This document shows positions 1 through 64,000 of a stretch of 64,000 nt of DNA, in pieces (within the stretch, counting starts at the first letter, position 1; each line of letters starts with the position of its first letter). The notes below the pieces were generated by a model, which had not been told where the DNA came from, made no database searches, and saw only the letters and a program-made list of their open reading frames with translations. The position numbers and the translations under genes were made by a program. Source of the stretch: a bacterium. GTDB lineage: Bacteria > Patescibacteriota > Patescibacteriia > Buchananbacterales > GWA2-38-13. The stretch lies in assembly GCA_030648715.1 (NCBI GenBank), contig JAUSGZ010000017.1, positions 5,108 through 69,107 on the forward strand. The letters are read 5' to 3'.

Positions 1-147
1 TGGGCGGTTCGATCGGTAGATCCATCGTCCACGACGATGATCTCGTGAACGACGGCGGCGCACTTCTCCTTGATATCGGCAATAACGCGCGCGATCGCCG
101 ACTCTTCATTCAAGGCCGGAATGATGATGGTGAGTGGCGGCATAATC
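1..147 (-). CDS. Glycosyltransferase family 2, N-terminal fragment (gene continues upstream of window start)
   Basis: rc of 1..147 translates MPPLTIIIPALNEESAIARVIADIKEKCAAVVHEIIVVDDGSTDRTA. This is the classic GT2 start (IIIPxxNE...VVDDGSxD). The ATG is at 145..147; the rest of the gene lies off-window. Confidence 0.6.
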
Positions 148-157
148 GTCCTGCGGT

Positions 158-907
158 TTAACGCTTTTCCCACTGACAAAGAGTAAAACAAGAAAACTGT
201 TTTCCCAACAGCGGCGATAGGGTTGCTTCAATGGCGAGCAGCAACGGTGTATACCAATGTTTCAAACCAAGAGGGATGCGTAGAACCAGAGAATTCAATA
301 CGAACAGGTACGCGATACTCCCACCGTACTTTTCTTGACGAAAAAGGAAACGGTCGGAAAATAACGATTTGATCGCCTCCAAATCGATCGCCCGCTCGTT
401 GCGTTCAAAGAGCGGGTCTCGCGGGTACCACCGCCTGCGAACGCGGTCGGGGAGCGACCCTTGGTGCGGCTCGACAAAACAGAGAATACCGCCGGGCTTG
501 AGGATGCGATGAATTTCTTGAAGCGCAGCTGGTACCTCCGGATGGAGATGGTGCAGCCCCCCAATGATGGCGACGCAACCGAATGCGTTATTCGGAAACC
601 CAGAGCTCAGCACCGAGGAACGGATCGCACGGCATTGGGGCCAGCGCCGACGGTACAACTCTACCGCAGCCTCGGAAATATCCAACCCAGTTACCCGCGC
701 TCCCTGGGTCAGTAGGTATCCCGTCGCGGAACCGCCGCCGCACATCGCATCAAGCGCCTCCACGTTGCCGAGCGCGACGCCGCGAAACATGGGCTTGAAA
801 AAAAAACGCTCCCGGTATCGCTGGCTGCAGGCATCATCGTAGTGAGCCTCGTAGGCATGAAAAATCCTATTATAATGCGCCTGCTGGAGTTGTTCCTGCT
901 GATTCAT
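158..907 (-). CDS. Class I SAM-dependent methyltransferase
   Basis: ORF 158..1066 trimmed to the internal ATG at 905..907 (MNQQEQLQQAHYNRIFHAYEAHYDD). It carries the SAM-binding motif LDAMCGGGSATGYLLTQGARVTGLDISEAAV and the LKPGGILCFVEP motif (Methyltransf_11/25-like). Confidence 0.75.
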   Translation of the reverse strand: MNQQEQLQQAHYNRIFHAYEAHYDDACSQRYRERFFFKPMFRGVALGNVEALDAMCGGGSATGYLLTQGARVTGLDISEAAVELYRRRWPQCRAIRSSVLSSGFPNNAFGCVAIIGGLHHLHPEVPAALQEIHRILKPGGILCFVEPHQGSLPDRVRRRWYPRDPLFERNERAIDLEAIKSLFSDRFLFRQEKYGGSIAYLFVLNSLVLRIPLGLKHWYTPLLLAIEATLSPLLGKQFSCFTLCQWEKR

Positions 908-986
908 ACATGCCGAGCTCACCGAACGGTAGCGTGGTACCGAGCCATTTTTTTTAACATGATACAACGACCCACCGAGAAAAAAA

Positions 987-1940
987 CTAGACGCCGTAAA
1001 ACTTCCGATACCAAGAGACGAACGCCAGAACGCCATCGCGGGCGTCGGTCCTCGGTTGCCAGTCAAGCAACCGTTGCGCCTTGGCGATATCGGCGAACGT
1101 CAGCCGCACGTCGCCTGGTTGCATTCCAGTGAGTTCGATTTTTGCCTTGATGCCGAGCGCATGCTCGAGCATTGCCACCAGGTCGGTCAATGCAACCGGC
1201 CGATTATTGCCAAGATTGATGATCTCGTAGGGGAAGGGACGGTCGATCGCTGCCACCACCCCCGCGACGATATCATCAATATACGTAAAATCGCGGGCCA
1301 TCCGACCGTGATTGAACAGCGTAAGAGGCCGAGACGCAAGCATTTTTTGTATGAAGATAAACATCGCCATATCCGGCCGACCCCAAGGCCCATAGACCGT
1401 GAAAAACCGCAGACCGGTGCTTGGAAGCCCGTAGATACTATGGTAAGCATGCGCCAAGAGCTCAGTAGAACGCTTGGTCGCCGCATAGAGCGACAACGGC
1501 TGATCGACGCGGTCATCCTCCGAAAACGGCAACTTATCGTTCGCACCGTACACGGATGAAGAGGACGCGTAGATAAACGGGACGTTTCCGTTCAGGCGCG
1601 CCAACTCCAGCAGCGTCAGCGTACCAACAACATTCGATTGCGCGTAGACGAAAGGATTCTCCAATGAATACCGCACGCCGGCCTGAGCGGCTAAGTGACA
1701 GACACGATCGAAGCGATATTCGCTGAATATCCTTCCCATAACATCACGATCAGCAATATCGGCGCGCACAATGACTGGCTTGAATTCGGACAAAAAGTGC
1801 CGGACCCGCGCTTCCTTGAGCGTTGGATCGTAGTAATTATTGAAATTATCGACGATGACGATCTGGTCGCCACGGATAAGCAACGTCCGCCCGACTGCAG
1901 AACCAATGAACCCCGCCCCACCAGTAAGAAGGATTTTCAT
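987..1940 (-). CDS. NAD-dependent epimerase/dehydratase (UDP-sugar 4-epimerase-like, SDR family)
   Basis: Start MKILLTGGAGFIGS (Rossmann GxxGxxG), catalytic YAATK (YxxxK), 318 aa. The ORF-track start at 2195 was trimmed to the ATG at 1938..1940. Confidence 0.85.
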   Translation of the reverse strand: MKILLTGGAGFIGSAVGRTLLIRGDQIVIVDNFNNYYDPTLKEARVRHFLSEFKPVIVRADIADRDVMGRIFSEYRFDRVCHLAAQAGVRYSLENPFVYAQSNVVGTLTLLELARLNGNVPFIYASSSSVYGANDKLPFSEDDRVDQPLSLYAATKRSTELLAHAYHSIYGLPSTGLRFFTVYGPWGRPDMAMFIFIQKMLASRPLTLFNHGRMARDFTYIDDIVAGVVAAIDRPFPYEIINLGNNRPVALTDLVAMLEHALGIKAKIELTGMQPGDVRLTFADIAKAQRLLDWQPRTDARDGVLAFVSWYRKFYGV

Positions 1941-2077
1941 ACAAATAGTTACTCTTTTATACCACTTTAAACCACACAGTGCCAACAATGTTGTAGCAGT
2001 ATAGGCCCCACGAACAAACGGTAAAATATGGCCTAAACCAAAAAGAAAACTGGGCGGAGCGAAGGAGATAAATTCCA

Positions 2078-2105
2078 TTGACTTTGGATGAAAAAACGCT
2101 ATACT
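2078..2105 (+). promoter_or_regulatory. Putative sigma70-type promoter for the plus-strand glycosylation operon
   Basis: TTGACT (2078..2083), 16-nt spacer, TATACT (2100..2105), about 30 nt upstream of the flippase ATG. It lies in a divergent intergenic region. Confidence 0.35.
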
Positions 2106-2135
2106 ATCAACAGTTTTCACCTTTCCCATCCCCCG

Positions 2136-3515
2136 ATGTCGGAGGAAATTGGCATCGCAGCCACCCCGCCCCAAGGGCGCGCGCACCCTCATCAAGCCGG
2201 GCGGAGATCGTCACCGGTTTTTTTTCTGACCGCCGCGAACGTGCTTTCCGCCGTCATTGGGCTCGTCGCCAGCGTCATGACCGCCCGCTGGCTGGGCGAA
2301 GCATCGTACGGGGTCATGGGCGTCATCTGGGGGGTGAACGCCACCGTCCTCTCGTTCGTGGATCCGCGGCTGACCGACCTGATGGTCAAGCGCTACTACC
2401 AACCCCCTCCGCCGGGCGTCGAACTTCTGCGGCATCGGGCAAATGTCCTGCAGGTTACCTTCATCTCCTATTTCGGCCTGGCCGTTTGCGCGTTCCTGCT
2501 GGGGGCGATCGCCAACCTGGGGCTTATTGGCTTGTTCACGGCACAGCCGGTCAAGCTGAGCTGGATCGCGGCGGGCGCCTTCACCCTGTCCTCCAGCTAC
2601 CTACTCAACCCACTCACCCAGATGCACCGCCTGCAAGGCCGCTTCTATTTCCTCGGCCTGACGAATCTTGCGACCACGCTCGTGCTCTCGGGCACCGTGC
2701 TCGGGTGGTTGTATTTCAATCGCAGCCTCGATGGTTTCTACACCGGGTCGGCAGTCGGGGCTTTTACTACCACGGCGCTGTTCCTAACGGTGTCGGCCTA
2801 CCTTTGGACCGCCCGCGATCGCCTGCCGTTGTTCCAGAGATTGCACGGACCAACGCTCACCCAGTTCAAAAGGAATTATAAATTTTTATTCTGGAGCAAT
2901 ACGCTCGGCTACGTCAAAATGGGCCATCGCGCCGCCGATATTCTTTTCGTCGGTCTGCTGACCAACGACCAACTCACCGGCGTGTACAAGCTCGCGCGCT
3001 CGCTGACCGACAAGCTGTACTATCTGTTCGACGCCACCAACCAGGTCTACCAGCCGGACTTCATGCAATATCTCGCCGCCGGGCAACCGACAGAATACCG
3101 CCGCCTGGCTCGGCGGCTGCTCTCTTGGGCAGGGCTGGCGACGGGAGCGATCGTCGCCGTCGAACTCGCGGGCTACCCGCTATTCCAGCACTGGCTACTG
3201 GCGGGAAAATTCGCCGGTTCGCAAGCGGCCGTGGTCATCCTCACGCTGCCGCTGTTCCTGGTCCTGGGTGGGTATCTCTGGATTTGGCCCATCATTCTCC
3301 ACCACAACCTGCTCCGCTCCTTTACGGTGCTCGGATTGAGCGGTGTGGTGGCGCAGTACGCCGTGGGTTGGTTCCTGTTCACCGCCACCGGTCTGCCGGC
3401 CGCGTTCCCCATAGGCTACCTTACCTACTATCTGGTCCTCATCGGCGGAGCATTGCTTCAGATAAAAAAACTGCACCCGCGCTGGCTTCCCGGCACGTTC
3501 TATGCGCACCCCTAG
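2136..3515 (+). CDS. Polysaccharide/oligosaccharide flippase (Wzx-like, MOP superfamily), polytopic membrane protein
   Basis: About 12 predicted hydrophobic helices. It has the typical polysaccharide-biosynthesis-protein N-terminus (LTAANVLSAVIGLVASVMTARWLG) and heads the GT operon. The start was chosen at MSEEIGIA. Confidence 0.65.
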   Translation: MSEEIGIAATPPQGRAHPHQAGRRSSPVFFLTAANVLSAVIGLVASVMTARWLGEASYGVMGVIWGVNATVLSFVDPRLTDLMVKRYYQPPPPGVELLRHRANVLQVTFISYFGLAVCAFLLGAIANLGLIGLFTAQPVKLSWIAAGAFTLSSSYLLNPLTQMHRLQGRFYFLGLTNLATTLVLSGTVLGWLYFNRSLDGFYTGSAVGAFTTTALFLTVSAYLWTARDRLPLFQRLHGPTLTQFKRNYKFLFWSNTLGYVKMGHRAADILFVGLLTNDQLTGVYKLARSLTDKLYYLFDATNQVYQPDFMQYLAAGQPTEYRRLARRLLSWAGLATGAIVAVELAGYPLFQHWLLAGKFAGSQAAVVILTLPLFLVLGGYLWIWPIILHHNLLRSFTVLGLSGVVAQYAVGWFLFTATGLPAAFPIGYLTYYLVLIGGALLQIKKLHPRWLPGTFYAHP

Positions 3516-5382
3516 CACACGAACACCTCCCCGCGAACCGCCTGGCATCCACGTCGTACAAATCAGCTACGACGAAACCCTGGCGGCGGGCACGGCGGTC
3601 TCGGAGGCGATGGAACGGCAGACAACCTACGCACGGCAGCTGGCCAAGTTGCTGCCGGGGAGCCAGGTCACCATCCTGCTCCTGACCCGCGATCAAAACG
3701 TCGGTGGGCAGGCCGCGGACAACCTCGCCATCCGTCCAATCCTCTACCACTCCTGGTTGACCATCCCCTTCGTGGTCCGGCGTGCACTTCGGTCGCTCCA
3801 CGCGAATGATCCGATCGCCGTGGTCACCACGCAGACCACCCATGAAGACGGCATCGGCGCACTCCTCTTCCGCCGACAAACTCGCGTCCCCGTCATCGCG
3901 CAGGTCCACTACGATTGCTTCGACCGTTCGGCAAGAGCGCACGTGCTCGGCGGCGGCCTTTCTGGCGCGTTGCGGTGGCAACTATCGCGCTCCTGCTACC
4001 AACGGTACGATGCCATCCGGGTCGTCGCCCGGCTCACTGCCGCCCAGCTGGCAGAGCGTGGGTGGCACACGAATATCCATGTTATTCCCGTACCGGTTGC
4101 GTTGATCGCCGAAGCTCCAATACCGAGGTTCGCACCAACGAAAGCGCCGCAGGTCCTGTACGTCGGCCGGCTCGCGCCGGAAAAACGCCTTGACCGCTGG
4201 CTGCGCGTTGCCCGCCGGATCGCCGACCGCATTCCCACCGCGAGGTTTGACCTTGTGGGGGACGGGCCCGAACGACCCGCGTTGGAACAATTGACGCACG
4301 ACCTTGGCCTAGACGAACGCGTGCATTTCCACGGATTCGTTCCTCATGACCGCCTCGGACCACAGTACCAGAATGCCACGGTATTTCTGTTCACCTCCGA
4401 GGCGGAAGGTTTTGGACGCGTGCTGGCGGAGGCAAGCGCCCACGGCCTGCCGATCGTGAGCAGCCGCGTCGCAGGGAGCCGGGACATTATCGAAGACGGC
4501 GTAAGCGGCTACCTGTTGGCGGGTGATGATACTGAGGGCATGGCGAACCGCGTGATCGAGCTCGCGCACGATGACGAGCGCCGCCGAATGTTCGGCGCCG
4601 CGGGCCATGCCCGCGTGCTCCGCGACTTTTCGCCGGACGCGCTGGTTCGTCAATGGGTAGATCTCTGGCGAACCGTGGCCAAACCGGACACGCGCCTCCC
4701 GCGATCACTGCTCGCGCCGAAACGCCCAACCTGGAAACGATGGCGCCGCATCGCCTGGTCGCCCCACTCGCTGCTGCGGTCACTGGAGTATGAAGTGCTC
4801 CGTGGGCTGCCATTGACCGGGCGCACCCTGGACATCGGCGGCGGGGTACGAAATAGCTACATCGCGCTCTTCCGAACCTCGGGGACGATCGATTCAGTGA
4901 ACATTGACCCCGCGATGCAGCCCACCTACCTGGCCGACCTCAATCAACCGCTCGCTATCCCCGATGGAACCTACGATAACGTCATCAGCTTCAATACGTT
5001 CGAGCATATCGCTGACGATGGCACGGCGATCCGTGAGGCACTGCGCGTCCTGAAGCCGGGCGGCCGATGCTATTTCCTTGTGCCATTCCTCTACAAGGTG
5101 CATGGCTCGCCAAACGATTATCATCGCCACACCGCGTGGTGGTGGCACGACACACTGACGGCGCTCGGCATTTCGGAACCCACGCTGTCCATCGACCCGC
5201 TGGTCTGGGACCCATCCTCGTCAGGCGGAGCATTGCGGAACTTCAGTGATCGGCGGTGGCAAAAAGCGCTGGCGCTGTGCCGAGGTCCGCTCCGCCACGG
5301 CTGGAACGCCAGTGAACGGCTGCCCAGTTACGACTGCAGCGACTACGCGCTGGGGTATTACCTGACTGGAACCAAACAGTAG
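3502..5382 (+). CDS. Bifunctional glycosyltransferase family 4 (N-terminal) / SAM-dependent methyltransferase (C-terminal) fusion protein
   Basis: The N-terminal ~400 aa form a GT4 fold (LYVGRLAPEKRLD...FTSEAEGFGRVLAEASAHGLPIVSSRVAGSRDIIEDGVSGYLL). The C-terminal ~200 aa form a methyltransferase domain (LDIGGGVRNSYI...DNVISFNTFEHIADDGTAIREALRVLKPGGRCYF). Confidence 0.8.
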   Translation: MRTPSTRTPPREPPGIHVVQISYDETLAAGTAVSEAMERQTTYARQLAKLLPGSQVTILLLTRDQNVGGQAADNLAIRPILYHSWLTIPFVVRRALRSLHANDPIAVVTTQTTHEDGIGALLFRRQTRVPVIAQVHYDCFDRSARAHVLGGGLSGALRWQLSRSCYQRYDAIRVVARLTAAQLAERGWHTNIHVIPVPVALIAEAPIPRFAPTKAPQVLYVGRLAPEKRLDRWLRVARRIADRIPTARFDLVGDGPERPALEQLTHDLGLDERVHFHGFVPHDRLGPQYQNATVFLFTSEAEGFGRVLAEASAHGLPIVSSRVAGSRDIIEDGVSGYLLAGDDTEGMANRVIELAHDDERRRMFGAAGHARVLRDFSPDALVRQWVDLWRTVAKPDTRLPRSLLAPKRPTWKRWRRIAWSPHSLLRSLEYEVLRGLPLTGRTLDIGGGVRNSYIALFRTSGTIDSVNIDPAMQPTYLADLNQPLAIPDGTYDNVISFNTFEHIADDGTAIREALRVLKPGGRCYFLVPFLYKVHGSPNDYHRHTAWWWHDTLTALGISEPTLSIDPLVWDPSSSGGALRNFSDRRWQKALALCRGPLRHGWNASERLPSYDCSDYALGYYLTGTKQ

Positions 5383-5395
5383 CGCACCATACTTT

Positions 5396-6211
5396 ATGTT
5401 CGGACTATCGCATCTCCGACAAACCTGGTACCTGACCCGCCGGTACGGAGCGCTCACCTCGCACCCATGGAAAGCACTCTCTTTTTTCCTCTTGGGCAGT
5501 CGTCGACCTGATCGCACCCTTGATTTTTCGTGGGACGGCCAGCCGCTGGTATTCCGCTGGCGCGACTGGGGATGCGTCGAAGAGATCGTCGGCAGCGACG
5601 AATATGGATTCACCCGCGAGTTGCTGACGGGTACAGCTTCGCCGCTGGTGGTCGACCTCGGGGCGAACATCGGTTTGTTCTCGCTGCACATTTTCCGCCA
5701 TGCTCCGCAGGCGGAGGTGCATGCGGCCGAAGCCAGCGCGGAAACCTTCCGCGTCCTGGAGCGCAATCGCGCCCTGCAGCCGCAACGTCGCTGGCGCACC
5801 TACCACGTCGCCGTATGGAAAGAGGACGGCACGGTGCCCTTCCTTGACCTGCCGGCCAGCACCTCGAGCCGTATCAGTTTCACCCCAGCCGCAGCCACAA
5901 CGGTCCCCGCACAGTCATTGCCGTCCCTGCTCGAAAGAATGGTGGGGCCGCGTACGGTGGACCTCCTGAAAATGGACATCGAAGGCGCTGAACTGGCGGT
6001 ACTGCCGACCAGCGCGTCCTCGCTGACCCGCGTTCGCCATCTGCTGGTCGAGCTCCACACGAATATCGGACCGATCCACGACGCCGTTACCGCGCTCCGC
6101 CAGGCGTTCCCCCACCTCTATCGCATCCCGGGCCGACGATCGCAAAAACCGCTGGTCTTGGCAACCCGCGACCCGCAAGCACTGCCGACTTTTTCCACGG
6201 ACGACGCATGA
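5396..6211 (+). CDS. FkbM-family methyltransferase
   Basis: Motifs VVDLGANIGLFSLHIF and DLLKMDIEGAELAVL are typical of Methyltransf_21 (FkbM). Confidence 0.8.
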   Translation: MFGLSHLRQTWYLTRRYGALTSHPWKALSFFLLGSRRPDRTLDFSWDGQPLVFRWRDWGCVEEIVGSDEYGFTRELLTGTASPLVVDLGANIGLFSLHIFRHAPQAEVHAAEASAETFRVLERNRALQPQRRWRTYHVAVWKEDGTVPFLDLPASTSSRISFTPAAATTVPAQSLPSLLERMVGPRTVDLLKMDIEGAELAVLPTSASSLTRVRHLLVELHTNIGPIHDAVTALRQAFPHLYRIPGRRSQKPLVLATRDPQALPTFSTDDA

Positions 6212-7308
6212 ACGAGCCGCACGCATTTCCGGACGCTGCGACATCCTCCTCGCTTCGGCTGCTGGTGGTCAACTTTGAAATGGACGAATGCTCGCCGGTG
6301 CTCGCCTGGCAGGCCGGGGTCGTAAACGCGCTGGCGCAACGCTGCGCACAGGTACTCGTCCTGACCGAACGGATCGGCGAATACCGCGCCCCCGCCAATG
6401 TCAGCGTGCAGCGCCTCAATGTTCGGCCAGCCGGCATTCCCTACCGCGTCGGCGGATGCCTCATCGTACTGTGGCAATGTTTCTCTCTCATGCGCGCCCA
6501 CCGCGTGAATGCCTGTTTCATCCACATGAATCATCCGTGGGCCTACCGGCTGTACCCCGCGTTCCGCCGGCTCCGCGTGCCGGTGCTGCTGTGGTACGCG
6601 CACGGCACCGTTACGCCATCGCTGCGGCTGGCTCTCAAGTGCGTATCCAGGGTTATCACTTCGACACCGGAAGGGTTCCGCATCGCTTCCCCGAAAGTCC
6701 GCATTATCGGCCAGGGCATTGATACGGAACGATTCCGCCTTCCCGCCGGCACTCAAGTGCGACAAGGCCTGATCACGGTCGGCCGCCTATCGCGCCGCAA
6801 ACGTCTTGACCTGCTGCTCGAAGCGATGGCGCAGCTGAAGGCACTGCTTCCCAGCCACAGGGTGCACCTGCGCATCATCGGTGCCCCGCTGACGGCGGAC
6901 GATAACGAATACGTCCACGAACTGCACGCCAAAAAAATATCGCTCGGGCTCCAGAACCTCGTCGAATTCGTCGGCGCAGTCCCCCAGACGGAACTGCCAA
7001 ACATCTACGGGAGCGCACAACTGATGCTCAATGTCAGCGAAACCGGCAGCCTCGATAAGGTCATCCTGGAGGCCTTGGCCTGCGGCTGCCCCATACTTAC
7101 CAGCAATCCGGCCGCGCGCGAAACGCTGGCCGCATATCCTGAATTCTTCACCGCAACGGACGACCCGAAGGCGTTGGCGCACAGCTTAGCAACGCTGCTC
7201 CAGCGGGCATCCGCATACCAACCCGCCGCGCTGCGGGCGCTGGTTTCCGGCCGCCACGACCTCAATACGTACGCCCAACAAATATTCCATCATCTTGAGG
7301 AGATCTGA
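6208..7308 (+). CDS. Glycosyltransferase family 4
   Basis: LITVGRLSRRKRLDLLLEAM...ETGSLDKVILEALACGCPILTS (EX7E-like GT4 C-terminal domain). ATGA overlap with the upstream gene. Confidence 0.85.
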   Translation: MNEPHAFPDAATSSSLRLLVVNFEMDECSPVLAWQAGVVNALAQRCAQVLVLTERIGEYRAPANVSVQRLNVRPAGIPYRVGGCLIVLWQCFSLMRAHRVNACFIHMNHPWAYRLYPAFRRLRVPVLLWYAHGTVTPSLRLALKCVSRVITSTPEGFRIASPKVRIIGQGIDTERFRLPAGTQVRQGLITVGRLSRRKRLDLLLEAMAQLKALLPSHRVHLRIIGAPLTADDNEYVHELHAKKISLGLQNLVEFVGAVPQTELPNIYGSAQLMLNVSETGSLDKVILEALACGCPILTSNPAARETLAAYPEFFTATDDPKALAHSLATLLQRASAYQPAALRALVSGRHDLNTYAQQIFHHLEEI

Positions 7309-8432
7309 TGAAATCCCTGCTGCTCATCACCGATATTTTTCCACCGGAGATCGGCGGACCGGCAAGCTTTATGGTGCGGCTGGCCGCTACGCTGGCTGCC
7401 CGTGGTAGCAAAGTCACGGTGGTGTGTGCGACGCCTGCCGAGGGTCACGACGACCGGCAATTCCCGTTCAGAGTGTATCGCCACTCACGCCGACAGTTTG
7501 GTTTCCGCACCCGCACCGCTCTGCGAATCGCACGGGAGCTGCTCGCCCACGATGCATGCCTGGTGAACGGCCTGGAATACCTGACCGCCATTGCCGCGCG
7601 GATAGTTCGCCGCCCCTACACCATCAAGATCGTCGGTGATATCGTCTGGGAGATGGCGCGGCATTACGCTCTCACGGCGTCCGATATCGATGCCTTCCAA
7701 TCCCTGCTGCCTCCCTCGGAGAAATTGCGAACGCTGGCACGACGCCGGCGGTGGTACCTGAACGGTGCCGCAACCGTCATCGTCCCCAGCAACTACCTGC
7801 GCGGCCTGGTGCGCGGCTGGGGTATTCCCGCTGAGAAGATCCGAGTCATCCAAAACGGCATCCCCACCGAGGACTACCGTCAATGGCAGCCCCAACGAAG
7901 AGGGGCGTCCACACCGCTGCGCGTCGCATTCTGCGGACGCCTGACCAACTGGAAAGGGGTGGACACGCTCTTGGAAGCCGCCGCGGCGATAAAAAATATT
8001 AACATCGATATTATCGGCGACGGCCCCGAACGCGCAGCCCTGGAAAAAATCGTGACCGCGCGGGGGGTCAACGAACGGGTGACCTTTACCGGACGCCTTG
8101 ACGAAAAAGCCGCCAGGGACCGGCTCGCAAAATCCCACGTGCTGGTTCTTGACTCCGCCTACGAAGGGCACTCGCACGTACTGCTGGAAGCGGGAGCATT
8201 GGGCCTGGCGCCGATCGCCAGCCGCTGCGGCGGGAACCCCGAGATCGTCCGCGATGGCGAAAACGGCATCCTGGTCGCGCCCCATGACGTGCCCGCCTTG
8301 CGCGATGCGTTAGAACGACTGGAGGAAGATGAACCGCTCCGATTCCGACTCGCCTCGGCGGCAAAAAACGGAAGCCAGCGCTACTCGTTCAGCAACACTA
8401 TGACCGCCATTCTCGACCTGATCTCCGGCTGA
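7308..8432 (+). CDS. Glycosyltransferase family 4
   Basis: MKSLLLITDIFPPEIGGPASFMVRLA...FCGRLTNWKGVDTLLEA...YEGHSHVLLEAGALGLAPIASRCGGNPEIVRDGENGILV. ATGA overlap with the previous gene. Confidence 0.85.
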   Translation: MKSLLLITDIFPPEIGGPASFMVRLAATLAARGSKVTVVCATPAEGHDDRQFPFRVYRHSRRQFGFRTRTALRIARELLAHDACLVNGLEYLTAIAARIVRRPYTIKIVGDIVWEMARHYALTASDIDAFQSLLPPSEKLRTLARRRRWYLNGAATVIVPSNYLRGLVRGWGIPAEKIRVIQNGIPTEDYRQWQPQRRGASTPLRVAFCGRLTNWKGVDTLLEAAAAIKNINIDIIGDGPERAALEKIVTARGVNERVTFTGRLDEKAARDRLAKSHVLVLDSAYEGHSHVLLEAGALGLAPIASRCGGNPEIVRDGENGILVAPHDVPALRDALERLEEDEPLRFRLASAAKNGSQRYSFSNTMTAILDLISG

Positions 8433-8501
8433 ACCCATGGTTGCCAAGCCAAGCGCATTACGCCTACAATGACTACCACAACGTGACCGCTGACCACGCC
8501 T

Positions 8502-9395
8502 ATGACCTACCAAATTCTCCTCAACAAAACCATGGACCGCGCCGACCTTCAAGGTCAGGAGGCGCAAACCGTGCTCCATGAGCTCAACGAGCTCATCCGA
8601 AAACTCCGCAAAAAAAATCTCAACATCAGTTCCTGGTACGGCTATTTCTCGCTGCCGCCGGTATGGCAGCACTATGAAACGGCCAACCGCGGATTCAACT
8701 ACCAGGCGTTGCCCGAAGCCATCGACGACCGCCATTTTCCCTGGTTTCTGTATTGGGAGATCGCCTGGGTGGTCATCAACAACCACTGGCAGCCGGGTAT
8801 GCGGGTGTTGGACCTGGGCGGAAGCTCGTCACTGTTCTCCTATTACCTTGCGTCCAAGGGACTCGAGGTGACCACGGTGGATCTCCAACCGGAGCTGGTC
8901 GACAACGCCAATCGCGTGGCCGCAGCCATGGGATGGCGCCTGAACAACCTGGTGATGGACATGCGCCACCTCACCGTGCCCGGGCCATTCGACCATATCA
9001 CGTCGATCTGCGTCTACGAGCATCTCCCCTGGCACGATCGGGTCGCGGTCAACCAAGAGGTGCGGCGGTTGTTGATGCCCAGGGGTAATTTCAGCATTAC
9101 CTTCGACTACCGCAACCCTTCGCAGCAGGCCCGCATTAGTTCGCCCGATGACGTCGCCGCGCAGTTCATCGCCCCCTCTGGCCTGGTGCCGCGCGGGAAC
9201 CTTCGGTTCCATGATTCCGGCTCCAGTCACCTCCTACACCCCTTCTTTTCCCCCAACGCAGACTGGCGGTGGAAGCTACAGTCCATCCGGCGCCGGGAAT
9301 TCCGCCTCACCGACTGGCCGAAAAAGAAGTTTGCTAATGACTATACGTTCGGAGCGCTGTTCTTGACGCAGCCGACTGCACCGCCGACGGCGTAA
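8502..9395 (+). CDS. Class I SAM-dependent methyltransferase
   Basis: MRVLDLGGSSSLFSYYLASKGLEVTTVDLQ...ITSICVYEHLPWHDRV...LLMPRGNFSITF. Confidence 0.75.
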   Translation: MTYQILLNKTMDRADLQGQEAQTVLHELNELIRKLRKKNLNISSWYGYFSLPPVWQHYETANRGFNYQALPEAIDDRHFPWFLYWEIAWVVINNHWQPGMRVLDLGGSSSLFSYYLASKGLEVTTVDLQPELVDNANRVAAAMGWRLNNLVMDMRHLTVPGPFDHITSICVYEHLPWHDRVAVNQEVRRLLMPRGNFSITFDYRNPSQQARISSPDDVAAQFIAPSGLVPRGNLRFHDSGSSHLLHPFFSPNADWRWKLQSIRRREFRLTDWPKKKFANDYTFGALFLTQPTAPPTA

Positions 9396-9425
9396 CAACG
9401 CCACCGCCAGGCTGCTGCTTCCTGC

Positions 9426-10571
9426 ATGCGGGTTACTCACGTCATCAACGTTGCTGAAATCCCTGGTCGCCCCCTGTTCTCCGGATCGGAACAGCACGTC
9501 TTCGTATTGATGGCCGAGCAGCAGTCGCGCGGCCTGCAGGTTGAATTTGCTCCCCAGGTTTTCCGTGACGGCCCCAACTTGCAAAAAAAATTCTCGGAAC
9601 TGCAGGCGGCGGGGATAACGGTGGCCCCGACGCTCGTCAATGGCCCGTACCACTGGCAGACGAATCTGCGACTGCTGCCGCGACTCCTACCTTTCTTTCG
9701 CACGCGCCGCCAACGATTGATCCACACCCACCTTGACGGCGTGGACTACGCCGCGCGTTTTGCCGCTGGGCTTGCCGGATGCCGCCGGGTGATCAGCACG
9801 GTGCATAATAATGAACCCCACTACGCCCGGCGGCGGGAGCGGCTGCAGCTGCAATTCCTGGACCGCTGGAATGCGCGGTACATCGCCATTTCAGAATGTG
9901 TGCACCGCTACCTGGTCGACCGACTCGGACTCCCCCCAAAAAAAATCGTAACCATTTACTACGGATTACCGGCGCCTGCCGCCATCCTCACGCGAACAGA
10001 GGCGCGTCGCCGCCTCGGACTGGACCCGGATGACCCGCGATTCACCGTGGGTTTTATCGGACGCTTTGAACCGCAAAAAGATCCACACAGCCTACTGCGC
10101 GCCGCCGCGGAAATTCCCGAACTTCAACTGGTCATGGTCGGCGCCGGCAGTCTCGCCGTCGACCTTCTCCGCGACGCGCAAAGACTCCCCGACGGTCAGG
10201 TGCATTTCATCCCGTACCGGCCGGATGCTGCCGACTTGATACCGGCATTCGACCTACTCTGTCTTCCCTCGCGCTGGGAAGGTTTTGGCCTGGTGCTGCT
10301 GGAGGCCATGGTACGCAATGTACCGATTGCCGGCAGCACCGCAGGCGCGATCCCGGAGATCCTTGACCACGGTCGGTGCGGTCTCCTATTCGACCCATCC
10401 CAACCTTCAGCGCTGACCACGTGCCTTCGGTACGCCATGGCGCAACGCCAAGAATTGTCGCTCCTCGCGCAGCGGGCTGCGGCATGGGCCGAATCGCGCT
10501 TCACCACTGCCGCGATGGTGGAGCAGACTCTTACCGTTTATCGTGAAGTATCGGGGAAACAAAAATCGTAG
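9426..10571 (+). CDS. Glycosyltransferase family 4
   Basis: FIGRFEPQKDPHSLLRAAAE...SRWEGFGLVLLEAMVRNVPIAGSTAGAIPEILDHGRCGLLFDP. Confidence 0.85.
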   Translation: MRVTHVINVAEIPGRPLFSGSEQHVFVLMAEQQSRGLQVEFAPQVFRDGPNLQKKFSELQAAGITVAPTLVNGPYHWQTNLRLLPRLLPFFRTRRQRLIHTHLDGVDYAARFAAGLAGCRRVISTVHNNEPHYARRRERLQLQFLDRWNARYIAISECVHRYLVDRLGLPPKKIVTIYYGLPAPAAILTRTEARRRLGLDPDDPRFTVGFIGRFEPQKDPHSLLRAAAEIPELQLVMVGAGSLAVDLLRDAQRLPDGQVHFIPYRPDAADLIPAFDLLCLPSRWEGFGLVLLEAMVRNVPIAGSTAGAIPEILDHGRCGLLFDPSQPSALTTCLRYAMAQRQELSLLAQRAAAWAESRFTTAAMVEQTLTVYREVSGKQKS

Positions 10572-10572
10572 T

Positions 10573-11415
10573 ATGGCAAATCCGCTCATTTCCATCATTA
10601 TCCCGACCTACAACCGGCCGCAACAGGCCGTTGCAGCAGTCCAAAGTTTTCTCCGTCAAACCTACCAGCGCTTCGAGGTGATCGTCGTGAATGATGGCGG
10701 CACCCAAGAGGTCGGGCCGGCGGTGAGCGCGCTGGACGATCCGCGTATCCGCTTCGTCTCAAAACTGAACGGCGGTTTAGCCTCGGCCCGCAACTACGGA
10801 TTGCGGCTCGCGCAAGGTGAATTCGTCACCTTCTGTGATGATGACGACGACGTGTACCCGCAGCGCCTCGAGTTGCATCTCGCGCACGTCGAGGCCGCCG
10901 GCGCGGCGATTTCCTTCTGCAACGCCCACATCGTGACCGGCCGCCGGACCCGGCTATTTTTCGGCCACGCGCCCCAACCCTCCTTCACCGGCCTCTTCTG
11001 CCGCCGCAATCCGCCCGTTCACGCCTTCCTGGTTGCGCGCGAGTGTATTGAACGTGCCGGCGGTTTTAACGAACGTTTGCGCGTCTGCGAAGACTATGAT
11101 CTGTGGCTGCGGCTGCTGCCGCGGTACCGTTTTGACTATTTCCACCTGCCGCTGGTCCGGTATGTACGGCATCCCGGCGCGATGAGCAACGACTTGCCGA
11201 CGATGTCGCGCGAGATTTGCCGCCTGGCGGAAAATTACGTCCGTGTCCATACGGCAGAACTGCCCCCGGAATTCCTACAAAAATTCCGACGCCTGATGCT
11301 CCTGCGCCAGGGCAAGCGGCAATTGCGGGAACACGATTTCCTCGGCAGCCTGATGACGGCGTATGAGTGGCTGACCGCCGCCTGGTCGCGTCCCCGTACG
11401 CCAAACGCATCCTGA
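10573..11415 (+). CDS. Glycosyltransferase family 2
   Basis: MANPLISIIIPTYNRPQQAVAAVQSFLRQTYQRFEVIVVNDGGT...DDDDVYPQRLE (DxD). The start was trimmed to MANPL. Confidence 0.85.
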   Translation: MANPLISIIIPTYNRPQQAVAAVQSFLRQTYQRFEVIVVNDGGTQEVGPAVSALDDPRIRFVSKLNGGLASARNYGLRLAQGEFVTFCDDDDDVYPQRLELHLAHVEAAGAAISFCNAHIVTGRRTRLFFGHAPQPSFTGLFCRRNPPVHAFLVARECIERAGGFNERLRVCEDYDLWLRLLPRYRFDYFHLPLVRYVRHPGAMSNDLPTMSREICRLAENYVRVHTAELPPEFLQKFRRLMLLRQGKRQLREHDFLGSLMTAYEWLTAAWSRPRTPNAS

Positions 11416-11417
11416 CC

Positions 11418-12587
11418 ATGCAACGAACCCCCCAACCGCTCCATGTCCTCCATATCGTCGAGGCAACACTGACGGGCACGCGACGGCACGTGACCGACCT
11501 GGTGTTGCAGGCAACCCCGGCCGTGCAGCCAACGCTGATATTTTCCAGAGTACGTGCCGACCGCGAATTTACAAACTCGCTGGCAGCAATCCAAGCGCGC
11601 GGGATTCCGCTGGTCGAGGTACCGATGTATCGGGTCTTCAAACCGTTCCAAAACTTCCGAGCTGGCCTGCAAATTTGCGCCCACATCGCCCGCACGCGTC
11701 CGCACATCGTCCACACCCACGGCGCGATCGCCGGCATTATCGGCCGCTGGGCGGCACACCGTGCGCGTGTTCCCGTTATCGTCCACACCCCGAATGCCTG
11801 GCCGTTCCTCGCGACCGGTGAGTGGCTGCTGCGGAGTCTGTACCGCGGGCTAGAGCGCTGGACGGCGCGCTGGTCGGACGCCATTATCTGCGTCTCCGAC
11901 CACGAACGACGGCTCGGCCTCACCTACCGCATCGCGCCGCCGGAAAGACTTATCCTCATTCCCAACGGCACGGATCTGACGGCAATCCACGGCGACCGAA
12001 CAGCGGCCCGCACGCTCCTGGGTCTGCCGTCCGATGCGCTGGTCTTTGGCAGCGTGACCCGTTTTGCCCCCCAGAAAGACCCCCTCGGCCTGATCTCCGC
12101 GCTGCAACCGCTCACCGCTCGCTTCCCGCGCTTCCACCTGGTGATGGTCGGCGAAGGACCGCTCCTTGCCGCCGCTACAAAATTCGTGACGCGCCACCAT
12201 GTAGAGCGGCAGATCCACCTCACCGGATTTAGAACTGATGCGACCGCGCTGCTCTTTGGTTTCGACGCGTTCCTCCTCTCCTCGCGCTATGAGGGGCTTG
12301 CGTACGGCGTGCTGGAGGCGATGGCCGCCGGACTCCCCATCATCACCACCGCCGGCGGCAATGAGCAGGCCGTACGCCACGGAGTGAACGGCCTGGTGGT
12401 ACCCGTGGACGACCAGGTGGCGTTGCAAACAGCGGTCACGACCCTGCTGCAGGACCACCACCTGCGCCAGTCCTTCGGACAACAGAGCCGAGTTCGGGTA
12501 CAGCAGTTCACCGTTGATGGCATGGTCGGAAAGACGGAAGCGCTCTATCGGCGATTAGTGGAAGAGAAAGGACTTCTGCTAGAGTAA
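11418..12587 (+). CDS. Glycosyltransferase family 4
   Basis: HVLHIVEATLTGTRRHV...GSVTRFAPQKDPLGLISA...SSRYEGLAYGVLEAMAAGLPIITTAGGNEQAVRHGVNGLVV. The start was trimmed to the ATG at 11418. Confidence 0.85.
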   Translation: MQRTPQPLHVLHIVEATLTGTRRHVTDLVLQATPAVQPTLIFSRVRADREFTNSLAAIQARGIPLVEVPMYRVFKPFQNFRAGLQICAHIARTRPHIVHTHGAIAGIIGRWAAHRARVPVIVHTPNAWPFLATGEWLLRSLYRGLERWTARWSDAIICVSDHERRLGLTYRIAPPERLILIPNGTDLTAIHGDRTAARTLLGLPSDALVFGSVTRFAPQKDPLGLISALQPLTARFPRFHLVMVGEGPLLAAATKFVTRHHVERQIHLTGFRTDATALLFGFDAFLLSSRYEGLAYGVLEAMAAGLPIITTAGGNEQAVRHGVNGLVVPVDDQVALQTAVTTLLQDHHLRQSFGQQSRVRVQQFTVDGMVGKTEALYRRLVEEKGLLLE

Positions 12588-12593
12588 GCGGGT

Positions 12594-13937
12594 ATGATGT
12601 GGCTTTTGATCGCGAGCGACATCCTCATGCTTCAGGCGAGTTTTTGGCTGGCCTATGCGGCGCGCACCGGCACGTTCTTCGCTACTACGCTGGAAGTACT
12701 GCCGCCCATGGCGGTATATCTGGCTGCCTTGCCCTGGTCGGCCGCGCTCCTCGTGGCGATCTTTTACGTCCGCGGGCTCTACTGGCCGGCCCGCCGGCTC
12801 ACACCCGCGGTCGAGGCCTACGAAGTGGTCAAGGGAGTGACCGCGTGGGCGCTGCTGGTGATGTCGGGTTCCTATCTGGTGAAATTCGATTACTCGCGCA
12901 TCGTCGTCCTTGCGACCTGGCTGCTGGCCGTGGTCCTGGTGACCGGAGGACGCTGGATCTCCAGCCGCATCATCAGCGTACTTGCCCGCCGCGGCGTGGG
13001 TGCGCTCAACGTCCTGATCATCGGTTCGGGGAAACCGGCCCGCATCATTGCCCAACAGCTTCAGCCGTACGCTCGTCTCGGCTATCGCCTCGTGGGCTGT
13101 GTCGGGGACGGTGGAATCAACGGATTGCCATGCCTCGGTACCGCCGACGACGTACCGCGCCTGATCAACGCTCATAGTATCCGACAAGTCTACGTGGCGG
13201 AACCCGCGCTCTCGTACGACGCCATCCTGACCATGGTCTACACCTGTCCGTCCAAGAACGTCCAATTCCGCATCGCCGCAAATATCTTCCCCCGCTTCCA
13301 CGCTCCCCGCTCGCTGACCGAACTCGAGGGCTTCCCGTCACTGGATGTGCGGCGCGCGGAACCCGCGCTCTGGTACCGGGCCGCCAAGCGCCTCCTGGAT
13401 ATCCTTTTGAGCGGTTTCCTGCTGATGTTCAGCCTGCCGCTCTGGGGACTGATCGTGCTTTTTATCCGCCGCGATTCCTCAGGCCCCGCGCTCCTCACGC
13501 AGCCGCGCGTCGGCTACCGCGGACGGCGTTTCATCCTCTATAAATTCCGCTCCATGGTTGCCGCTACCGAACGCGACGCGACGCCACCCTCCAGCTTGCA
13601 GGATTCCCGCATCACCAATGTGGGCCGATTTCTGCGGCGCACCAGCCTGGACGAGCTGCCGCAATTGCTCAACATTCTCCGCGGCGACATGAGCCTGGTC
13701 GGCCCGCGTCCGGAACTGGAATCGCTCGCCGCGCGCTACCAGGGATGGCAGCTGCGCCGATTCGACGCCAAGCCGGGGCTGACCGGGCTGTGGCAGATCC
13801 TGGGACGCAAAGATCTCAGCCTGGAACAAAAACTGGAATACGATTTCTATTACGTCAACAATCAATCTCTGCTCCTCGATCTGATGATCATGGTCCGGAC
13901 CATCCCCCAGATCATTTTCGGCAAGGGTGCGTATTAA
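12594..13937 (+). CDS. Undecaprenyl-phosphate sugar phosphotransferase (WbaP/exopolysaccharide priming glycosyltransferase family)
   Basis: N-terminal TM helices, then the bacterial sugar transferase domain [57 protein letters not shown]...[22 protein letters not shown]. Confidence 0.9.
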
Positions 13938-13938
13938 T

Positions 13939-15816
13939 ATGACCCTGCTGCGCACGGACAAAGTGGTTGCCGCCGGCACGCTGGCCGCGGTGCTGCTGGC
14001 GGCAGGCTTGGGCTGGAACAGCCGCGAACCGTGGGGAATGCTTCTGATCTCCGGCACGGTCCTCACGCTGGTGCTTTCCAGCCTGGCCGCCAAAAAACGG
14101 TCGGCGGCACAGCCATTCCCTGCCCCCCTGCTGCTGTTTGCCCTGGCGACCGCCATTGCCACGGCGACCTCAAGCTACGTGTATGGCTCGCTACTGGCCG
14201 CCCTGCCCATCCTCACCGGTATCGCGGCATTTTACCTTGGCCAGCAACATTTCCATTCGGTGCGGCGCCAACAGTGGCTGGCCGCAACGGTGGTTATCAC
14301 CGGGGTGGTCCTTGCGGTGGATGGGTTGCGCCGCGTCCCCGGCCTTGACAACCCCGAGCTTGGCATCGCGTCGGTGTTCCTGTGGAAAAACGCCTACGCC
14401 GGATGGCTGGCGATGACCTTGCCCATCGCCGTAGGGCTGGTTGCTGCCAGCCGCCGCCCGCTCCTTTTTTGGCTGAACATTGGCGGCTTGAGCACCATTG
14501 CCGCGGCGCTGTTCTTCACTTCGTCACAAGCGGGATGGCTGGCCGCAGGCGCGGGTATTGGTCTGGTGATCGCGGCATCGGCATGGCAACACCGGAGCGT
14601 TCCCAGGCGAGCGCTGCTGAGCCTCCTGATCGCCGGACTGGGAAGTGCCGCCATCATCGGCGTGCTGTGGCGGCTGCAAACGGACGGCATTGGGCCGCAG
14701 GGCAGCCCGGCAGCGCTCTCCCGCGTGGCCGGGTTCATCCCCGAGTCCACCAGCACCCGCCAGAACTACTGGAAAACAACGCTTGAGATGATCGCCGACT
14801 ACCCCTGGTACGGCGTTGGTCCGGGCAACTTCACCGCCTGGTACCCCCACTACTTCAAACAACCATGGCTGTACACTATCAGCCCGCATAATGTCGCCTT
14901 GCTTTATGCGGCGACGCTGGGCGTGCCCGCCACGATCTTCCTGCTCATGTTCTTAGGCCAACTTTTTTGGCGTACGCTCCGAGGCTGGCAACAGCAGTGC
15001 CGCGTCAACCAGGAAAAAGATTCTTGTGCGTGGACAGTGGTTTGGACCGGGAGCGCGCTGACCGGCATCGCGCATGCACTGCTGGACTTGACCTTTGAAG
15101 TGCCGGCAATCCTCCTGCTGTGGTGGCTGTTGCTCGGCCTGCTACACGGCAGCCAGGCACCGGAGGGAGCAGCAGTGCGTACCTCCAAGGTTGTTCGCGC
15201 AAGTCTGGCCAGTGTTGCCACCGCAACGCTGGTCCTGGTTTTTGTGCTGCTGATCGCCGACAACGCCTACCGCCAGGCGGTGGTGCTGACCGGCGCGAAC
15301 GCGGCACAACGCCTCTCCTTGCTGCAACGTTCCCTGTCTCTAATGCCGCTAGCAGCACCGGCGCACGAGGCCATCGCCCAACACTACTGGGAAATGGTGA
15401 CCGCCCACAACGGCGACCGCGGCGCCAACTTACGGGCCATGGTTGCCGCTGCGCGACGAGCGGCGGAACTTGAACCCGCCTCTGCACACCGACAGTGGTT
15501 CCTCGGCTACGCGTACTACCTGGGACAGACACCCGAACATGCCTACTGGCCGTTCATTATTGACCATCTCACCCGTGCTATCGCCTACGATTTTCACGAC
15601 CCGACGTACTATCGGACGCTGGCGGAAGTCTACCTGCGTCTTGGGTGGCCACAGCAGGCACGCGCGACGATCACCACGGTACTGGATCTGTACTCCGAAC
15701 AAGAGCTTTCCCGCATCACCTTCGGCGGGGTCATCTACGAGCAACTCGGCCTCCGGGAACGGCTGGAAGCACTGCGCGGGTTGCTGCGCTACACCGAACT
15801 TCCCGCGCGGAAGTGA
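13939..15816 (+). CDS. O-antigen ligase (Wzy_C/WaaL) family polytopic membrane protein with C-terminal TPR-like repeats; candidate O-oligosaccharyltransferase or polymerase
   Basis: Multiple TM helices and a large loop with the ligase-like YPWYGVGPGNFTAWYPHYF. The C-terminal ~200 aa are helical repeats (TPR-like). The start was set to MTLLRT at 13939. Confidence 0.75.
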   Translation: MTLLRTDKVVAAGTLAAVLLAAGLGWNSREPWGMLLISGTVLTLVLSSLAAKKRSAAQPFPAPLLLFALATAIATATSSYVYGSLLAALPILTGIAAFYLGQQHFHSVRRQQWLAATVVITGVVLAVDGLRRVPGLDNPELGIASVFLWKNAYAGWLAMTLPIAVGLVAASRRPLLFWLNIGGLSTIAAALFFTSSQAGWLAAGAGIGLVIAASAWQHRSVPRRALLSLLIAGLGSAAIIGVLWRLQTDGIGPQGSPAALSRVAGFIPESTSTRQNYWKTTLEMIADYPWYGVGPGNFTAWYPHYFKQPWLYTISPHNVALLYAATLGVPATIFLLMFLGQLFWRTLRGWQQQCRVNQEKDSCAWTVVWTGSALTGIAHALLDLTFEVPAILLLWWLLLGLLHGSQAPEGAAVRTSKVVRASLASVATATLVLVFVLLIADNAYRQAVVLTGANAAQRLSLLQRSLSLMPLAAPAHEAIAQHYWEMVTAHNGDRGANLRAMVAAARRAAELEPASAHRQWFLGYAYYLGQTPEHAYWPFIIDHLTRAIAYDFHDPTYYRTLAEVYLRLGWPQQARATITTVLDLYSEQELSRITFGGVIYEQLGLRERLEALRGLLRYTELPARK

Positions 15817-15850
15817 CGCAACATTCGCGTACGATCAGACGAACAAAAGA

Positions 15851-15872
15851 ACGGCATATGCCGTTCTTTGCC
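15851..15872. terminator. Hairpin (agaacggcatatgccgttct) between the convergent O-antigen-ligase-like gene and pilin gene; likely bidirectional terminator
   Basis: Perfect 9-bp stem around a 4-nt loop, flanked by aaaag on the plus side (T-run for the minus-strand pilin). Confidence 0.4.
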
Positions 15873-15888
15873 TATCGCGAAAGCCCTA

Positions 15889-16398
15889 TTAGTGTGCGCA
15901 GCTTGGGCCAACTCCGGCTTCGGTACCGCACAGCAATCCGACACCCAGCTGGCCGGCGCCGACTTCCAGTCGGAAATGGATCTCGTAACGTTCGCCGCTC
16001 AAACGCGCGTACGAATAATTGCACGGGGTGCCAAAGGTCGCGCACGGCCGGTTGTGGTTGGGCACATCCGACGTGCTGGCGGGATCGCGGGGAGCCAACC
16101 CCATGTAGACCGGATTGGCGCAGGTGGTGTCCACTTCCCAGCCAAGGGCGCCGAGGCATCCGATGCCGTTCGTTGGGTTGCCGATCTCGCCGTCGGCCAG
16201 CGTCGGAGGGAAATCAACACTCGTGTTGAAGTACACTTCCAGCGCCTTGCGCAGCTGGGCGACATCACCGGAACGAATGGCATCGCGGGCTTTGGAACGG
16301 GCATTCCCGTACGCGATGAGCACCAGGGTCGACAGCAACCCGATGATGGCAATAACCACCAGCATCTCGATCAGCGTAAATCCGGTCCGTCGAATCAT
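15889..16398 (-). CDS. pilA: Type IV pilin (prepilin-type N-terminal cleavage/methylation domain)
   Basis: MIRRTGFTLIEMLVVIAIIGLLSTLVLIA carries the G|FTLIE class III signal. The C-terminal globular domain has several Cys. Trimmed to the ATG at 16396..16398. Confidence 0.85.
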   Translation of the reverse strand: MIRRTGFTLIEMLVVIAIIGLLSTLVLIAYGNARSKARDAIRSGDVAQLRKALEVYFNTSVDFPPTLADGEIGNPTNGIGCLGALGWEVDTTCANPVYMGLAPRDPASTSDVPNHNRPCATFGTPCNYSYARLSGERYEIHFRLEVGAGQLGVGLLCGTEAGVGPSCAH

Positions 16399-16470
16399 GG
16401 TATTGGTAACATCTCCAGTATAACAGACTGCTCCCCTAGACGAAAACCGGCTGTGCACAGCAGCCCAACG

Positions 16471-16500
16471 AAAATTCCCGCTCTTGCGAGCGGGAATTTT
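16471..16500 (-). terminator. Rho-independent terminator downstream of pilin 2
   Basis: aaaattcccgctcttgcgagcgggaatttt: an 8-9-bp GC stem. On the transcribed (minus) strand it is followed by a T-run. Confidence 0.45.
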
Positions 16501-16526
16501 TCTCCCGATACTAGAGTCCCAATTAC

Positions 16527-17054
16527 TTAGTGGGAGCAGCTCCCGCCAGTGCCGGCTTCGGTCGCGCAGTTCAACCCGCTGTTCAGGCCACCGGTATTCG
16601 CCTCAAGGCGGAAGTGGATCTCATACCCGTTGGCGGTCCCGGTGCCGACGTTGATCTGGTCGTAGGAGTAGTTGCACGGCAACGCCCCTTCCGTTTCGCA
16701 GGGGTTATCGCTCCCCGGGTTGGAGGCGGTGTTGCTCGGATCGCGCGGCGTCAACCCCATGTAGATCGGAGCGGCGCAGGACGTATCCAGCTCCCAGCCG
16801 AGGTCGCCCAGACAACCTTGCCCGTTGGTGGGGTTGCCAATCTCGCCGTCGCCGGATTCCGGCGCGTAGGCGCCCTTGTCGTTGAAGTAGATCTCGAGTG
16901 CCGTTTGCAGCTGCTTCATGTCGGACACGCGCTTGGAGTCCCGAGCCTTCTGCCGGGCGGAGTTAAGGGCCACCACGGCGAGGGTTGACAGCAGACCAAT
17001 GATCGCGATCACGACCAACAGCTCAATTAACGTAAAACCTTTTCTGGTCTTCAT
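16527..17054 (-). CDS. pilA: Type IV pilin paralog
   Basis: MKTRKGFTLIELLVVIAIIGLLSTLAVVAL. It shares the internal GEIGNPTNGxGCLGxLGWExDTxCAxPxYMGLxPRDP block and the C-terminal YEIHFRLE...TEAG.G.SC.H block with the adjacent pilin. Confidence 0.85.
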   Translation of the reverse strand: MKTRKGFTLIELLVVIAIIGLLSTLAVVALNSARQKARDSKRVSDMKQLQTALEIYFNDKGAYAPESGDGEIGNPTNGQGCLGDLGWELDTSCAAPIYMGLTPRDPSNTASNPGSDNPCETEGALPCNYSYDQINVGTGTANGYEIHFRLEANTGGLNSGLNCATEAGTGGSCSH

Positions 17055-17258
17055 TGTGTCACCCCCTTTCCTTATAGAATTGACAGCGGAAATATTGTTT
17101 CCGCGTGCCTCGTGGTAGACGCTGAGCGTTGTCCGTACCACATCGGCTACGCTCAGTATAGCCGATTTCCAGTCCTTAGGTAAACCGTAAAGTTATCAAC
17201 AGTCACCCGGTACTGCTTGACTCAGTATAGCAAAAAAATGAGATAACAGCAATGAAAA

Positions 17259-18464
17259 TCAAATATTTTCGGACAGCTGATACAAGGGCAGGATGACGGC
17301 GGCGACCATCAGCCCGACCGCAATACCCATCATGCCGATCACCAACGGTTCAATGAGAGAAACGAGGTTCCGCACCACATTATCGATCTCGCGGGTATAA
17401 AAATTGGTCATTTTCTCCAACACGTGGTCCAGGCGTCCGGTCTTCTCGCCAACGTTCAGCATCTGCGCCACCATGAACGGCACGACCGAGGAGTGCAAAA
17501 ACACCGACGCGATGGGGTTGCCATCCTCCACCTCGCGGATGGTATCGGTAATGACCTTGCGGTAGACCTCGTTGCCGACCACATCCGCGGTAATGGCCAG
17601 CGCCTGGGGCAGGTTCACGCCGCCGACGATCAGCGTGTGCAGGCTGCGGGAAAACCGCACCAGCGCGATCTTCTGGAACAGCTTGCCGAATATCGGGACG
17701 TGCAATTTCACGGTATCCCACGTGCGGCGCCCTTCCTTGGTCCGGATGAGAAAAAAAAGTCCGATCCCTCCTGCGATGCCGCCGAGGAGCAAGAGCAGCC
17801 AGTAGTTGGAAAGAAAATCGCTGACCCAGATCAGCAAGCGCGTGGAAATGGGCAGCTCGGCTCCGCTCTCTTGCAGGATGGTGGTGATCTTCGGCACCAC
17901 GAACGTCATCATCATGAACCCGACAATGACCAGGCCGCTCAAAATGAACACGGGATAGATCATCGCGCCCCGGATACGGCTGGTCAGGTCGTAATCTTTC
18001 TCCAATTGGTTGGCCAGATACTCGAGTACTTCATCGAGTTTGCCCGACGTTTCGCCTGAACGGATGATGTTGACGTAGAACGCGTCGAACACCCGCTTGT
18101 GTTTCGCGAGGGCCACGGAAAACTTCGTGCCCGCCTCCACATCGTCGGCAACCTCGGAGACGATGACCTTGAGGTGCCGGTTCGGGGTTTGCGTGATAAG
18201 AATACGCAAACTCTGCACCAAGGGAACGTTCGCCGACACCAACACCGCCAACTGCCGCGAGAATACCACGACGTCGCGGATGGACACGCGCTTGAGCACG
18301 TCCAACGACTTCCCCAGGATGGAGGAAGATACCTCGTGCAGGTACACGATGGTCAACCCCCGCTCCCGCAGACTGTCGGCGGCCAGATCCTCCGTGGCCG
18401 CCTGTACCAGGCCGCTGACAGTCACATTCTCGGCAGTCTTGGCTTTGTAGGCGTATTCAGGCAC
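17259..18464 (-). CDS. pilC: Type IV pilus inner-membrane platform protein PilC (GspF family)
   Basis: 401 aa with two T2SSF repeats and 3 TM segments (MIYPVFILSGLVIVGFMMM...; IEPLVIGMMGIAVGLMVAAVILPLYQL). GTG start. Confidence 0.9.
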   Translation of the reverse strand: MPEYAYKAKTAENVTVSGLVQAATEDLAADSLRERGLTIVYLHEVSSSILGKSLDVLKRVSIRDVVVFSRQLAVLVSANVPLVQSLRILITQTPNRHLKVIVSEVADDVEAGTKFSVALAKHKRVFDAFYVNIIRSGETSGKLDEVLEYLANQLEKDYDLTSRIRGAMIYPVFILSGLVIVGFMMMTFVVPKITTILQESGAELPISTRLLIWVSDFLSNYWLLLLLGGIAGGIGLFFLIRTKEGRRTWDTVKLHVPIFGKLFQKIALVRFSRSLHTLIVGGVNLPQALAITADVVGNEVYRKVITDTIREVEDGNPIASVFLHSSVVPFMVAQMLNVGEKTGRLDHVLEKMTNFYTREIDNVVRNLVSLIEPLVIGMMGIAVGLMVAAVILPLYQLSENI

Positions 18465-18577
18465 AACGTAAGCTCAAAACGTAAAATGCAAAACGAAAAT
18501 CTTAGGAATCGGTCCCGCCGACGGCGGGACTTTGATAGTTTGCGCTTTGCATTTTGCGCTTTGCATTTTGCATTTCT

Positions 18578-19657
18578 CTATCCGTACCCGCGCGTCATCA
18601 TTTTCAGGTGTTCGGGGTCAACCGCCTCCGCCAATGCCTGCGGCTGCGCCACGATCCCGGCCTTGACCAGCGCCGCCAGCGACTGGTCCAGGCTCACCAT
18701 CCCCTCCTGTTGCGACGTCTGCAGCACCGATTGCAGCTGCGGGAACCGACCCTCGCGCAACAACGAATGGGTGGCTGATGTCAGGGTCAGGATCTCCATC
18801 GCCGCGACCCGGCCGCCGTCCATGCGCGGCAACAAACGCTGGCAGATGACCGCACCCAGGCTTTCCGCGAGTTGCTCTTGTGCCTGCCCGCGGACGTCCT
18901 GGGGGAACGTGGAAACGAGCCGTTCAATGGCCTGCACGGCGGTCACCGCGTTCATCGTCACATACACCAGCCGGCCGAACGCCGCCAGCTCCACGGCCGC
19001 CCGCAGCACGCCCGGCTCATCCGTTTCCCCCACCAACACCACGGTTACGTCCTCCTGCCCGCATTCCTCGAGCGCCTGACGGAACGTCGGCACGTCGCGC
19101 CCGACCTCGCGCTGGACCACGATGCTCTTGGCGTTCGTGATCAGGTACTCGATCGGCTGTTCGACGGTGAGGATGTTCTCGGACCTCCGCTGGTTGATCT
19201 GCTCCACCATCGCCGCCGCAGTCGTCGAGCGACCGGAATTGTACGGCCCGCAGGCCACGATCAGCCCGCGCTTGCGGTCCACTAGCTGCCCGATGAATGC
19301 CGGCAACCCCAGCTGATCAAGGTTGGGCACGGTCGTGGAGATCAGACGCCAGGTGAACGCCAGCCCACCCTTCTGATAGAACGCGGTTATCCGCACCCGC
19401 AGCTTCCCCTCATAGAGATAGATGAACCGGACGGAACGGTGCTGCTCCAGCGTTTCCCGCTGCATGGGATCAAGCAGTTCGTCGCGGAGCGCCTCCAAAA
19501 AATCCTTGGTCAGCACCGACGCATCGGTCACTTCGATCAACCCCGTATCCAGCCGCAGCACCGGCAGACTGCCGGCCAGCAGGTGGATATCGGAAGCCTG
19601 GCGCTTGGCGGCGGTAGCCAGGATCTTCCCGACCTCAAGATGGACTGCGGTATTCAT
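18578..19657 (-). CDS. pilT: PilT-family twitching-motility ATPase homolog with degenerate catalytic motifs
   Basis: PilT-like length and N-terminus (DIHLLAGSLPVLRLDTGLI), but Walker A reads GPYNSGRSTT (canonical GPTGSGKSTT) and the His box reads TMNAVTA (canonical TLHTNSA). The Walker B/Asp-box region VVLVGETDE is retained. Confidence 0.8.
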   Translation of the reverse strand: MNTAVHLEVGKILATAAKRQASDIHLLAGSLPVLRLDTGLIEVTDASVLTKDFLEALRDELLDPMQRETLEQHRSVRFIYLYEGKLRVRITAFYQKGGLAFTWRLISTTVPNLDQLGLPAFIGQLVDRKRGLIVACGPYNSGRSTTAAAMVEQINQRRSENILTVEQPIEYLITNAKSIVVQREVGRDVPTFRQALEECGQEDVTVVLVGETDEPGVLRAAVELAAFGRLVYVTMNAVTAVQAIERLVSTFPQDVRGQAQEQLAESLGAVICQRLLPRMDGGRVAAMEILTLTSATHSLLREGRFPQLQSVLQTSQQEGMVSLDQSLAALVKAGIVAQPQALAEAVDPEHLKMMTRGYG

Positions 19658-20037
19658 TGTGGTACAAGCGCCTTAATTTTCTTGACGACCTCCGATGGCA
19701 TGAAGTGCGCCTTGATCAGGTAGTCGGCCGCGCCCAGGTCGAGCCCGCGCTTGACCTCGTCCTTCTGGCTCAAGTTCGTCAGGAGAATGACCGGGATATC
19801 CTTGGTGGCCGCGCCCTCCTTGAGTCCCTTGAGCACCTCGAAGCCGTCGAGTTTCGGCAGAATGATATCCAGCAGCACCAGCGCCGGTTGCTTGTCCTGG
19901 GCGAGTTTTAGCCCTTTCTTCCCGTCGGCCGCGGACAGCACCTCGAACCCCTCCAAGTTCAGCTTCGTCGCATAGAGCTCGGCGAGGAATTCATCGTCTT
20001 CGACCAGGAGGATCACTTTCTTCGCGGATGTGGACAT
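19654..20037 (-). CDS. Single-domain response regulator (CheY-like receiver)
   Basis: KKVILLVEDDEFLAELY...LVLLDIILPKLDGFEVLK...KDIPVILLTNLSQKD...GAADYLIK. The phospho-acceptor Asp and conserved Lys are present. ATGA overlap with the pilT start. Confidence 0.85.
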   Translation of the reverse strand: MSTSAKKVILLVEDDEFLAELYATKLNLEGFEVLSAADGKKGLKLAQDKQPALVLLDIILPKLDGFEVLKGLKEGAATKDIPVILLTNLSQKDEVKRGLDLGAADYLIKAHFMPSEVVKKIKALVPQ

Positions 20038-20054
20038 AGGCAGCGTATCCCCAG

Positions 20055-21785
20055 TTAGAGTTTGGTCACGCGGTACACCTCTTCGAGCGTGGTTTTCCCG
20101 GACAGCACCTTCAGCAAGCCGTCCAGACGCAAGGTGATGTACTTTTGCTTCGCCAGGGCGATAGTAACCTCGCGCGGATGAAACCCCGAGGTAATGAGCT
20201 CTTGGAGTTCGGGGGTGAATTCGATGGCTTCAACGACCGCCACTCGGCCTTGATACCCGGAATTCGCGCACCGCGTGCAACCCTTTCCCTTCGTGAATGA
20301 CAGCTTCTCATGCGACACTCCCTTGGGCCAGTATTCGTCGGGAATCGCCACAATTTCCGCTTTGATCGCCGCCACCGTTGCCGCGGGCACCTCAACCGGC
20401 TTGGCACAGTACCCGCAGATACGTCGCGCCAAACGCTGCGCCATTACGACGTTCACCGTCGAGGCGAGCAGGAACGGCTCAACCCCCATATCCATCAGGC
20501 GCGGAACCGCACCGACAGCGTCGTTCGTGTGCAGGGTCGAAAGCACCAGGTGGCCGGTGAGGCTGGCGTGAATCACGAGCTCGGCCGATTCCTGGTCGCG
20601 GATCTCGCCGAGCATGATGATATTCGGGTCCTGGCGCAAAATGCTGCGCAATCCCGACGCGAACGTGTAGCCCACCTCCGGATTGATCTGCGACTGGTTC
20701 ACTCCCTCCACGTAGTACTCCACGGGGTCTTCCAGGGTAATAATATTCACGCCCTCCTTATTCAGCATGGTCAGGATAGTGTAGAGCGTGGTTGTTTTCC
20801 CTGAACCGGTCGGGCCGGTCATCAGCAGCAACCCGTTGGGCTTGGCAATACCGCGGGAAATGATCGCAATATGCGGCGCGGAAAACCCCAGGTCCTCCAG
20901 CGTCGGAACCTTCAGCGAGACATCCAGCACGCGCATCACTACCTTTTCCCCCTCGAACAGCGGCAAGGTGGAGACGCGGAAGTCGATCTCGCGCCCTTCA
21001 ATGGTCAGGCGGATGCGGCCGTCCTGGGGTTTGCGGGTCTCATCGAGCTTGAGGTTCGCCAACACCTTGATGCGGGCGACGATCGCCGAATGAATGTAGC
21101 GCGGGAGCCGCAGGCTGGTGCGCAGAATGCCGTCAATGCGGTAACGGACGCGCGTTTCATGCGGCTCGGGCTCGATATGGATGTCGGAAGCGCGGCCGTC
21201 GATAGCGTGCCGGATGATGACGAGCACCATCTTGGACACCGGCGCCGATTTCACGACCTCCTGCAGATCTTTTTCCGTCACGCGCGTATCCAGCTCCGTC
21301 ACCTGTTCGTTGACGCCCGCCAGCGCCTCCTCGGCCTCCTTGCTGAGTTCGCCGTACTGCCGGGAGGTTTGACGCCAGCCCGTTCCCGAGATCATGAAGT
21401 AGCGCGCCGTAAACCCGCTCTCCTGGGCAAGGAAATCAACGGCCTCGATCGCTTTAAAATTCTGCGGATCGACCATCGCGACCTTGACTTCGTTGCCCTC
21501 GCGGTCAAAGGCGATCATCTGGTAGTTCTCGGCCGCGGACGCGGGGATCGTATTGAGCACGTTGGGGGCAATGACCTTGCCGGTCAGGTCAATATAGGGC
21601 ACACCCAGCATCGCCGCCTTCACCTGGGTCAGCGTTTCCTCATCCATCAACCCCTCCTTCACGATCTGCCGCTCAAGCGCGACGGGGTCGGCGCCGGCCT
21701 GCTGCAATAAGGCGTCCGCCTGCTGGGCGGAGATGGTATTGCGTTCCTGGAGCGCGGTGATCAGCAGTTTTACATCGATCGGCAT
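20055..21785 (-). CDS. pilB: Type IV pilus assembly ATPase PilB (GspE family)
   Basis: Walker A LMTGPTGSGKTTTLYTIL, Asp box, His box LSTLHTNDAVGAVPRL, and a C-terminal CxxC...CxxC Zn motif (CGYCAK...CTRCANSGY). Trimmed to MPIDVKLL (ATG at 21783..21785). Confidence 0.9.
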   Translation of the reverse strand: MPIDVKLLITALQERNTISAQQADALLQQAGADPVALERQIVKEGLMDEETLTQVKAAMLGVPYIDLTGKVIAPNVLNTIPASAAENYQMIAFDREGNEVKVAMVDPQNFKAIEAVDFLAQESGFTARYFMISGTGWRQTSRQYGELSKEAEEALAGVNEQVTELDTRVTEKDLQEVVKSAPVSKMVLVIIRHAIDGRASDIHIEPEPHETRVRYRIDGILRTSLRLPRYIHSAIVARIKVLANLKLDETRKPQDGRIRLTIEGREIDFRVSTLPLFEGEKVVMRVLDVSLKVPTLEDLGFSAPHIAIISRGIAKPNGLLLMTGPTGSGKTTTLYTILTMLNKEGVNIITLEDPVEYYVEGVNQSQINPEVGYTFASGLRSILRQDPNIIMLGEIRDQESAELVIHASLTGHLVLSTLHTNDAVGAVPRLMDMGVEPFLLASTVNVVMAQRLARRICGYCAKPVEVPAATVAAIKAEIVAIPDEYWPKGVSHEKLSFTKGKGCTRCANSGYQGRVAVVEAIEFTPELQELITSGFHPREVTIALAKQKYITLRLDGLLKVLSGKTTLEEVYRVTKL

Positions 21786-21801
21786 ACGCGAGCAAAAAAC
21801 T

Positions 21802-22140
21802 TCATTGCGTCGTGGGGGTCGTGGTCCCAATGTAGGGCAGCGGTTCGAACGGATTGGTACGGCCGGTCGGCCCGGCCTCGACGGGCAACGGCACCACCTG
21901 TCGCAACTCGGTGAACTGCCGGCTGGTAAAGACCGGCGGTTCCGCATTGAATGCCGGCGGCGGCGGGTACTGCACTTGGGCGCTATCGGCAAACTCTTGC
22001 TGCCATTGGGTCGGGACCACGGCGGTATCGGTGTTCACCACGTTGGTATACAACAGCCAGCCGATCGTCACGATCGTCACTACCAGCACAAGGGTAAGGC
22101 TGATGAGTTTCCCGGGGCTTGTTCGGCGGGGGGCGAGCAT
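21802..22140 (-). CDS. Small single-pass membrane protein of the pilus operon (unknown function, Pro-rich periplasmic tail)
   Basis: MLAPRRTSPGKLISLTLVLVVTIVTIGWLLY, then a Pro-rich segment. It is tightly packed between pilO and pilB and has no prepilin motif. Confidence 0.4.
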   Translation of the reverse strand: MLAPRRTSPGKLISLTLVLVVTIVTIGWLLYTNVVNTDTAVVPTQWQQEFADSAQVQYPPPPAFNAEPPVFTSRQFTELRQVVPLPVEAGPTGRTNPFEPLPYIGTTTPTTQ

Positions 22141-22148
22141 AGTTGGTG

Positions 22149-22766
22149 CTAACGCGGCCAATAGTACGCCTGCATCGAAATGGAGAATACCGTATCGTCG
22201 CTGGCGGTAAAATTGATACTGATCACGTCGATCAGCCGGAGGTTGGATTCAAGGTTCGTCAGCAGCTGCTTGATCCTGCCGTAGTTGCCGCGGGAAACGC
22301 TCAAATCGATACGTACGGACCGCAGATCGGACAATGGCCGCGCTTCCGGCGGCACAGCTGCCTCGCCCGCGCCGCCACTGCTCGCAGCGTACTCGGTGAA
22401 TTGGACGCCATTCACCAGCAACCCGCTCTGCCGCGCGATCTCGGCGACCTGCACCAGCAGTCCGGGCAGGTCCGGCTCGGCGGGCAGCAACGACTTGAAT
22501 CGCTCGATCTGCGACAAATTGAAACGGCTTTTCCGCTCCTGCAGGGTGTGCAAGGCTTTCAGATGACCGTCCAAATAATCGGCCTGCGTCCTGGTCTGGA
22601 GCAGATTATAACGACGATGCGTGCGAATTTCCTCCCACCCTCCTTTGATGAACCACAGATACCCGCACACCAAGACGATCACCACGCTCAAAATAATGAG
22701 CTCAAGGTAAAAGCGGGAAAATACCTTGAACAGCTGGACGCGGATTTTCGGCCACGAAATGCTCAT
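22149..22766 (-). CDS. pilO: Type IV pilus assembly protein PilO
   Basis: N-terminal TM (LELIILSVVIVLVCGYLWFI), a coiled-coil segment and a C-terminal PilO-like domain (LPGLLVQVAEIARQSGLLV...ISMQAYYW). ATGA coupling with pilN. Confidence 0.7.
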   Translation of the reverse strand: MSISWPKIRVQLFKVFSRFYLELIILSVVIVLVCGYLWFIKGGWEEIRTHRRYNLLQTRTQADYLDGHLKALHTLQERKSRFNLSQIERFKSLLPAEPDLPGLLVQVAEIARQSGLLVNGVQFTEYAASSGGAGEAAVPPEARPLSDLRSVRIDLSVSRGNYGRIKQLLTNLESNLRLIDVISINFTASDDTVFSISMQAYYWPR

Positions 22767-24556
22767 GGGGCAAACTCCAAGGGCTCAAAGAATACTTCGG
22801 GGCGAAGTATCAACCCGACGGAAAAGTCCACCTGCAGGATCTGCTTGGTCACTGCGTCGGTGATGGCCGTCGCGCTGGAAATATCCGCCCGCTGGATGAC
22901 ATCAGCGGCCTGACGGAACGCGACGATCTGCCGCGCCACGCTGCGGTAGTCGCGGCCGTGCGCCGAGAGTGCCAGCGAACCGTCCGCGCCTGAAGCGAAT
23001 GTGGTGTAGTACACTTCGTCGATGGTGGTGCGCTCCAGCGCGGCAAGCGCCTTGGTCCAGTGGCGGTGCCGCTGCAGCAGATCTTCCAGCAATTTCACAT
23101 CGCGCTGGATCGCGGAGGCTTCGTCGACGAGACCGCGGTACTGGTCGATCTGTTCCACCAGGATCTTAATGCGCTGTTCTTCCCGCTCGATCTCATTGCC
23201 GATGAGATAATCGTACCAGCTGATGAGTTGGCTCATGGTCAGGACCACGAACACGCTGACGCCGATCGCCGACAGGTAGAGCAAGAACTTCCGCGATAAG
23301 TTCAATTCGGGGTGTCGGGCGTACTCTTCCGGGATCAGGTTGATCGCCAAAGTTTTTGTCGGACGCTCCACTGTTTTGCCAGGCTTGAGGGGAAGTTTGG
23401 GTGGTACCGGTTGCGGCGTGATCTTTGGAACAGGTACCGGCTGAAGTTTGGGAGCGGCCATCGCGGTTTTTGCCGGCGCTGGCGGCGGGACAGTCGTTGG
23501 CGGCAACATCGTCAGCCGAGGCGGGACCGGGGGAGCAGCCGGCGGCATCGGCTTTGGCGGCGGGGGTGGCACGGGTTTTACGGGCGGCAACGGCGCGAGC
23601 TTGGGCAGCGGCGGCAGTGACAATTTCACCGGTTTTGGCTTGCGGCGGAACAGCGACTTCAGCCATGCCCAAAACGTTCGCCGCGGCTTTTTTTGCAACG
23701 GCTGCTTTCCCGGCACGGACAACGGCCGCGGTGAAACGATCTTGACGGCGGGGACGGTCGGCTTGGGGGGCGGAGGCGGCGGAAGGAGCGGCTTGAGCTG
23801 TGGCAGCGTCGGCTTTACCGGCTTGGGAGGACGGGCAAACAACTGGAGCAGGCGCTGCCACAACGACTTTCTCGGCGGACGCGGCATCCGCGGCAACGCG
23901 GGACGGATAACGACCGGCGGTAGCACGGGAACTTTAACCTCCACGCGCGGCAGCAAAGGCGGCGGCAACGGCTGCGGCCTGACCGGCGGTACCGCGGGTG
24001 CCACCACGGGCCGGGTTAACGGCAAGGGCGGCCGCGTGAAAAACGATCTCAACCAGCCCCAAAAACCGCGGCGCGGTTTTTTGAACACCCCCACGGCCAC
24101 CCCGCGGCTCACGGATTTGCGCTGAGCGGCTTCCACCTCGCGCCTCACCGCCTCCGCCAGTTTTGCGACCTCGCGATCGTTCAGATGGTACGCACTCGGG
24201 CGCACGGACGGCGCGGCGGGCGAAACTCGCGGTGGCGCTGCCGGCCTGGCGGGCAGCGGCGGCAAGGTGGTAATGGCGGGTTTTGCCGCACCCCCACGCG
24301 GCACCACCACACGTTCCAGTCTTGGTAACGGCGTTGCGGGTAATGGCGGCAATAGTGGCTCGTTCGGGGGCAACGGCCCGGGCCGAGGGACGACCGGCCG
24401 GCCCATGCCGGCGCCCCCGTGCTGCAGCTTTGATCCTCCTGGACGGTCGGGGTTGGTCAGACGCATCTCCACCACCTTGGGCGTTTTGCTCAAACGCTTG
24501 CGCTCGGCCTCTTCCTGGCCGCGCAGTTCGTCAGGTAATAGGTTGATCTCAACCAT
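22763..24556 (-). CDS. pilN: PilN-like protein with ~410-aa proline-rich cytoplasmic N-terminal extension
   Basis: The C-terminal ~180 aa are a canonical PilN (INLIPEEY...TM helix LLYLSAIGVSVFVVLTM...coiled coil...periplasmic domain). The N-terminus begins with a second MVEINLLPDEL motif and is followed by ~400 aa of P/K/V-rich low complexity. Confidence 0.7.
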   Translation of the reverse strand: MVEINLLPDELRGQEEAERKRLSKTPKVVEMRLTNPDRPGGSKLQHGGAGMGRPVVPRPGPLPPNEPLLPPLPATPLPRLERVVVPRGGAAKPAITTLPPLPARPAAPPRVSPAAPSVRPSAYHLNDREVAKLAEAVRREVEAAQRKSVSRGVAVGVFKKPRRGFWGWLRSFFTRPPLPLTRPVVAPAVPPVRPQPLPPPLLPRVEVKVPVLPPVVIRPALPRMPRPPRKSLWQRLLQLFARPPKPVKPTLPQLKPLLPPPPPPKPTVPAVKIVSPRPLSVPGKQPLQKKPRRTFWAWLKSLFRRKPKPVKLSLPPLPKLAPLPPVKPVPPPPPKPMPPAAPPVPPRLTMLPPTTVPPPAPAKTAMAAPKLQPVPVPKITPQPVPPKLPLKPGKTVERPTKTLAINLIPEEYARHPELNLSRKFLLYLSAIGVSVFVVLTMSQLISWYDYLIGNEIEREEQRIKILVEQIDQYRGLVDEASAIQRDVKLLEDLLQRHRHWTKALAALERTTIDEVYYTTFASGADGSLALSAHGRDYRSVARQIVAFRQAADVIQRADISSATAITDAVTKQILQVDFSVGLILRPEVFFEPLEFAP

Positions 24557-24561
24557 GCTGC

Positions 24562-25704
24562 TTAGGAAATCTCTTTCATTCCCAGACCGATAGCGACGGA
24601 AAACCGCGGACCGATCTCATCCAGTGCCGGCTTCAGTTCCTCGGGACAGATGACGCGCGCCCACGGATCGCCCAAAAACACGCGGAGTTGCAGCAGATTC
24701 CCCAAGTATTGCGGAAGGTTCGCGAGCAGCGACGACCCGCCGGTGAGGATCACGCGCTCGATCGGCGGCCGGCCCTGGCTGCGGTAGAGGTTCAGGCTGT
24801 AGCGGATCTCATCGACCACCGGCGCCAGCGCCTGGACGATGGTCGTGGGGATGCTGCCCGCCGCGGTCCCCTGCTGCATGCCGATGTCGTATTTGAGTTG
24901 CTCGGCGCGGTCGAGCGAGACGTTGAGCGCCGTGGCGATTCCCCGGGTGATGGTCAGCCCGCCGACGTTGATGCTGCGGTTCAAGTACGGCACCCCGTTC
25001 TGGGCGATCATGATATTGGTCACGGTGAAATCCATATCCACCAGCATGACCGTCGCCGGGTCTGAACCGATCAAGCTGCGCACCAGCGAGAATGACTCGG
25101 TATCCAGCGCCAGCAGCGTCAACCCGGCCTCGCGGAACAGCGTCAAGTAGCGCCGCACGAGCGCTTTCGGCGCGGCCGTCAGCAGCACTCGGGTATTGCC
25201 CGCCTGCTTGCGATGTACCATCTTGCCGAAGAACCGCATGCCGTTGAACGACAGCTTCTCGGGGTCATTGGGGGTGTGTCCGCTGGCCTTGCCATCCGCC
25301 ACGGCGACCGGCGCATCGGTCGGCAGAATATCCCAATGCAGGTTCATTTCATCGATCGGCAGCGGAATGACCTTCTTGGCCTCCCAGCGCACGGCCGCGG
25401 CCAGCTCCTTGGCGGACAGTTCCGGCAACGTGATGACCGAAGAGAACACCGAAAATGCCGGCAGCGCGGAGATGGCCACGCGACTTCCCACTTTAGCCTT
25501 GCGCACCGTTTCACGGATCAAGCCAGCCGTCATCCGCAGGTCCTGTTCGCTGTCGTCCTTGGATTGGTAGTCCAATGGATGGTCAAAATAGCCGTACGTC
25601 AAGAGCCGCGGCCGGCCGCGGTCATTCTTCAGCTCAACGATTTTCACGCTGTGACTGTCGACGTCCACTCCCAGATAGCTGGTAGCAGCGGAAAAAAGAG
25701 CCAT
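24562..25704 (-). CDS. pilM: Type IV pilus assembly protein PilM (actin-like ATPase fold)
   Basis: SYLGVDVDSHSVKIVELK at the N-terminus and the PilM_2/FtsA-like fold. It is the first gene of the pilMNO-...-pilB-pilT-pilC operon. Confidence 0.85.
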   Translation of the reverse strand: MALFSAATSYLGVDVDSHSVKIVELKNDRGRPRLLTYGYFDHPLDYQSKDDSEQDLRMTAGLIRETVRKAKVGSRVAISALPAFSVFSSVITLPELSAKELAAAVRWEAKKVIPLPIDEMNLHWDILPTDAPVAVADGKASGHTPNDPEKLSFNGMRFFGKMVHRKQAGNTRVLLTAAPKALVRRYLTLFREAGLTLLALDTESFSLVRSLIGSDPATVMLVDMDFTVTNIMIAQNGVPYLNRSINVGGLTITRGIATALNVSLDRAEQLKYDIGMQQGTAAGSIPTTIVQALAPVVDEIRYSLNLYRSQGRPPIERVILTGGSSLLANLPQYLGNLLQLRVFLGDPWARVICPEELKPALDEIGPRFSVAIGLGMKEIS

Positions 25705-26075
25705 TGGGGGATGAAAAACTAAATAATTAAGCGGTAATTTCGAAGTATTTGTAACTTACAACAGGTACGATTCTGTACCCGACCGAGCGCCTGTTGATGA
25801 GCGCTGAAGTAGAAAAATTATACCACAAAATCCATGGTTCCGGATTGTGGATAGATGTCAAAAAAAATAAGCCTACGTAAGCACAAGAACCCGCCTCCAG
25901 CCCGCGAATACGGCTACTAGGGAAATCTTGAGAATTGGGCGCGAAAAACCGCCTGCGGCTGGCAAAACAATTTCCATCATCCTGCTGCCAACTTGCGGCG
26001 GGTTAATTTCCCGCACGCCTCGCTGCGGTCGTCCGCCCTAGGCGGACTCCCTTGCTGCGGCGGCGGGTAATTAAA

Positions 26076-26108
26076 AAGAGCCCGGTAACCGTGAGGTTCC
26101 CGGGCGAG
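26076..26108 (-). terminator. Rho-independent terminator downstream of the dockerin-protein gene
   Basis: Minus strand reads gcccgggaacctcacggttaccgggc followed by tcttttt. Confidence 0.4.
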
Positions 26109-26135
26109 AGAGCGGGCTGTGCGGGGCGGAACCGC

Positions 26136-27608
26136 TCAGCGGGAAGAGGGCGGGTAGCGGGCACACCCGAGCGCATCGTCGGTCGGATCGACCCCAATGC
26201 CAGGGTATGGAAGGGGCAGCTTCAACGGACTGCCGAGGAAAAGGTGCCCCAACGTCGCGACGGCGTCGGAAATATCGACATCACTGTCGTCGTTCACGTC
26301 AGCCGCGTCCAGGCAGGACAGGTCCGGGCCGCCAAGGAAGAGGTACGTCAGGGTGTAGACGGGGTCCGAAATGTCGCGCTCGCCATCGACGTTGCTGTCG
26401 CCGCGCATGAACGTGACGAGCAGCGGCACGGTCCTGATGACCAGGATGTCGTAGTTGGGAGTCGGTGACTCCTGGACAACCCCGTACCCTGTGATGAGGT
26501 AGCTGCCATCCGGGGCAACGCCAAGGTATCTAGGCACATCGCGGCCAGCGGTGCCGTAGTGGGCCTCCCACTGGAGGTTGCCTGCGGCATCGGTCTTGAC
26601 GAGGTAAACGTCAACATTGCCGGCAGTGGTGCCGTCCGTGGTGCCGGCGAGTATGAACCCGCCGTCGCTATCCTGCGCCAAGCGCAACCCGTCTTCGTGA
26701 AACTCGGGAAGCCCGAACTGCTGGTACCATGCAAGCTCGCCGGCAACATCCACCTTCAGCAGAAAGGCGTCGAAGGGCCTGCTGATGTTGGCGTACGCGG
26801 CGCCGCAAATAACGACCCCGTCGTCCACGGCGACCATCGAACGGCCGGAAAGGTGCACGGCAGCGCCGTACGAACGCTGGCCGACGACGTTGCCGCCAGA
26901 ATCGGTAGTGATGAGGACCACCTCAACCTTGCCATCGGTACTGGCACCAGAAAGCAGGAGGTACCCTCCACCGTCCAGCTCCAAAACGGCACTGGCGCTG
27001 GTGATACTGTCATCACCGAGCAACTGCAACCACTGCTGGTTGCCTTCAGCATCCACCTTTAGTAAGAGGATACGATTGATGGCGCCGTTCTCGACCGGAA
27101 CCTGGCTAGCATCGCCGACTGCCACATAGCCGCCGTCGCTGGTGGCCCGTACATCATAGAGACCATCATAGCCATCAGTTCCGTAGGTCTGCTGCCACTG
27201 CAGCACCCCGATGTCGCTCACCTTCATCAGAACGACATCGGGAACCTCCAGCACTGGAGGGTTCTGGAACACTCCAGCCATAACGAACCCATCGCTGGTT
27301 TGGTACGCGACCTGCGGTACCTCGTACCCCTCGCTGCCGAAGGCAGCTGCGGTGTTCATCCCCCCGCCTGGGTCGAGCGACAGGAGACAACTGAGGTTAT
27401 CTCCTACGCCGTACTCACGCGACACCGCGATGACGCTCAATGAACCGCCAGTACCGGACACCGCGCCGATCCCGACGTCCATCGAGCCGCCGCCGTAGGT
27501 GCGGACCACCGCCTCCGGCGGATTGCCCGCAATTGCGGGAACAACGAACATCGCGATGCAGAGCATCACCCCCACTGCGCCCAGACCGAACTGAACCCGT
27601 GTAGCCAT
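26136..27608 (-). CDS. Secreted repeat (beta-propeller-like) protein with C-terminal type-I dockerin-like domain
   Basis: Signal peptide MATRVQFGLGAVGVMLCIAMFVVPAIAG. There are ~6 repeats of a DGG[YF]hhhG ~50-aa unit. The C-terminus carries two Ca-binding dockerin loops, DSNVDGERDISD and DVNDDSDVDISD, each followed by an amphipathic helix. Confidence 0.7.
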   Translation of the reverse strand: MATRVQFGLGAVGVMLCIAMFVVPAIAGNPPEAVVRTYGGGSMDVGIGAVSGTGGSLSVIAVSREYGVGDNLSCLLSLDPGGGMNTAAAFGSEGYEVPQVAYQTSDGFVMAGVFQNPPVLEVPDVVLMKVSDIGVLQWQQTYGTDGYDGLYDVRATSDGGYVAVGDASQVPVENGAINRILLLKVDAEGNQQWLQLLGDDSITSASAVLELDGGGYLLLSGASTDGKVEVVLITTDSGGNVVGQRSYGAAVHLSGRSMVAVDDGVVICGAAYANISRPFDAFLLKVDVAGELAWYQQFGLPEFHEDGLRLAQDSDGGFILAGTTDGTTAGNVDVYLVKTDAAGNLQWEAHYGTAGRDVPRYLGVAPDGSYLITGYGVVQESPTPNYDILVIRTVPLLVTFMRGDSNVDGERDISDPVYTLTYLFLGGPDLSCLDAADVNDDSDVDISDAVATLGHLFLGSPLKLPLPYPGIGVDPTDDALGCARYPPSSR

Positions 27609-27838
27609 GGAAAGACCTCCTTTCGAGAGTTGTTGCCTGTTTTCCAGGCACGGGCACACCAAATTTTTTGCCGTACCACACAATGGCGCGGCCAAAGTTC
27701 ATAGCAATTGACTGATTTTCAAAGTACCGGACGTAACGTATCAACTGCCATCAATAAATATATATCATACGTCATCATCCACCAACCGAAGTATACTAAA
27801 ATTACAAAATTTTGTCAAGAGTAAGCCAAAATTTCCGC

Positions 27839-30800
27839 CTACTTCCAGACCGGCAGCGATTGAACGGCCTGTTCCAGCCCCAAGGGAGTATTTGCGAGGA
27901 TTCGGCCGTCGTAAATGAAGCGCTCGGCGGGATTCACCAGGTCGGGATAGACGCGTTCCAGCAGGAATTGCCGCGCCACAAATACCCCGCGCGCCGTCAA
28001 TGCCTTCGGTGACGCCGTATCGTCGCCGGTCATGATGCTGCCGCAGGTCAGAGGATCAGCGGCGGCGTTGCAGGCCGTCGCGCGGTTTGCCCAGTCGCCC
28101 AACGCAATGAGTGTGCTGTCCACCTGGGTAACGCTCGGGTCGATCTGCACGCCGCCCAAAACCAGCCACGCGGCAGACGCGATATTCTTCAGGCTGGTGG
28201 GGCCGGGCGCGTCGGTGTACTGAACGCCGTCACCAATATACAAGTTGCCGTTGATGAGGAACAGCGCCGACCCATCCTGACTGCCAAAATTATTGGCAAA
28301 TGAGAGCGCGCTCGAGGTGACGCAATCCCCGAGTGTACTGCCGTCCCAGTAGTAAATGTTGCCGCCCAGCACCGAGGGCAGCGACGACCCACTACCGTCG
28401 CAGGTATTGTACGTTGCCAGGTCGATGACGCGGGCGGCACCATAGCGGTTGCGCAACTTATCCAGCACCCCGCCAACGCTGGAAAAATTTGACCCGTTGA
28501 ACCCCTGCAAGAACCACAGGGTGCCTGCCGGCGTGCTGAAATCGTTGGTATAGCTGGGGAAAGACTTGGTCCAACCGGCATTGCTGTAGAATGGCAGTTT
28601 GCACGCTCCGCTGCCGAAATCGGCCCCGGATGCGCAGGTGGACGACCAGTTGTTGATGCTGCCGCCCGAAGTCAGGAGGAACGTGCTGTTCAGCGTCGGC
28701 GGCGGCGTCAGCGCCTCAAGGTTGTGTCCGGCAAAGACATCGCCGTACTGGGTCTGTGCCCACGGCTTGGGGTCGGAGAAAAGGCAATTGCTGACATTTC
28801 CAAAGTCATCGAGCGCGCAGATGTTGAAGTAGATCGTGCCGGTCAGCTTGGTCCACAACTGCGTCAAACAATTCGCTCCTTGATTACAGGTAATAACGCC
28901 AAGGTTGGCATCAAGTCGCGGACGCACCGTCCAGTCGCAGGCTAATGTATCCTCCTCGTGCGGCAACCCGCTCGCCGCGGCGGAGATATCCTCCCACACG
29001 AACGGGCCATCCGCGGCGTTGCCGTTGGTATCTTGACGGGCGATTATATCGGCGCTGATACTGCCAAACCAAATCTCGTAGTGCGCTTGGTTGTTCGTCC
29101 ACGACTGATACTCGCCCGAGGTCACCTCGCCGGTCGCCCACGGCCAGGTAATATCGTAGCGATTGACCGTATAGGCGCAAGGGAAATCATCCGACGTGCC
29201 CTGTGCCCCAAAGTTTGGGACCGGCAACGCCGGCAACGTCGGCCCTTGCAAGTCCAGCATCATCCGCTGGCGGCGCGTCCATTCTTTCCTGGTTTCTGCG
29301 TCGGCTTGGGTGCACGCCTGCGTGCAGGACGGCTGGCAACTGGCATCGCAGAGGGTGATGTTATTGTACAATCCTGGCCCAGAGAAACAGCCCGGGTCGG
29401 TATCCCACGGACAGCTGCTGTTGCCCTGCTCGAAATTATTCACTTCCAGCCACACTGGCAGACGCCGGTTGGCATACGTCACGCTGCCGGCCGGACAGCC
29501 TTCCCCATAGTTGAAGCAGCTGCTGGCCGCCGCCCAGTAGAACGTCACGTCGGTTAAATAGTTGAGATCAAAACCAGTGTTGGGCGCCGGCCAGGGGCGC
29601 GTTACGACGGGATCCGTCTGGCCGATGCGCGACGTCAGCGGCCAAAACTCATAGCCATTGTCCACCGAAGGATGCGGGGGGGGTGGCGGCTGCGGCAATC
29701 CCGCAGGCGGTTGCATTTTTGGCAGCGGCAGCGGCGGATCGGCTGGCGACAACGGCTGCTGGCTTGTATTGTCGCTAAAGTAGCTCTCGGAACACCAATA
29801 GCTTTCGCCGTCGCAGAACGGCCACCAGCCCGTGCCGGGCGGCGTCGTACTTATGTCTGATGGGTCTTTCCAGGTTGCCTGCTCGGTCGCAAACCACAGG
29901 CCAAGCTTCAGGTCTGACCCCTCGTAGTCGCCCATTTGGACCGTGATCTTCACGTCGCCGCGCGCCAATTCGCGCGTCGCCAGGTCGGAACTCCGCAAGG
30001 GTTTATCCTGGGTCGCGAACCGGTCGGCGTTGCCCGCCGCATCACCATGGAAACGAATGATGGGTGCAACGCACGAAGCCGCGGTATTTGGTATTCCCTC
30101 TTCATAGAAGTAGTTCAAGTCGTCCTTATACGGCGACGCATAGGATGCCGGCCACGTATTGCCGCCGAGGTAGCTGCGATTGCCGCAAAAGTTAATGTCA
30201 CTGGTACAGTCCGGGTCCATTACCGCCGGACAATCGGCGTCGCACACCCCATCATCGGCCGCCAGGCAACAATTTCCGGCCGTATTCGTGCAGCCATTGA
30301 TACAGTCGGGGTCCACTGCGAGGCCGCCGGCATCAATACTGCAATCCGGGTCGCAACGGTTGTCGGTATTGGCCTGGCAGCAACCGTCCGCCGAATTGTT
30401 ACAGAGCGTCGCGCAGTCCGGGTCCGCGGGCAGCCCGTCCGAGTAGGTAAAGCCGCAATTGTAGTCGCAGACGCCGTTCAACCGGCGGTCGCAGGCAGCG
30501 CCCGAATAGGCGATGGTCAGCGCGCCACAATCCGGGTCACGGCCGGCGGGACATCCATAGTCGCACATCCCGTCCAGCCATGGCTGGCAGCTGGCGACGG
30601 CCGGCCACTGCGCAGGAGTCGTACAGTCAGGGTCCACGCCTGCAGCGCAGTCGGTATCGCAAGCGTTATCGACGGCCGGGAAGCAGCAATCCACCGCCAC
30701 GCAATCAGGGTCCACCGGCTGGCCGCCGGTCAGCGGGCCGCAATCAATATCGCACACGCCGTTACTCCGGGCAAAGCCGGTGGCGGGATCGGTATTGCAG

Positions 30801-33800
30801 CCGGCGCCGCCGTCGGTGGAAACCGTATTGCCGGGAACATACGCCGGCCGCCAGGAGCAGAGGCCGGTGCGGCAATCCGGGTCGTTGGAACCGCTCACTC
30901 CCCTCTCCAGACAATCCGGGTCGCAGATACTGTCGCTTTGGCCGTTGCACGTGCCGTCCGGCCCGTCGTCACCGCTCCCGTTGGTGCCGCAGTTGGGGTC
31001 CAAGCCCGCCGGACAGTCGGGATCGCAGAACCCATCGCTGGCAACCGGCCAGCAGCCGTCGTCGCTGCCATTGCCGATGCCGCCGCAATCCGGGTCGACG
31101 ATGCTGGCAGCGAACGACCCATACGTGCAGTCCGCATCGCAATCGTCCGGCTCGTCATTGCTGGCATTGCAGCAGCCGTCGGTCGCATTGCTGCACACGC
31201 GCGGGCCGCAGTCGCGGTCGTAATTTCCGCTAAATGAGCAGTCGTAATCGCAGCCATCGCCCACCGGCGGCGGGTTGGGGCACGAAAAATTCTTGACCGC
31301 ATTCGCCGGCTTCCAGCAGTCCGGGTCAACCGCGCCCGGACAGTCGGCGTCGCAGACCGTATCGATGACGGGCAGGCAGCAATTACCGGCAGCGCTGGTA
31401 CAGACCGGACAATCCGGGTCCACAACCTTCCCCTCCGCATCCAAACCGCAATCCGGGTCGCAGACATCCGGGGTGTCATTCTGGGCCAGGCAGCACCAAT
31501 CATGGCCGTTCTGGCACGCCTGTTCGAACGCCCCGCGGTCGGCTGCCGCCGAGCCGATGGATGACTTTTGGATATTGCCGGTCGTCATCCCGCCCACCTG
31601 CACCTCCCAGAACCGGTTGGCCGGATCGGCTCCGTGGCGGAGGTCGTTGCGGCCGGTCAAGGCGCCGCCGCCCGTCCCGCCGCCGCCCAACGGATCGCTC
31701 GTGCAGTCAACGCACGACAGGTCGAAATTGGCCACGCTCTTCATGCTGATATTGTCGCCTTCCATGGTGCCGCTGCCCGGCGTAATGCGCGCATCAAGGA
31801 TGGTGACCTGGCTGCTGTCAGTAACCTCCACGCCATGGCCGAACGGGTTACGGATCTCCAAGCCATCGAACGTCGTGGTCGCATCGCTGAATCCGGTATT
31901 CCTCCCGACGATGCGGACGCACGGCCCGATGCAATTTTCGAGTTCAAGGTTCCGCGCATTCACCGGACCGGCGTAGTTGAATTCCAGCGGGTCGGCGCCC
32001 GACAATTTGCTCGCCACCCCCTTGAGGTTGGTGAACTGAAAAAAGGTGCTGTTGTTGGCGACTTGGAGGTGGTAGGTGCGCAACGGCGTACAGGTAGCGC
32101 CAATGCCGGCGCAGTCGGCGGCCGCGGTACACCGTTTTCCCCAGTCCAGCGTCGAACCCTGGCAGGTTTTCTCGAATTCCGGGTTGCTCAATGTCTGCAC
32201 CACGCCAGCGTCAACGTACTCACTCGTACCGTAGAAGTAGTAAAGCGGCGGGTGCAGGGCGCAGGTCACCGTCAGCTTCGGACGGTTCGCCGCCGTGCCA
32301 TTCTCCTCCTTATCGAAAGCGAACCCATCATCGTCGGCGGCGCCGTTATCGGGCGCGATCAGCAAACCTTCCGCGAGCCGCAGCCCCGACACCCACTCCT
32401 GCACCAGCTGACGGCCGTAGGCGTTGAGGGTATGGGTGTAGCTTCCCAATACCCCCGTACCGAAGCCCGTACCGCTGGCTAAATTGATGCCGTCCTGGTC
32501 CTGGAACGTGGATTTCGCCCCAGGAATGTTCCACGAGCCGGACGCAAACGGCCTATTCCAAGTCGCCTCGGCATCAATAAAGTAGTTCCGCAGCCCGTAG
32601 ATGGCAAACCGGTCCGCGGAGCTGTTCGTGACGTTGACCGTGAGCTTCACGTCCAGGACGGTGCAGCCGGGGGGCAGCACAAGATCCTGGGTTGAAAAGG
32701 GCACCCACCGGAGAAGTACGCGTGTCTCCTTGCCGGTGCCGTTGTTGTCGATATCACCGTCCACCGCCAAGGTCGCGTCGCCGTTCTTGGGCGTCGTCGG
32801 CTCCTTCTCATTAATGACGGTGTCGGACGTATCGTTGAACGTGGCCGTCGGACCCACGCCATCCTGCAGCTGGTAAGTGACGACGGTCGCGGACCCGCTG
32901 GGGCCGGCCGCATTCGTGCGCGCGACCGTGTGGCTGTAGTACTGGGTCGCGGAAAAATCCTCTGCGCCGTCGACGACGCGCGAGCCCGGGATACGCCCGA
33001 CCCAGAAGTAGGGCTGCTTGAGCGCGGTACCGGTGGAGGTCACGCGGTTGCCGAACCAGGTGATCTGCGTCGAATCGCCGATACGGATGCCCGGCGGGTC
33101 CTCCACATCCAGGCCGCCGAACCGGTCCGGGATCTGAACAACGTTGCCGCGAAAGATCATATTCCGAGCGTAGGAAAGCTGGATGCCCGGCCCATTGTTG
33201 TCTAAAAATTGATTGCCATCCACATCGGTGTAGCCGGACTGGAGGTACTCGTCCTCGGAAAACGCGGCCCCGCCTTGCGCGTTGCCGTTGAAGGAATTGA
33301 ACGCGATCTGCGTGCCGCTGCCGGCATCCTCCGCGCGCAGCCCCCACCCGGTATTGTTATTCACGGCGCTGTAGTTGAGGTACTGGTTGAATGGCCCGTC
33401 CAGCCATATCCCATCGCTCCCCTCGCGGAGCGTGGCGCCGGCGGCGTTCTTGCCATTCTCCACGCTGGCGAGCTTGTAGAACACATTGAGTCCGTATCCG
33501 CGGAGGTGCATGCCACCCGCAAAATTCCGGGTCGTGGTGTTGTTATACTCGTTCGGCTGGAGCCCGATCGGCCAGGTCCGAACATCATAGACGGAATACC
33601 CGTAGCACGGCGACGTGGGCGAGATATAGTTGCAGCTCGAGCCAAAACCCACATTCCACCCGAAAAAATTCCCCCAACCGGATTGCCCGCCCTCCGCGTA
33701 CACGCCGTACCGGCTGACGCTCCCCGAGAACGTATTGCGCCAAAAGAAGTTGTGGGTCGTGTCGGCATCGCGGCCGCTGTACGAACGCGTGAGCGCGACA

Positions 33801-36361
33801 TTGTCGCCCTGGCTGTCGGAGATGGTGTTCTCGTAGAACTGGCCGTACTGCGAGCCGTAGAGGAGGAGGCCGATGGCGTCCGTCGCGCCCCCCGTCCCGG
33901 TATCGTCAATGGTCGTATGATGGGTAATGACCTGGTCCACGTCGTACGCTAGGAGCCCGCCGTTGGTATTGGCCGAGAAAAGCGCGTTCCACACCAGCAG
34001 CCGGTTGGCGACGACCCCGCGCGACTGCGCCCGCACCCCCTCGTTGTTGGTCAGCAGCTGGATGCAGCCGGCAGTCGCACACCCCAGCGTCGTGCTGGAC
34101 GTGTCGAACATCAGCACGCCGTAGCCGTTGCTGGAAAACTGGCTGTTGCTGACCGCAATGTTGTAGCTGTTGACCGCATAAAGCCCGACCTGCGCGCCGC
34201 TGACCGAAACGTTGGTGACCTTTTGGGACGAGGCAACGGCCGTGTCGCATTTCCCATTGTCCAGGCTCATGCCGACGCACGCCAATTTCAGCGGGTCGCC
34301 GTTGGCGAGCGCCATGCCGCCCCCCAACAGACCGCCGAAATTCCGCACTTCGATGTTCTTGGCGCCAACGATGGTCAGGTGGCCAAGGTTGGCGAGGAAC
34401 GGGTCGGTAACGCCGTCAAATACCAGACCGTCAATGGTCGGCCCGAAATAGTAGAGCACCTGTTTGCCGGTGACACCCAGCCAGTTGAACGGCATGGGTG
34501 CGCCGCCGCCGGGCCGATAGGCGGGATTGGCGAAGACGTGACGGTAGTCGTTCAGCCGCAGACCCGCGGGGTAATTGGGGTCAACATCGGAAACGCCGTC
34601 CCCATCCACTCCTTTTTCGCAATACACGCCATCGCCATCCTTATCCGGGAAACAATCCTGGAGGTGGTCGGACAGCACGTTGTAGTACTGGCCGTAGCGG
34701 CCGTCGCGGATGGTCCAGACATTATTCCAGCGCAGGAGAAAATCCTCGGTGTTCTCGAGCTTGATGCCGTTGCCAAACCCCTCCAGCTCGCAGCCGACGA
34801 TAGTGCCGCGCCGGCGCGTTTGGTACGTGTTGTTGCTGGCAAGCCGCGTGGACGTGGCGTGGATGCCGACTGTGCTGGTGGCAAAAAGGTCCAATACCGC
34901 CGGGTTCAGCCGCAGCTTGCCGCCGAAGTCAAACTGTGCCTCCCAGTCGCAGTCCAAAATGAGATTGTCGGCCGCAAAACCGATGGCATCGCGCGTGCCA
35001 TCCCCCGGCGGATACGGCGGATCGAACGTGTAGAGGGTATTAGGCGCCAGACACGTGTTTTCCTGGAGAATTCTCGAAGAAGTCCACGTCCCGCCCGCCA
35101 GGCACGCCTTGCGATAATTCTCGGCGTTGTAGAGATCGGTTCGCGGCAGCCCATAACAATCGGGGTCGACGGATGGAGTGACGCAGTCGTAATCGCATAG
35201 ATTGTTGCTCGCGGTGTTGCAGCTGCCTGGCGTTCCGGTATCCTGCGGTTCGACGCTTGTGAAAATGTTGTCCTTTGTGACATCGTTGCCCGGCGATTGG
35301 AAACTGATGTCGTGACCGACCGACTCCAGACGGATACCCACCCCGCGGCCTGAAAATACGTTGTTGTAAACGTTGATGTAGTCCATCCGCGGGGTCAACG
35401 CGCCGCCGTTGTCCAAATACAGGTCGTTGAGCGTGCAGTCGGTGCTCATCGGCACGGTTTTGGTCGCACAGTCAATGTAGTTGGAGTGGATAGGCAGCCG
35501 GGCGGCGGCCTGGCCCAGCGGCGTACTCAAATAGATACCGGCCTCATTGGTGTAACTGTCGGCCGCCGTCTCGTAGACGGTGACGCGGTTGCCGGAAATT
35601 TCGCTGTCGGGCATGTGCAGGTTGGCAAGGTAGATACCCTGCTGGCCCACCTCCAGGATGTCGTTCTCCAAAATTTTTATGCCGGTCCCGTTACTGGCGC
35701 CGAAACTCCCGCGAATGCCGATCTCGGTCGTTGCCAGCACGCTGCCGGTCCAACGGCTGCGGATGGTATTGTTCTGCAGCGTCCAGTTGACCGTACTCTG
35801 AAAGCTGATGCCCTGGTCGAATCCTTCAATGACGCAATTTTTAATGGTGACGTTCTGTTTGCAGGCATCCTGACCGCCGCTGGCGCAGGGCTGCGAGCAG
35901 GTGTCATACTGCCGGGCCTCCGCAAAGCAGGCGGTACACGACCAGCCCCCGCGGAAGTAATCCCAGCGCGCGTCGATGCCGACGCCGGGAATGTTGCCGA
36001 TGTTATTGCGGTTCGTGTACAAGCGGTGCCCCTGGCAATCAATGGTGATGGGGGTGGCATCGTCGGTCGCGGCGATGCGCAAACCGTAAAAATATTCATC
36101 CGACTGCACGTTGCAGTGGCCCTCGCCGGCGTAGTAATCGGACTCATACCCATCGCACGGCCCCAGGTCGCTCGCCAGGGTAACATCGCCCACCACGTAG
36201 CTCCCGCAGGCGCACTGCCCCTGCCCGCCGCCGCACTCGTCATAGGAATACTGCTGGGCACCGACCGCGCGGGGCAGCAGGAACATCGCGCCGGCAGCAA
36301 CCGCTGCCGCTGCCCACGAGCGTACCCTGAACCCTTGCTGCAAAATACTGAGATGCCGCAT
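27839..36361 (-). CDS. Giant secreted protein (2841 aa): parallel beta-helix repeats, TSP3-like Ca-binding motif, Cys/Asp-rich tandem repeat array, large C-terminal domain; probable surface adhesin/fibre
   Basis: Signal peptide MRHLSILQQGFRVRSWAAAAVAAGAMFLLPRAVGAQQ. Right-handed beta-helix repeat signatures occur throughout (NNTIR...G.Y...N, GVLMFDTSSTTL...). It contains DKDGDGVYCEKGVDGDGVSD and ~13 CDxDC-x(5-10)-DPDC repeats. A GTG at 36427 is an alternative start. Confidence 0.8.
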   Translation of the reverse strand: MRHLSILQQGFRVRSWAAAAVAAGAMFLLPRAVGAQQYSYDECGGGQGQCACGSYVVGDVTLASDLGPCDGYESDYYAGEGHCNVQSDEYFYGLRIAATDDATPITIDCQGHRLYTNRNNIGNIPGVGIDARWDYFRGGWSCTACFAEARQYDTCSQPCASGGQDACKQNVTIKNCVIEGFDQGISFQSTVNWTLQNNTIRSRWTGSVLATTEIGIRGSFGASNGTGIKILENDILEVGQQGIYLANLHMPDSEISGNRVTVYETAADSYTNEAGIYLSTPLGQAAARLPIHSNYIDCATKTVPMSTDCTLNDLYLDNGGALTPRMDYINVYNNVFSGRGVGIRLESVGHDISFQSPGNDVTKDNIFTSVEPQDTGTPGSCNTASNNLCDYDCVTPSVDPDCYGLPRTDLYNAENYRKACLAGGTWTSSRILQENTCLAPNTLYTFDPPYPPGDGTRDAIGFAADNLILDCDWEAQFDFGGKLRLNPAVLDLFATSTVGIHATSTRLASNNTYQTRRRGTIVGCELEGFGNGIKLENTEDFLLRWNNVWTIRDGRYGQYYNVLSDHLQDCFPDKDGDGVYCEKGVDGDGVSDVDPNYPAGLRLNDYRHVFANPAYRPGGGAPMPFNWLGVTGKQVLYYFGPTIDGLVFDGVTDPFLANLGHLTIVGAKNIEVRNFGGLLGGGMALANGDPLKLACVGMSLDNGKCDTAVASSQKVTNVSVSGAQVGLYAVNSYNIAVSNSQFSSNGYGVLMFDTSSTTLGCATAGCIQLLTNNEGVRAQSRGVVANRLLVWNALFSANTNGGLLAYDVDQVITHHTTIDDTGTGGATDAIGLLLYGSQYGQFYENTISDSQGDNVALTRSYSGRDADTTHNFFWRNTFSGSVSRYGVYAEGGQSGWGNFFGWNVGFGSSCNYISPTSPCYGYSVYDVRTWPIGLQPNEYNNTTTRNFAGGMHLRGYGLNVFYKLASVENGKNAAGATLREGSDGIWLDGPFNQYLNYSAVNNNTGWGLRAEDAGSGTQIAFNSFNGNAQGGAAFSEDEYLQSGYTDVDGNQFLDNNGPGIQLSYARNMIFRGNVVQIPDRFGGLDVEDPPGIRIGDSTQITWFGNRVTSTGTALKQPYFWVGRIPGSRVVDGAEDFSATQYYSHTVARTNAAGPSGSATVVTYQLQDGVGPTATFNDTSDTVINEKEPTTPKNGDATLAVDGDIDNNGTGKETRVLLRWVPFSTQDLVLPPGCTVLDVKLTVNVTNSSADRFAIYGLRNYFIDAEATWNRPFASGSWNIPGAKSTFQDQDGINLASGTGFGTGVLGSYTHTLNAYGRQLVQEWVSGLRLAEGLLIAPDNGAADDDGFAFDKEENGTAANRPKLTVTCALHPPLYYFYGTSEYVDAGVVQTLSNPEFEKTCQGSTLDWGKRCTAAADCAGIGATCTPLRTYHLQVANNSTFFQFTNLKGVASKLSGADPLEFNYAGPVNARNLELENCIGPCVRIVGRNTGFSDATTTFDGLEIRNPFGHGVEVTDSSQVTILDARITPGSGTMEGDNISMKSVANFDLSCVDCTSDPLGGGGTGGGALTGRNDLRHGADPANRFWEVQVGGMTTGNIQKSSIGSAAADRGAFEQACQNGHDWCCLAQNDTPDVCDPDCGLDAEGKVVDPDCPVCTSAAGNCCLPVIDTVCDADCPGAVDPDCWKPANAVKNFSCPNPPPVGDGCDYDCSFSGNYDRDCGPRVCSNATDGCCNASNDEPDDCDADCTYGSFAASIVDPDCGGIGNGSDDGCWPVASDGFCDPDCPAGLDPNCGTNGSGDDGPDGTCNGQSDSICDPDCLERGVSGSNDPDCRTGLCSWRPAYVPGNTVSTDGGAGCNTDPATGFARSNGVCDIDCGPLTGGQPVDPDCVAVDCCFPAVDNACDTDCAAGVDPDCTTPAQWPAVASCQPWLDGMCDYGCPAGRDPDCGALTIAYSGAACDRRLNGVCDYNCGFTYSDGLPADPDCATLCNNSADGCCQANTDNRCDPDCSIDAGGLAVDPDCINGCTNTAGNCCLAADDGVCDADCPAVMDPDCTSDINFCGNRSYLGGNTWPASYASPYKDDLNYFYEEGIPNTAASCVAPIIRFHGDAAGNADRFATQDKPLRSSDLATRELARGDVKITVQMGDYEGSDLKLGLWFATEQATWKDPSDISTTPPGTGWWPFCDGESYWCSESYFSDNTSQQPLSPADPPLPLPKMQPPAGLPQPPPPPHPSVDNGYEFWPLTSRIGQTDPVVTRPWPAPNTGFDLNYLTDVTFYWAAASSCFNYGEGCPAGSVTYANRRLPVWLEVNNFEQGNSSCPWDTDPGCFSGPGLYNNITLCDASCQPSCTQACTQADAETRKEWTRRQRMMLDLQGPTLPALPVPNFGAQGTSDDFPCAYTVNRYDITWPWATGEVTSGEYQSWTNNQAHYEIWFGSISADIIARQDTNGNAADGPFVWEDISAAASGLPHEEDTLACDWTVRPRLDANLGVITCNQGANCLTQLWTKLTGTIYFNICALDDFGNVSNCLFSDPKPWAQTQYGDVFAGHNLEALTPPPTLNSTFLLTSGGSINNWSSTCASGADFGSGACKLPFYSNAGWTKSFPSYTNDFSTPAGTLWFLQGFNGSNFSSVGGVLDKLRNRYGAARVIDLATYNTCDGSGSSLPSVLGGNIYYWDGSTLGDCVTSSALSFANNFGSQDGSALFLINGNLYIGDGVQYTDAPGPTSLKNIASAAWLVLGGVQIDPSVTQVDSTLIALGDWANRATACNAAADPLTCGSIMTGDDTASPKALTARGVFVARQFLLERVYPDLVNPAERFIYDGRILANTPLGLEQAVQSLPVWK
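30180..31516 (-). repeat. Coding tandem repeat array within the giant protein: ~13 copies of a 25-40-aa Cys/Asp-rich module (CC-x6-8-C-D-x-D-C-x5-10-[VL]DPDC)
   Basis: Examples are CCLAQNDTPDVCDPDCGLDAEGKVVDPDC, CCLPVIDTVCDADCPGAVDPDC, CCQANTDNRCDPDCSIDAGGLAVDPDC and CCLAADDGVCDADCPAVMDPDC. It is mirrored on the plus strand as 'QSGS'-repeat shadow ORFs. Confidence 0.6.
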
Positions 36362-36405
36362 CACTGGAGGGAAATGCAGAACAGCGTTATACTGAAACCG
36401 TCCGT

Positions 36406-36909
36406 ATGGGAAAAAATCGCGCTCCACTTGCCGGCCTCGTCATTGCCCTTGGGCTCGTCGTACTTGGGTTGTTCCTGGGCGCGCGCTGGCTGACCACATC
36501 GCGACGTGCACCCGTCGCACCGGTAACCGTCTGGGGCCGGTATCTTGAGCGTACCCCCGACTCGCTGACAGTGACCGTTGACCAGTTGCCGCCGGCGGCA
36601 ACCCAACAGGCAAATCTCCTGCCGATGGGCACGGAACGGCGTACAGTCTTTCCGCTCACGCCGCAAACGACCATGGTGGCGGAATATTTCATGGGCGACG
36701 GTGAACTGGCAACGCTCATCCTGTCGGAACCGCTGAATTTCAATAACCTCTTGCCGGGTACCGTACTCCAGATCGAAGCCGTTCCCCTCGGCCGGGGAAA
36801 ATGGCGCACGCTGGCAGTCCGGCGCCGCCAGTCCATTGCCCGCCCGGATCCTGCTGCGGAAGATACTGCTGCTACTACGAACATCCCGCCACCTATCAGC
36901 CCCCCATAA
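36406..36909 (+). CDS. Hypothetical membrane-anchored protein (divergent from giant-protein gene)
   Basis: N-terminal TM LAGLVIALGLVVLGLFLGARWL, 167 aa, no recognisable family. Confidence 0.4.
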   Translation: MGKNRAPLAGLVIALGLVVLGLFLGARWLTTSRRAPVAPVTVWGRYLERTPDSLTVTVDQLPPAATQQANLLPMGTERRTVFPLTPQTTMVAEYFMGDGELATLILSEPLNFNNLLPGTVLQIEAVPLGRGKWRTLAVRRRQSIARPDPAAEDTAATTNIPPPISPP

Positions 36910-36936
36910 CGAGTGTGACGGCAGCGGGAAAATCTT

Positions 36937-36966
36937 TTGACAATGGAGGGCATTTTATTTTATAAT
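36937..36966 (+). promoter_or_regulatory. Consensus sigma70-type promoter upstream of lemA
   Basis: TTGACA (36937..36942), 18-nt spacer, TATAAT (36961..36966), about 65 nt upstream of the lemA ATG. Confidence 0.5.
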
Positions 36967-37031
36967 GCAACCGTTGGGATCACTTTTTTTATCCCTCAAG
37001 TCTAATTATTATACCACAAACGAACCCACGT

Positions 37032-37589
37032 ATGAATTTCAATGTACTCTACGTCCTCCTCGGAGTCGTCTTGGTCGTCGGCATCTGGCTGATCGCCGTC
37101 TATAACGGCTTAATCCGCCTGAAAAACCGGGTCCAAGAGGCCTGGTCGGACATTGAAGTCCAGCTCAAGCGACGCTACGACCTTATCCCCAACCTGATCG
37201 AAACGGTCAAGGGCTACGCCACCCACGAGCGCGAGTTGCTGGAAAAGGTCACCGCGGCCCGCACCGCGGCGATGACCTCGGGGTCCCTGGCGGAAAAAGC
37301 GCAGGCCGAGAACATGCTGTCGCAAACGCTCAAGTCGCTGTTCGCGGTGGCGGAGAACTACCCGCAATTGCGCGCGTCCGAGAACTTCGCCAAGCTACAG
37401 GATGAACTTTCCGACACCGAGAACAAGATCCAAGCCGCGCGGCGCTTCTACAACAGCCAGGTACGCGACTTCAACACCAAGATCCAGGTCTTCCCCAACA
37501 ATTTGATGGCGTCCAGCCTCGGCTTCAAGTCCCAGGAATTCTTCGACGCGGAAGCGGAGGCCGAGCAGCCGGTCAAAGTGAAATTTTAA
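37032..37589 (+). CDS. lemA: LemA family protein
   Basis: N-terminal TM, then the LemA signature NGLIRLKNRVQEAWSDIEVQLKRRYDLIPNLIETVKGYATHERELLEKVTAAR. Confidence 0.9.
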   Translation: MNFNVLYVLLGVVLVVGIWLIAVYNGLIRLKNRVQEAWSDIEVQLKRRYDLIPNLIETVKGYATHERELLEKVTAARTAAMTSGSLAEKAQAENMLSQTLKSLFAVAENYPQLRASENFAKLQDELSDTENKIQAARRFYNSQVRDFNTKIQVFPNNLMASSLGFKSQEFFDAEAEAEQPVKVKF

Positions 37590-37599
37590 ACAATTTACA

Positions 37600-37671
37600 T
37601 TTGACCATTAACCTTTGACCGTTGACTTTTAACGCGGTCGTCACCCAAGGTCAAATGGTAAATGTCAAAGG
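37600..37671. promoter_or_regulatory. Composite heptad-repeat element upstream of htpX: 4 tandem TTTGACC-type heptads, 21-nt spacer, 3 tandem GGTCAAA-type heptads in inverted orientation
   Basis: TTTGACC ATTAACC TTTGACC GTTGACT (37600..37627), then GGTCAAA TGGTAAA TGTCAAA (37649..37669). The element ends ~20 nt before the htpX ATG. Confidence 0.5.
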
Positions 37672-37689
37672 TTAAGTGTCGCGCCACGC

Positions 37690-38577
37690 ATGTATTCCCA
37701 GATCACGGCCAATAAGCGAAAAACCTGGCTGCTGATCGCGATCTTCACCGTCGTTATCCTGACGGCCGGGTATGCGTTCGGCGAATACGCCGGCATCGGC
37801 TACGGCGGACTGGCGTTTGCCGTTATCGTTTCCCTGACGATGACGCTCTTTTCGTATTTCGCCGGGGATAAGGTGGCGCTGGCAACCGCAGGGGCCAAAT
37901 TGGTCGACCAACAGCAAAACCCTTACCTCTACCGGATGGTGGAAAATCTGGCCATCACCGCTGGACTCCCCATGCCCCGAGTCTACGTCATCAACGACGG
38001 AGCGATCAACGCGTTTGCGACCGGCCGCGACCCGCACCACGCGTCGGTCGCCGTTACCACCGGCGCGATGGAAAAATTGGAGAACGAGGAATTGGAAGGA
38101 GTGCTGGCCCACGAGTTGTCCCACATCGGCAACTACGACATCCGGCTTATGACGATGGTTATCGTGCTCGTCGGCCTCGCCACCCTGCTGTCTGACCTGT
38201 TCTTTCGTGCGCGCTGGTATGGCGGCAGCCGCGGGCGTTCCGACAGCCGCGGCGGCAACGGCATCATCCTGGTCATCGGTATGATCGCGCTCATCCTGGC
38301 GCCCATCCTCGGCAAACTCATCCAGCTGGCGGTGTCTCGCAAACGAGAATTCTTAGCGGATGCGAGCGGAGCCCTGCTCACCCGCTACCCCGAGGGGCTG
38401 GCGCGAGCGTTGGAAAAGATCGGCGCCACAAACGTTGCGCCGATGCGCGGCGCGCACGAAGCGACCGCGCACCTCTACATCAGCTCACCGTTCGGTGCGG
38501 GAAATCGGGTAGCGAAACTCTTCTCCACGCACCCGCCGCTCCAAGAACGTATTAAGGTGCTGCGCCAAATGGCGTAA
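37690..38577 (+). CDS. htpX: Zinc metalloprotease HtpX (peptidase M48)
   Basis: HELSHIGNYD (HExxH), 4 TM segments, C-terminal LFSTHPPLQERI. Confidence 0.9.
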   Translation: MYSQITANKRKTWLLIAIFTVVILTAGYAFGEYAGIGYGGLAFAVIVSLTMTLFSYFAGDKVALATAGAKLVDQQQNPYLYRMVENLAITAGLPMPRVYVINDGAINAFATGRDPHHASVAVTTGAMEKLENEELEGVLAHELSHIGNYDIRLMTMVIVLVGLATLLSDLFFRARWYGGSRGRSDSRGGNGIILVIGMIALILAPILGKLIQLAVSRKREFLADASGALLTRYPEGLARALEKIGATNVAPMRGAHEATAHLYISSPFGAGNRVAKLFSTHPPLQERIKVLRQMA

Positions 38578-38583
38578 GACAAA

Positions 38584-38683
38584 CCATTGACATCTAACCA
38601 TTAACAATTGACTATCGCCCGAAGAACGTCAACGGTGAATGGTCAACAGTCAAACGTCAATGGTCAAGGGTCAACGGTGAACA
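38584..38683. promoter_or_regulatory. Composite heptad-repeat element upstream of clpC: 4 forward (n)ATTGAC-type heptads then 8 in-phase GTCAAnn heptads
   Basis: CATTGAC ATCTAAC CATTAAC AATTGAC (38584..38611), then GTCAACG GTGAATG GTCAACA GTCAAAC GTCAATG GTCAAGG GTCAACG GTGAACA (38628..38683). It ends 4 nt before the clpC ATG. Confidence 0.5.
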
Positions 38684-38687
38684 CCGT

Positions 38688-41162
38688 ATGGACATTCTGG
38701 AAAAATTCTCTACCCACGGCCGTGCGGCCCTCCGCCAGGCATTTTTACTCAGCCGCGAGTGCGGGAGCCTGACGGTCGAACCCGAGCACTTGCTGTGCGG
38801 CATCGCCTTGCAGCGGGGCTCGATCGGCGCGGAAATGCTGGCCAAGGCCAATCTCAATATCCAAACCATCCAACAGGCGCTGCCGACGCAATCTCCAAAA
38901 GCCGCTTTGCTGCCGCGGCTGTCCGAAACGTCGCGGCGCAGCCTTGAACGCGCGACGCTGCTGTCCAGCCGCTTCGGGCACCGGTACATCGGCACCGAAC
39001 ACCTGCTCGCGGGACTGCTGGAGCAATCGGCGGGCCGGCTGGAACGGCTGCTGGCCGTCCAAGGCGTCTCGCGGGAACAGTTGCGCGACCGGCTGGGCGT
39101 CGTGTTCAAAAGCACCACGAAATTTCCCGAGCTGGCGGAAGCGCTGGATATCATGGGCGGAAGCGCCCACGAAGACGAGGCGATGCCTTCGACGACCCGC
39201 GTCGCAGCCAGGCCCGGCAACTCGCCGCTCGCCAGCTACGCCATTGAACTCACTGATGATGTGGTGCAGCGGCGCATTGACCCGCTGATCGGCCGCGAAG
39301 CTGAAGTGGAACGGCTGATACAGATCCTGTGCCGGCGCACGAAGAACAATCCCCTGCTGCTGGGCGACCCCGGCGTCGGCAAGACCGCCATCGTTGAGGG
39401 CCTGGCAAAAAAGATCGTGCAGGGCGACGTGCCCGATCCGCTGCGGCGGCGGCACATCTGGCAGTTGGATCTCGGGCTGCTGGTCGCCGGGTCATCTTAC
39501 CGCGGCGAATTCGAGCAGCGGCTGAAGCTTTTGCTGGCCGAGATCCGCCAGCGGCCCGACGTCATCCTCTTCATCGATGAGCTGCATGCGATCGTCGGCG
39601 CGGGGTCGGCGAGCGGTTCCATGGATGCGGCGAATCTGATGAAACCGGCGCTGGCGCGCGGCGAGGTACGCTGCATTGGTGCCACCACCCAGGAGGATTA
39701 CAAACGTCACGTGGAGCATGATGCCGCGCTGGAACGCCGTTTCCAGCCCATCCTCGTCCGCCAGCCCGACCAGCGCCAGACGGTCGCCATTTTGCGCGGC
39801 CTGCGCCAAAGCTACGAGCGCTTCCACGGGGTCGCCATTACCGATGAGGCCATCAGTGCGGCGGTGCAGCTGGCCGACCGTTACGTGATGGGAAAAGCCC
39901 AGCCGGACAAATCCATCGACGTACTGGATGAAGCCGCGGCGATCCGCAAGATCACCAGCGTCAAGGCGGGAGGCCGCGATCCGTTGCGGACGGCTGAACA
40001 GCAGCTGGATGAGCTCCTGGCCGGCAAACAGCGCGCGGTGGCAGATGAACGATTCGAAGATGCGCTGCAATTGCGCGACCATGAAGCGCGCCTGCGGACA
40101 AAGATGACGCGGCTGAAAGAGCGTCGCGCGCAGCTGCCGCCCATCGCCCTGCCGCGCGTTACCGTTGCCGACGTGCACGCGGTCATCGCGAAAATGACCG
40201 GGGTGCAATTGGCGGTGCTGCGCACGGGCGAACGGCAGCAATTACGCCGCCTGGAACGGCAGCTGGGAGAGCGAATTGCCGGCCAAACCGAGGCGCTCCG
40301 CAAGGTCGCCCAAGTCATCCGGCGCGCCAAGACCGGCGTTGCCAACGTCCGCCGTCCCCTGGGTTCCTTCCTCTTTCTCGGCCCATCCGGCGTCGGAAAA
40401 ACCGAATTGGCGCGGGTGCTGGCCGATACCGTCTTTGGGGGTGTGGATGCGCTCGTGCGGCTGGATATGTCCGAATTCGCCGAACCCTTCACCGTCTCGA
40501 GGCTGATCGGAGCGCCCGCCGGCTACGTGGGCTACCGTGACAGCGCACAGCTCACCGACCTGGTACGCAAACGTCCGCACAGCGTCGTGCTCTTCGACGA
40601 AGTGGAGAAAGCCCATCCCCAGGTACTGACCCTGCTGCTACAGATCCTGGAAGACGGGGTCCTCACCGACGCAACGGGAAAAACCGCCAGCTTCCGCAAC
40701 GCCGTGGTCATCATGACGGCCAACCTTGGCACGGAAGAATTCCTGCAGCAGGCCGCGATCGGTTTTGACGACCGCGAGGCCGAGCACGATGAGCGCTTCG
40801 CCGCGGTACAGCAGGCGGTGTTAGCCACGGTCGCGCAGGAGTTTCCCCCGGAGCTGCTCAATCGTATCGATCAAACGATCATTTTCAAACCCCTTTCGCT
40901 GCCGACGGTCGCGCAGATCGCCCATCGCCAGCTCCAGGAACTGGCGGCGCGGCTGAAAGAACAGGGCACGCAGCTGCGCTGGGGCCCGGCCGTTTGCCGC
41001 GCCATTGCCCAGGTCAGTTTTTCACCCGACCAGGGCGCGCGCGCAGTTCGGCGCACCATCCAAGACCTGGTGGAAACGCCGACGGCCGATCGGCTGTTGC
41101 GGAATCGGCGTCCCCCGCGCCTGACGATCCGCGCGCGCGGCGGCGTCATTACGCTCGCCTAA
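38688..41162 (+). CDS. clpC: ATP-dependent Clp protease ATP-binding subunit ClpC (Clp_N + two AAA+ modules)
   Basis: Double Clp_N repeat at the N-terminus, D1 Walker [20 protein letters not shown]2 Walker [22 protein letters not shown], and the sensor/arginine-finger regions. Confidence 0.9.
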
Positions 41163-41166
41163 CTGT

Positions 41167-42405
41167 ATGGTCCGCCTGCAACGCGCCTTGCTCATCTTCA
41201 CCTTTGTCCTGGTCACCATCATGCTGGGGGTACTGCTCTATGCGGTCTTTTTCGGCGGCGGTTTTTCCGATCTCGGCGGTAACGAACAGGCGGGCGGCAG
41301 CGGCAGCGCGATCTACGGCGACCAACAGGGCCCGCTCGGGAGCGGCGGTCAGCTCCCCACCGGCCGCCCCTCGCCAAGCCCGAACGTTTCCCCCGCGGCC
41401 AGGCCCAGCCCGGCAGCATCGGTGGCCAGCGGCGGCACCACCGTCACCCAACGCGTGGTTGATGCCGACGCCCAACAGCTGACCTTGGACCGCGACGGGG
41501 TCAGCGTACTGTACTACAACCCCGCGGATGGGCGCTTCTACCGGTTGACGCCCCGCGGCACCGTGGAAACGCTGGATGACCGGGTGTTCCATAACGTCGA
41601 GCGCATCACCTGGTCGGATGACCGCCAGCGGGCGGTGCTGGAATATCCGGATGGCGCGAATATCGTGTACGACTTTTCAACGGAGCGGCAAACCACCCTG
41701 CCCAAGCACTGGGAAGCCTTTGATTTCGCCCCGGGCGGCGACCAATTGATCGCCAAAAGCATCGGCTTGGACGCCGAGAACCGCTGGCTGGTCGTCACGG
41801 ATGCCAGCGGCAGCAGAACACGCCCCATTGTGGCACTCGGCGACAATGCCGACTCCGTCATCCCCTCCTGGTCACCCAACGGTCAGATGGTTGCCATACA
41901 GGTCGAAAATAGCGGCGCGCAGCGGCAGGAGGTATTCTTCATCGGACAGAACGACGAGCGTTTTCCTTCGGCACAAGTGCCAGGCTGGGGGTTTGAAGCC
42001 GAATGGACCCCAAGCGGGAATCAACTCCTCTACTCGGTCTACAGCAACCGCTCCGGTAACCGGCCGGAATTATGGCTCTCCGATGCCACCCCCGCAAGCG
42101 TCGGTACCAACCGCTTGTCGGTGGGTTTACAGACCTGGGCGCACAAATGCACGTTCAGTAGCCCGTCGGTCGCCTATTGCGCGGTCCCCAATGAGCTCCC
42201 CAGCGGTGCCGGGCTTTTCCCGAATGAAATGGATACCGGGGTGGACAGCGTCTATCGGGTCGATCTGGCGAGCGGCGCCACCTCGCTGGTAGCAACCCCC
42301 AACCAGCCGCACACGATGGGTCAGCTGCTGGTCTCCGGTGACGGACGCTCCCTCTATTACACCGCCAAACAGGACGGCAACGTCTACCGGCTCCAGCTGA
42401 AGTAG
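41167..42405 (+). CDS. Membrane-anchored TolB-like beta-propeller (PD40/WD40-like) protein
   Basis: N-terminal TM LLIFTFVLVTIMLGVLLYAVFF, a Gly/Pro-rich linker, then repeated S(W/P)SPNG/DG.....Y... motifs (IPSWSPNGQMVAIQ, WTPSGNQLLYSV, LVSGDGRSLYYT). Confidence 0.6.
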   Translation: MVRLQRALLIFTFVLVTIMLGVLLYAVFFGGGFSDLGGNEQAGGSGSAIYGDQQGPLGSGGQLPTGRPSPSPNVSPAARPSPAASVASGGTTVTQRVVDADAQQLTLDRDGVSVLYYNPADGRFYRLTPRGTVETLDDRVFHNVERITWSDDRQRAVLEYPDGANIVYDFSTERQTTLPKHWEAFDFAPGGDQLIAKSIGLDAENRWLVVTDASGSRTRPIVALGDNADSVIPSWSPNGQMVAIQVENSGAQRQEVFFIGQNDERFPSAQVPGWGFEAEWTPSGNQLLYSVYSNRSGNRPELWLSDATPASVGTNRLSVGLQTWAHKCTFSSPSVAYCAVPNELPSGAGLFPNEMDTGVDSVYRVDLASGATSLVATPNQPHTMGQLLVSGDGRSLYYTAKQDGNVYRLQLK

Positions 42406-42465
42406 CCAGTCGCGCGGGAGCACGCCCCGAATTCCAGATTCTCGTTGCGGGAGGTGGATTTTTTT

Positions 42466-43818
42466 ATGCCCAAGGCCAAAGCCGTGTACGTCTGCGCCAA
42501 ATGCGACGCCCAGTTCCCGAAGTGGCTCGGGCGCTGCGCGGAGTGCGGAGGATGGGGAACCATCGCGAGTACTCCCGTTGCGGTCAGCGCGCCCGCGCCG
42601 ACCCGCCCACCGTCCGGCCAGGTCATCAGTTTTGCCGACGTCCTCGGCGACAACGTCAAACGGCTGCCCAGCGGCATGGATGAATTCGATCGCGTGGTCG
42701 GTGGAGGTTTAAGCCAAGGGTCCGTCACGCTGCTGACCGGCGAACCCGGCATCGGCAAATCGACGCTCGTGCTCCAGGTGGCCGACCGGATCGCCCGCCA
42801 CTCCGGCAAAACGGTGCTGTACGTATCCGGCGAAGAATCCGCGAGCCAGATCAAGGACCGCATCACCCGCTTGGGCGTGACGGCGGCGGGGATTTCCTAC
42901 CTCGGCGCGACGTCCGCGGAAACCATCGCCGCCACCATCACCGCGCATCGTCCGCCGCTGGCGATCGTAGATTCCGTTCAGACGGTCCGTGCCGACCGGA
43001 ACGCCGGTGAACCCGGGAGCGTCGGCCAGATCCGCGCTGCGACCGCAGTACTCATAGAGGCGGCGAAAACCTCGGCGACCGCGGTCCTGCTCATCGGCCA
43101 TATCACGAAAAGCGGCGACGTCGCCGGGCCAAAAACGCTCGAACACCTCGTGGATACGGTCATTGGACTTGAAGGCGACGGCACCCAGCACTACCGTCTG
43201 CTCCGGACGGTCAAGAACCGATTCGGCGCCGCCAATGAGCTGGGCGTTTTTGAAATGAAGGGCGGCGGCCTGCAAGAGGTAACGAACCCCTCGGCGATGT
43301 TCTTGGCCGGACGGGTTACCCAGCAGCCGGGCGCCGTCGTCGCCCCGGTCGTGATCGGCACCCGCGTATTTTTGGCCGAGATCCAGGCGCTCGTGTCATG
43401 GACGCGGTTCGGCTACCCGCAACGCAAGGCGGTGGGCTACGACTTCAACCGCCTCAACCTCATCGCCACGGTACTTGACCAGCGGGCCGGCATCCGGCTC
43501 GCGAAAAGCGACATCCACGTAAAGATCGCCGGGGGCCTGCGCGTCAACGACCCGGCCGCCGACCTGGCAGTCGCACTGGCCATCATCTCCGCACAACGCA
43601 AACGAACGATCGACCCCCATACCGCCGCGTGCGGCGAACTGGGACTCAGCGGCGAGATCCGGCCGATCGCACGGTTGGATGCGCGACTGCAGGAATCGAC
43701 GAAACTCGGCTTTACGTCCGTTCTGTGCCCCCGTCCGGGAGATTCGGCCCAGTTGCCGCCCGCAGCGCTCCCGATCGACAGCATACAAACCGCAGTGCGC
43801 GAGCTGTGGGACGGCTGA
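42466..43818 (+). CDS. radA: DNA repair protein RadA (Sms)
   Basis: N-terminal Zn finger CAKCDAQFPKWLGRCAECGGWG, Walker A LLTGEPGIGKSTLVLQVA, KNRFG motif, and a Lon-protease-like C-terminal domain. Confidence 0.9.
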   Translation: MPKAKAVYVCAKCDAQFPKWLGRCAECGGWGTIASTPVAVSAPAPTRPPSGQVISFADVLGDNVKRLPSGMDEFDRVVGGGLSQGSVTLLTGEPGIGKSTLVLQVADRIARHSGKTVLYVSGEESASQIKDRITRLGVTAAGISYLGATSAETIAATITAHRPPLAIVDSVQTVRADRNAGEPGSVGQIRAATAVLIEAAKTSATAVLLIGHITKSGDVAGPKTLEHLVDTVIGLEGDGTQHYRLLRTVKNRFGAANELGVFEMKGGGLQEVTNPSAMFLAGRVTQQPGAVVAPVVIGTRVFLAEIQALVSWTRFGYPQRKAVGYDFNRLNLIATVLDQRAGIRLAKSDIHVKIAGGLRVNDPAADLAVALAIISAQRKRTIDPHTAACGELGLSGEIRPIARLDARLQESTKLGFTSVLCPRPGDSAQLPPAALPIDSIQTAVRELWDG

Positions 43819-43830
43819 ATCCCCCCGCGC

Positions 43831-45912
43831 TCACTCCAAATGGACAAGGGCTTGTAAGTCCGCGACCTGCTTGCGCAGGACCGCGTGCTGGGCAAGCTCA
43901 GGGTCTTGGTGAAGGAGTGCGGCCGCCTCATGCTTCGCGATCTCGGCCACCTCCAGATCGGCTAACGTCGCCAGGCGCAAGTGGGAAAAACCGGACTGCA
44001 GCGTCCCCAGCAACTGCCCCGGCCCGCGAAATTTCAGATCCAATTCCGCCAGTGCAAAGCCATCTTTCGCCTGCAAGAATGCGGCGAGCCGCTCGAGAAC
44101 TTCGGGGCTGGTCGCGTCGGCGCAGAGAAAACAGTACGATTGGTGGCCCGAACGGCCGACCCTTCCGCGCAATTGGTGCAGTTGACTCAGCCCGAACCGC
44201 TCGGCCCCTTCGATCACGATGATGGTGGCATTGGGTACATCCACGCCCACTTCCACGACCGTGGTCGTCACCAGCACCGACGTCCGATTCGCCAAAAAAT
44301 CCGCCATGGTGGTGGTCTTTTTTTCCGCCGAAAGTTTGCCATGGAGGACGCCGACGCGAAGGTCGGGAAAAACGCGCTGCTGCAGTTCCGCCAGCTCGGC
44401 AGTGACCGCCTTGACCCCGAACCGATCCGACGGATCGATCAGCGGACAAACCACGAACGCCTGCCGCCCAACTGCGACCTGGTCGCGAATGAACTGGTAT
44501 AATCGCTGCCGTGCAGCCGCCGAAACCAGCTGGGTCACCACGGTCTTGCGTTCGCGCGGCCGCTGACGAATGGCGCTGATCGCGAGGTCGCCGTACAGCA
44601 CCAGCGCAAGCGATCGCGGGATCGGTGTTGCCGTCAACGACAGGAAATGAGGACTGGCGCCGCTCCCCGCCGCGACCAGAAGCTGGCGCTGCTGGACGCC
44701 GAACCGGTGCTGCTCGTCAACCGCGGCAAGCGTCAGTTGTTGCCAGCGCACCGACTCCTGCAACAACGCGTGCGTACCGACCACAAGGTCGAGCTCTCCG
44801 CGGCCAAGCATGGCAAGAATTTCTGCTTTTTTGAATCGGCCGGGCTGCGGCGCGGTGGCGTCACGCGCCTGGACGAACCGCTGCGTACGCGTGAACAAAC
44901 CGACGGCAACGGGAAAGTCGGCAAACATCCGACAAAATGTTTGAAAATGCTGGACGGCCAAGATCTCGGTCGGCGCCATCACCGCGGTTTGCCCGCCGGA
45001 CAGGGCGACGTTCAACGCGGCAATGGCAACCACCACCGTCTTGCCGGCGCCGACATCGCCTTCGAGCAACCGATGCATCGGCACCGATCGCTGGAGGTCC
45101 TGCAAAATTTTCCACGCCGCTGCTCGCTGGTCTTGGGTCAGCGTGAATGGGAACGATTGCACCAGCCGCGTCGTCGCGTCGCGCTGGAATGGCACGGCAT
45201 GAGCAGCGATCTGGGACATCTGCCAGCGCGCCTGTTGCAATGCCAGCTGCAGAACGAAAAATTCGTCGAATTTCAAACGCCGCAGCGCTGACTCCAGCGC
45301 CTGGCGATGTTGGGGAAAATGCACCTGCTGAATCGCCCACCCCCGCGTCGCCAGCTGCAAACGCTGACGGAGCGCCGGCGGCAAACCATCGGGCACCAGG
45401 CTTGCCGCCGGCAGCGCCTGCTGCACCAGCGCGCGGATCTGCCGCTGGGTGACCCCCTCGGTAGCGGGGTACACCGGTACCAAACGCGCCGTGTGCAAGG
45501 TGAGCTGACGATAGAGTTCAATGCTCGGATTCACGAGCTGCAGCTGGCGGAATTCGTAGCTCGCCTGTCCCGCCAGATACACGTCATCACCGGGGCGAAA
45601 CTGACGAACTAAATAGGGCTGATTGAACCACACCGCCAGAATCGAACCGGTGGCGTCAACGATAACTGCTTCGGTGAGCATGAGACGTCGCCGCGGGCTG
45701 CGCCGATTCTCGATCAGCTCGATACGGCCTCGCACGGTGGCTACCGTGCCCGCTGCCAAACGACCAATGGGCAATATCGTCCCGAAATCATCGTACCGGA
45801 ACGGATAATGGCGCAGGAGGTCGTGGACCGTGCGAAGACCCAAACGACTGAGCCGCGCGGCGGTGGCGCTGCCGACCCGACTCAGATGCCCCAACGCCAT
45901 CCCCGGCGTCAT
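43831..45912 (-). CDS. recG: ATP-dependent DNA helicase RecG
   Basis: N-terminal wedge domain, helicase motif I GDVGAGKTVVVAIAAL, DEQHRFGV (motif II), TATPIPRSL, and the C-terminal helicase domain. The start is ambiguous (45912, 45900 or 45933). Confidence 0.85.
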   Translation of the reverse strand: MTPGMALGHLSRVGSATAARLSRLGLRTVHDLLRHYPFRYDDFGTILPIGRLAAGTVATVRGRIELIENRRSPRRRLMLTEAVIVDATGSILAVWFNQPYLVRQFRPGDDVYLAGQASYEFRQLQLVNPSIELYRQLTLHTARLVPVYPATEGVTQRQIRALVQQALPAASLVPDGLPPALRQRLQLATRGWAIQQVHFPQHRQALESALRRLKFDEFFVLQLALQQARWQMSQIAAHAVPFQRDATTRLVQSFPFTLTQDQRAAAWKILQDLQRSVPMHRLLEGDVGAGKTVVVAIAALNVALSGGQTAVMAPTEILAVQHFQTFCRMFADFPVAVGLFTRTQRFVQARDATAPQPGRFKKAEILAMLGRGELDLVVGTHALLQESVRWQQLTLAAVDEQHRFGVQQRQLLVAAGSGASPHFLSLTATPIPRSLALVLYGDLAISAIRQRPRERKTVVTQLVSAAARQRLYQFIRDQVAVGRQAFVVCPLIDPSDRFGVKAVTAELAELQQRVFPDLRVGVLHGKLSAEKKTTTMADFLANRTSVLVTTTVVEVGVDVPNATIIVIEGAERFGLSQLHQLRGRVGRSGHQSYCFLCADATSPEVLERLAAFLQAKDGFALAELDLKFRGPGQLLGTLQSGFSHLRLATLADLEVAEIAKHEAAALLHQDPELAQHAVLRKQVADLQALVHLE

Positions 45913-46076
45913 TCCGACATCGGCTGCTCTCATACGTCCGTCAGTATACCAGAAGCAATTAAAAAAACGGCTCGCTCATAGGCGAACCGCGCTCGACCGT
46001 TGTCTCCCCTTTGCGCCCGGCAGGGCTTTCACCCCACACCTTTTTGGTATGGATGAGAGGTATATCTTTTTACCTT

Positions 46077-46150
46077 TGCGCCCGGCAGGGCTCGAACCTG
46101 CGGCCTCAAGGTCCGCAACCTTGCGCTCTGTCCAGCTGAGCTACGGGCGC
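46077..46150 (-). tRNA. tRNA-Arg (anticodon GCG as folded by eye)
   Basis: GCGCCCGTAGCTCAGCTGGACAGAGCGCAAGGTTGCGGACCTTGAGGCCGCAGGTTCGAGCCCTGCCGGGCGCA. The cloverleaf is perfect, with 7-bp acceptor, Arg-type D loop (AGCTGGAYAGAGC) and T-loop TTCGAGC. No CCA is encoded. Confidence 0.7.
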
Positions 46151-46295
46151 AAAGGTAAAAAGACAATATGAGAGTACACGGGAAAAAGGTGTGGGGCAAG
46201 CCTGCGGCCTTCCCGCCAACGGCGGGACGCTCTGGGCCGCTGAGCCCTGCCGGCAGGCAGGTACGGGCGCAAAGGGGAGACAACGGTCGTGCCTC

Positions 46296-46805
46296 CTATA
46301 ATTTCAATAATCGCGAGATCTGATCCAGGACCGGCTCATCCTCCCGCCGCAAGTCCTCCGACAAATAATCCAAGAGCGCGTGCCGTGCCGTCACCGGATT
46401 CTGCGAGCCCAGTGGCAGAGGGAGGTACGGTTTGAACGGGTTTCGAAACTCCAGGTACAAATTCTTCACCTCGGGCGGCTGATAGATGATCCAAAAGCGT
46501 TTCAGTTCCTGGTAGGAATAAAAGGTCCGGCCCGCGGCCACCCCGTTGTCGGTGATGGCAAAGCTCATGGTCTTGGACGGCTGGCGGCGCATCAGCCCAT
46601 AGGTTAAGCCGAACAGTACCAGTAACCCGGAAAAAAGGAAATCCCCCATCCATACTCCGTAGGCGATCAGCAGGACGGCAACGACACCGGCGATCACATA
46701 CCAGCGATGGCTGCGCGGCTGTTGGGTTCCATCGTCGCATTGCCACTGGACAATCACCCGACCGATGCCGGGAGGCAAGCCTGGTGAAGTTATCGGTTCT
46801 GCCAT
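46296..46805 (-). CDS. Hypothetical small membrane protein (2 TM)
   Basis: WYVIAGVVAVLLIAYGVWMGDFLFSGLLVLFGLTYGL. No recognisable family. Confidence 0.45.
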   Translation of the reverse strand: MAEPITSPGLPPGIGRVIVQWQCDDGTQQPRSHRWYVIAGVVAVLLIAYGVWMGDFLFSGLLVLFGLTYGLMRRQPSKTMSFAITDNGVAAGRTFYSYQELKRFWIIYQPPEVKNLYLEFRNPFKPYLPLPLGSQNPVTARHALLDYLSEDLRREDEPVLDQISRLLKL

Positions 46806-46973
46806 ACACGAAAATTCTTACACTATTTCTTCCGGCTGCGGCTCGGCATGCAGGGCGGGGAAGATGTCCGGAACTTTGAACCGAAAATCTCTTTAAAATT
46901 CAACGATCTTAATAAAACAATACCAAAATTGAGAGCTATATACAAAGAGCATCCAGAGTGATTTGAAGTGCCT

Positions 46974-47936
46974 TCATCTACTTATTAGAAATTCTAACAA
47001 GCCTTCATGTAAATGTTTCTGACCGCCCCAAACCACAGTATTGTAACCCTCCAAAAATTCTGCAGGATTTTCTTCTCGAAAAGTAATAGAACGAACTTTT
47101 TCGGGCAGCGCTTCGCTCATGTGCCTATCAGTCCCGCCTCTTATAACTGAAAATTTATCTCCCCAAACTTCTATATTATCTGGCTTTAGCCTTTCTTTTG
47201 CTAAACCAACGGCTCTCAAAACTTCTTCGTTACCTAAAATATATTTAATAGCTGTAGTTTTTGATACCCCTTTAATAGCCAAATCGATAGCAAATACTCC
47301 TGCTAACCTCGGAGAAATTGGTAAATTATTTTCTTGCAATAGCTGATCAATTCGCTCAACAATGGGAACTCTCAAATCCAAATTGCCGTGAGTATTCGGA
47401 ACGCTGATTTCCAATGCCTTTTCTTGCTCTGGCGTTAAATCGTAACCATTTATCACCTCTAAAGTTATTTGTGGGCCCCTGTCTTCCAGCATGATCGCTA
47501 ACGGATTATTCCCAACCTTAGATTTAAACTCTGTTAGCGGCGTTGCTGGGTAAACCTGTAACTTAAATTCCTTTATTATTTGATTTACTATATCTCGCCA
47601 TCTCTTTTTTTGATTCTCAGTTAAAGCGTTTTCATACAGGCTGTAAAAAGGCTTGGCGTTTACATAACCCGATTCATCAAACCCCCAAACTTCAGCTCCA
47701 CTGCAATGACCAACTAATACTTTCTTTCTTAACTTTGATTTAACATGGTCAGTAATGCGCCATTGAACACTTTTAATGCTCTGTCCCGTAATAAAAAATA
47801 CTACAGTCCCTTGTTCCAAAATCTTTTCCAACTCTCTACATATTTCAGGAGTGGCGGCAGTATATAGATCTGCAACTGTTTCATCGACATCAGATAAAAT
47901 CAACCTTAAACTGTTATTCCATTTGATAGTTGCCAT
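46974..47936 (-). CDS. HAD-superfamily hydrolase-like protein (DxDET motif), encoded by an atypically low-GC gene
   Basis: LILSDVDETVADL matches the motif-I DxDxT of HAD phosphatases (class-B acid-phosphatase-like DIDET). The gene GC is visibly far below the ~64% flanks and there is an AT-rich intergenic region at 46810..46975. Confidence 0.45.
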   Translation of the reverse strand: MATIKWNNSLRLILSDVDETVADLYTAATPEICRELEKILEQGTVVFFITGQSIKSVQWRITDHVKSKLRKKVLVGHCSGAEVWGFDESGYVNAKPFYSLYENALTENQKKRWRDIVNQIIKEFKLQVYPATPLTEFKSKVGNNPLAIMLEDRGPQITLEVINGYDLTPEQEKALEISVPNTHGNLDLRVPIVERIDQLLQENNLPISPRLAGVFAIDLAIKGVSKTTAIKYILGNEEVLRAVGLAKERLKPDNIEVWGDKFSVIRGGTDRHMSEALPEKVRSITFREENPAEFLEGYNTVVWGGQKHLHEGLLEFLISR

Positions 47937-48088
47937 GTGTTGGTTCAAAGTTGGACATCTGGCCGTGGCGGTGGGGGTGAGATTCTCTGCCTTCGGGAAA
48001 CCACCCGTAGGGTGGGTACCCACAGTACCCTTGCTGGTTCAGCAGTTTTTCCGCCTGCGGCGGATCCGCCGTAATATTTATTTTAGAA

Positions 48089-48175
48089 CGGAGGGGGCGA
48101 GATTCGAACTCGCGAGACCATTCCTGGTCTACTGGTTTTCAAGACCAGCCCTTTCAACCGCTCAGGCACCCCTCC
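48089..48175 (-). tRNA. tRNA-Ser (anticodon TGA), class II with long variable arm
   Basis: GGAGGGGTGCCTGAGCGGTTGAAAGGGCTGGTCTTGAAAACCAGTAGACCAGGAATGGTCTCGCGAGTTCGAATCTCGCCCCCTCCG. Anticodon loop CTTGAAA, variable-arm stem AGACC/GGTCT, T-loop TTCGAAT. Confidence 0.85.
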
Positions 48176-48190
48176 GTTCTAAAATCCTTA

Positions 48191-48325
48191 CCTATGGAGG
48201 CGGACAAGACCAGCGCATTCGTCCACTCTGCCAACCCACCAAAACTAGATGGTGGTTTTTCACCCTTCGGGTGATCCCCCGTAGGGGGACAAGACCGTCC
48301 CGTTCGTCCACTCTGGCACCCCTCC
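48191..48325 (-). other. Two tandem tRNA 5'-half-like fragments (acceptor+D-arm+anticodon-stem-like, no T-arm) separated by two small GC hairpins; probable pseudo-tRNA remnants
   Basis: rc of 48283..48325 is GGAGGGGTGCCAGAGTGGACGAACGGGACGGTCTTGTCCCCC. rc of 48194..48240 is GGTGGGTTGGCAGAGTGGACGAATGCGCTGGTCTTGTCCGCCTCC. Both resemble the 5' half of the adjacent tRNA-Ser. No TTCGAAT T-arm follows either. Confidence 0.4.
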
Positions 48326-48349
48326 GATCGGGCAAGGATGCGACCCTCC

Positions 48350-48670
48350 CTAGCGCGCCACCGAATTCTTGCGGTCCAAAAATCGCGTGACTTGGCCCTC
48401 CAATTTATCCACCGACAGATCGAGTGCTTTATGCAGCGCGTGGCTGGTCGCCTGCGCATACCCTTCATCCCATGACGGCACTCCCAGCTGCAGCGTGACC
48501 TCAAAAGCGTTGTGATGGCGGAAGTAGACGGCGTGCACCTGCAGACTGACGCTGTCGGTCGGGTAGTGCGAAAGCAGTTTCTCAAGCCGGGCTTGCTTCT
48601 GATCCAGATAGGCGCGAAAACCATCTTTCGCATTCTCGGCAACATCCTGGAATGTGACCGTCACCAGCAT
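48350..48670 (-). CDS. hpf: Ribosome hibernation-promoting factor / RaiA-like (ribosomal S30AE family)
   Basis: 106 aa, MLVTVTFQDVAENAKDGFRAYLDQKQARLEKLLSHY...VHAVYFR...FEVTLQL. This is the short HPF/YfiA architecture. Confidence 0.75.
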   Translation of the reverse strand: MLVTVTFQDVAENAKDGFRAYLDQKQARLEKLLSHYPTDSVSLQVHAVYFRHHNAFEVTLQLGVPSWDEGYAQATSHALHKALDLSVDKLEGQVTRFLDRKNSVAR

Positions 48671-48679
48671 AGAAAAGGA

Positions 48680-48766
48680 AAATTAAAATCGGAGAGGGTG
48701 GGATTCGAACCCACGAGGGACTTTCATCCCCAACGCCTTAGCACGGCGCCGCTTTCGACCGCTCAG
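48680..48766 (-). tRNA. tRNA-Ser (anticodon GCT), class II
   Basis: GGAGAGGTGGCTGAGCGGTCGAAAGCGGCGCCGTGCTAAGGCGTTGGGGATGAAAGTCCCTCGTGGGTTCGAATCCCACCCTCTCCG. Anticodon stem GCGCC/GGCGT, loop GTGCTAA, long variable arm, T-loop TTCGAAT. Confidence 0.8.
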
Positions 48767-48867
48767 CCACCTCTCCACAGGCGTACTCCGTCAAGGCACG
48801 ACATCGGTCAATAATTTTTTTTAACCGACCGTGTCATCATACCAGAAATGTCGCCTCCTGTCCAGCC

Positions 48868-49608
48868 TTAGCCGTGCGCCAGGGCCAGGGCAACCACCTC
48901 GTGGGACCCCGCATCCCGCAACGCTTGGGCGCAGGCGCGCATCGTGCTGGCGGTGGTCACCACGTCGTCCACCAGCAGGACTCGGCGCGGCGCCATACCG
49001 CTGACCGAGAACGCTCCCCTGACGTTTTTCAGCCGCGTTCGCTGCGGAAGTCCGACCTGCGGCCGGGTCGCCCGCACGCGGAACAGGACATCCTCACGCA
49101 AAGGCCAGCTGAAATGTTGCGCCACGGGGACGGCGAGCAAGGCCGCCTGCTGGTAGCCGCGCGCCAGGAGTCGACGCCGGTGCAGGGGTACGGGAATGAC
49201 CGCGTCAAATGCTTTTGACCATGCCCCGGCATAACGAAAGTGTTCAAGATGTGCAATGAGCAGTTCCGCCAACGGATCTGCTAAGGCTTGCACCCCGGTG
49301 TACTTCAACGACTCCACAGCCCTCGCCAGGGGGTTCTGCCGATACGGACAAGCGGCAAACAGCTGGGTCAGGGGGCAGGCAGCAACGCACGTAAGGCACG
49401 GACGGCCATCCGTGGACGGCCGCAAACAGCCGGGACAAAACCCGCTCCCACACTGCCGCAGGCCTGACAAACAGGCGGCGCACAGCCAGCTGCCCCGCTC
49501 CGCGCACCCGACGCAATGGGATGGGAACAGCGTTTCCAGAATACGCGCACGGACCTTGGCGGCCCACCTCGATTGCAACACAAATTTTTCTTCCCGAATT
49601 TCGGCCAA
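48868..49608 (-). CDS. comFC: ComF family protein (ComFC/GntX phosphoribosyltransferase-like competence protein)
   Basis: N-terminal 4-Cys Zn motif (CVGCAERGSWLCAAC...CPGC) and a C-terminal PRTase fold with RVLLVDDVVTTASTMRACAQALRDAG. Confidence 0.8.
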   Translation of the reverse strand: MAEIREEKFVLQSRWAAKVRARILETLFPSHCVGCAERGSWLCAACLSGLRQCGSGFCPGCLRPSTDGRPCLTCVAACPLTQLFAACPYRQNPLARAVESLKYTGVQALADPLAELLIAHLEHFRYAGAWSKAFDAVIPVPLHRRRLLARGYQQAALLAVPVAQHFSWPLREDVLFRVRATRPQVGLPQRTRLKNVRGAFSVSGMAPRRVLLVDDVVTTASTMRACAQALRDAGSHEVVALALAHG

Positions 49609-49631
49609 CGTTCAGGGGCAAAACGTCAGGC

Positions 49632-50204
49632 TCACTGCCATGAGGCCCCGTCGACGCGCCAACCTGCGGTATTCTTTACCAGGGTCACCGTCAATTTCTG
49701 GTAAAACTGCTGCCGTCCCCCACCGGTCCGGGTTTCGGAGCGCTGCGTCTGCACCACGACCTGCGCCTCCGTTTCCTCGCTGTTCAGAGCAACGATCTCG
49801 GCCGACAATACTTTGGTCGTAACGCCGTAGAAGCCGTCGCCCAGAAGTACCTGCTGCTGGGCCGAACGCGCGGTAACGGCGAATTGCTCGGTCATCAGCG
49901 GTTGGAGCTGCTGCAAATTCGTGCTCCCGCCGTGCGTGGAAAAACTGCCGAAACGCTCCGCGAAGGTCTTGGCCAGCGCCTCGAGCGTGGCCTGGGTTTT
50001 TGGCTCTTTGGTCACCGGCGGCTCCACGGGTTGGGTCACGGTTCCCCCAACGGGCGGCAGCGTCGTACCGGCCCCAGGCAAGGGTGACACCTGCTCGGGG
50101 CCCAATGGACGCGCCGGACGCGGAGCACGCGCGATGAGCACCAGCGCAAGCACCACCACGAGCGCCAATACGAGAATAACGATTATTTTTGTCCGTTTGG
50201 TCAT
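49632..50204 (-). CDS. Membrane-anchored hypothetical protein, last gene of the VirB4 operon before comFC (possible VirB8-like/accessory component)
   Basis: N-terminal TM KIIVILVLALVVVLALVLIA, Pro-rich linker, ~120-aa globular C-terminal domain. ATGA-type overlap with the VirB4-like stop. Confidence 0.45.
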   Translation of the reverse strand: MTKRTKIIVILVLALVVVLALVLIARAPRPARPLGPEQVSPLPGAGTTLPPVGGTVTQPVEPPVTKEPKTQATLEALAKTFAERFGSFSTHGGSTNLQQLQPLMTEQFAVTARSAQQQVLLGDGFYGVTTKVLSAEIVALNSEETEAQVVVQTQRSETRTGGGRQQFYQKLTVTLVKNTAGWRVDGASWQ

Positions 50205-52168
50205 ACGTTTTCACGTTGATGAGCGGCTGTTTTCCGCTCCTTGGGAGCGCCGGTCTGGTCTTCCATCGACTGCGCGAAGTCCTTTTTGGCCTGCTCGATC
50301 TCCAGCAGCTGCCGCGGGTCCGACGTGATGAGCTGGTCTTCGGCGTACGAAGCGACGACCTTGATGGCCGCGTGCTTGTCACCGGCGAAAAAGATCCCCT
50401 CCCCGACGCCGCACTCCAGCAGCAGGTACTTTTCGCCGTCGGTCAGAACGAATGTTTTGGCGATGAGGTCGATGGATGCGGATGACTGGCGCATCAGCAC
50501 CTGGATGGAACTGTTGGTGACGATCGCCGACCCATACGGCGAAAGCAGGAAATCATTGACGTCCTGGGTGATGGTGGTCACCCCCAGGTAGTACTTGCGG
50601 CAGCGCTTCACGAGGGCATAGATGAACTTTGCCGAGTCCTCATATTGCATCAGCCACCAGGCTTCATCGATGACCATGATGCGGCGCTTCAGCTCGGAGC
50701 GCACGACGTTCCAGATGTAATTGATGATGGTGTAAATCGCGATCGGCCGCAGCTCGTCTTCGAGGTCCCGAACGGAAAAGACCACCAGCTGGTTGTGCAC
50801 GTCGATGTTGGTGGGGCTGTTGAACAAACCGGAGAACGTTCCCTGCGTGTACTTCTGCAGCCGAATGACCAGGTCGCCCGACCCCTCCATACCTTCCAGC
50901 ACCTCTTGGAAATCCTGCATGATCGGTGCTTCCACCGTGGCGAGGTCGGAGTTGGCCGTGATGTCTTTCTTGGCGTAGGTTTCCAGCAGCGCGCGGTCGA
51001 TGAGCGAGTCTTCCTGCGGAGAGAAACCGAGCTTACCCGAATCACCGATAGGCTTGCCCAGCATGATGCGCAGCAGCCCCTTGAGCGTGATGACCGCGCC
51101 GCGGATGATGTCGCCGGCGCGCTGGTCGCCGACGGGCCGCGGGAGGTCGAACGGATTGAGCTTGCTCTCCGAGGACAAAGAAATATTGATGTAGGTGCCG
51201 CCGACCGCGTCGCACAGATGCTGGTACTCGCGCTCGGGGTCGATAATGATGACGTCGGTGCCCAGCATCAGGGACCGCAGAACCTCCAGTTTGATGGTGT
51301 AACTCTTGCCGGCGCCGGAGGTGGCGAACACCACCATGTTCGCGTTCTGCAGGCTAAAACGGTCGAACAGGATCAGGCTGTTGTTGTGGCGGTTGATGCC
51401 ATACAGGACGCCATCATCCGAGGTCAGCTCCGACGAAATGAACGGGAATGAGCTGGCGATGGGCGACGAGTTCATGTTGAATGCGATCATCAGCATATCC
51501 TCACCCAACGGCATCGTCGAGGTGAACCCCTGCTCGGCCTGATAGAGTACCTTGCGCGAGTACACCAGCTTGCTGCCGAACAACGCCTCCACGTCGTCGG
51601 TCAGTCGCTCCAAAATCTTTCGGTCCTCGGCGTAGAGCGTCACGTACAGCCCAAATTGGAAGAAATGCTCGATCCCCTGGGTCAAGTCATCCCGCAGCTG
51701 CTCGATGTCGCGCAATGCCGTCTCGCGGATGGGGTCGCGGGGAGCGCCTTTCTCGCGGTCGGCGAGGATCTGCGCCTCAAGGTTACCGACCCGCTTCTTC
51801 AGCTGCTTGAGAATGACATCCGACCGCACGGGGTAGAAATACATTGAGATATCGAGCGGCAGGTTGAGGTTGATGATGGGCGCGAACCATCCGACCGTGA
51901 TGTACCTGGGGTAGCCGATGACGAACAGCGTCCGCACGAACAGGTCTCCCAGCATCAGGAAGGACGGCTTGACCTGGAAAGCCGCCGGCGCGATCAGGTC
52001 CCGGATGGAAATGAGGCCTTCGCGGTAGACGCGCTCTTCCTCGAGGATGACCTTCTCCTCGGTGATCTGCCGCTGCTCCAGCCGCTTGCGCTCCTCGGCC
52101 GACAGTGTCGGGGTCACGGGCTTCCCCGCCTGTTTTTCCTCGCGCTCGATTTGCTGTGGTTTGAACAT
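50201..52168 (-). CDS. virB4: VirB4/TrbE/ConE-family type IV secretion ATPase
   Basis: Walker A VVFATSGAGKSYTIK, Walker B VIIIDPEREY, C-terminal VMIDEAWWLM. The overall VirB4 (CagE_TrbE_VirB / AAA_10) architecture is present, 655 aa. Confidence 0.85.
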   Translation of the reverse strand: MFKPQQIEREEKQAGKPVTPTLSAEERKRLEQRQITEEKVILEEERVYREGLISIRDLIAPAAFQVKPSFLMLGDLFVRTLFVIGYPRYITVGWFAPIINLNLPLDISMYFYPVRSDVILKQLKKRVGNLEAQILADREKGAPRDPIRETALRDIEQLRDDLTQGIEHFFQFGLYVTLYAEDRKILERLTDDVEALFGSKLVYSRKVLYQAEQGFTSTMPLGEDMLMIAFNMNSSPIASSFPFISSELTSDDGVLYGINRHNNSLILFDRFSLQNANMVVFATSGAGKSYTIKLEVLRSLMLGTDVIIIDPEREYQHLCDAVGGTYINISLSSESKLNPFDLPRPVGDQRAGDIIRGAVITLKGLLRIMLGKPIGDSGKLGFSPQEDSLIDRALLETYAKKDITANSDLATVEAPIMQDFQEVLEGMEGSGDLVIRLQKYTQGTFSGLFNSPTNIDVHNQLVVFSVRDLEDELRPIAIYTIINYIWNVVRSELKRRIMVIDEAWWLMQYEDSAKFIYALVKRCRKYYLGVTTITQDVNDFLLSPYGSAIVTNSSIQVLMRQSSASIDLIAKTFVLTDGEKYLLLECGVGEGIFFAGDKHAAIKVVASYAEDQLITSDPRQLLEIEQAKKDFAQSMEDQTGAPKERKTAAHQRENV

Positions 52169-52272
52169 TGATGTTTGGGGCTAGTACCCGGTGCTCTGTA
52201 CCCAGTGCTCCGTGCGTATCGTCACCGTCGTAACTATACTGAGCACGGTGTACTGAGTACTGAGCACATGCG

Positions 52273-52995
52273 CTAGGGCTCGACCTGCAGTTGGTTAAGA
52301 TCGGCGAGCTTCTGCCGCTCGGATGCGCCGGGGTTGTAGGTGTTGTAGTACAGCTCAATCAGCCCCTGGGTGTCCAAGAGCGCCGCCTTCAACCCGATGC
52401 TGCCGAGCGACGCCACGACATGATCGACCCGCTGCATCAAGTCGCGCCGCCGCTGCAGGAACCGTTCGCGCGACAGCCGCACCGACCCCGCCGCCTTAAA
52501 GACCTCCAGCAGGCGCCTAAACCACCCCTTCTGCTTGTCGGACAGGGGATTGTGCGGCACCACAACGTAGAAGCGCTTGGTCATGATCTCGCCCAGCTCC
52601 ACCAGTTCGGTGACGTAGTTGCGGTACTCGGCAATCTGGAGTTTCAGCAGTTCATTGGTCTGCTCCTTTTCTTTCTGTTCCAGGCGCGTCAAGTAGCCGC
52701 TGATGTTGAGCTTACGCGACTGGATCAGGATCTGGAGCGGAAAATCGATGGCATTCAGGAAATTCACGTACGCCGCGATGATCGCGTTTTGCTCCTCCTC
52801 CGACTTGAGGGAAAAATTGATGCTGGATACCAGCAGCACCGCCCGCAGGGTACCGTCTTTGAGCACCGCGCAGTCCTCTTTGATCTCGGTGATCGGCAGA
52901 TGCCGCTGCGTTGACGGAGTTTTTGCCGCCGAACGCGCCGGCACTCCGGTGGAAGCGGCGCCCTTTGCGGTTGCGGTTTTTTTCAATTTAGCCAT
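52273..52995 (-). CDS. Hypothetical T4SS-associated protein (possibly VirB4 N-terminal-like accessory domain encoded as separate ORF)
   Basis: ITEIKEDCAVLKDGTLRAVLLVSSINFSLKSEEEQNAIIAAYVNFLNAIDFPLQILIQSRKLNI. It sits immediately upstream of the VirB4 ATPase. The start was trimmed to MAKLKK (ATG at 52993..52995) to avoid overlap. Confidence 0.45.
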   Translation of the reverse strand: MAKLKKTATAKGAASTGVPARSAAKTPSTQRHLPITEIKEDCAVLKDGTLRAVLLVSSINFSLKSEEEQNAIIAAYVNFLNAIDFPLQILIQSRKLNISGYLTRLEQKEKEQTNELLKLQIAEYRNYVTELVELGEIMTKRFYVVVPHNPLSDKQKGWFRRLLEVFKAAGSVRLSRERFLQRRRDLMQRVDHVVASLGSIGLKAALLDTQGLIELYYNTYNPGASERQKLADLNQLQVEP

Positions 52996-53008
52996 AGCGA
53001 AGTTCAAC

Positions 53009-53446
53009 TCAATCCTGGGCGGTTTCGCCCTCGTAGACGCCACCGGTATCCACGATCAAGGATAGCTCCACGAGCCGCGAGCTCCCCACCAGGGGCTTGT
53101 GGCGGGGCGGAACGATGGGTTTGGTCGTGATCTCCTTCATGGCCAGCTGGAGCTCGGCCGGCGTCAGCCGCTTGTCCCAGAGCGTGAGGCGCGGCCGCTT
53201 CATGGTTTGGATAAAATTGAGGATGAAATAATGGACCGGACGGCCGTTGATCTTGATGAACGCGAACACGATCGTCAACACCGCGATCACCAGCAGCCAG
53301 AACAGGAACAGGGTGAAGTCGGAGATCTTGTACGCCAGGAACACCATCCCGCCGGACACCAGTAAAATAATGAACTGGCGCACCGTGATGGGGCCGATCA
53401 CCTTGTCTTCCACATCGAGGAATTGCGGAACCACGAACTGCTGCAT
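53009..53446 (-). CDS. Small 2-TM membrane protein, PrgI/VirB3-like first gene of the T4SS-like sub-operon
   Basis: 145 aa with two hydrophobic helices (FIILLVSGGMVFLAYKI; LFLFWLLVIAVLTIVFAFI). It is positioned directly before the VirB4 genes. Confidence 0.5.
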   Translation of the reverse strand: MQQFVVPQFLDVEDKVIGPITVRQFIILLVSGGMVFLAYKISDFTLFLFWLLVIAVLTIVFAFIKINGRPVHYFILNFIQTMKRPRLTLWDKRLTPAELQLAMKEITTKPIVPPRHKPLVGSSRLVELSLIVDTGGVYEGETAQD

Positions 53447-53461
53447 AATGGAACATTTAAC

Positions 53462-53547
53462 ATTTGACCCTTAACCATTGACCGTGATTCGATTGTTCAG
53501 GTCAAATGTCAATTGTCAAAGGTTAATTGTTAACGATTAAAACCTCA
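53462..53547. promoter_or_regulatory. Third copy of the composite heptad element (4 forward nTTnACC heptads + 6 GGTCAAA-type heptads) between the Pro-rich gene and the PrgI-like gene
   Basis: TTTAACA TTTGACC CTTAACC ATTGACC (53462..53489), then GGTCAAA TGTCAAT TGTCAAA GGTTAAT TGTTAAC GATTAAA (53506..53547). Confidence 0.5.
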
Positions 53548-54721
53548 ACGTCCGATTAAAATCAGCAATCGCCTCGAACTCGGCCACGCTCAGGATCGAC
53601 GTTCCGGGGGTTGCATTTGAGCCCAGCATTTCACTGATCGGCCGCTTCTCCGCCATCGCGCGACCAGCGGTCGCCGTGTAAAGGTTGAATACTTCGCAGG
53701 ACCGCCAGGCGGCGATGGCGGCCGCTTTGTGAGCAAAGGATTGCTGTTCAAGCAGGACGATCTTTTCGCGTAAACGATCCGTCGCGCGGCGCGGGTCGGC
53801 ATCCAAACGGCGAAAGTCTTGCAGAGTCATCTGGCCGATCTCTTCCAGGGGGCCAACCAGCTGCGGCCGGTACCGTACTGCCGGCACTTCCTCTGCCATG
53901 GGCTCTGGGGACGGCGTGAACGGTTCCGTTGCTCGAGCTACGGGCGGCAGCATTGCTGGCGGCGCGAGAGGTGGAACAGCGGGCACTGGTTGCGGGAACC
54001 TCGTCGGCACCGGTAATGATGGCGGCTCCAGCGGTACCGCCGACGGGACCGGCGAAACAGCGGCGGAGGGGCGGCTCATCAACGGAGGACGCGTCGGGGG
54101 ACGGACTGGCGGGAGTGGCGGCACCGTCGGAGGAAGAGCGGCGGGCGGTAACGGCTGCAGGGACATGCGCCGCGGCGGCGCGATCGGCGCGGCAGGTACG
54201 GGTGCGGAAGGCGTTAGCGGCGCAACCTCGCTGACGTTGGCCTGCAGCTGGGCGACGGCTTGGTCCTGCTGCCGGCGGCTGGCTTCGCTGAAACGGCGGT
54301 AGTGTCTTTCGATGACCACGGACGACGTTTCGGCCTGCTCGGCCGTGAACCCGAGCCCGCCGACCTTCAGTGGCCGCGCCATTGCCTCGCGGGTTTCAAT
54401 GGCATCCCGCACATCCTTGAACCGCGCCAAGATATGGGTACGCAGACGTTTTTGGAGTACCGGGTCGGGCAACGGCAACGCCAACTCCTTGATGACTTGT
54501 TCAACGAACGATTCCACGGGGGACGATTGGGAGGGAAGCGCCGCAGGCACGGACGCAGGAAGTAACGGCACGGCCGTCGGTACGGCGCTACGCCACGGCT
54601 CCACGATACCGCCGCGCAACACCTTCAGCTGCCCATCGGCGTCCTTAAAGAGTACCTCCTCGCTGCCGGTAAACGGATTGTACACAGCCTCTGGCATGGG
54701 TAACAGGTTCACGGCAACCAC
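53537..54721 (-). CDS. Hypothetical proline-rich protein
   Basis: 394 aa with a central ~130-aa segment of PxxP/PPLPP repeats and a folded C-terminal region. Translationally coupled (13-nt overlap) to the upstream gene. Confidence 0.5.
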   Translation of the reverse strand: MVAVNLLPMPEAVYNPFTGSEEVLFKDADGQLKVLRGGIVEPWRSAVPTAVPLLPASVPAALPSQSSPVESFVEQVIKELALPLPDPVLQKRLRTHILARFKDVRDAIETREAMARPLKVGGLGFTAEQAETSSVVIERHYRRFSEASRRQQDQAVAQLQANVSEVAPLTPSAPVPAAPIAPPRRMSLQPLPPAALPPTVPPLPPVRPPTRPPLMSRPSAAVSPVPSAVPLEPPSLPVPTRFPQPVPAVPPLAPPAMLPPVARATEPFTPSPEPMAEEVPAVRYRPQLVGPLEEIGQMTLQDFRRLDADPRRATDRLREKIVLLEQQSFAHKAAAIAAWRSCEVFNLYTATAGRAMAEKRPISEMLGSNATPGTSILSVAEFEAIADFNRTLRF

Positions 54722-56001
54722 TTGAAGGTCTTTTCCCGGACATCAAAGTACGCCAATTTTTCATACTGATGCCGCCCGCGCTGCTTAAAAATATTGGATA
54801 GCTGCGCACCGACGCGCGCGGCATCATGCTCGGGCACATCCAAACGCTCCTGTAGCACATATTGTATAAACAACTGCACCGACTGTCTACTCAACGGCTG
54901 CCGCACGAGCGTGTCCGCCGCCGCTTGGCCGTACAACGATGGCCACACCGACCGCAGGTGCTGCTGCAACGCCTGGTCATTGGCGAGTAACCGCTCCAGC
55001 TGGTCGTTCTCCGCCAACAAGCGCATCGTCGCGACCGTGCGAGGCACGTTCCGCGACTGCACCGCCGCGAAGAACTCGGCGGCCAATTTTTTCTGGTCAT
55101 TACCGGCCTTGGCGCGGATGCCAGACACGGCCTCAGTGACCGCCCGCTGGTCGGCATCGCCGCCGCGGTAGGCAGCGACGATATGCCCCAACGCGGGGGC
55201 AGTCACCGCTGCGGAGGCGAAATCCGTGATCGCTTTACCGCCAACCCGTTCCACCACCGGTTCCTGGACGGTGCGCTCTTCCACGATGGGCGCCTTGTGC
55301 GGGAAGCGCAACAGGTCGTAGGTCTCCAGCAGTTTGGTGAGAATTTCACGGTCGGCGTTGTTCAGCCGCTTGACGTTGGCATCCCGCTGCAAAAAATGGG
55401 CGCGTTCCACCGGTCCGCGTTCCTGGTTCAGGGGGAACGAACCGTTGTAGGCCCGCAGCCAATTCTGCACCGTCGGGTCTAAACGCTCCGGGTTCTCCGG
55501 CACGGTGAGCGGCGTTTCTCCGATCGTTTCCAAATTCAACCCGATAACCCGTAAAATGGTGTTGCTTGCGTTCACCGCCAATTCGGGTTCGCCATAACTG
55601 ATGAGCGCTGCTTGCAGCCCAGCGGCCAGATTCAAGCCCGCTCGCAAGGCCATGACGGTGCTGGCTTGGAATACCCCCTCAACATCGCGAATCCGCAGTA
55701 AGGCAACTCCGACAACCTTCAAAATGGCGATGATCTGCTGGAGTCGTTCTTCATCGGTAGCATCCAGAAGCGTTCGGTCCGAGCTGGAAGAAAGCAGCCC
55801 CTGCAGCCGTCGCGCCAGTTGCAGCGCCAATCCCCATTCATGCGCTTCATCCAGATAGAGCGCAGTGGCATAGAGCCGTTCGAACGCCCTGGGCTGCTTC
55901 AACCAATGCACATCAACAAATGCGAACTCTTCCTCGGTCAAACCCTGGTCAAGGTCGGGTTTCCGGGTCGCGAGAAAGTGATATGTCAGATGTTCGGCCA
56001 T
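54709..56001 (-). CDS. Hypothetical cytoplasmic protein (430 aa) translationally coupled to the giant TrbL-like gene
   Basis: No TM segments and no recognisable family. The start lies 5 nt after the stop of the giant gene. Confidence 0.5.
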   Translation of the reverse strand: MAEHLTYHFLATRKPDLDQGLTEEEFAFVDVHWLKQPRAFERLYATALYLDEAHEWGLALQLARRLQGLLSSSSDRTLLDATDEERLQQIIAILKVVGVALLRIRDVEGVFQASTVMALRAGLNLAAGLQAALISYGEPELAVNASNTILRVIGLNLETIGETPLTVPENPERLDPTVQNWLRAYNGSFPLNQERGPVERAHFLQRDANVKRLNNADREILTKLLETYDLLRFPHKAPIVEERTVQEPVVERVGGKAITDFASAAVTAPALGHIVAAYRGGDADQRAVTEAVSGIRAKAGNDQKKLAAEFFAAVQSRNVPRTVATMRLLAENDQLERLLANDQALQQHLRSVWPSLYGQAAADTLVRQPLSRQSVQLFIQYVLQERLDVPEHDAARVGAQLSNIFKQRGRHQYEKLAYFDVREKTFKWLP

Positions 56002-56006
56002 ACTGC

Positions 56007-59000
56007 TTAAATGGTTGGTCGGCCTTTCGGCGGTTCGCCGGATAAGGATTCTGGAGAAATTGCAGGGATTTCTGGTACGCCGGTTGACCCTTCCTTGCTC
56101 TGCGCCATCTCCTGCAAAGACTTATTGATCTGGAAAAGAAGGTCTGCAAGCTCGTCGGCTTGTTCCCTTGTCACCCCAGCCCCGGCTTCGGCAGATACCT
56201 GCGCCTCGCCGATACGCGCCACACCATCACGCAAATTCTTGCCCAAAACATCAAATTTCTTGCTTGCGTCTTTATCGGTCATGCCAGCCTTTTCCTCCTG
56301 TTCGGATAACGTTGTCGCAAGCGACTGTACGCTGCCAGAAACCTGCGCCAGCGCTTCGCTCATGGTCTTGAGCATCTTGTTCAGGGTGGCGAGGTCGGCA
56401 GTCGGAAACGCTTTTACCACCTCCGCCTGCCGCTCAACTTGTTCTGCGGCGTGCGCTGCTATCTTTTGGGACGTCACGGTCGCAGCCGGAGGCGTCGGTG
56501 AATCCGCTGGTTGTACGGGCGCGGGGGAAGACGGATGTGCAGCTACTGGGGATGGCTCTTGGACGGGTTGGGACGCTCGAGGCGATGTGGACTTACGAGC
56601 CGCACGCCTTGCCTCCACTTCCTTGGCCAAGTTATCGGTATGTGATGTACCCCCGCGATCAATACCGCGGCCAACCGCCGAAAGCTGGTTACCGAAAAGA
56701 TTTCGGGCAACCGCGGCTGCCTTCTGGACATCCTCAGGGGTCGCGCCGTGCATCACCACGTTATCAAATCTATATTTCGCCCGTTGCCCGGTTGGAGCAA
56801 CTTTCACTTGGCCGTTATAGCCTGCCTTCGCCAAAGCCGCCATAAATTGATTCAAGCGTTCCGGCGTAAGATCCCGCAGCGTGTCTTTGAACGTCAAATA
56901 ACCTTTGTGGGTTTCTCCCGTTGATTCTTTGCCTTTGCCAACCTGGTAATTCAGCCAATCCGACTCTGCTCCGATAGCGCGGACATTCTCAACTTGGGTC
57001 TTCCCACTCCCTACTTCATTCCAATTGTTAGTTTGTTTTTTACCGAACTCCTTCAATGATTCAAGCAACCCGGGAGTTGAAGCCATCTCTTTGGCGATAT
57101 CAGACTCTTGCAAGTGGCGCAGTTCCGCCTTTCGCGTCAATAGATTGTAGACATCCGCGCCAGTTACCTCTAAACGATTTTGGGTCAGATACTCCGCAAA
57201 TTCATCCTGGGACATGGCGGCAATCTCATGTTGAGATGGCGAATGCAGCGCAGACGGCGCGGAACCTAGTCCTGCAGTTCCTGTGGGGGGTTGCGCCGGC
57301 CCGGCAGCTGTTTTGGCAGAAATCTTTGGCGGCGGAACAGCCCGTACCGAGGGCGGCTCAATGCCCTCAGCCGCGGCTTCGGCCGCACGACCAACATTTT
57401 CTTCCGCCGCAGTGGCGGTGGCCTCCACCTGTTCAACCAACCCGACCAGACCCGCGGAGAAATCCTGAATTTCTCCCATTCTTTGTTCGATCTGCCCCAT
57501 CTCTTCGGTTCGTTGAGCGATCGCCTGCTGCGCCTTGCGCAGGGCGGCAACATTACCCGTTGACCGGGCCTTCTGGGCAGCCGCCCCCTGCTGCTGCAGC
57601 GCAGCCCCTGCCGCAATACGACGCTTGTCCAACTTCTCGTACTCTTTGCTCATGGCTGGGATTTCCTGCTCCCCGATCGTTTTCGCTTCTTGCAAACGAC
57701 GCTGAGCGATCACCAACTCTTCTTGCGCGAGCACGAGATCGCTCACATCGGCAGCGTTCTTCAGCACCAAATCATCCCACTCGCCGATCTCCTTATCGAC
57801 ACCCTTGATCTGGCCACCCACCGTATTGAAACGGTCTTGGGCGGCCTTCACCGCATCATCAGCGCGCTTGCGTTCCGTACCCGGCGCGGCCTGGGCCTGC
57901 CGCTCTTGCTGCTTCCGCAGGTCTTTCTCCGCGGCTTGATGCTGCTTGACCAACCCTGTCCGCTTCTCGGCGAGCTCGGCATAGTTGAAATCACGCTTCA
58001 CTTTTGCGACATTGAGCTCCTGGTCCGCATCTTTCAAGCCGCTACCCTTGACTTTGGGGGCTAGACCGAGACGGCGACGCTTCACGGTGTAATCCAGCTG
58101 GTCGCGAATGATCTGCGCTCGCTGCGCGCGGTCGTGCGCCGCCCGAGCGCCCGCCGCATCCCCTTGGGTCGCCTTTTCTTCCGCCTCCTTGTTATTCGCT
58201 TCCAATTCGGACTGGGCATGGCTAAGTTGCTGGGCCAGTTCATCCTTACTCAATGTGCCAGCCGCGTCCCGAACAGCGGCAGCGAACGTTTCCAGAGACT
58301 GCACGGATTCCTCAACCCGGCGCCGGTAATCGGCTTGCGCGCCTTCCAGCGCCTGGGAGTCCCTGGCGACGACGTCCTGCTGTTCAGTAACGGCATCGGT
58401 GGCGGCGGTAACCTCCTGCTGCTTGGCACGGGCCAACGTTTGGGCCTCCTCCTGGGCCTGGTAGTTCCCCTCTTCGACTGCCCGGCGGGCCTGCGCGTTC
58501 AATTCCGCGAGCTCAAGCTGCCGCTGGTCGCGCACCTTGACGCGATTTCCCAATTCCTGCTGGCTAGCCCGCACGATCTGTTCCTTGGCGCCGATCTCCT
58601 GCTTGGCACCCGCCACCTCCTCACGGTTTCCCTGGCGCGCCGTCAAAAACTTCTCTTCCACGGCAGTCAGCGACTGCTGGCCCTTGCTGACCGGTACGGG
58701 CTTAGGTTGCAACGCCTGCACCGCGCGCTCCTTGGCCTGTACCTCCTGCTGCTGTTTTGCGATGCGCTGTTGCGCGGTACGCAGATCCCGTTCCGCGGCC
58801 TGGGCCAGGCGTTCCTGCCTCCCGGCTTCTTCCTGGCTGCCTTGGTCTGCGGCCCGCTTCCTCAAGCGGTTATGCACCTGGGCGCGACGGGCAAGCTCAT
58901 CGCGATTCTGTTCCAATTCCGTCAATTTGCCGCGGCTTTCCGACAGCTCCTGCTGCGCGCGCGCCGCTACATTCTCGGGCTTTGCCGCCTCGCGGCGCTG

Positions 59001-62000
59001 CTGGGTTTGACTGACGCGCTCCTGCAACGTCGTCATGAGCTCGGGGAACGACTGGTCCGCCTGCCGCGCGTTGTCCAGCGCCGCCTCCTTGCCCGCCACG
59101 TCGCGACGCTTGGCGCCAATGGTCTGATCAAGCTGCGCCAGCTGCTGAGCGGACTGGTCGGCTTGCTGGCGAGCTGCGGCGATCTCCTGGGGCGTCAGGC
59201 CAACACCTGCCTGCCGCACCGCCGCCTGGTTGATCTGCACGGCTTCGCCCAACGCCTGCTGGTCAGAACGATGCTGCATTAGCGTACGCTTGGACTCCTG
59301 CAGGCGAAGGTACTCGGCGTCGTACGCCTGACGTTTGACCCCGACGTCCTGGCGCGCCGTCTCGTCGCGTTGAACGGCTGCCGCAACACGCGTCTCCTGC
59401 GCGGCCTTGGCCGAGCTCTGCGTCTCGATCTGCTGGTTCAGCTGCGCCAATGGTGCGGCGATCTTTCCCTCTGCAGCAGCTGCCAACGCCTGCTCACGGG
59501 TCGCTTCCTCAAGCGCCTGCTGTTCGGCCAAAGCGTTGCCACTCGCCCTCGCGGCGTTCAAACGCTGGCTGGCGGCGTTCTGGTTGGTGAGATGTTGGTC
59601 GCGTTCGCGAGTCAAGACATCGCGATTTCCCATCAACGCCGTCAACTGGGTTTGTATCGCCTGCAAAGCCGATCTCTCTTGCCCCGCTGCCGCCGCCGCT
59701 TCGGGCAGCTCCACCTTAGCGTTCTGCAGCTCGATGCGGGCATGCTCGACATTTTCCTCCTGGGTCTGCACCACCTGCTCCTGTTCGTTGACGCGTTGAT
59801 CGGCCGCACCCAACTGCCCCGCGCTGCGGTTATACGCTTCCTGCGCCGCGCTCACGTCACGCGCCTCGGCATACCGGGCAGCCTGCTGGCGCACCAACGT
59901 CAAGGACTTCAGCTTGCTGCGGTCGCCTTCTAACGCTGCCAACTCACCGCGCTCTCCCTCCAACGCCGATCTCGACTCCTCGGTTGCCGCCCCCCACTGG
60001 GGACTGACCTCGGCCAGGACTTTTTCTGCGATCCCGTCCAGCTCCGCGTCCGACAGTTGGTCAAGGGATCTTTGCAATGTCGCTGCGAACGCTTGGCTGC
60101 TGGGCCCCGCGCTCGCGGCTGCCTGCTGGCGCAGGGCTTCGGCCTGCGTCAGGGCCTGCTGGCGCTGGTCTACCACGCCCCGCTGGGTCGCGACCTGCGT
60201 ATTGAGGACATTCAACTGCGGCTGCACCTTCGCCTGGGAATCGCGCGCCAAATCGCGCTCCGTCATGGCTTCGCGGTCATTCGCAGCAAAACCCAATTTG
60301 TCGCCGCGCGCTTTTGCCTGCTCCGCCCGCTGGCGTGCCGCCTGGCCCTTGGCGATATGCGCATCCGTTTCCCGCAACAATTCCCCGCGCTGGCCTTCCA
60401 GCTGGGTAAGCTTTTGCTGTTCCGCGGTAAGGGAGGCGTTCGCTTGCTGTACCTGCGCTTCGGCCCGGGTAACCTCCTGGGCGCGCGAACCTTGCTGGCC
60501 CGCTGCGTCCGTCAAAATTTTCCCGATCTGCACATCAGGCTTTTGCTGCCGCTGACGGTGAATTTCTTCGATCTCTTCGTTGGTGATGGCGCGCTCTGCC
60601 TTCTCCTGCGGGGCAAGCGGTTCGTCCGGCTTGAGTTTGCGGCCGCGGTAGCGCGCACCCTTGGCAACCTTTCCGGTCTTGTCCGTCACTTCCAGCTCAT
60701 CAAGGAAATTCCGCGTCTGTTCGGACAACGTGTGGGCGTTATCGTTCACGCCCAACGCGTGCGCCAGATATTCTTCCGGCGTTTCCTGGTCGAACAATTG
60801 CTGCTGCTCCTCGGACAACGTGCCCCGGAACGTCTGACGCTGCTCGTCGTTCAGCTGATTAGCAAGAGTATGGCCGTACTCGTGGCGACGGGCGGTGAAA
60901 CGACTGCCGAACGCGGCGTTGTTATGCAAGGACAGTGTGGAAGCGGAATCCAGCCGCTTTTTGAATTCGGCCTGGCGCTGCTGGGCACTGACCTCTCCAG
61001 CCGCCAGCGAGGAAACATCCTTGTCCTGGGACATCTGCCGCAGCGCCTCACCCTGCTGGGCGCCCAGCACCGCCGCATCCCTATAGTGGTAGCCCGCCAC
61101 CGCGCCCGAAGCATCGCGAACCTCCTCAACGCGCCCAGCGGCGTTGCCCTCCTTGAACTCAGCCGCCGCCCATTGCCCGACCACGCGGTCGGCATATTGT
61201 TTGTCCGCGTCCGCCGGTTTCAATGTTTGGTATTTCGCGGCGTAACCGTCGCGCAATTCCTCATCCGTGACGGCGTCGGGCTGCTTGCCCAACCCTTGGG
61301 CAACCTCCTGTCGGAACGCGGCTCCTTTGCCGACCAACTCTTTCCCGTAATCCTCCGCCAAATTCTTGGCGACGATATCTTTGTTCGCCTTACGCTCTGC
61401 GGTTGACTCATCGTAGTTGACGGCAGTCATTCCCGGAACGACGCCATACCGCTGACCGGCTTCGGCGGACTCGAAGTTCACACCGATACCGGCCACCGCC
61501 TTTCGTCCATATTCCGCCAATGGGCCTTCGGCGTAGCCCTCGGCTGGCCGCCGCTCGATGGAGGCAACACCCCGCATCGCATCCAGGCTCTCGCTCCGTT
61601 TTTCCTCCACCTGCTCATGGCGGATAATTGCCGACGTAGCATACAACGTCCCGGCGCGTATTTCTTCCTGGTGCAGGCGCCCATACGCTTCATTGGCCTC
61701 GGACTCCGACATTCCGGCAGCCAGCAGCTGCTGGTACGCTTCCTGCGAAGCGGCCTGGACCTCGGGGCTGTAGGTCTCCATCAACGGGCGTCCGCCCTTC
61801 GGGGCGTACCCACCATGCAGCCGCCATTCTTCGGGAATCTCCTCATGTTGCGACGCCGCTGGTCTTCCATTGATATCCAAAGCCCCGGGTGTCCCATGCT
61901 GTAAATACGTCTCCCATTCTGGGCCGGTTCGGCTATTGACGTAGGTTTCCAACTCGGGCGAAAGCGGCCCCGCACGAGCGGCGGCATAACTTGTAGGCTC

Positions 62001-64000
62001 GTAGGTCTTTCCTGATTTTGTAAACGCTTCCTCTGCATACTTATCTAATTCAATCCCAGGGGTGCCATCGTAGTTCCGAACCCCGGCTTTATTCATAATT
62101 CTTTCAACCGCTACGGCTTGTTCCGGAGAAATATTCTTTTGTCCAAAAAGGTTGGCTACCCCATGGTGGCCCTTCGCCTTGAATTGGTCGTAGACCGACC
62201 TAATATCCAGCGCCATGGAACCGGTTTTTTGGTCAAAACGGAAGCCGGCGAACTCCGCGGCGCGCGGCTGCAGGCCGTGTCCTCGTTGCGCCACCACGCG
62301 ACCGAAGAATACGGTATCGAATTTCGCCGACGCGATCTTACCCAAACGGTCCATCCGGCCCATGCGAGAATGGACGACCTTTCCGCCCGACAGCACGTCC
62401 TCGAACGGCTGCGCGGTGGGATGGAATTTGAAAAAGGCCTTGCCTTCGGTCTTGGCAACAAAATTTTCCATTTTTCCGCGGCCGATGATCGTACCGAACT
62501 CTTCGCCGAACTTCTCCTCGAGTTTCCGCAAGACATTCGCTTGGATCCGTGGATTATTGTCGATGGTCGGATGCTTTTTGTACTCCACTTCAAGTTCTTC
62601 CCGGGCGCTGTCTTCGGACACCAGCACGTTCTCCACGTCGCCGGTGGGGCGTCCTTTGCTGTCAAGTACGGGGCGCGTGAACCCGTAGCCAAATCCGCGC
62701 AGGAGCGCGCTCTCCTCTGATTGGTCCTTCAGCAACACGCCCAGGTCGCCCGCAGACCGTTTGCCGAAAGTGCCGCCGATGCGCTTCATCAAATGTTCGC
62801 GGAAACTGGTTTGTGAGTGTTCTTGGTCTCCGTACTCATCGGGGTACCGCTGCGCCATGTAGCCCATGTAGTCGTCGGTGTGGTTGCCCTTGTTCAGCGC
62901 CAGGGCGGCCGCGAACGAGCGCACCTGGTTTTTGTTCTTGATGGCAAGGTCAAATTCGCTGGCTTTTTCCGTTTCCGTCAGGTTATTCAGTTCGGACATT
63001 TCCTTGCTGACGAGCGAACGGAATGCCTTGTCACCTTCCTTGGTTTTTTCACCTTCCAGCCGAGGAATAGCTCCGACGGTTACGCCCGCGATCTTGACCC
63101 GCTGCCAACGCAGGCGTGGTTTGGTCACGCTGTTGAGAAAGTCGGCCATGTCGCCAACGGATTTACCGAACGACTGCTGCTCCGCCATCTGTCGCGAACG
63201 CGCCGTGCCTTGCCGGCGAACGGTCGGGCTTAATAATCCCGCAATCGTTGAATACCACCGCTTGTCTTGCACGCGCCGACCGAGCCATCGGTCGGTCAAG
63301 CGGCCCGCGCCGTAGGTGCCTTCCCGCGCCAGCCAACCGGCGCCGCGCAACGGCGAGGTACCCGCACGGATGCCGGCGCGGGCCATGCGCTGGCCGTACG
63401 ACCGCAAACTGCCCATGACCGAGCCGGCGAACTGCGAACCGGCAACGCCGGCCTTCTGGGCGGCCACCAGCCCGCCCAGCATCAGGCAGGTCATCACCAA
63501 AAACTTCAACACGTTCTCTTTCTCTCCGGCCTTGCCGATACCCACCCGCAATGACGGTTCCAATTGGGCGACGCCCCCTTCGCTCAAGGCGGTGGTTGGC
63601 GCACGCGTGGTATCCAGCGTGGTCGTGAAGGCCTGTTCCGAGGTCGCGATCGCCAGCCAGAAGAAGAACATCAGGATGGGCCCGACGGTCACGTACTTGG
63701 AGAAGGTCTGCCACCACTCGCGGCTGTAGCGCTCCCCCTGCGGGAAGGCCGACAGCACGTAGGCGAGCGGCGAAAGGATGATCAGTATCCACAGCGCAAC
63801 GATACGCAACGCAAACACCACGAGGTACGCCAGGATGACGGAAAACGCGATGATGAGCATGACGGTTGCGAGCAGCAGCGACAGGAAGAGGTAGAACAAG
63901 GCGATATTCTCCTCGCCGGACCCCGGCAGGAACGCGTCCTGGCTGACCGCGAACAACTCGGCGAGCCCGAACTTGGCGTAGATGTTGCCGGCGGTCACCT
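56007..64000 (-). CDS. Giant (>2663 aa, 5' end outside window) TrbL/VirB6-like polytopic membrane protein with >1000-aa Q/A/E/R-rich coiled coil and C-terminal globular/Pro-rich regions
   Basis: The visible N-terminal part has 5-6 TM helices with a TrbL-like pattern (LRIVALWILIILSPLAYVLSAFPQGERYSREWWQTFSKYVTVGPILMFFFWLAI). Heptad-pattern coiled coil is encoded across ~57.6-60.8 kb. The C-terminus is Pro/Ser-rich. The ORF is open to the window edge. Confidence 0.6.
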   Translation of the reverse strand, partial: VTAGNIYAKFGLAELFAVSQDAFLPGSGEENIALFYLFLSLLLATVMLIIAFSVILAYLVVFALRIVALWILIILSPLAYVLSAFPQGERYSREWWQTFSKYVTVGPILMFFFWLAIATSEQAFTTTLDTTRAPTTALSEGGVAQLEPSLRVGIGKAGEKENVLKFLVMTCLMLGGLVAAQKAGVAGSQFAGSVMGSLRSYGQRMARAGIRAGTSPLRGAGWLAREGTYGAGRLTDRWLGRRVQDKRWYSTIAGLLSPTVRRQGTARSRQMAEQQSFGKSVGDMADFLNSVTKPRLRWQRVKIAGVTVGAIPRLEGEKTKEGDKAFRSLVSKEMSELNNLTETEKASEFDLAIKNKNQVRSFAAALALNKGNHTDDYMGYMAQRYPDEYGDQEHSQTSFREHLMKRIGGTFGKRSAGDLGVLLKDQSEESALLRGFGYGFTRPVLDSKGRPTGDVENVLVSEDSAREELEVEYKKHPTIDNNPRIQANVLRKLEEKFGEEFGTIIGRGKMENFVAKTEGKAFFKFHPTAQPFEDVLSGGKVVHSRMGRMDRLGKIASAKFDTVFFGRVVAQRGHGLQPRAAEFAGFRFDQKTGSMALDIRSVYDQFKAKGHHGVANLFGQKNISPEQAVAVERIMNKAGVRNYDGTPGIELDKYAEEAFTKSGKTYEPTSYAAARAGPLSPELETYVNSRTGPEWETYLQHGTPGALDINGRPAASQHEEIPEEWRLHGGYAPKGGRPLMETYSPEVQAASQEAYQQLLAAGMSESEANEAYGRLHQEEIRAGTLYATSAIIRHEQVEEKRSESLDAMRGVASIERRPAEGYAEGPLAEYGRKAVAGIGVNFESAEAGQRYGVVPGMTAVNYDESTAERKANKDIVAKNLAEDYGKELVGKGAAFRQEVAQGLGKQPDAVTDEELRDGYAAKYQTLKPADADKQYADRVVGQWAAAEFKEGNAAGRVEEVRDASGAVAGYHYRDAAVLGAQQGEALRQMSQDKDVSSLAAGEVSAQQRQAEFKKRLDSASTLSLHNNAAFGSRFTARRHEYGHTLANQLNDEQRQTFRGTLSEEQQQLFDQETPEEYLAHALGVNDNAHTLSEQTRNFLDELEVTDKTGKVAKGARYRGRKLKPDEPLAPQEKAERAITNEEIEEIHRQRQQKPDVQIGKILTDAAGQQGSRAQEVTRAEAQVQQANASLTAEQQKLTQLEGQRGELLRETDAHIAKGQAARQRAEQAKARGDKLGFAANDREAMTERDLARDSQAKVQPQLNVLNTQVATQRGVVDQRQQALTQAEALRQQAAASAGPSSQAFAATLQRSLDQLSDAELDGIAEKVLAEVSPQWGAATEESRSALEGERGELAALEGDRSKLKSLTLVRQQAARYAEARDVSAAQEAYNRSAGQLGAADQRVNEQEQVVQTQEENVEHARIELQNAKVELPEAAAAAGQERSALQAIQTQLTALMGNRDVLTRERDQHLTNQNAASQRLNAARASGNALAEQQALEEATREQALAAAAEGKIAAPLAQLNQQIETQSSAKAAQETRVAAAVQRDETARQDVGVKRQAYDAEYLRLQESKRTLMQHRSDQQALGEAVQINQAAVRQAGVGLTPQEIAAARQQADQSAQQLAQLDQTIGAKRRDVAGKEAALDNARQADQSFPELMTTLQERVSQTQQRREAAKPENVAARAQQELSESRGKLTELEQNRDELARRAQVHNRLRKRAADQGSQEEAGRQERLAQAAERDLRTAQQRIAKQQQEVQAKERAVQALQPKPVPVSKGQQSLTAVEEKFLTARQGNREEVAGAKQEIGAKEQIVRASQQELGNRVKVRDQRQLELAELNAQARRAVEEGNYQAQEEAQTLARAKQQEVTAATDAVTEQQDVVARDSQALEGAQADYRRRVEESVQSLETFAAAVRDAAGTLSKDELAQQLSHAQSELEANNKEAEEKATQGDAAGARAAHDRAQRAQIIRDQLDYTVKRRRLGLAPKVKGSGLKDADQELNVAKVKRDFNYAELAEKRTGLVKQHQAAEKDLRKQQERQAQAAPGTERKRADDAVKAAQDRFNTVGGQIKGVDKEIGEWDDLVLKNAADVSDLVLAQEELVIAQRRLQEAKTIGEQEIPAMSKEYEKLDKRRIAAGAALQQQGAAAQKARSTGNVAALRKAQQAIAQRTEEMGQIEQRMGEIQDFSAGLVGLVEQVEATATAAEENVGRAAEAAAEGIEPPSVRAVPPPKISAKTAAGPAQPPTGTAGLGSAPSALHSPSQHEIAAMSQDEFAEYLTQNRLEVTGADVYNLLTRKAELRHLQESDIAKEMASTPGLLESLKEFGKKQTNNWNEVGSGKTQVENVRAIGAESDWLNYQVGKGKESTGETHKGYLTFKDTLRDLTPERLNQFMAALAKAGYNGQVKVAPTGQRAKYRFDNVVMHGATPEDVQKAAAVARNLFGNQLSAVGRGIDRGGTSHTDNLAKEVEARRAARKSTSPRASQPVQEPSPVAAHPSSPAPVQPADSPTPPAATVTSQKIAAHAAEQVERQAEVVKAFPTADLATLNKMLKTMSEALAQVSGSVQSLATTLSEQEEKAGMTDKDASKKFDVLGKNLRDGVARIGEAQVSAEAGAGVTREQADELADLLFQINKSLQEMAQSKEGSTGVPEIPAISPESLSGEPPKGRPTI

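Follow-up and report, generated by a model that had tools for sequence, protein, structure and literature searches.

Organisation of the locus

The stretch of DNA that we analysed (the window, 64 kb in all) comes from an ultrasmall bacterium of the CPR (Patescibacteria) and carries a glycan assembly operon and a type IV pilus operon that converge on each other (Table 1). The glycan operon ends with a gene for a polytopic protein with a Wzy_C domain and a C-terminal TPR domain, which we call, together with its relatives, family A. Its ORF start was listed as 13927/13939; the ATG at 13939, separated by 1 nt from the TAA stop codon of the priming polyprenyl-phosphate glycosyl-phosphotransferase (PGT) gene, gives a 625-aa product that is a 100% match of database entry P0001.

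Table 1. Genes and features of the glycan and pilus operons, in window positions (GT, glycosyltransferase; arrow, prepilin cleavage site).
Feature	Position	Strand	Basis and remarks
Methyltransferase, divergent	158-1066	-	Pfam
NAD-dependent sugar epimerase/dehydratase, divergent	987-2195	-	Pfam
Polytopic 475-aa protein, putative Wzx-type flippase	2088-3515	+	Weak similarity only
GT4-methyltransferase fusion	3502-5382	+	Pfam
FkbM methyltransferase	5396-6211	+	Pfam
GT4	6208-7308	+	Pfam
GT4	7308-8432	+	Pfam
Methyltransferase	8502-9395	+	Pfam
GT4	9426-10571	+	Pfam
GT2	10543-11415	+	Pfam
GT4	11367-12587	+	Pfam
Priming PGT	12594-13937	+	447 aa; Bac_transf and CoA_binding_3 (Pfam), TIGR03025 above cutoff
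Family A Wzy_C/TPR gene	13939-15816	+	625 aa; ORF and Pfam Wzy_C; candidate en-bloc glycan ligase/O-oligosaccharyltransferase
WaaL-like 12-helix membrane core	13939-15150	+	aa 1-404; CmWaaL/NmPglL profile alignments, conservation table, positive-inside analysis
Extra 13th TM helix	15187-15285	+	aa 417-449; AF2 helix; predicted to bring the C-terminal domain outside
TPR domain, predicted extracytoplasmic	15292-15798	+	aa 452-620; family profile, TPR_2, Foldseek TPR matches
Bidirectional terminator	15843-15871	.	Perfect 11-bp inverted repeat AAAGAACGGCA-TA-TGCCGTTCTTT with A-tract and T-tract, read from sequence
Type IV prepilin 1, proposed acceptor	15889-16398	-	MIRRTG↓FTLIEM...; N_methyl; S/T/A/P-rich loop PRDPASTSDVPNHNRPC
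Type IV prepilin 2, proposed acceptor	16527-17054	-	MKTRKG↓FTLIEL...; N_methyl; loop PRDPSNTASNPGSDNPC
PilC	17259-18464	-	Pfam
PilT-like ATPase	18578-19657	-	Pfam
PilB	20055-21992	-	Pfam
Two proteins without assigned identity, pilus operon	22149-24556	-	Operon position
PilM	24562-25704	-	Pfam

A first reading of the sequence had described the upstream genes as a lipid-linked glycan assembly line. The priming PGT, the four methyltransferase domains and the single epimerase/dehydratase are all present, but the seven glycosyltransferases claimed are six (five GT4 and one GT2). The proposed flippase is a polytopic protein without a Pfam or NCBIfam match; the only similarity is a weak N-terminal one (E 0.007) to a true Polysacc_synt flippase at the equivalent position in a related locus (L008). 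BLASTP gave no match between it and the true flippase of another locus (L009), and its AF2 single-sequence model (pLDDT 44) is too poor for the fold to be read. A tblastn search found no second Wzy_C gene in the 64-kb window.

On the pilus side, the family A gene runs to 15816, stop codon included, and the ORF of the convergent pilin ends at 15889, leaving the 72-nt gap previously reported. The hairpin within it is missing from the output of a simple terminator scan. As the two genes converge with a terminator between them, they would not be co-transcribed. Both prepilins have the N_methyl motif and the G↓FTLIE cleavage site. The pilins do not have a C-terminal Ser or Thr: those of the window finish with ...SCAH and ...SCSH, and the last residue of related ones is H, Q, F, P, E, D, L or I. 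A Ser/Thr/Ala/Pro-rich stretch is present as an internal loop of prepilin 1 (PRDPASTSDVPNHNRPC).

The closest relative is Parcubacteria Gr01-1014_31, and the three family members that carry a taxon name are all from the CPR (Parcubacteria, Patescibacteria and Uhrbacteria). CPR bacteria are not known to have LPS or an outer membrane, which would leave WaaL without its acceptor. The sequence-only reading had seen no secretin and no LPS genes, and the ORFs of the 64-kb window that we scanned likewise include none. No lipid A-core/LPS locus surrounds family A among these ORFs, its context being a PGT/GT operon beside pili; nor was an S-layer gene recognised, or any gene for the synthesis of a non-protein acceptor seen, in the window.

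A WaaL-like membrane core with a TPR extension

The assignment to the Wzy_C-like polytopic proteins is borne out: the ORF is present, the peptide quoted for it (YPWYGVGPGNFTAWYPHYF) was found, and Pfam Wzy_C (PF04932) matches aa 185-336 well above its cutoff (E 2e-16, 60.5 bits against 31.7), as it matches 19/19 family A members. The AF2 model of the protein (pLDDT 80.9, pTM 0.82) has the WaaL structure 7tpg as its best Foldseek match (E 1.2e-5). Positive-inside analysis places a K/R-rich loop (aa 405-422) before the 13th TM helix, and the TPR domain is accordingly predicted by the model to face the outside of the membrane.

The C-terminal TPR-like domain had been put at some 200 aa; its TPR nature is confirmed by the family profile and the AF2 model, and its length is nearer 175 aa. 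The single sequence stays below threshold (TPR_11 E 0.002, TPR_2 E 0.012), the family A profile matches consensus-TPR structures at E about 1e-8 per repeat, TPR_2 is found by Pfam in 16 of the 19 members, and aa 452-620 form a helical-repeat domain in the AF2 model. The TPR part also resembles PilW/PilF/Tgl models, which we take as generic TPR likeness and no sign of a pilus role.

Active-site residues

Residues were matched through profile alignments to CmWaaL (7tpg; E 1e-11 to 9e-26 for the family A profile) and N. meningitidis PglL (9rmk; E 3e-9); a single-protein phmmer search of the PDB sequences had returned nothing useful, and it was the family profiles that brought out WaaL and PglL. 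The outward-facing residues conserved in family A are W149-K150-N151, S196-Q197, R274, P289, G292, G294, H317-N318, H379, D383, E387 and P389. R274 and H317, both invariant in the family, align with R265 and H313 of WaaL and with R298 and H349 of PglL, and are the counterparts of the catalytic Arg and His of E. coli WaaL (R288 and H338). The homologous His is needed for WaaL, PglL and TfpM (PMC3643930, PMC9829042).

The likeness extends to residues of the PglL type. N151, G292, G294, H379, D383 and P389 align with PglL N180, G316, G318, H400, E404 and P406, and the CmWaaL residues opposite H379, D383 and P389 are S, Q and Q. Six of seven PglL-type residues are thus kept or conservatively replaced, the exception being Q178, which has become Trp, with most of them also common among uncharacterised Wzy_C homologs. 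The second essential Arg (R215 in E. coli WaaL, R191 in CmWaaL, R224 in PglL) is absent from family A, being Gln in 18/19 members and Lys in the remaining one, whereas 116 of the 132 other homologs have Arg there. This loss makes the family A active site unlike that of proven ligases.

Relatives, conserved neighbourhood and a second paralog

Family A was defined by an exhaustive HMMER search and comprises about 19 clusters. Word-indexed homolog searches had missed the true family and returned only distant Wzy_C-TPR proteins; these have no linkage to pilins, and their contexts, being unrelated to pili, are uninformative. A locus search with eight family A sequences gave two genome loci and none in metagenomes, and a metagenome scan for the P0046 clade gave eight loci.

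The family A gene faces a pilin operon in 16 of the 17 informative loci, at identities down to about 25%, many of these syntenic loci being close relatives of one another and hence not independent observations. It does so directly in the window, L001/L007, L008 (42% identity), L010, L011 and L014, and with one paralog between in L009/L017, L015, L016, L018-L021 and L023; the pilin is missing only in L013. In L009 a prepilin peptidase gene lies on the opposite flank of the glycan cluster. An ortholog of the 447-aa PGT adjoins family A in L001, L008, L011 and L014. The GT and methyltransferase set of positions 3502-12587 is kept only in the sister genome, and across lineages the GT and methyltransferase genes between PGT and family A are unrelated, with the PGT itself at 47-51% identity.

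At least eight related loci (L009, L015, L016, L018-L021 and L023) carry a further Wzy_C paralog, family B, which retains the canonical Arg and His and is encoded immediately 3' of the pilin, in a tfpO-like slot. From this position family B could be the real pilin transferase, in which case family A would be a polymerase or a general ligase. As for the first of these roles, family A could be the Wzy polymerase that joins the repeat units of a capsule- or EPS-like surface heteropolysaccharide, with the pilus adjacency a matter of inherited synteny and protein glycosylation left to another enzyme such as family B. The cluster, with its PGT, six GTs, putative flippase and one Wzy_C protein, is typically Wzx/Wzy in composition, the Pfam Wzy_C family spans polymerases, the sister gene bears the annotation 'O-antigen polymerase', family B in the pilin operon could supply the ligase or transferase, and the R215-equivalent Arg of proven ligases is lost.

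Wzy polymerases, however, normally co-vary with the repeat unit, whereas family A sequences can be aligned from end to end (21-46% identity) and share 14 invariant residues even where the loci differ entirely in their GT sets. The window cluster and loci L001, L008, L009, L011 and L014 yielded no gene for a Wzz/PCP co-polymerase or a tyrosine kinase, though a co-polymerase may be encoded elsewhere. Among the weak NCBIfam matches of the 19 members (IctB 19/19, PEP_O_lig_1 5, RfaL 3), the repeat-unit polymerase model appears once, at E 0.034, and the family profiles matched WaaL and PglL but no solved Wzy structure. A polymerase would moreover leave the outward TPR domain unexplained, as we know of no role for such a domain in Wzy, and would leave six locus types that have family A alone with no visible ligase nearby. 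The differing GT sets, the lack of Wzz, the retention of WaaL/PglL residues and the outward TPR domain together point to a ligase or O-oligosaccharyltransferase (O-OTase), and we hold a polymerase to be rather unlikely.

Proposed pathway

The sequence-only reading had proposed that the locus serves the glycosylation of pilins or surface proteins. This proposal is partly supported, and its core is now on far better ground than the sequence alone could give it. The CPR distribution of the family, the pilin synteny, the conserved Arg and His and the outward TPR domain speak for a WaaL/PglL-type transferase of this kind; the Arg-to-Gln replacement, family B and the unmatched PglL HMMs speak against it, and the assignment to pilins in particular is weakened by the Gln in place of an essential Arg and by family B in the tfpO-like slot. 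Weighing these, we see about an even chance that family A is a membrane transferase of the WaaL/PglL type (Wzy_C, GT-C-like) that completes the pathway encoded by the upstream glycan operon, most probably with a protein as acceptor.

Judging from domain content, the 447-aa PGT would prime polyprenyl phosphate, the six GTs and four methyltransferase domains would assemble a methylated oligosaccharide at the cytoplasmic side of the membrane, and the Wzx-like protein would flip it outward. Family A would then move the whole glycan en bloc from a polyprenyl diphosphate donor to the acceptor at the outer face of the membrane, with R274, H317, N151, K150 and D383/E387/P389, all outward-facing, as the probable active site and with the TPR domain binding the protein acceptor outside the membrane. 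The best acceptor candidates would be the adjacent major type IV pilins, with the internal Ser/Thr-rich loop and not the C-terminus as the modified site; other surface proteins may be acceptors as well.

The acceptor might instead be a non-protein component of the CPR envelope, such as a glycolipid, a lipoteichoic-acid-like anchor or peptidoglycan, which would make family A an analogue of WaaL with another lipid acceptor. WaaL is the best match among solved proteins in both sequence and structure, the best NCBIfam model, IctB, describes a Wzy_C protein without an assigned substrate, and the changes at Gln197 and K/R150 of the active site could be a sign of another acceptor or donor. We nevertheless find this improbable: the usual ligands of TPR domains are proteins, a non-protein acceptor would not account for the conserved position beside pilins, the PglL-type H/D/P residues are missing from CmWaaL, and the window holds no visible genes for the synthesis of such an acceptor.

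Returning to the protein-acceptor transferase, one might speculate that family A is a new, possibly CPR-specific class of O-OTase, in which the Arg was lost to Gln and a Lys/Arg was gained (W-[KR]-N), and which glycosylates an internal DP-Ser/Thr-rich loop of the pilin with lineage-variable methylated oligosaccharides. We offer this more specific proposal tentatively, as a possibility on the doubtful side.

CPR/Patescibacteria have few conserved surface machines; type IV pili are one of them and drive episymbiosis, host recognition and motility. In a study of the Saccharibacteria pilus, pilin glycosylation was predicted in silico only and the enzyme was not named (PMC11623550), and our full-text literature searches found no description of an O-OTase in CPR bacteria. 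If family A is such an enzyme, the arrangement of PGT, variable GTs, ligase and pilin would be a testable genetic basis of surface glycan variation, which could affect host specificity, phage evasion and immune evasion, and pilin glycosylation would be a conserved part of the CPR pilus machinery for host contact and DNA uptake. Family A would then form a fifth class of O-OTase beside PglL, PglS, TfpO and TfpM, the enzymes of bioconjugate vaccine production, and its Arg-to-Gln change would shed light on how enzymes of the WaaL/PglL superfamily work. With family B included, one could envisage by analogy a two-OTase system like the TfpO and PglL of Acinetobacter. Should family A be a polymerase, the locus would be an ordinary polysaccharide locus with an unusually conserved synteny.

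Comparison with known systems

The best NCBIfam match of family A, in 19/19 members, is the cyanobacterial IctB (TIGR00947), which aligns nearly full-length over the membrane core but with a score of 74 bits against a cutoff of 366; unlike family A, IctB has no TPR domain, nor has it been assigned a biochemical role. CmWaaL (7tpg) has in common with family A the 12-TM core and the equivalents of R265 and H313. It differs in the absence of a 13th helix, of a TPR domain and of the PglL-type H/D/P motif, and its R191 is Gln in family A. We reject WaaL proper, given the CPR host, the lack of LPS genes in the ORFs scanned in the window, and the extra TM helix 13 and TPR domain.

TfpO (PilO) and TfpM of Pseudomonas, Acinetobacter and Moraxella resemble family A in the Wzy_C domain, the essential His and the linkage to the major pilin. 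They have 420-470 aa and no TPR domain, are encoded co-oriented directly 3' of pilA, and act on a Ser/Thr at the pilin C-terminus (PMC9829042), whereas the 625-aa family A protein has a TPR domain and its gene converges on that of the pilin. Membership of this group is rejected, as gene orientation, protein size and pilin C-terminus are all wrong for it; the gene position of TfpO is fitted better by family B.

PglL of Neisseria (9rmk), which modifies an internal acceptor site and does not use the C-terminus, as we propose for family A, has the Wzy_C core, the Arg (R298) and the His (H349) in common with family A, and the two are alike in build, PglL having 550-600 aa with a C-terminal TPR extension and family A about 620 aa with a C-terminal TPR domain. 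PglL homologs lie beside pilin genes in 21 of 31 cases (PMC3643930). PglL differs in Q178 and R224, which are Trp and Gln in family A; the family A host is monoderm-like, and the family A gene, unlike that of PglL, is the last of a glycan operon and convergent with the pilin. The specific models PglL_A (PF15864), O-antigen_lig and Wzy_C_2 matched 0/19 family A members at E <= 1, and we therefore reject membership of the PglL family.

A C-terminal TPR motif has been reported both for PglL and for WsfB, a candidate S-layer O-OTase of a monoderm (PMC2943079). WsfB and WsaB, of Paenibacillus alvei and Geobacillus stearothermophilus, respectively, are Wzy_C proteins of monoderms and predicted S-layer O-OTases, whose likeness to family A is by description only. 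They are encoded within or near an slg glycan locus with a WbaP-type PGT and methyltransferase activity, as family A is found with a PGT and methyltransferases, and they differ in that their predicted acceptor is an S-layer protein, where the neighbour of family A is a type IV pilin.

The gene in its glycan and pilus setting

The target gene encodes a Wzy_C protein (Pfam, aa 185-336; 60.5 bits, cutoff 31.7), a 100% match to a database protein labelled merely 'O-antigen ligase family protein [bacterium]', and its ATG lies 1 nt past the TAA stop of a priming phosphoglycosyltransferase (PGT) gene. By Pfam, six glycosyltransferases (GTs; five GT4 and one GT2) lie 5' of it on the same strand, rather than the seven of the sequence-only reading, and the cluster holds four methyltransferase domains, one of them fused to a GT4. 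A 475-aa polytopic protein of the cluster is without a family match in profile searches, and the remaining members are a divergent epimerase/dehydratase and a methyltransferase (Pfam). As had been claimed, 72 nt separate the end of the target from a convergent prepilin gene. This gap holds a perfect hairpin with an 11-bp stem, AAAGAACGGCA-TA-TGCCGTTCTTT, bordered by an A tract and a T tract, which a simple terminator scan did not pick up and which, from its sequence, is a probable bidirectional terminator between the convergent genes. Past the first prepilin, the minus strand carries a second prepilin, PilC, a PilT-like ATPase, PilB, two unknown proteins and PilM, and neither Pfam nor NCBIfam found a secretin in this pilus gene set.

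The overall GC of the window (1-64000) is about 61%, uncommonly high among CPR genomes of the Parcubacteria type. A low-GC islet bounded by two tRNA genes may have been acquired horizontally, and the region with a TraG/VirB4-like ATPase could encode a module akin to type IV secretion or conjugation systems.

Features of the window and of two related loci (L009, L015)
Feature	Sequence	Coordinates	Strand	Remarks
PGT	window	12594-13937	+	447 aa; Bac_transf + CoA_binding_3; above NCBIfam TIGR03025 cutoff
Target (family A)	window	13927/13939..15816	+	ATG at 13939, 625 aa
Hairpin	window	15843-15871		
Pilins	window	15889-17054	-	
Giant ORF	window	27839-36427	-	2862 aa; Beta_helix/NosD repeats
Low-GC islet	window	46076-48176		GC 0.47 versus about 0.61
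tRNA-Arg(gcg)	window	46076-46151		islet boundary
Islet ORF	window	46974-48023	-	349 aa; no Pfam match
tRNA-Ser(tga)	window	48088-48176		islet boundary
Possible secretion or conjugation module	window	50201-56001	-	three ORFs beyond the ATPase, no Pfam matches
TraG/VirB4-like P-loop ATPase	window	50201-52168	-	
Giant ORF	window	56007-63998	-	at least 2663 aa, running past window end; strongly negative AT skew
PMT_2 (GT-C, ArnT/protein-mannosyltransferase-like)	L009	8506-9897	+	directly 5' of family A
Family B	L009	11885-13870	-	directly 3' of pilin gene(s), co-oriented
Family B	L015	5012-7030	-	directly 3' of pilin gene(s), co-oriented

A family with patescibacterial members and its own active-site signature

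The nearest homolog, from Parcubacteria group bacterium Gr01-1014_31, is 78% identical and fully syntenic. Word-indexed searches returned only distant Wzy_C(-TPR) proteins; an exhaustive HMMER search gave 3600 matches at E <= 1e-3, but the cluster representatives with E < 1e-30 numbered only 16. The 17 best HMMER matches (P0040-P0056, apart from P0002) show identities of 21-43%; 16 of them, of about 590-650 aa, extend over the membrane core and the C-terminal domain alike, the N-terminal part being missing from P0043 (518 aa). Members of the resulting 19-member family (family A) that bear organism names come from Patescibacteria, Parcubacteria and Candidatus Uhrbacteria. Fourteen residues are invariant in family A: W149, N151, W200, R274, Y277, W278, G292, G294, N297, P316, H317, G328, D383 and P470.

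Among solved proteins, profiles of the membrane core matched only two, Cupriavidus metallidurans WaaL (CmWaaL, 7tpg; E 1e-11 to 3e-12) and 9rmk, an 'Oligosaccharyltransferase' (E 3e-9) numbered as the Neisseria meningitidis PglL (NmPglL) residues of Schulz et al. (Q178, N180, R224, R298, P313, G316, G318, H349, H400, E404 and P406). Foldseek with the target model likewise gave 7tpg as its sole significant match (E 1.2e-5), the others being TPR proteins. In the profile alignments R274 falls on CmWaaL R265 and NmPglL R298, and H317 on H313 and H349; P289, G292 and G294 fall on NmPglL P313, G316 and G318, N151 on N180, and H379, D383 and P389 on H400, E404 and P406 (S, Q and Q in CmWaaL). Judged from these alignments, the catalytic Arg and His that ligases share with O-oligosaccharyltransferases (O-OTases) are retained in family A, as are most of the residues termed PglL-specific by Schulz et al.; none of the 19 members matches the PglL-specific Pfam models. 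At the position of E. coli WaaL R215 (CmWaaL R191, PglL R224), 18 of the 19 members have Gln and one has Lys; of 132 other homologs, 116 have Arg there. Position 150 is without exception Lys or Arg, giving a W-[KR]-N motif, and is mostly Pro or His elsewhere. The Arg-to-Gln change and Lys/Arg150 could together represent a relocated positive charge; with that Arg lost, the chemistry of family A may differ from that of proven ligases.

The C-terminal TPR domain proposed at the outset is real. Taken as a single sequence, the target gave sub-threshold TPR matches only; the 19-member profile strongly matched consensus TPR structures (per-repeat E about 1e-8), 16/19 members match Pfam TPR_2, and the AF2 model (pLDDT 80.9, pTM 0.82) has a helical-repeat domain at aa 452-620, preceded by a long additional helix (417-449). 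The model runs through nine helices, a big loop with R274 and H317, three helices and then helix 13, and K+R density is 0.11-0.37 in predicted inside loops and 0-0.05 in predicted outside short loops, bar loop 24-31 (0.12). From this helix order and these densities, all of the conserved residues are predicted to sit on the outer side of the membrane, with the TPR domain likewise extracytoplasmic and adjoining the active site.

Conserved neighbours and exchanged glycosyltransferases

The immediate, facing neighbour of family A is a prepilin gene in the window, in L001/L007 (78% identity), in L008 (42%, a Patescibacteria MAG), in L010 (about 31%), and in L011 and the Uhrbacteria locus L014 (about 26% each). 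In L009/L017, L015, L016, L018-L021 and L023 the two are separated by another Wzy_C paralog (family B), which is oriented with the pilin. L013 is the sole locus with a PGT and family A but without a pilin; L012 and L022, being too short, were left out of this count. Many of the loci with both paralogs are close relatives, so that roughly 8-9 independent lineages, not 16, underlie the synteny. Pilin and family A form convergent operons, each with its own termination, a caveat on the pilin link.

In a tblastn matrix, family A is about 25-46% identical across lineages, the PGT 47-51% in L008, L011 and L014 and lower in L009 and L013, the pilins 37-74% over the aligned part, and PilC 45-79%, while GT and methyltransferase genes are conserved in the sister genome only. 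The glycan genes of L008 are a Polysacc_synt flippase, GT11, three GT2, GT4, two methyltransferases and a 447-aa PGT. In the P0046 clade the PMT_2 gene replaces the large PGT, and a 224-aa Bac_transf at the cluster's other end adjoins the prepilin peptidase gene, which in L009 lies on the opposite flank of the glycan cluster.

Since family A and the PGT are conserved while the GTs between them are exchanged, family A seems to behave like a glycan-tolerant ligase or O-OTase, unlike a Wzy polymerase, whose sequence as a rule changes along with the repeat unit. That family A is the Wzy polymerase of a Wzx/Wzy polymer locus would match the same gene content, and public annotations switch between 'ligase' and 'polymerase'. 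Against this stand the exchanged GT sets, the lack of a Wzz/PCP co-polymerase in any locus examined, and weak NCBIfam matches that lean towards ligase-type models rather than towards the one for a repeat-unit polymerase; we regard a polymerase as unlikely, if still a serious rival. CPR bacteria are not known to have LPS, which makes a WaaL role unlikely, and a ligase acting on some other non-protein acceptor is rather improbable.

GT exchange, the missing Wzz, the NCBIfam matches, the outward TPR domain and the absence of LPS lead us to propose that family A would transfer the flipped, methylated oligosaccharide en bloc to a surface protein, and we give a protein O-OTase about an even chance. 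The outward TPR domain fits the binding of a protein acceptor; PglL has been reported to carry a C-terminal TPR motif, and so has WsfB, a monoderm enzyme predicted to be the O-OTase for the S-layer (PMC2943079).

Candidate acceptors

The adjacent pilins would be the prime acceptor candidates, a role that we hold as possible but doubtful. The sequence-only reading had suggested looking for acceptor sites at the pilin C-termini. The family-A-adjacent pilins compared (the window, L001, L008-L011 and L014-L023) end in neither Ser nor Thr, which excludes a C-terminal modification of the TfpO/TfpM type. Most carry a variable loop, DP-[S/T/A/G/P-rich, 2-17 residues]-Cys (for example RDPSNTASNPGSDNPC), which might plausibly, if speculatively, be an internal acceptor in the manner of PglL/PglS. 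The two giant ORFs of the window probably encode surface proteins, which could be glycosylated instead.

At 661-672 aa, family B shares about 22% identity with family A; the canonical Arg and His are both present in it, and its C-terminus carries a helical extension. In contrast to those loci, tblastn found no family-B gene in the window. In genomes with both paralogs it is family B, not family A, that holds the classic tfpO position, in the gap between pilin and family A, and there the pilin transferase may be family B, with family A acting as a polymerase or general ligase. Alternatively, these genomes could have a two-OTase arrangement like that of Acinetobacter, which has TfpO plus PglL.

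No account of a CPR/Patescibacteria O-OTase turned up in full-text searches of the literature, and a study of Saccharibacteria pili predicted pilin glycosylation in silico only (PMC11623550). Beside the known classes, PglL, PglS, TfpO, TfpM and the S-layer enzymes WsaB/WsfB, family A is a separate clade of the superfamily to which these belong, marked by an active-site signature of its own and by a conserved link to pilus genes.

Follow-up and report, generated by a model that had tools for sequence, protein, structure and literature searches.

A probable PilT-derived pseudo-ATPase paired with a response regulator in a type IVa pilus operon of Parcubacteria-type Patescibacteria

Results

The type IVa pilus operon

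The window analysed here, a stretch of DNA of 64,000 nucleotides to which all coordinates refer, carries a type IVa pilus operon on its minus strand, and the gene that fills the pilT slot of this operon, between pilB and pilC, is the subject of this report. The PilT-like gene (18578..19657, minus strand) starts with ATG and, from its open reading frame and translation, encodes 359 amino acids. The gene order of the window, pilM-N-O-x-pilB-RR-pilT*-pilC-pilins, where RR is a response regulator and pilT* the PilT-like gene, recurs in 61 related loci, which were retrieved with a 10-sequence alignment of PilT-like proteins, and pilB, the RR gene and the pilT-like gene are contiguous and co-oriented in every related locus.

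First in this order is pilM (24562..25704, minus strand), which encodes the actin-like platform protein (TIGR01175, 164 bits against a cutoff of 133). It is followed, at a conserved position, by the gene in the pilN position (22763..24556, minus strand), whose product has a long proline-rich N-terminal region, and by a pilO-like gene (22149..22766, minus strand) that was assigned by position, a faint PF04350 match being found on the PilO orthologues of two related loci (L002 and L004) and none on the window copy. A small membrane ORF (21802..22161, minus strand) is kept between pilO and pilB in all inspected operons (92-119 amino acids), and the window copy gave no match in Pfam and NCBIfam searches. 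The extension ATPase PilB (20055..21785, minus strand) is canonical (PF00437, 417 bits, plus MshEN; TIGR02538, 530 bits), and its probable start is the ATG at 21785, which gives the 576 amino acids seen in its homologues, the mechanical ORF reaching 21992. Beyond the PilT-like gene lie pilC (17259..18464, minus strand), whose platform protein product is matched by PF00482 (202 bits, in two stretches) and by PilC/GspF models, and two prepilin genes (15889..17141, minus strand; 16527-17141 and 15889-16458) with the GFTLIE N-terminal motif and TIGR02532 matches.

Family and fold of the PilT-like protein

The T2SSE model PF00437 matches residues 9-279 of the PilT-like protein with 74.3 bits (cutoff 24.9), Aquifex PilT (2ewv) aligns to it with E = 4e-69, and the PilT model TIGR01420 matches over its full length (3-342 of 343) with 310.8 bits, just under the cutoff of 319.1. 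By an AF2 model (pLDDT 94, pTM 0.89), the protein is predicted to retain the complete two-domain PilT fold, with the N2D at approximately residues 1-105 and the CTD at approximately 110-359. In Foldseek this model gave a TM of 0.90 with Geobacter metallireducens PilT4 (6ojx) and a range of 0.87-0.90 over PilT4, PilT2 and PaPilT. Canonical PilT (TIGR01420), as represented by the Aquifex and G. metallireducens proteins and by that of Saccharibacteria TM7x, has the same length, the same two-domain fold and 34-37% identity, and the pilB-pilC slot, the P-loop frame and the Asp-box glutamates are likewise common to both. The NCBI name of the window protein is only 'ATPase, T2SS/T4P/T4SS family', and some members of the degenerate clade described below are labelled PilT/PilU family ATPases by automated annotation.

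Replacement of catalytic and coupling residues

The PilT-like protein differs from canonical PilT, of which the TM7x protein is reported to have well-conserved Walker A and B motifs (PMC11623550), in the replacement of the Walker-A Lys, the Arg that follows Walker B, both His and the Thr of the His box, and the Asp of the Asp box. These were read from an alignment to Aquifex PilT 2ewv. Walker A (19220..19249, minus strand) is GPYNSGRSTT, compared with GPTGSGKSTT in Aquifex PilT, such that Lys has become Arg at residue 143, position 3 is aromatic and a Gly is Asn; the R143 codon, CGC, is two changes from a Lys codon. The His box (18938..18976, minus strand) reads GRLVYVTMNAVTA instead of the GHLVFGTLHTNTA of Aquifex PilT, with His229 replaced by Arg and His236 by Asn, and one residue before this span Phe227 takes the place of a conserved Thr (T221 of PilT-Gm). 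The AIRNLIRE-equivalent segment, ATHSLLRE (18752..18775, minus strand), is degraded and only partly retained. PilB of the same operon, by contrast, has the fully canonical motifs GPTGSGKTTT, GEIRD and GHLVLSTLHTND.

The first-pass annotation of this DNA had noted the substituted Walker-A Lys, the loss of the His-box histidine and the intact PilB, all of which are borne out here, the loss extending to both His. Its further statement that the Asp and Glu boxes, quoted as VVLVGETDE, are retained holds for the glutamates. VVLVGETDE is, however, part of an atypical Walker B region (DVTVVLVGETDE, 19016..19051, minus strand) and not the Asp box; here Gly210 and the catalytic Glu211 are present (TVVLVGE), but the leading Asp is Thr, and within GETDE the site of the Arg in GEMRD (R206 of Vibrio cholerae PilT) is Asp213. 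The true Asp box, TVEQPIE (within LTVEQPIEY, 19145..19171, minus strand), keeps both Glu (E166 and E170), but its Asp167 has become Gln.

In enzymes of the family, the Asp-box Glu binds Mg and the His-box H420 contacts the gamma-phosphate (PMC5424180), while H230 is conserved across all family members and T221-H230 defines the closed interface (PMC6858323). PilT function is abolished by E204A and by H229A (PMC6858323), and R206S is a natural loss-of-function allele of PilT (PMC6762196).

An old and maintained clade

The same substitutions are found in every close homologue of the PilT-like protein (64-100% identity), in 59 cluster representatives and, as degenerate motifs, in 76 of the best 80 species-level GTDB loci, and because they recur in this way they are not due to chance. 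The 59 degenerate representatives form one clade, with no canonical member inside, in a midpoint-rooted neighbor-joining (NJ) tree, a result that points to monophyly although fast-evolving sequences can attract one another in such a tree. This large clade spans Parcubacteria-type groups of the Patescibacteria, such as Kerfeldbacteria and Buchananbacteria. Its RR-coupled members were delimited by the lack of both His-box His, by ~355-360 amino acids of length, by an aromatic third residue in Walker A and by placement inside the degenerate clade of the NJ tree; the window protein has each of these features, its NJ placement included, and has the receiver gene immediately upstream. A second degenerate sub-family was also seen, in which the partner is an orphan pilM and pilB is absent nearby.

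Comparison of dN and dS shows that the PilT-like gene is under purifying selection, with ratios of 0.062 against the closely related locus L011 (dS 0.32) and 0.10 against L010, and with similar values among its neighbors, 0.06 for the RR gene, 0.034 for pilB and 0.024 for pilC. The reading frame is intact and a length of ~357-359 amino acids is conserved in dozens of lineages. Whether the unusual motifs might be a sequencing or assembly error, as the first-pass annotation had asked to be checked, or the mark of a gene decaying into a pseudogene, can be judged from several sides. The motifs themselves are all that favors such a reading, while the R143 codon is two steps from Lys, the frame and length are maintained, and L011, an independent MAG whose protein is 96% identical, has identical motifs. 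Error or decay is refuted by the family-wide conservation of the motifs, the independent MAG and the low dN/dS, and has next to no likelihood. The PilT-like protein belongs to an old clade of putative pseudo-ATPases that descend from PilT and are maintained by selection in Parcubacteria-type Patescibacteria.

Column by column, this clade has kept some residues and lost others. At the site of the Walker-A Lys it has 71% Arg and 25% Lys, compared with 97% Lys in canonical PilT. Conservation falls furthest below that of canonical PilT in the tail of Walker B and in the His box, where E211 is at 44% (94% in canonical PilT), G210 at 34% (100%), R213 at 0% (97%), and H229 and H236 both at 0% (100%), and Thr at 227 is found in 8% of the clade. 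The AIRNLIRE site has the consensus A-V-[RK]-S-x-I-R-E, in which Asn has become Ser. Kept, on the other hand, are G137 (100%), G142 (98%), Arg or Lys at 143 (96%), Ser or Thr at 144 (97%) and the Asp-box glutamates E166 and E170 (98%), with the Asp-box Asp at only 17%. By these columns, constraint has been lost on the residues of hydrolysis and coupling (the Walker-A Lys, the post-Walker-B Arg, the catalytic Glu, and both His with the Thr that they contact), whereas the clade as a whole maintains the glycines of the P-loop, Ser or Thr in Walker A, a positively charged residue at the Lys site and the Asp-box glutamates that bind Mg.

The sub-clade of the window protein still has the catalytic Glu (VGE, with G210 and E211), and the combination of the Walker-A Arg with Glu211 and Gly210 could permit slow hydrolysis. 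The protein might still drive retraction as a motor whose catalytic residues have diverged, with Arg in the P-loop and with Glu211 as the base, and whose activity the RR only tunes. This would fit the intact fold, the position in the pilT slot, the retention in the sub-clade of VGE, of Ser/Thr in Walker A, of the two Asp-box Glu and of arginines in the N2D, and the occurrence of the same RR beside an intact PilT in three other loci (see below). Such a motor would, however, have to work with five catalytic or coupling changes together (K143R, D167Q, R213D, H229R and H236N) plus T227F, where one change at a position equivalent to E204, H229 or R206 is enough to abolish PilT function (PMC6858323; PMC6762196). 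It can also be argued that, as even the catalytic Glu is dispensable, being present in 44% of the clade, hydrolysis is not the selected function. A divergent but working motor is considered unlikely.

A response regulator between pilB and the PilT-like gene

The gene between pilB and the PilT-like gene (19654..20037, minus strand), which the first-pass annotation had missed, encodes a stand-alone CheY-like receiver of 127 amino acids (PF00072, 81.8 bits). Its stop overlaps the start of the pilT-like gene by 4 nucleotides (ATGA), and in most loci the two are separated by anything from this overlap to a spacer of ~10 nucleotides, an arrangement that indicates translational coupling. Across 64 distinct orthologues all of the key residues of the RR are conserved at 95-100%, including D14 and D15 of the acidic pocket, the phospho-acceptor D57 and K109 (100% each), T87 (95%) and the aromatic switch residue Y106, and the orthologues share the signature DYLIKAHFxPxEV. 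By its residues the RR is a canonical, phosphorylatable receiver. A Pfam search of 30 further ORFs in the window found no histidine kinase.

The RR is the strongest functional clue at the locus. Every one of the 61 degenerate operons has a receiver between pilB and the pilT gene, against 3 of 47 canonical ones, these being raw counts that ignore kinship, with the His box assigned as degenerate or canonical by alignment. The three canonical exceptions (L106, L116 and L160) have the same RR beside a catalytically intact PilT, so that a dead PilT is not a prerequisite for the RR. No REC-PilT fusion was found among the long matches of a representative search, whose N-terminal extensions were MshEN or unannotated.

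A mirror-tree analysis of the RR against the pilT-like protein, PilB and PilC gave no signal of co-evolution specific to the RR and the pilT-like protein, and the RR distances follow PilB slightly better than they follow the pilT-like protein (partial r 0.26 versus 0.07). The latter result would suit a PilT-like protein that is not an antagonist of PilB but a helper, which loads or activates it for extension while the RR links extension to a signal. The contiguity and common orientation of the three genes in every locus point the same way, as does the requirement of MSHA pilus extension for PilT (PMC9815625). The mirror-tree signal is weak, however, and the second degenerate sub-family, with its orphan pilM, does not have pilB nearby. 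A PilB helper is quite improbable.

The search for a second motor

A tblastn search of the 64-kb window with both PilB and the PilT-like protein found no other T2SSE ATPase, and in ~80 related loci none was present in the 6-10 kb around the operon. The window accordingly has no second, canonical pilT of the kind implied by the first-pass annotation, which had called the PilT-like protein a paralog and likened it to 'non-catalytic PilU/PilT2'. That likeness is mistaken, as PilU needs its own Walker A and B (PMC6762196).

These searches bear on another role for the protein, that of a passive adaptor by which a second, active motor of the PilT/PilU type, encoded elsewhere in the genome, is linked to the pilus machine. 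By analogy this is what V. cholerae PilT can do, since its Walker A and B mutants support retraction through PilU, and PilU fails without PilT (PMC6762196). The fold and many surface positions kept in the degenerate proteins would agree with an adaptor, but the lack of another T2SSE ATPase besides PilB in the window and near the related operons does not. Patescibacteria genomes are also small (~1 Mb), and the pilU of proteobacteria is mostly adjacent to pilT. On balance an adaptor of this kind seems rather unlikely.

Discussion

Among the surface machines of candidate-phyla bacteria, type IV pili are the best conserved. They are believed to serve in DNA uptake and in attachment to host cells, both of which normally depend on retraction. 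The loss of catalytic residues from the PilT-like protein and its constant pairing with a phospho-switch protein imply that the pilus is probably controlled or retracted by undescribed means. That the PilT-like protein is inactive and serves in regulation or structure, as the first-pass annotation had suggested, finds comparative support in the dN/dS, the loss of catalytic columns and the intact fold. The reading that we favor, with somewhat better than even confidence, is that a nucleotide-binding, non-hydrolysing PilT ring and the response regulator jointly gate the platform of PilB, PilC and PilM. The PilT-like protein would still bind Mg-nucleotide, with hydrolysis nil or very slow, would form a PilT-like ring that competes with PilB for docking on PilC/PilM, and would contact the RR. 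Such a ring would serve not as a motor but as a clutch or gate, and together with the phospho-switch it would set when PilB is engaged for extension and when it is displaced, upon which the fibre might be held or might disassemble without a dedicated motor. There are precedents for both parts of this scheme, in a REC-only regulator that binds PilB and PilT (PMC13507683) and in an ATPase-dead PilT that remains functional as a scaffold (PMC6762196; bioRxiv 2025.10.30.685630).

One known system close to the gating ring is the ATPase-dead PilT of V. cholerae (K136A/E204A, and R206S of strain MO10), a non-hydrolysing ring that is still functionally important by occupying the machine, as the PilT-like protein would be in the inferred model; the Arg equivalent to R206 is also gone in the latter. 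The V. cholerae proteins are laboratory alleles, or one strain variant, of an active enzyme and depend on PilU, whereas the putative dead state of the PilT-like protein is ancient and clade-wide, with no PilU-like gene nearby and with an RR attached. The degenerate clade would thus be a natural, evolutionarily stabilised counterpart of the laboratory alleles that comes with a built-in RR partner, and could reveal roles of a PilT ring other than the burning of ATP.

Response regulators that act directly on pilus motors are DrdR of Xanthomonas, PilG/PilH of Pseudomonas and PixG/PixH of Synechocystis (PMC13507683; PMC11656802; PMC11181946), and DrdR physically binds PilB and PilT (PMC13507683). 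Like the RR here, they lack a DNA-binding output and are tied to PilB/PilT function, but their genes lie elsewhere, and they are part of chemosensory systems and serve catalytically active motors, whereas the window RR is a single receiver between pilB and a pseudo-ATPase with no kinase nearby. Functional likeness extends to other type IV filaments. The motor of such a filament is organised or regulated by TadZ/CpaE in Tad pili and by FlaH in the archaellum, nucleotide-binding proteins that are deviant or do not hydrolyse, and TadZ even bears a receiver-like domain; TadZ is MinD/ParA-like and FlaH is KaiC/RecA-like, so neither is a homologue of PilT and the likeness to a pseudo-PilT is functional only.

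A search of the literature, mostly outside subscription journals, found no earlier description of a degenerate PilT in CPR/Patescibacteria. The gene is routinely labelled 'PilT, retraction ATPase' in genome papers (e.g. PMC11809585; PMC7143001, whose two PilTs may be canonical or degenerate). If hydrolysis is truly impossible, metabolic and lifestyle reconstructions are mislabelled for a large part of the Parcubacteria, and how these cells retract their pili becomes a directly testable question. A wider reading, which is tentative and to our minds doubtful, is that throughout a class-level radiation of Patescibacteria the retraction motor has been replaced by an RR-controlled PilT ring that binds ATP but does not hydrolyse it, with no catalytic PilT or PilU in these genomes. 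Retraction would then be motor-independent or would be carried out by a bidirectional PilB, with the pseudo-PilT and RR as its direction clutch. Were this true, DNA uptake and host contact would proceed without a dedicated retraction motor, under a regulatory logic as yet undescribed for type IV pili.

The three operons with an RR-coupled intact PilT (L106, L116 and L160) have the same order, pilB-RR-pilT-pilC, and share the RR signature KYLIKAHYTPSEVV with the degenerate operons. Their PilT differs in that it keeps GEMRD, the Lys of Walker A and the two His, and its Walker A, GP(T/S)S(Q/H)GKS, is unusual in another way. Among canonical PilTs these proteins do not stand out as particularly close to the degenerate clade, their identity of ~33% being like that of the others.

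Intact Gene With Altered Catalytic Motifs

The open reading frame at 18578-19657 (minus strand) is intact, begins with ATG and encodes a 359-residue protein that matches Pfam T2SSE (74.3 bits) and aligns along its whole length with NCBIfam TIGR01420, "PilT/PilU family type 4a pilus ATPase" (310.8 bits, slightly under the curated cutoff of 319.1 bits). Its nearest solved structures are PilT proteins, first that of Aquifex (2ewv, E = 4e-69), then, in order, Thermus PilT2, P. aeruginosa PilT and Geobacter PilT4. The AlphaFold2 model, for which 58 family sequences were used, has high confidence (pLDDT 94, pTM 0.89) and fits onto the ATP-bound PilT4 of G. metallireducens with a TM of 0.90, which argues that the complete two-domain PilT architecture is preserved in the predicted structure.

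In this family, the Walker A Lys binds the ATP phosphates and the Glu following Walker B activates water (PMC5424180, PMC6858323, PMC6762196), an Asp-box Glu binds Mg and the second His of the His box contacts the gamma-phosphate (PMC5424180), while the second His and an interface Thr define the closed subunit interface of PilT (PMC6858323). PilT function is abolished by E204A and by H229A (PMC6858323), and R206S is a natural loss-of-function allele (PMC6762196). The first-pass annotation had reported substitutions of the Walker A Lys and of the His box beside an intact PilB, and residue-by-residue alignment with Aquifex PilT confirms both and reveals further changes. Walker A reads GPYNSGRSTT instead of GPTGSGKSTT (K143R, codon CGC, with Thr to Tyr and Gly to Asn), and the Asp box reads TVEQPIE instead of TIEDPIE, where Asp is replaced by Gln and both Glu residues are retained. 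Walker B reads DVTVVLVGETDE compared with the canonical DPDVIFVGEMRD, such that the catalytic Glu211 is retained while Arg213 has become Asp and the Walker B Asp has become Thr; this string, previously taken for the Asp/Glu boxes, is in fact Walker B plus the catalytic Glu. In the His box (FGRLVYVTMNAVTA compared with TGHLVFGTLHTNTA) both His residues and the leading Thr are gone, and the AIRNLIRE motif is partly degraded (ATHSLLRE). Every motif in the PilB of the same operon is canonical.

Neither an artefact nor a dying gene explains these lesions. All nine database clusters, at 64-100% identity, read GP[YF]NSGR[ST]TT and GR.V...x[ND], and the independently assembled genome of Parcubacteria group bacterium Gr01-1014_31 (locus L011) encodes this protein with unchanged motifs, at 96% identity, which excludes a sequencing error at the altered codons. 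The gene is under purifying selection, with Nei-Gojobori dN/dS values of 0.062 against L011 (dS 0.32, unsaturated) and 0.10 against the related locus L010, similar in size to those of the neighboring receiver gene (0.06), pilB (0.034) and pilC (0.024). The protein's evolutionary rate exceeds that of PilB or PilC by about 35%, consistent with partial relaxation.

A Clade of Probable PilT-Derived Pseudo-ATPases

A search of 1.84 billion representative proteins used a profile that combined the close clade with two 40%-identical relatives; the single-domain proteins of 330-386 residues among the best 150 matches comprised 59 that lack both His-box His residues (degenerate), 32 canonical and three mixed sequences. 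A midpoint-rooted neighbor-joining tree, which carries no support values and in which long-branch attraction is possible, placed all degenerate sequences in a single clade of 60 containing no canonical member. The clade also has its own conserved positions (Y94, G280, R316, E318 and others) and its own synteny, and by these comparisons the window protein appears to be one member of a large group of PilT-derived pseudo-ATPases. At least one member (P0010) carries the database name PilT/PilU family ATPase, and NCBIfam has no dedicated model for the clade.

Conservation is retained in degenerate and canonical columns at G137 (100% in both), G142 (98 and 100%), Ser/Thr144 (97 and 100%) and the Asp-box residues E166 and E170 (98% each, compared with 100% each). 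The largest loss is in the Walker B tail and the His box: Gly210 falls from 100% in canonical to 34% in degenerate sequences, the catalytic Glu211 from 94 to 44%, Arg213 from 97 to 0%, interface Thr227 from 100 to 8%, and His229 and His236 each from 100 to 0%; conservation is also lost at several Arg/Gln positions (201, 246, 256-262). These column statistics suggest that selection still maintains the phosphate- and Mg-binding pocket and no longer the apparatus for hydrolysis and inter-subunit coupling. Position 143 is Lys in 97% of canonical sequences, compared with Arg in 71% and Lys in 25% of degenerate ones. In RecA-fold ATPases, replacement of the Walker A Lys by Arg typically leaves nucleotide binding in place and cripples hydrolysis, as in RecA K72R. 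The number of lesions, and a catalytic Glu that is dispensable across the clade, disfavor the alternative that the protein is a slow, atypical motor. The comparative evidence supports, and much extends, the earlier reading of a probably inactive PilT-like protein with a regulatory or structural role. An aromatic residue at Walker A position 3 (residue 139, 19241-19243) marks the degenerate clade (Tyr 46%, Phe 37%), where canonical PilT has Thr in 81%.

Family-specific peptides, scanned against a single genome for each GTDB species, yielded 166 relatives. The best 80 of these (L011-L090) derive from the Parcubacteria group, Kerfeldbacteria, Buchananbacteria, Komeilibacteria and unclassified Patescibacteria MAGs, and 76 of the 80 are degenerate. 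Many GTDB MAG records with this Patescibacteria-type operon bear the title "uncultured Gammaproteobacteria bacterium" (L013, L021, L023, L024, L027, L028 and others), probably in error.

Coupling to a Stand-Alone Receiver

Between pilB and the pilT-like gene lies a gene for a stand-alone receiver response regulator (RR) of 127 residues (19654-20037), whose stop overlaps the pilT-like start. The order pilM-pilN-pilO-small ORF-pilB-RR-pilT-like-pilC-pilin recurs in homologous loci at 74, 64, 41 and 40% identity. Wherever pilB lies just upstream, the RR intervenes before the degenerate gene (61/61), compared with 3/47 in a control scan of canonical CPR-type PilT (Fisher p 4e-27, kinship among loci ignored); the degenerate gene is thus obligatorily coupled, genetically, to a phosphorylatable receiver. 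Of all proteins in the operon, the RR is the best conserved: among 64 orthologues D14, D15, D57 and K109 are present in 100% and T87 in 95%, which points to a real phospho-switch, and the face that usually serves as output carries a family signature, DYLIKAHFxPxEV. The 64-kb window encodes no histidine kinase, no REC-PilT fusions were found among the long matches of the protein search, and a mirror-tree analysis gave no specific signal between the RR and the PilT-like protein, the RR tracking PilB slightly better.

The three canonical exceptions, on metagenome contigs (L106, L116, L160), have the same receiver with the same signature between pilB and pilT; their PilT has intact catalytic residues (GEMRD, GHLVFATLHT) and an odd Walker A, GP(T/S)S(Q/H)GKS. 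The RR therefore does not partner dead enzymes alone; its association with PilT may be older than the loss of catalysis, and these loci may represent the preceding state.

Searches of full-text literature, in which subscription journals are thinly covered, brought up neither a degenerate PilT nor the gene order pilB-RR-pilT for CPR/Patescibacteria, and an earlier mention is possible. The Walker boxes of Saccharibacteria PilT are explicitly reported as conserved (PMC11623550), and in published genomes of related lineages the pilT gene is labelled "retraction ATPase" (PMC11809585, PMC7143001). The present protein would be a pseudoenzyme of the PilT family that has a response regulator as its dedicated partner.

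A second sub-family of degenerate proteins, found at 14 loci, retains the Walker A Lys and lacks both His residues (GSFGSGKTTT ... SEL ... GRLVIANLEAD). Its gene is paired with an orphan pilM in a two-gene cassette located between pth and mfd/dprA, with no pilB, RR, pilN/O or pilC nearby, as at 6001-8142 of L020 on the Kerfeldbacteria MKparc4 chromosome (CP181398.1); the others are L026, L028, L034, L038, L043, L044, L050, L056, L057, L059, L061, L071 and L083. From this pairing, PilM may be a direct partner.

Proposed Mechanism

With moderate confidence, we propose that the PilT-like protein binds ATP without turnover and assembles a PilT-like ring, which would compete with PilB for the PilC/PilM platform and, together with the RR, would set when PilB is engaged, the fiber then being held or disassembling without a dedicated motor. 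Each step is made plausible by precedent: bridge function survives in ATPase-dead PilT (PMC6762196; bioRxiv 2025.10.30.685630), direct binding to both PilB and PilT is known for a regulator made up of a REC domain only (PMC13507683), extension can require PilT (PMC9815625), and, according to its title, a preprint describes how competence pili of V. cholerae retract independently of a motor (bioRxiv 2021.03.09.434644). Rival roles are those of a PilB helper and of an adaptor that serves a PilU-like motor encoded at a distance; besides PilB and the PilT-like protein, no ATPase of this family turned up in the window or in the flanks of about 80 related loci.

Surroundings of the Pilus Operon

The protein in the PilN position (22763-24556, minus strand) has 597 residues, of which about 350 Pro-rich, low-complexity residues precede the membrane and C-terminal part; its equivalent in the canonical CPR operon L009 has only 246. 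A conserved small membrane ORF of 92-119 residues (21802-22161, minus strand), with no match in Pfam or NCBIfam, always separates pilO from pilB, in canonical CPR operons as well as degenerate ones. Two giant minus-strand ORFs, of 2862 residues (27839-36427) and at least 2663 residues (56007-63998, continuing past the window end), are possibly surface proteins; at the corresponding position beside the pilus operon, the related locus L001 has a 3076-residue gene product with Beta_helix/NosD matches. RadA (42445-43818), RecG (43831-45933) and a ComFC-like protein (48868-49608) on the same contig are consistent with a role in DNA uptake, and a VirB4/TraG-like P-loop ATPase is encoded at 50201-52168. 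Left of the operon, a long glycosyltransferase/methyltransferase block (1-15816), syntenic in L001, includes an initiating sugar transferase (12594-13937; Bac_transf/CoA_binding_3 matches on the L001 counterpart) and a Wzy_C-like polymerase/ligase (13927-15816), and pilin or surface glycosylation is a possibility. In one lineage, a 23S rRNA intervening-sequence protein gene (PF05635) lies between the pilT-like gene and pilC (L006, 11105-11458; L007, 1524-1877).

Follow-up and report, generated by a model that had tools for sequence, protein, structure and literature searches.

A divergent PilN with a long tail carrying two putative PilM-docking motifs in a type IV pilus operon of Patescibacteria

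A type IV pilus operon with the gene order pilM-pilN-pilO-small TM protein-pilB-RR-pilT-pilC-pilin was found in the window (the whole stretch of 64,000 nucleotides that was analysed). Its pilN gene was taken from the ORF list at 22763..24556 on the minus strand and encodes a long-tailed protein of 597 aa plus stop from an ATG start. The coordinates given in an earlier, sequence-only reading of this DNA were retained, while the strand was corrected to minus; all features below are located on this strand as well. An identical protein, derived from a MAG, is listed at NCBI under the label 'hypothetical protein'. The stop codon of pilM (24562..25704, 380 aa) lies 5 nt before the pilN start. PilM, the presumed partner, matches PF11104 at 2e-33 and is homologous to the solved PilM chains 3jc8_M, 2ych_A and 5eox_A. 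At the other end, the pilN stop is overlapped by 4 nt by a pilO-like gene (22149..22766, 205 aa), which showed a weak match with PF04350 (E 0.005, below cut-off). Each related locus that reached far enough had one pilM immediately upstream of its long pilN, and a pilO-like homologue was found at the position seen in the window in most of the related loci. No further actin-like gene besides pilM was present in the operon.

The only strongly hydrophobic segment of the window PilN is a single TM helix at aa ~423-445 (23222..23290, Kyte-Doolittle maximum 2.16), with the N-terminus placed inside by the charge asymmetry. It is followed by the extracytoplasmic core (22787..23221), predicted by AF2 as a long helix extending to aa 510 and a beta-beta-alpha-beta-beta domain at aa 511-590, with a pLDDT of 76-95 for aa 420-590. 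In Foldseek, the core matched the EpsL periplasmic domain 2w7v (E 5.6e-4, the best match), PulL (5hl8/8a9w) and PilO (3jc8_O/2rjz/5uvr). Neither the whole window protein nor its C-terminal 198 residues (aa 400-597) matched PF05137 or the NCBIfam PilN models, even at E <= 10. PF05137 was matched by six out of 11 close homologues (best E 8e-6) and by 12 out of 20 diverse family cores (best 9e-7), and homologue P0003 is named 'PilN domain-containing protein' in NCBI. Comparison by hhalign of the family core with the single E. coli HofN sequence gave a probability of 1%, the aligned stretch LLxxHxWxT being positionally sensible. As the window protein itself has no direct Pfam or NCBIfam match, its PilN identity rests on the homologues, the predicted fold and the gene context. 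Judged by these, the core is a divergent PilN. The sequence-only assignment to the PilN family was borne out by the position directly after pilM and by the PF05137 matches among the family cores, but its description of a 'canonical PilN domain' was too strong. An INLLP-type peptide precedes an N-in TM helix, the core is of the PilN/PilO/GspL type and the locus is pilM-pilN-pilO, all as expected for PilN. The tail differs from the classical one of ~30 residues with one N-terminal PilM-binding peptide, having ~420 residues and two motifs, and it is this feature that makes the window PilN a variant.

By comparison with related genes, the tail was shown to be translated and subject to purifying selection. 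Between the window and an 80%-identical orthologue (L004), dN/dS was 0.14 for the whole of pilN, 0.20 at a dS of 0.70 for the tail (aa 36-400), with all indels in-frame, and 0.05 for aa 401-450, which contain the INLIP motif and the TM region. Related loci were collected with a 7-sequence alignment using N-terminal patterns, so that the N-terminal motif is present in them by construction. In 16 of 16 related genomes, one ORF of 393-607 aa extends from 8-337 nt past pilM into the PilN core. These genomes range from 26 to 67% GC, and the long ORF is kept also at 26-46% GC. The sequence-only reading had proposed a comparison of PilN lengths in relatives, and the great length was confirmed in this way; its concern that the extension could be an assembly artefact or two fused ORFs was rejected on the dN/dS of the tail, the in-frame indels and the intact ORF in all 16 genomes. 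No long DNA repeats indicating a collapsed or expanded assembly were found in the pilN region, only short Pro-codon repeats of 65-80% identity. Short 'PilN' entries in the databases proved to be internal GTG gene calls or contig-edge truncations with the long ORFs intact underneath, and a protein search with the 20-core alignment matched only such short, truncated gene calls. An internal start yielding a classical short PilN was also considered, but was not upheld as a conserved feature: where gene callers had picked a GTG in two homologues, the window has a Thr codon. No well-spaced Shine-Dalgarno sequence was seen before V396 or L403 of the window pilN.

On composition, AF2 pLDDT and dN/dS, the tail (aa 13-401, 23354..24520) is Pro-rich, polybasic and mostly disordered, with pLDDT values below 50 across most of its length. 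It consists for 27% of Pro and contains 30 Lys, 36 Arg, two Asp and ten Glu residues (12 acidic residues in all). The low-complexity spacer had been described as P/V/K-rich, which is correct for Pro, but Arg outnumbers Lys. Across 116 family tails, Lys accounts for 17%, Pro for 13% and Glu for 10% of residues, and the median charge per residue is +0.09. Within the disordered tail, a conserved charged helix NDREVAKLAEAVRREVEAAQRKS was identified at aa 126-152 (24101..24181; AF2 helix 127-152, block pLDDT up to 88). Close homologues all retain residues E129, V137 and V141, and aa 121-147 are identical in the L004 orthologue. The sequence places the tail on the cytoplasmic side, because it is N-terminal to the single TM helix, no signal peptide was detected in the window PilN, the net charge is +52 for residues 1-420 versus -7 beyond the TM helix, and the tail carries peptides of the PilM-docking type.

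The N-terminal INLLP-type motif MVEINLLPDELR occupies aa 1-12 (24521..24556, INLLP at residue 4) and is the distal putative PilM-docking peptide. It belongs to an N-terminal module of 35 conserved residues (24452..24556), for which the AF2 model predicts a charged helix at aa 9-24. The internal motif TLAINLIPEEYA at aa 402-413 (23318..23353, INLIP at residue 405) is the proximal putative PilM-docking peptide. From composition, 0.0009 occurrences of INL[LI]P would be expected per protein, and two were observed in the window PilN. Both motifs named in the sequence-only reading, the MVEINLLP start and the later INLIPEEY, are therefore present, and both are conserved across the family. In the N-terminal motif, N5, L6, L7, P8, E10, L11 and R12 are invariant in seven homologues; the logo of 107 family sequences has I at 92%, N at 93%, L at 94%, L at 96% and P at 76%. 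That of the internal motif (124 family sequences) has V at 78% or I at 20%, N at 96%, L at 98% and P at 99%. The internal motif is separated from the TM helix by a median of 15 residues in the family, the canonical membrane-proximal position. The N-terminal proline is less conserved than the internal one (76% versus 99%), with the variants INLLK, IDFLK and INLTH, of which INLLK or IDFLK occur in whole sub-clades, so the two sites may not be equivalent. Both motifs have clade-specific, acidic flanks in common, [DE]-[IV]-N-L-[LI]-P-[DE]-E-[LF], which fits one shared partner. The corresponding flanks in E. coli HofN, the sole classical PilN compared, are P-I-N-F-L-P-W-R, unlike those of the clade. 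Searches of solved-structure sequences with the family profile, and with the two motif segments alone, gave no meaningful match. The chain of PDB entry 5eou, labelled as a PilM,PilN fusion, has 372 residues versus 357 for PilM alone; its PilN part is made up of residues 1-12, placed at the PilM C-terminus. By analogy with this entry, in which the PilN peptide would be fused C-terminally to PilM, the internal motif may also bind PilM. In classical systems, the PilM channel binds the eight N-terminal residues of PilN (PMC6325625), the cytoplasmic tail of which is ~30 residues long (PMC7613929). A second or tethered PilM-docking site is a reasonable reading, since the extension is real and both motifs are conserved.

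Between the two motifs, three basic amphipathic helices rich in Trp and Phe were found: helix 1, KKPRRGFWGWLRSFFTRPP, at aa 159-177 (24026..24082; hydrophobic moment 0.59, net charge +3, AF2 helix 165-173), helix 2, RPPRKSLWQRLLQLFARPP, at aa 226-244 (23825..23881; moment 0.62, charge +3, AF2 helix 232-240) and helix 3, KKPRRTFWAWLKSLFRRKP, at aa 289-307 (23636..23692; moment 0.58, charge +4, AF2 helix 295-303). Two near-identical amphipathic motifs had been noticed earlier; both are present, and the one at aa 226-244, which had been missed, brings the count to three. Helices 1 and 3 are identical in 13 of 19 residues. Helix 2 is a weaker copy (pLDDT ~75) that aligns with units 1 and 3, the tail containing three diverged, alignable repeat units of ~65 residues with one amphipathic helix each. 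Helix 1 is conserved in the L004 orthologue and helix 3 (pLDDT ~71) is 95% identical in it; R292, W296 and R305 of the latter are invariant in seven homologues. The AF2 model, built on 12 aligned sequences, predicts the helices with moderate confidence (pLDDT 57-75). Out of 12 Trp and Phe residues among residues 31-400, 11 are inside the three motifs (hypergeometric P = 8e-9). Amphipathic helices are ~14-fold enriched across the family, with 0.62 per tail compared to 0.04 in shuffled tails. A strict amphipathic-helix filter was passed by only 47 of the 116 family tails; other tails carry weaker MinD-like motifs, such as SLLSRLFAKK. In the Pfam/NCBIfam scan of the window PilN, the sole weak match was that of the third Trp motif with RSP_7527 (E 0.004, below cut-off). 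The resemblance of the Trp motifs to membrane-targeting amphipathic helices had not been noted in the earlier reading. From their sequence, we infer that the three tail helices are putatively membrane-seeking.

An exhaustive profile search yielded 2263 cluster representatives, and the motif census was performed on the best 150 of these. Both motifs were found in 106 of the 140 best-scoring representatives with a recognisable core (best of 2263), with a median spacing of 205 residues (range 46-573). Across the related lineages sampled, the two-motif long-tail layout is, by sequence, the rule and not a one-off, a point that the sequence-only reading had missed. Ten representatives were looked up, among which the two named entries were both 'hypothetical protein' from Parcubacteria group bacteria. 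The architecture was not described in the searchable papers on PilN in Patescibacteria, CPR or Parcubacteria, most subscription journals being outside this scope. Pilus surveys mis-size or miss PilN in these bacteria, because its genes carry the label 'hypothetical' or are cut short at internal GTG codons. Patescibacteria are ultra-small bacteria. One of the few machines enriched throughout this group is the type IV pilus, by which these bacteria attach to their hosts (PMC6744442, PMC12206443).

The type IV pilus operon is of Patescibacteria (Parcubacteria/Buchananbacteria-like) origin, and the window protein is its PilN, with the usual tail of ~30 residues expanded to ~400. Our best, tentative reading is that this tail would form a membrane-adsorbed disordered tether offering two PilM-docking sites per PilN. 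The membrane-proximal motif would dock PilM like that of classical PilN. The N-terminal motif would provide the second docking site, either for two PilM protomers per PilN or to reach a PilM belonging to an adjacent PilMNO unit. Together with the polybasic stretches, the amphipathic helices would rest on the inner membrane face, comparable to the helices of FtsA and MinD, and would keep the tether at the membrane along with the second PilM, and not loose in the cytoplasm. The outcome would be an increase in avidity, with a PilM platform beneath the pilus machine that is larger or cross-linked. The presence of one pilM per locus is silent on a 2:1 complex. PilM-PilN docking joins the cytoplasmic motor side to the membrane platform of type IV pili and, to our knowledge, involves one short peptide on a ~30-residue tail in all systems studied to date. 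A clade-wide PilN with two putative docking peptides, a tether of 150-570 residues and repeated helices thus predicts an altered stoichiometry or geometry of the cytoplasmic ring. Classical type IV pilus machines are stabilised by the PilP-PilQ connection and, as far as we know, the cells of this clade have no outer membrane. It is a doubtful proposal that the pilus machines of this clade would differ from the classical ones in their cytoplasmic architecture, with two PilM per PilN, recruited by the duplicated docking peptides, and with a membrane-bound disordered mesh, formed by the repeated amphipathic helices and polybasic stretches of the tail, that cross-links or clusters PilMNO units and replaces the PilP-PilQ stabilisation.

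An alternative that we consider unlikely, yet serious, is that only one of the INLLP-type motifs docks PilM, the other being a diverged duplicate with a different job, either binding another actin-like protein (FtsA, as FtsN does) or competing intramolecularly for the PilM groove as a regulatory switch. The lower conservation of the N-terminal proline, replaced in whole sub-clades, points in this direction, as does the single pilM gene per locus, and the related proteins FtsA and PilM accommodate the peptides of FtsN and PilN, respectively, in the same IA-IC cleft (PMC7613929). Against this, the clade-specific flanks are the same in both motifs, most simply explained by one shared partner, and the operon carries no other actin-like gene.

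It is improbable that the tail acts mainly as a scaffold, polycationic and disordered, that binds nucleic acid in pilus-dependent DNA uptake or clusters or condenses the machines via basic and aromatic stickers, with the extra INLLP motif being secondary. Such a scaffold would agree with the net charge of +52 and the positive median charge of the family tails, with the confinement of the aromatics to short, regularly spaced motifs, and with the joint enrichment of type IV pili and competence genes in CPR bacteria (PMC6744442). The tail, however, has no nucleic-acid-binding domain or motif, and its aromatic motifs are clean amphipathic helices with basic flanks, a classic lipid-binding signature. 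The strong conservation of the N-terminal motif would also be left unexplained.

The sequence-only reading had suggested a ruler bridging a thick envelope, for which the 27% Pro, the many PPxP runs and a superficial likeness to the TonB spacer could be cited. This extracytoplasmic polyproline spacer is highly improbable and the idea fails on the cytoplasmic location of the tail: the extension precedes the only TM helix without a signal peptide, bears the charge of +52 as opposed to -7 on the opposite side, has at either end a peptide of the type docking cytoplasmic PilM, and lies across the TM helix from the folded PilN core, which pairs with PilO. The probability that a frameshift, a two-gene fusion or a chance open frame in GC-rich DNA has produced the long ORF as an artefact, with the true PilN starting near residue 396-403, is negligible: gene callers picked internal GTG starts in homologues P0010 and P0012 and ORFs of 220 aa occur also in other frames of the GC-rich region, but the full ORF is unbroken in the P0010 and P0012 contigs, the first 35 residues are highly conserved, and the tail dN/dS with in-frame indels only, the genomes of 26-46% GC, the unconserved GTG and the lack of long repeats all argue against it.

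With classical PilN of Thermus thermophilus and Pseudomonas aeruginosa, and with HofN of E. coli, the window PilN has in common an INLLP-type peptide, an N-in TM helix, a long helix and an alpha/beta core, and the classical gene is likewise located between pilM and pilO. In HofN (179 aa), the motif is at residues 5-9 and hydrophobic residues begin ~10 further on, whereas the tail of the window PilN runs to ~420 residues and carries, besides a second motif at the N-terminus, the three amphipathic helices and the charged helix that is conserved. GspL, EpsL and PulL of the T2SS, which provided the best structural match, are also bitopic: a single TM helix joins a large cytoplasmic portion to a periplasmic domain resembling PilN. 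In GspL, the cytoplasmic portion is folded into an actin-like (PilM-like) domain, while that of the window PilN is disordered and has no domain match, PilM being encoded by a separate gene. FtsN, likewise bitopic, docks with a short N-terminal cytoplasmic peptide in the IA-IC cleft of FtsA, which is actin-like and a structural relative of PilM (PMC7613929). These two belong to another machine, with a single peptide on a short tail.

The membrane-targeting helices of FtsA, MinD and MreB are likewise short, basic and amphipathic, rich in Trp, Phe and Leu, and the moment of the C-terminal helix of E. coli FtsA, GSWIKRLNSWLRKEF, is 0.61, compared to 0.58-0.62 for the PilN helices. All three PilN helices have the aromatic or hydrophobic face and the basic flanks of this type; since the Trp spacing differs, the resemblance to FtsA and MinD is one of class and not of homology. 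The helices of FtsA, MinD and MreB are single, terminal and part of the soluble cytoplasmic protein itself, whereas those of the PilN family occur in two to four copies inside the tail of an integral membrane protein, sitting on the membrane partner and not on the actin-like protein as in FtsA. The Pro-rich spacers of TonB and ZipA are also long, low-complexity linkers on a membrane anchor. That of TonB lies in the periplasm and consists of Pro-Glu/Pro-Lys repeats, in contrast to the tail of the window PilN, which is cytoplasmic by the evidence above, is interspersed with amphipathic helices and ends in a docking-type peptide.

The pilN gene (22763..24556, minus strand) is a single ORF with an ATG start, encoding 597 residues. 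Its translation begins with MVEINLLPDELR and holds a second INLLP-type motif, TLAINLIPEEY, at residues 402-412, ahead of the sole strongly hydrophobic stretch of the protein (residues ~423-445). The MVEINLLPDEL-type start and the INLIPEEY copy before the TM segment reported in the sequence-only reading were thus both present. INL[LI]P, the type of peptide that docks PilM in classical PilN, was seen twice, against 0.0009 occurrences expected per protein from the composition. Two near-identical amphipathic motifs had also been described in the tail of ~400 residues. Both were found (KKPRR...FW.WL..LF, residues 159-177 and 289-307, 13 of 19 residues identical), but their number rises to three with a weaker copy, PRKSLWQRLLQLFARPP, at residues 226-244. 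Each Trp motif lies within an alignable unit of ~65 residues, composed of a basic stretch, the Trp helix, RPPKPVK and a Pro-rich run, and to judge from this alignment the units are a diverged tandem triplication. Residues 31-414 comprise 27% Pro, with Arg 36, Lys 30 and acidic residues only 12, and 11 of the 12 Trp and Phe of residues 31-400 fall inside the 59 motif residues (P = 8e-9). At the third Trp motif (aa 293-309; 23636-23692, minus strand) a weak NCBIfam match to the RSP_7527 family protein (48 residues) was observed (E 0.004, 17 bits vs a cut-off of 26), probably reflecting merely common amphipathic-helix character.

Neither the window protein nor its C-terminal 198 residues scanned alone gave a PilN match in Pfam or NCBIfam. 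PF05137 was matched by 6 of 11 close homologues and by 12 of 20 diverse cores drawn from the wider family, and one homologue carries the NCBI name 'PilN domain-containing'. In an AlphaFold2 model (12-sequence alignment), residues 420-590 were confident (block pLDDT 76-95), with a predicted core of a TM-plus-long helix (416-510) followed by beta-beta-alpha-beta-beta. Foldseek comparison with the PDB returned the periplasmic domain of EpsL (2w7v, E 5.6e-4), PulL (5hl8 and 8a9w) and PilO (3jc8_O, 2rjz and 5uvr). The folds of EpsL, PulL and PilO belong together in the PilN/PilO/GspL/GspM class. The gene starts 5 nt downstream of pilM (PF11104, 2e-33), in an operon ordered pilM, pilN, an overlapping pilO-like gene, a small TM protein, pilB, a response regulator, pilT, pilC (T2SSF) and a pilin with an N-methylation motif. 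This order recurs across related loci, with some members occasionally absent or below detection. Because homologues match PF05137, the fold matches EpsL, PulL and PilO and the gene lies in a pilus operon, the window protein is a divergent but genuine PilN, on the basis of transitive homology, fold, motif and gene context. The name first given to it therefore holds through these relations, though not through a profile match of its own.

The neighbouring genes were also inspected. The similarity of PilM (24562-25704, minus strand) to the Pfam profile and to solved PilM chains falls into two stretches, and the region separating these (aa ~125-170) is Pro/Gly-rich with a basic-aromatic patch, LSFNGMRFFGKMVHRKQ, which by its hydrophobic moment of only 0.4-0.5 is not clearly a membrane helix. 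The small TM protein after pilO (21802-22161, minus strand, 119 aa) has one N-terminal hydrophobic segment, a Pro-rich C-terminal part and no Pfam or NCBIfam family match. Homologues occur in closer related loci, with unrelated-looking genes of 94-113 aa in the same slot elsewhere, and the 119-aa protein is a candidate for a fourth component of the pilus platform in these systems. Between pilB and pilT lies a stand-alone response-regulator receiver domain of 127 aa (19654-20037, minus strand), also present in most related loci reaching far enough, an arrangement suggesting that extension and retraction are under built-in phospho-control. In one related locus (L001:11313-11666) pilT and pilC are separated by a gene carrying a 23S rRNA intervening-sequence protein domain (PF05635), which is absent from the window operon. 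The pilus locus is flanked by two giant minus-strand ORFs, one of 2862 aa (27839-36427) with right-handed beta-helix/NosD repeats and many Cys-rich 'CDxDC' repeats, the other of at least 2663 aa (56007-63998), continuing past the window end. Giant surface proteins are typical of Patescibacteria, and a 5586-aa gene lies upstream of pilM in another related locus (L025). A 519-aa protein (26136-27695, minus strand), without a Pfam match, ends in two Asp-rich repeats, DSNVDGERDISD... and DVNDDSDVDISD..., whose sequences look like dockerin or EF-hand-type calcium-binding repeats.

The sequence-only reading had suggested comparing PilN lengths in related lineages, where the two-motif layout recurs. 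A profile run exhaustively against 1.84 billion cluster representatives, each standing for one 50%-identity cluster, yielded 2263 matches at E <= 1e-3, 295 of them at E <= 1e-30. The TM helix and core were recognisable in 140 of the best 149 of these 2263 matches, and 106 of the 140 carry both motifs, an N-terminal [IVL]-N-L-L-type and an internal [IV]-N-L-[IVL]-P just before the TM helix, separated by 46-573 residues (median 205, interquartile range 172-287). Only one of the 140 has a single motif adjoining the TM helix, and it resembles a GTG-truncated gene call; most of the 20 'internal-only' cases start within tail-like sequence and likewise resemble truncated calls. Named sources of long PilN are the Parcubacteria group, the Patescibacteria group, Candidatus Buchananbacteria and Candidatus Veblenbacteria. 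Seven third-party MAGs titled 'uncultured Gammaproteobacteria bacterium' (L006, L009, L011, L016, L017, L019 and L022) bear a Patescibacteria-type pilus operon with long PilN, and their organism labels are probably placeholders or errors.

The N-terminal motif reads M-x-[DE]-I-N-L-L-P-[DE]-E-L-R (Pro 76%, Lys or His in sub-clades) and the internal one L-[DE]-V-N-L-I-P-E-E-L (Pro 99%), which precedes the TM helix by a median of 15 residues; in both, positions -1, +1 and +2 are acidic. The chain in PDB entry 5eou bears the name of a PilM,PilN fusion, in which PilN residues 1-12 were reportedly placed at the PilM C-terminus. A free N-terminus would in that case not be required of the peptide, and the internal copy could bind. 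In the proposed mechanism, the membrane-proximal motif would act as in classical PilN and the N-terminal copy as a second docking site at the tip of a long flexible tether, held at the inner membrane face by the amphipathic helices and basic stretches. Each PilN could engage a pair of PilM protomers, or reach over to PilM in a neighbouring unit, which would give higher avidity and a larger or cross-linked PilM platform. We consider this whole mechanism, two docking sites on a membrane-held tether with an enlarged PilM platform, plausible if somewhat short of probable. It is rather unlikely that one motif alone binds PilM while the other serves some different or regulatory function: the less conserved N-terminal proline would fit this, but the flanks are common to both copies, and these shared clade-specific flanks argue for both facing one partner.

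The tether between the two proposed docking sites had an AlphaFold2 pLDDT of <50 across most of residues 25-409. Helices within residues 1-409 were predicted at 9-24, 127-152 (block pLDDT up to 88), 165-173, 232-240 and 295-303, the last three being the Trp motifs. With hydrophobic moments of 0.58-0.62 (Fauchere-Pliska scale) and net charges of +3 to +4, these are matched by the helix at the C-terminus of E. coli FtsA, GSWIKRLNSWLRKEF (moment 0.61, sequence verified), the membrane-targeting sequence of that protein. In the 116 family tails examined, amphipathic helices of the basic aromatic kind number 0.62 per tail, versus 0.04 after shuffling; 47 of the 116 contain at least one, with a maximum of four, as in the homologue P0006 (778 aa). 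Tails failing the strict helix filter often contain weaker motifs, such as SLLSRLFAKK and KKFSFAGWFSIFNRRG, resembling the membrane-targeting sequence of MinD or the basic-aromatic cluster of MARCKS. Family tails are Lys/Pro/Glu-rich and net positive; a main role of the tail as a polycationic scaffold, whether in binding nucleic acid or in machine clustering, seems improbable. The tail lies on the cytoplasmic side, because the net charge is +52 for residues 1-420 vs -7 for residues 446-597 across the TM helix and a signal peptide is absent. The envelope-spanning ruler once envisaged is contradicted by this topology and is very improbable.

The long frame is maintained between genomes. An orthologue in a Parcubacteria-group MAG (L004) is 80% identical over its full length (tblastn) and carries all three Trp motifs; in the protein alignment the same residue occurs at 83% of aligned codons. 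Every indel in the codon alignment consists of whole codons, and dN/dS was 0.20 in the tail (aa 36-400, dS 0.70) and 0.06 in the core. Repeats in the DNA of the tail-coding region are confined to short Pro-codon ones, 65-80% identical, and long repeats are lacking. In 16 of 16 species-level genomes with pilM and the PilN core both on one locus, a single ORF of 393-607 aa, 8-337 nt downstream of pilM, runs into the core. These ORFs begin M-x-[DEN]-[IV]-NLLP; since the loci were retrieved by N-terminal patterns, this motif is not independent evidence, but the unbroken frame is. The long ORF also occurs where the GC content of the gene is 26-46% and chance long ORFs are unexpected. An artefact, frameshift or gene fusion, a worry raised from the sequence, is ruled out by the purifying dN/dS, in-frame indels, 16 intact frames and lack of long repeats, and as the internal GTG is not conserved either, a product of an internal start only is of negligible probability.

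Public gene calls cut this family at internal GTG codons (homologues P0010 and P0012), and mis-called genes leave ~1 kb downstream of pilM without annotation. The L001 contig holds an intact 501-aa ORF starting MVDINLLPDELR (5107-6612), versus a public call at 6001-6612 only; in locus L003 the ORF (11-1063) extends to the contig edge, versus a call at 464-1063. 'PilN' entries of 173-229 aa resemble classical-length relatives, but the two checked in DNA are not, both belonging to longer ORFs. The NCBI entry identical to the window PilN, from a MAG, is labelled 'hypothetical protein', as is the Parcubacteria cluster of P0148.

PilN is among the pilus components listed in CPR papers (PMC6744442; PMC12206443), and no account of a PilN that is long or has two motifs was found in the literature searched, which excluded most subscription-journal papers. 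The two-motif long PilN is a variant conserved across a large clade, and from it follows the testable prediction that pilus machines of Patescibacteria differ in their cytoplasmic architecture. Classical PilN has a short cytoplasmic tail of ~30 residues (PMC7613929) with a single motif, unlike the window protein; its opening eight residues dock into a channel of PilM (PMC6325625). In E. coli HofN, the one classical PilN compared, the motif is preceded by Pro at -1 and its own Pro is followed by W-R, in MNPPINFLPWRQQRR, with hydrophobic residues directly after. PilM is related to FtsA, which attaches to the membrane via a C-terminal amphipathic helix (PMC7613929). The Trp motifs are alike in class only to the membrane-targeting sequences of FtsA and MinD, being internal, repeated and borne by the membrane partner. 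As in GspL, a large part of the window PilN is cytoplasmic, but unlike in GspL that part is disordered and not actin-like.
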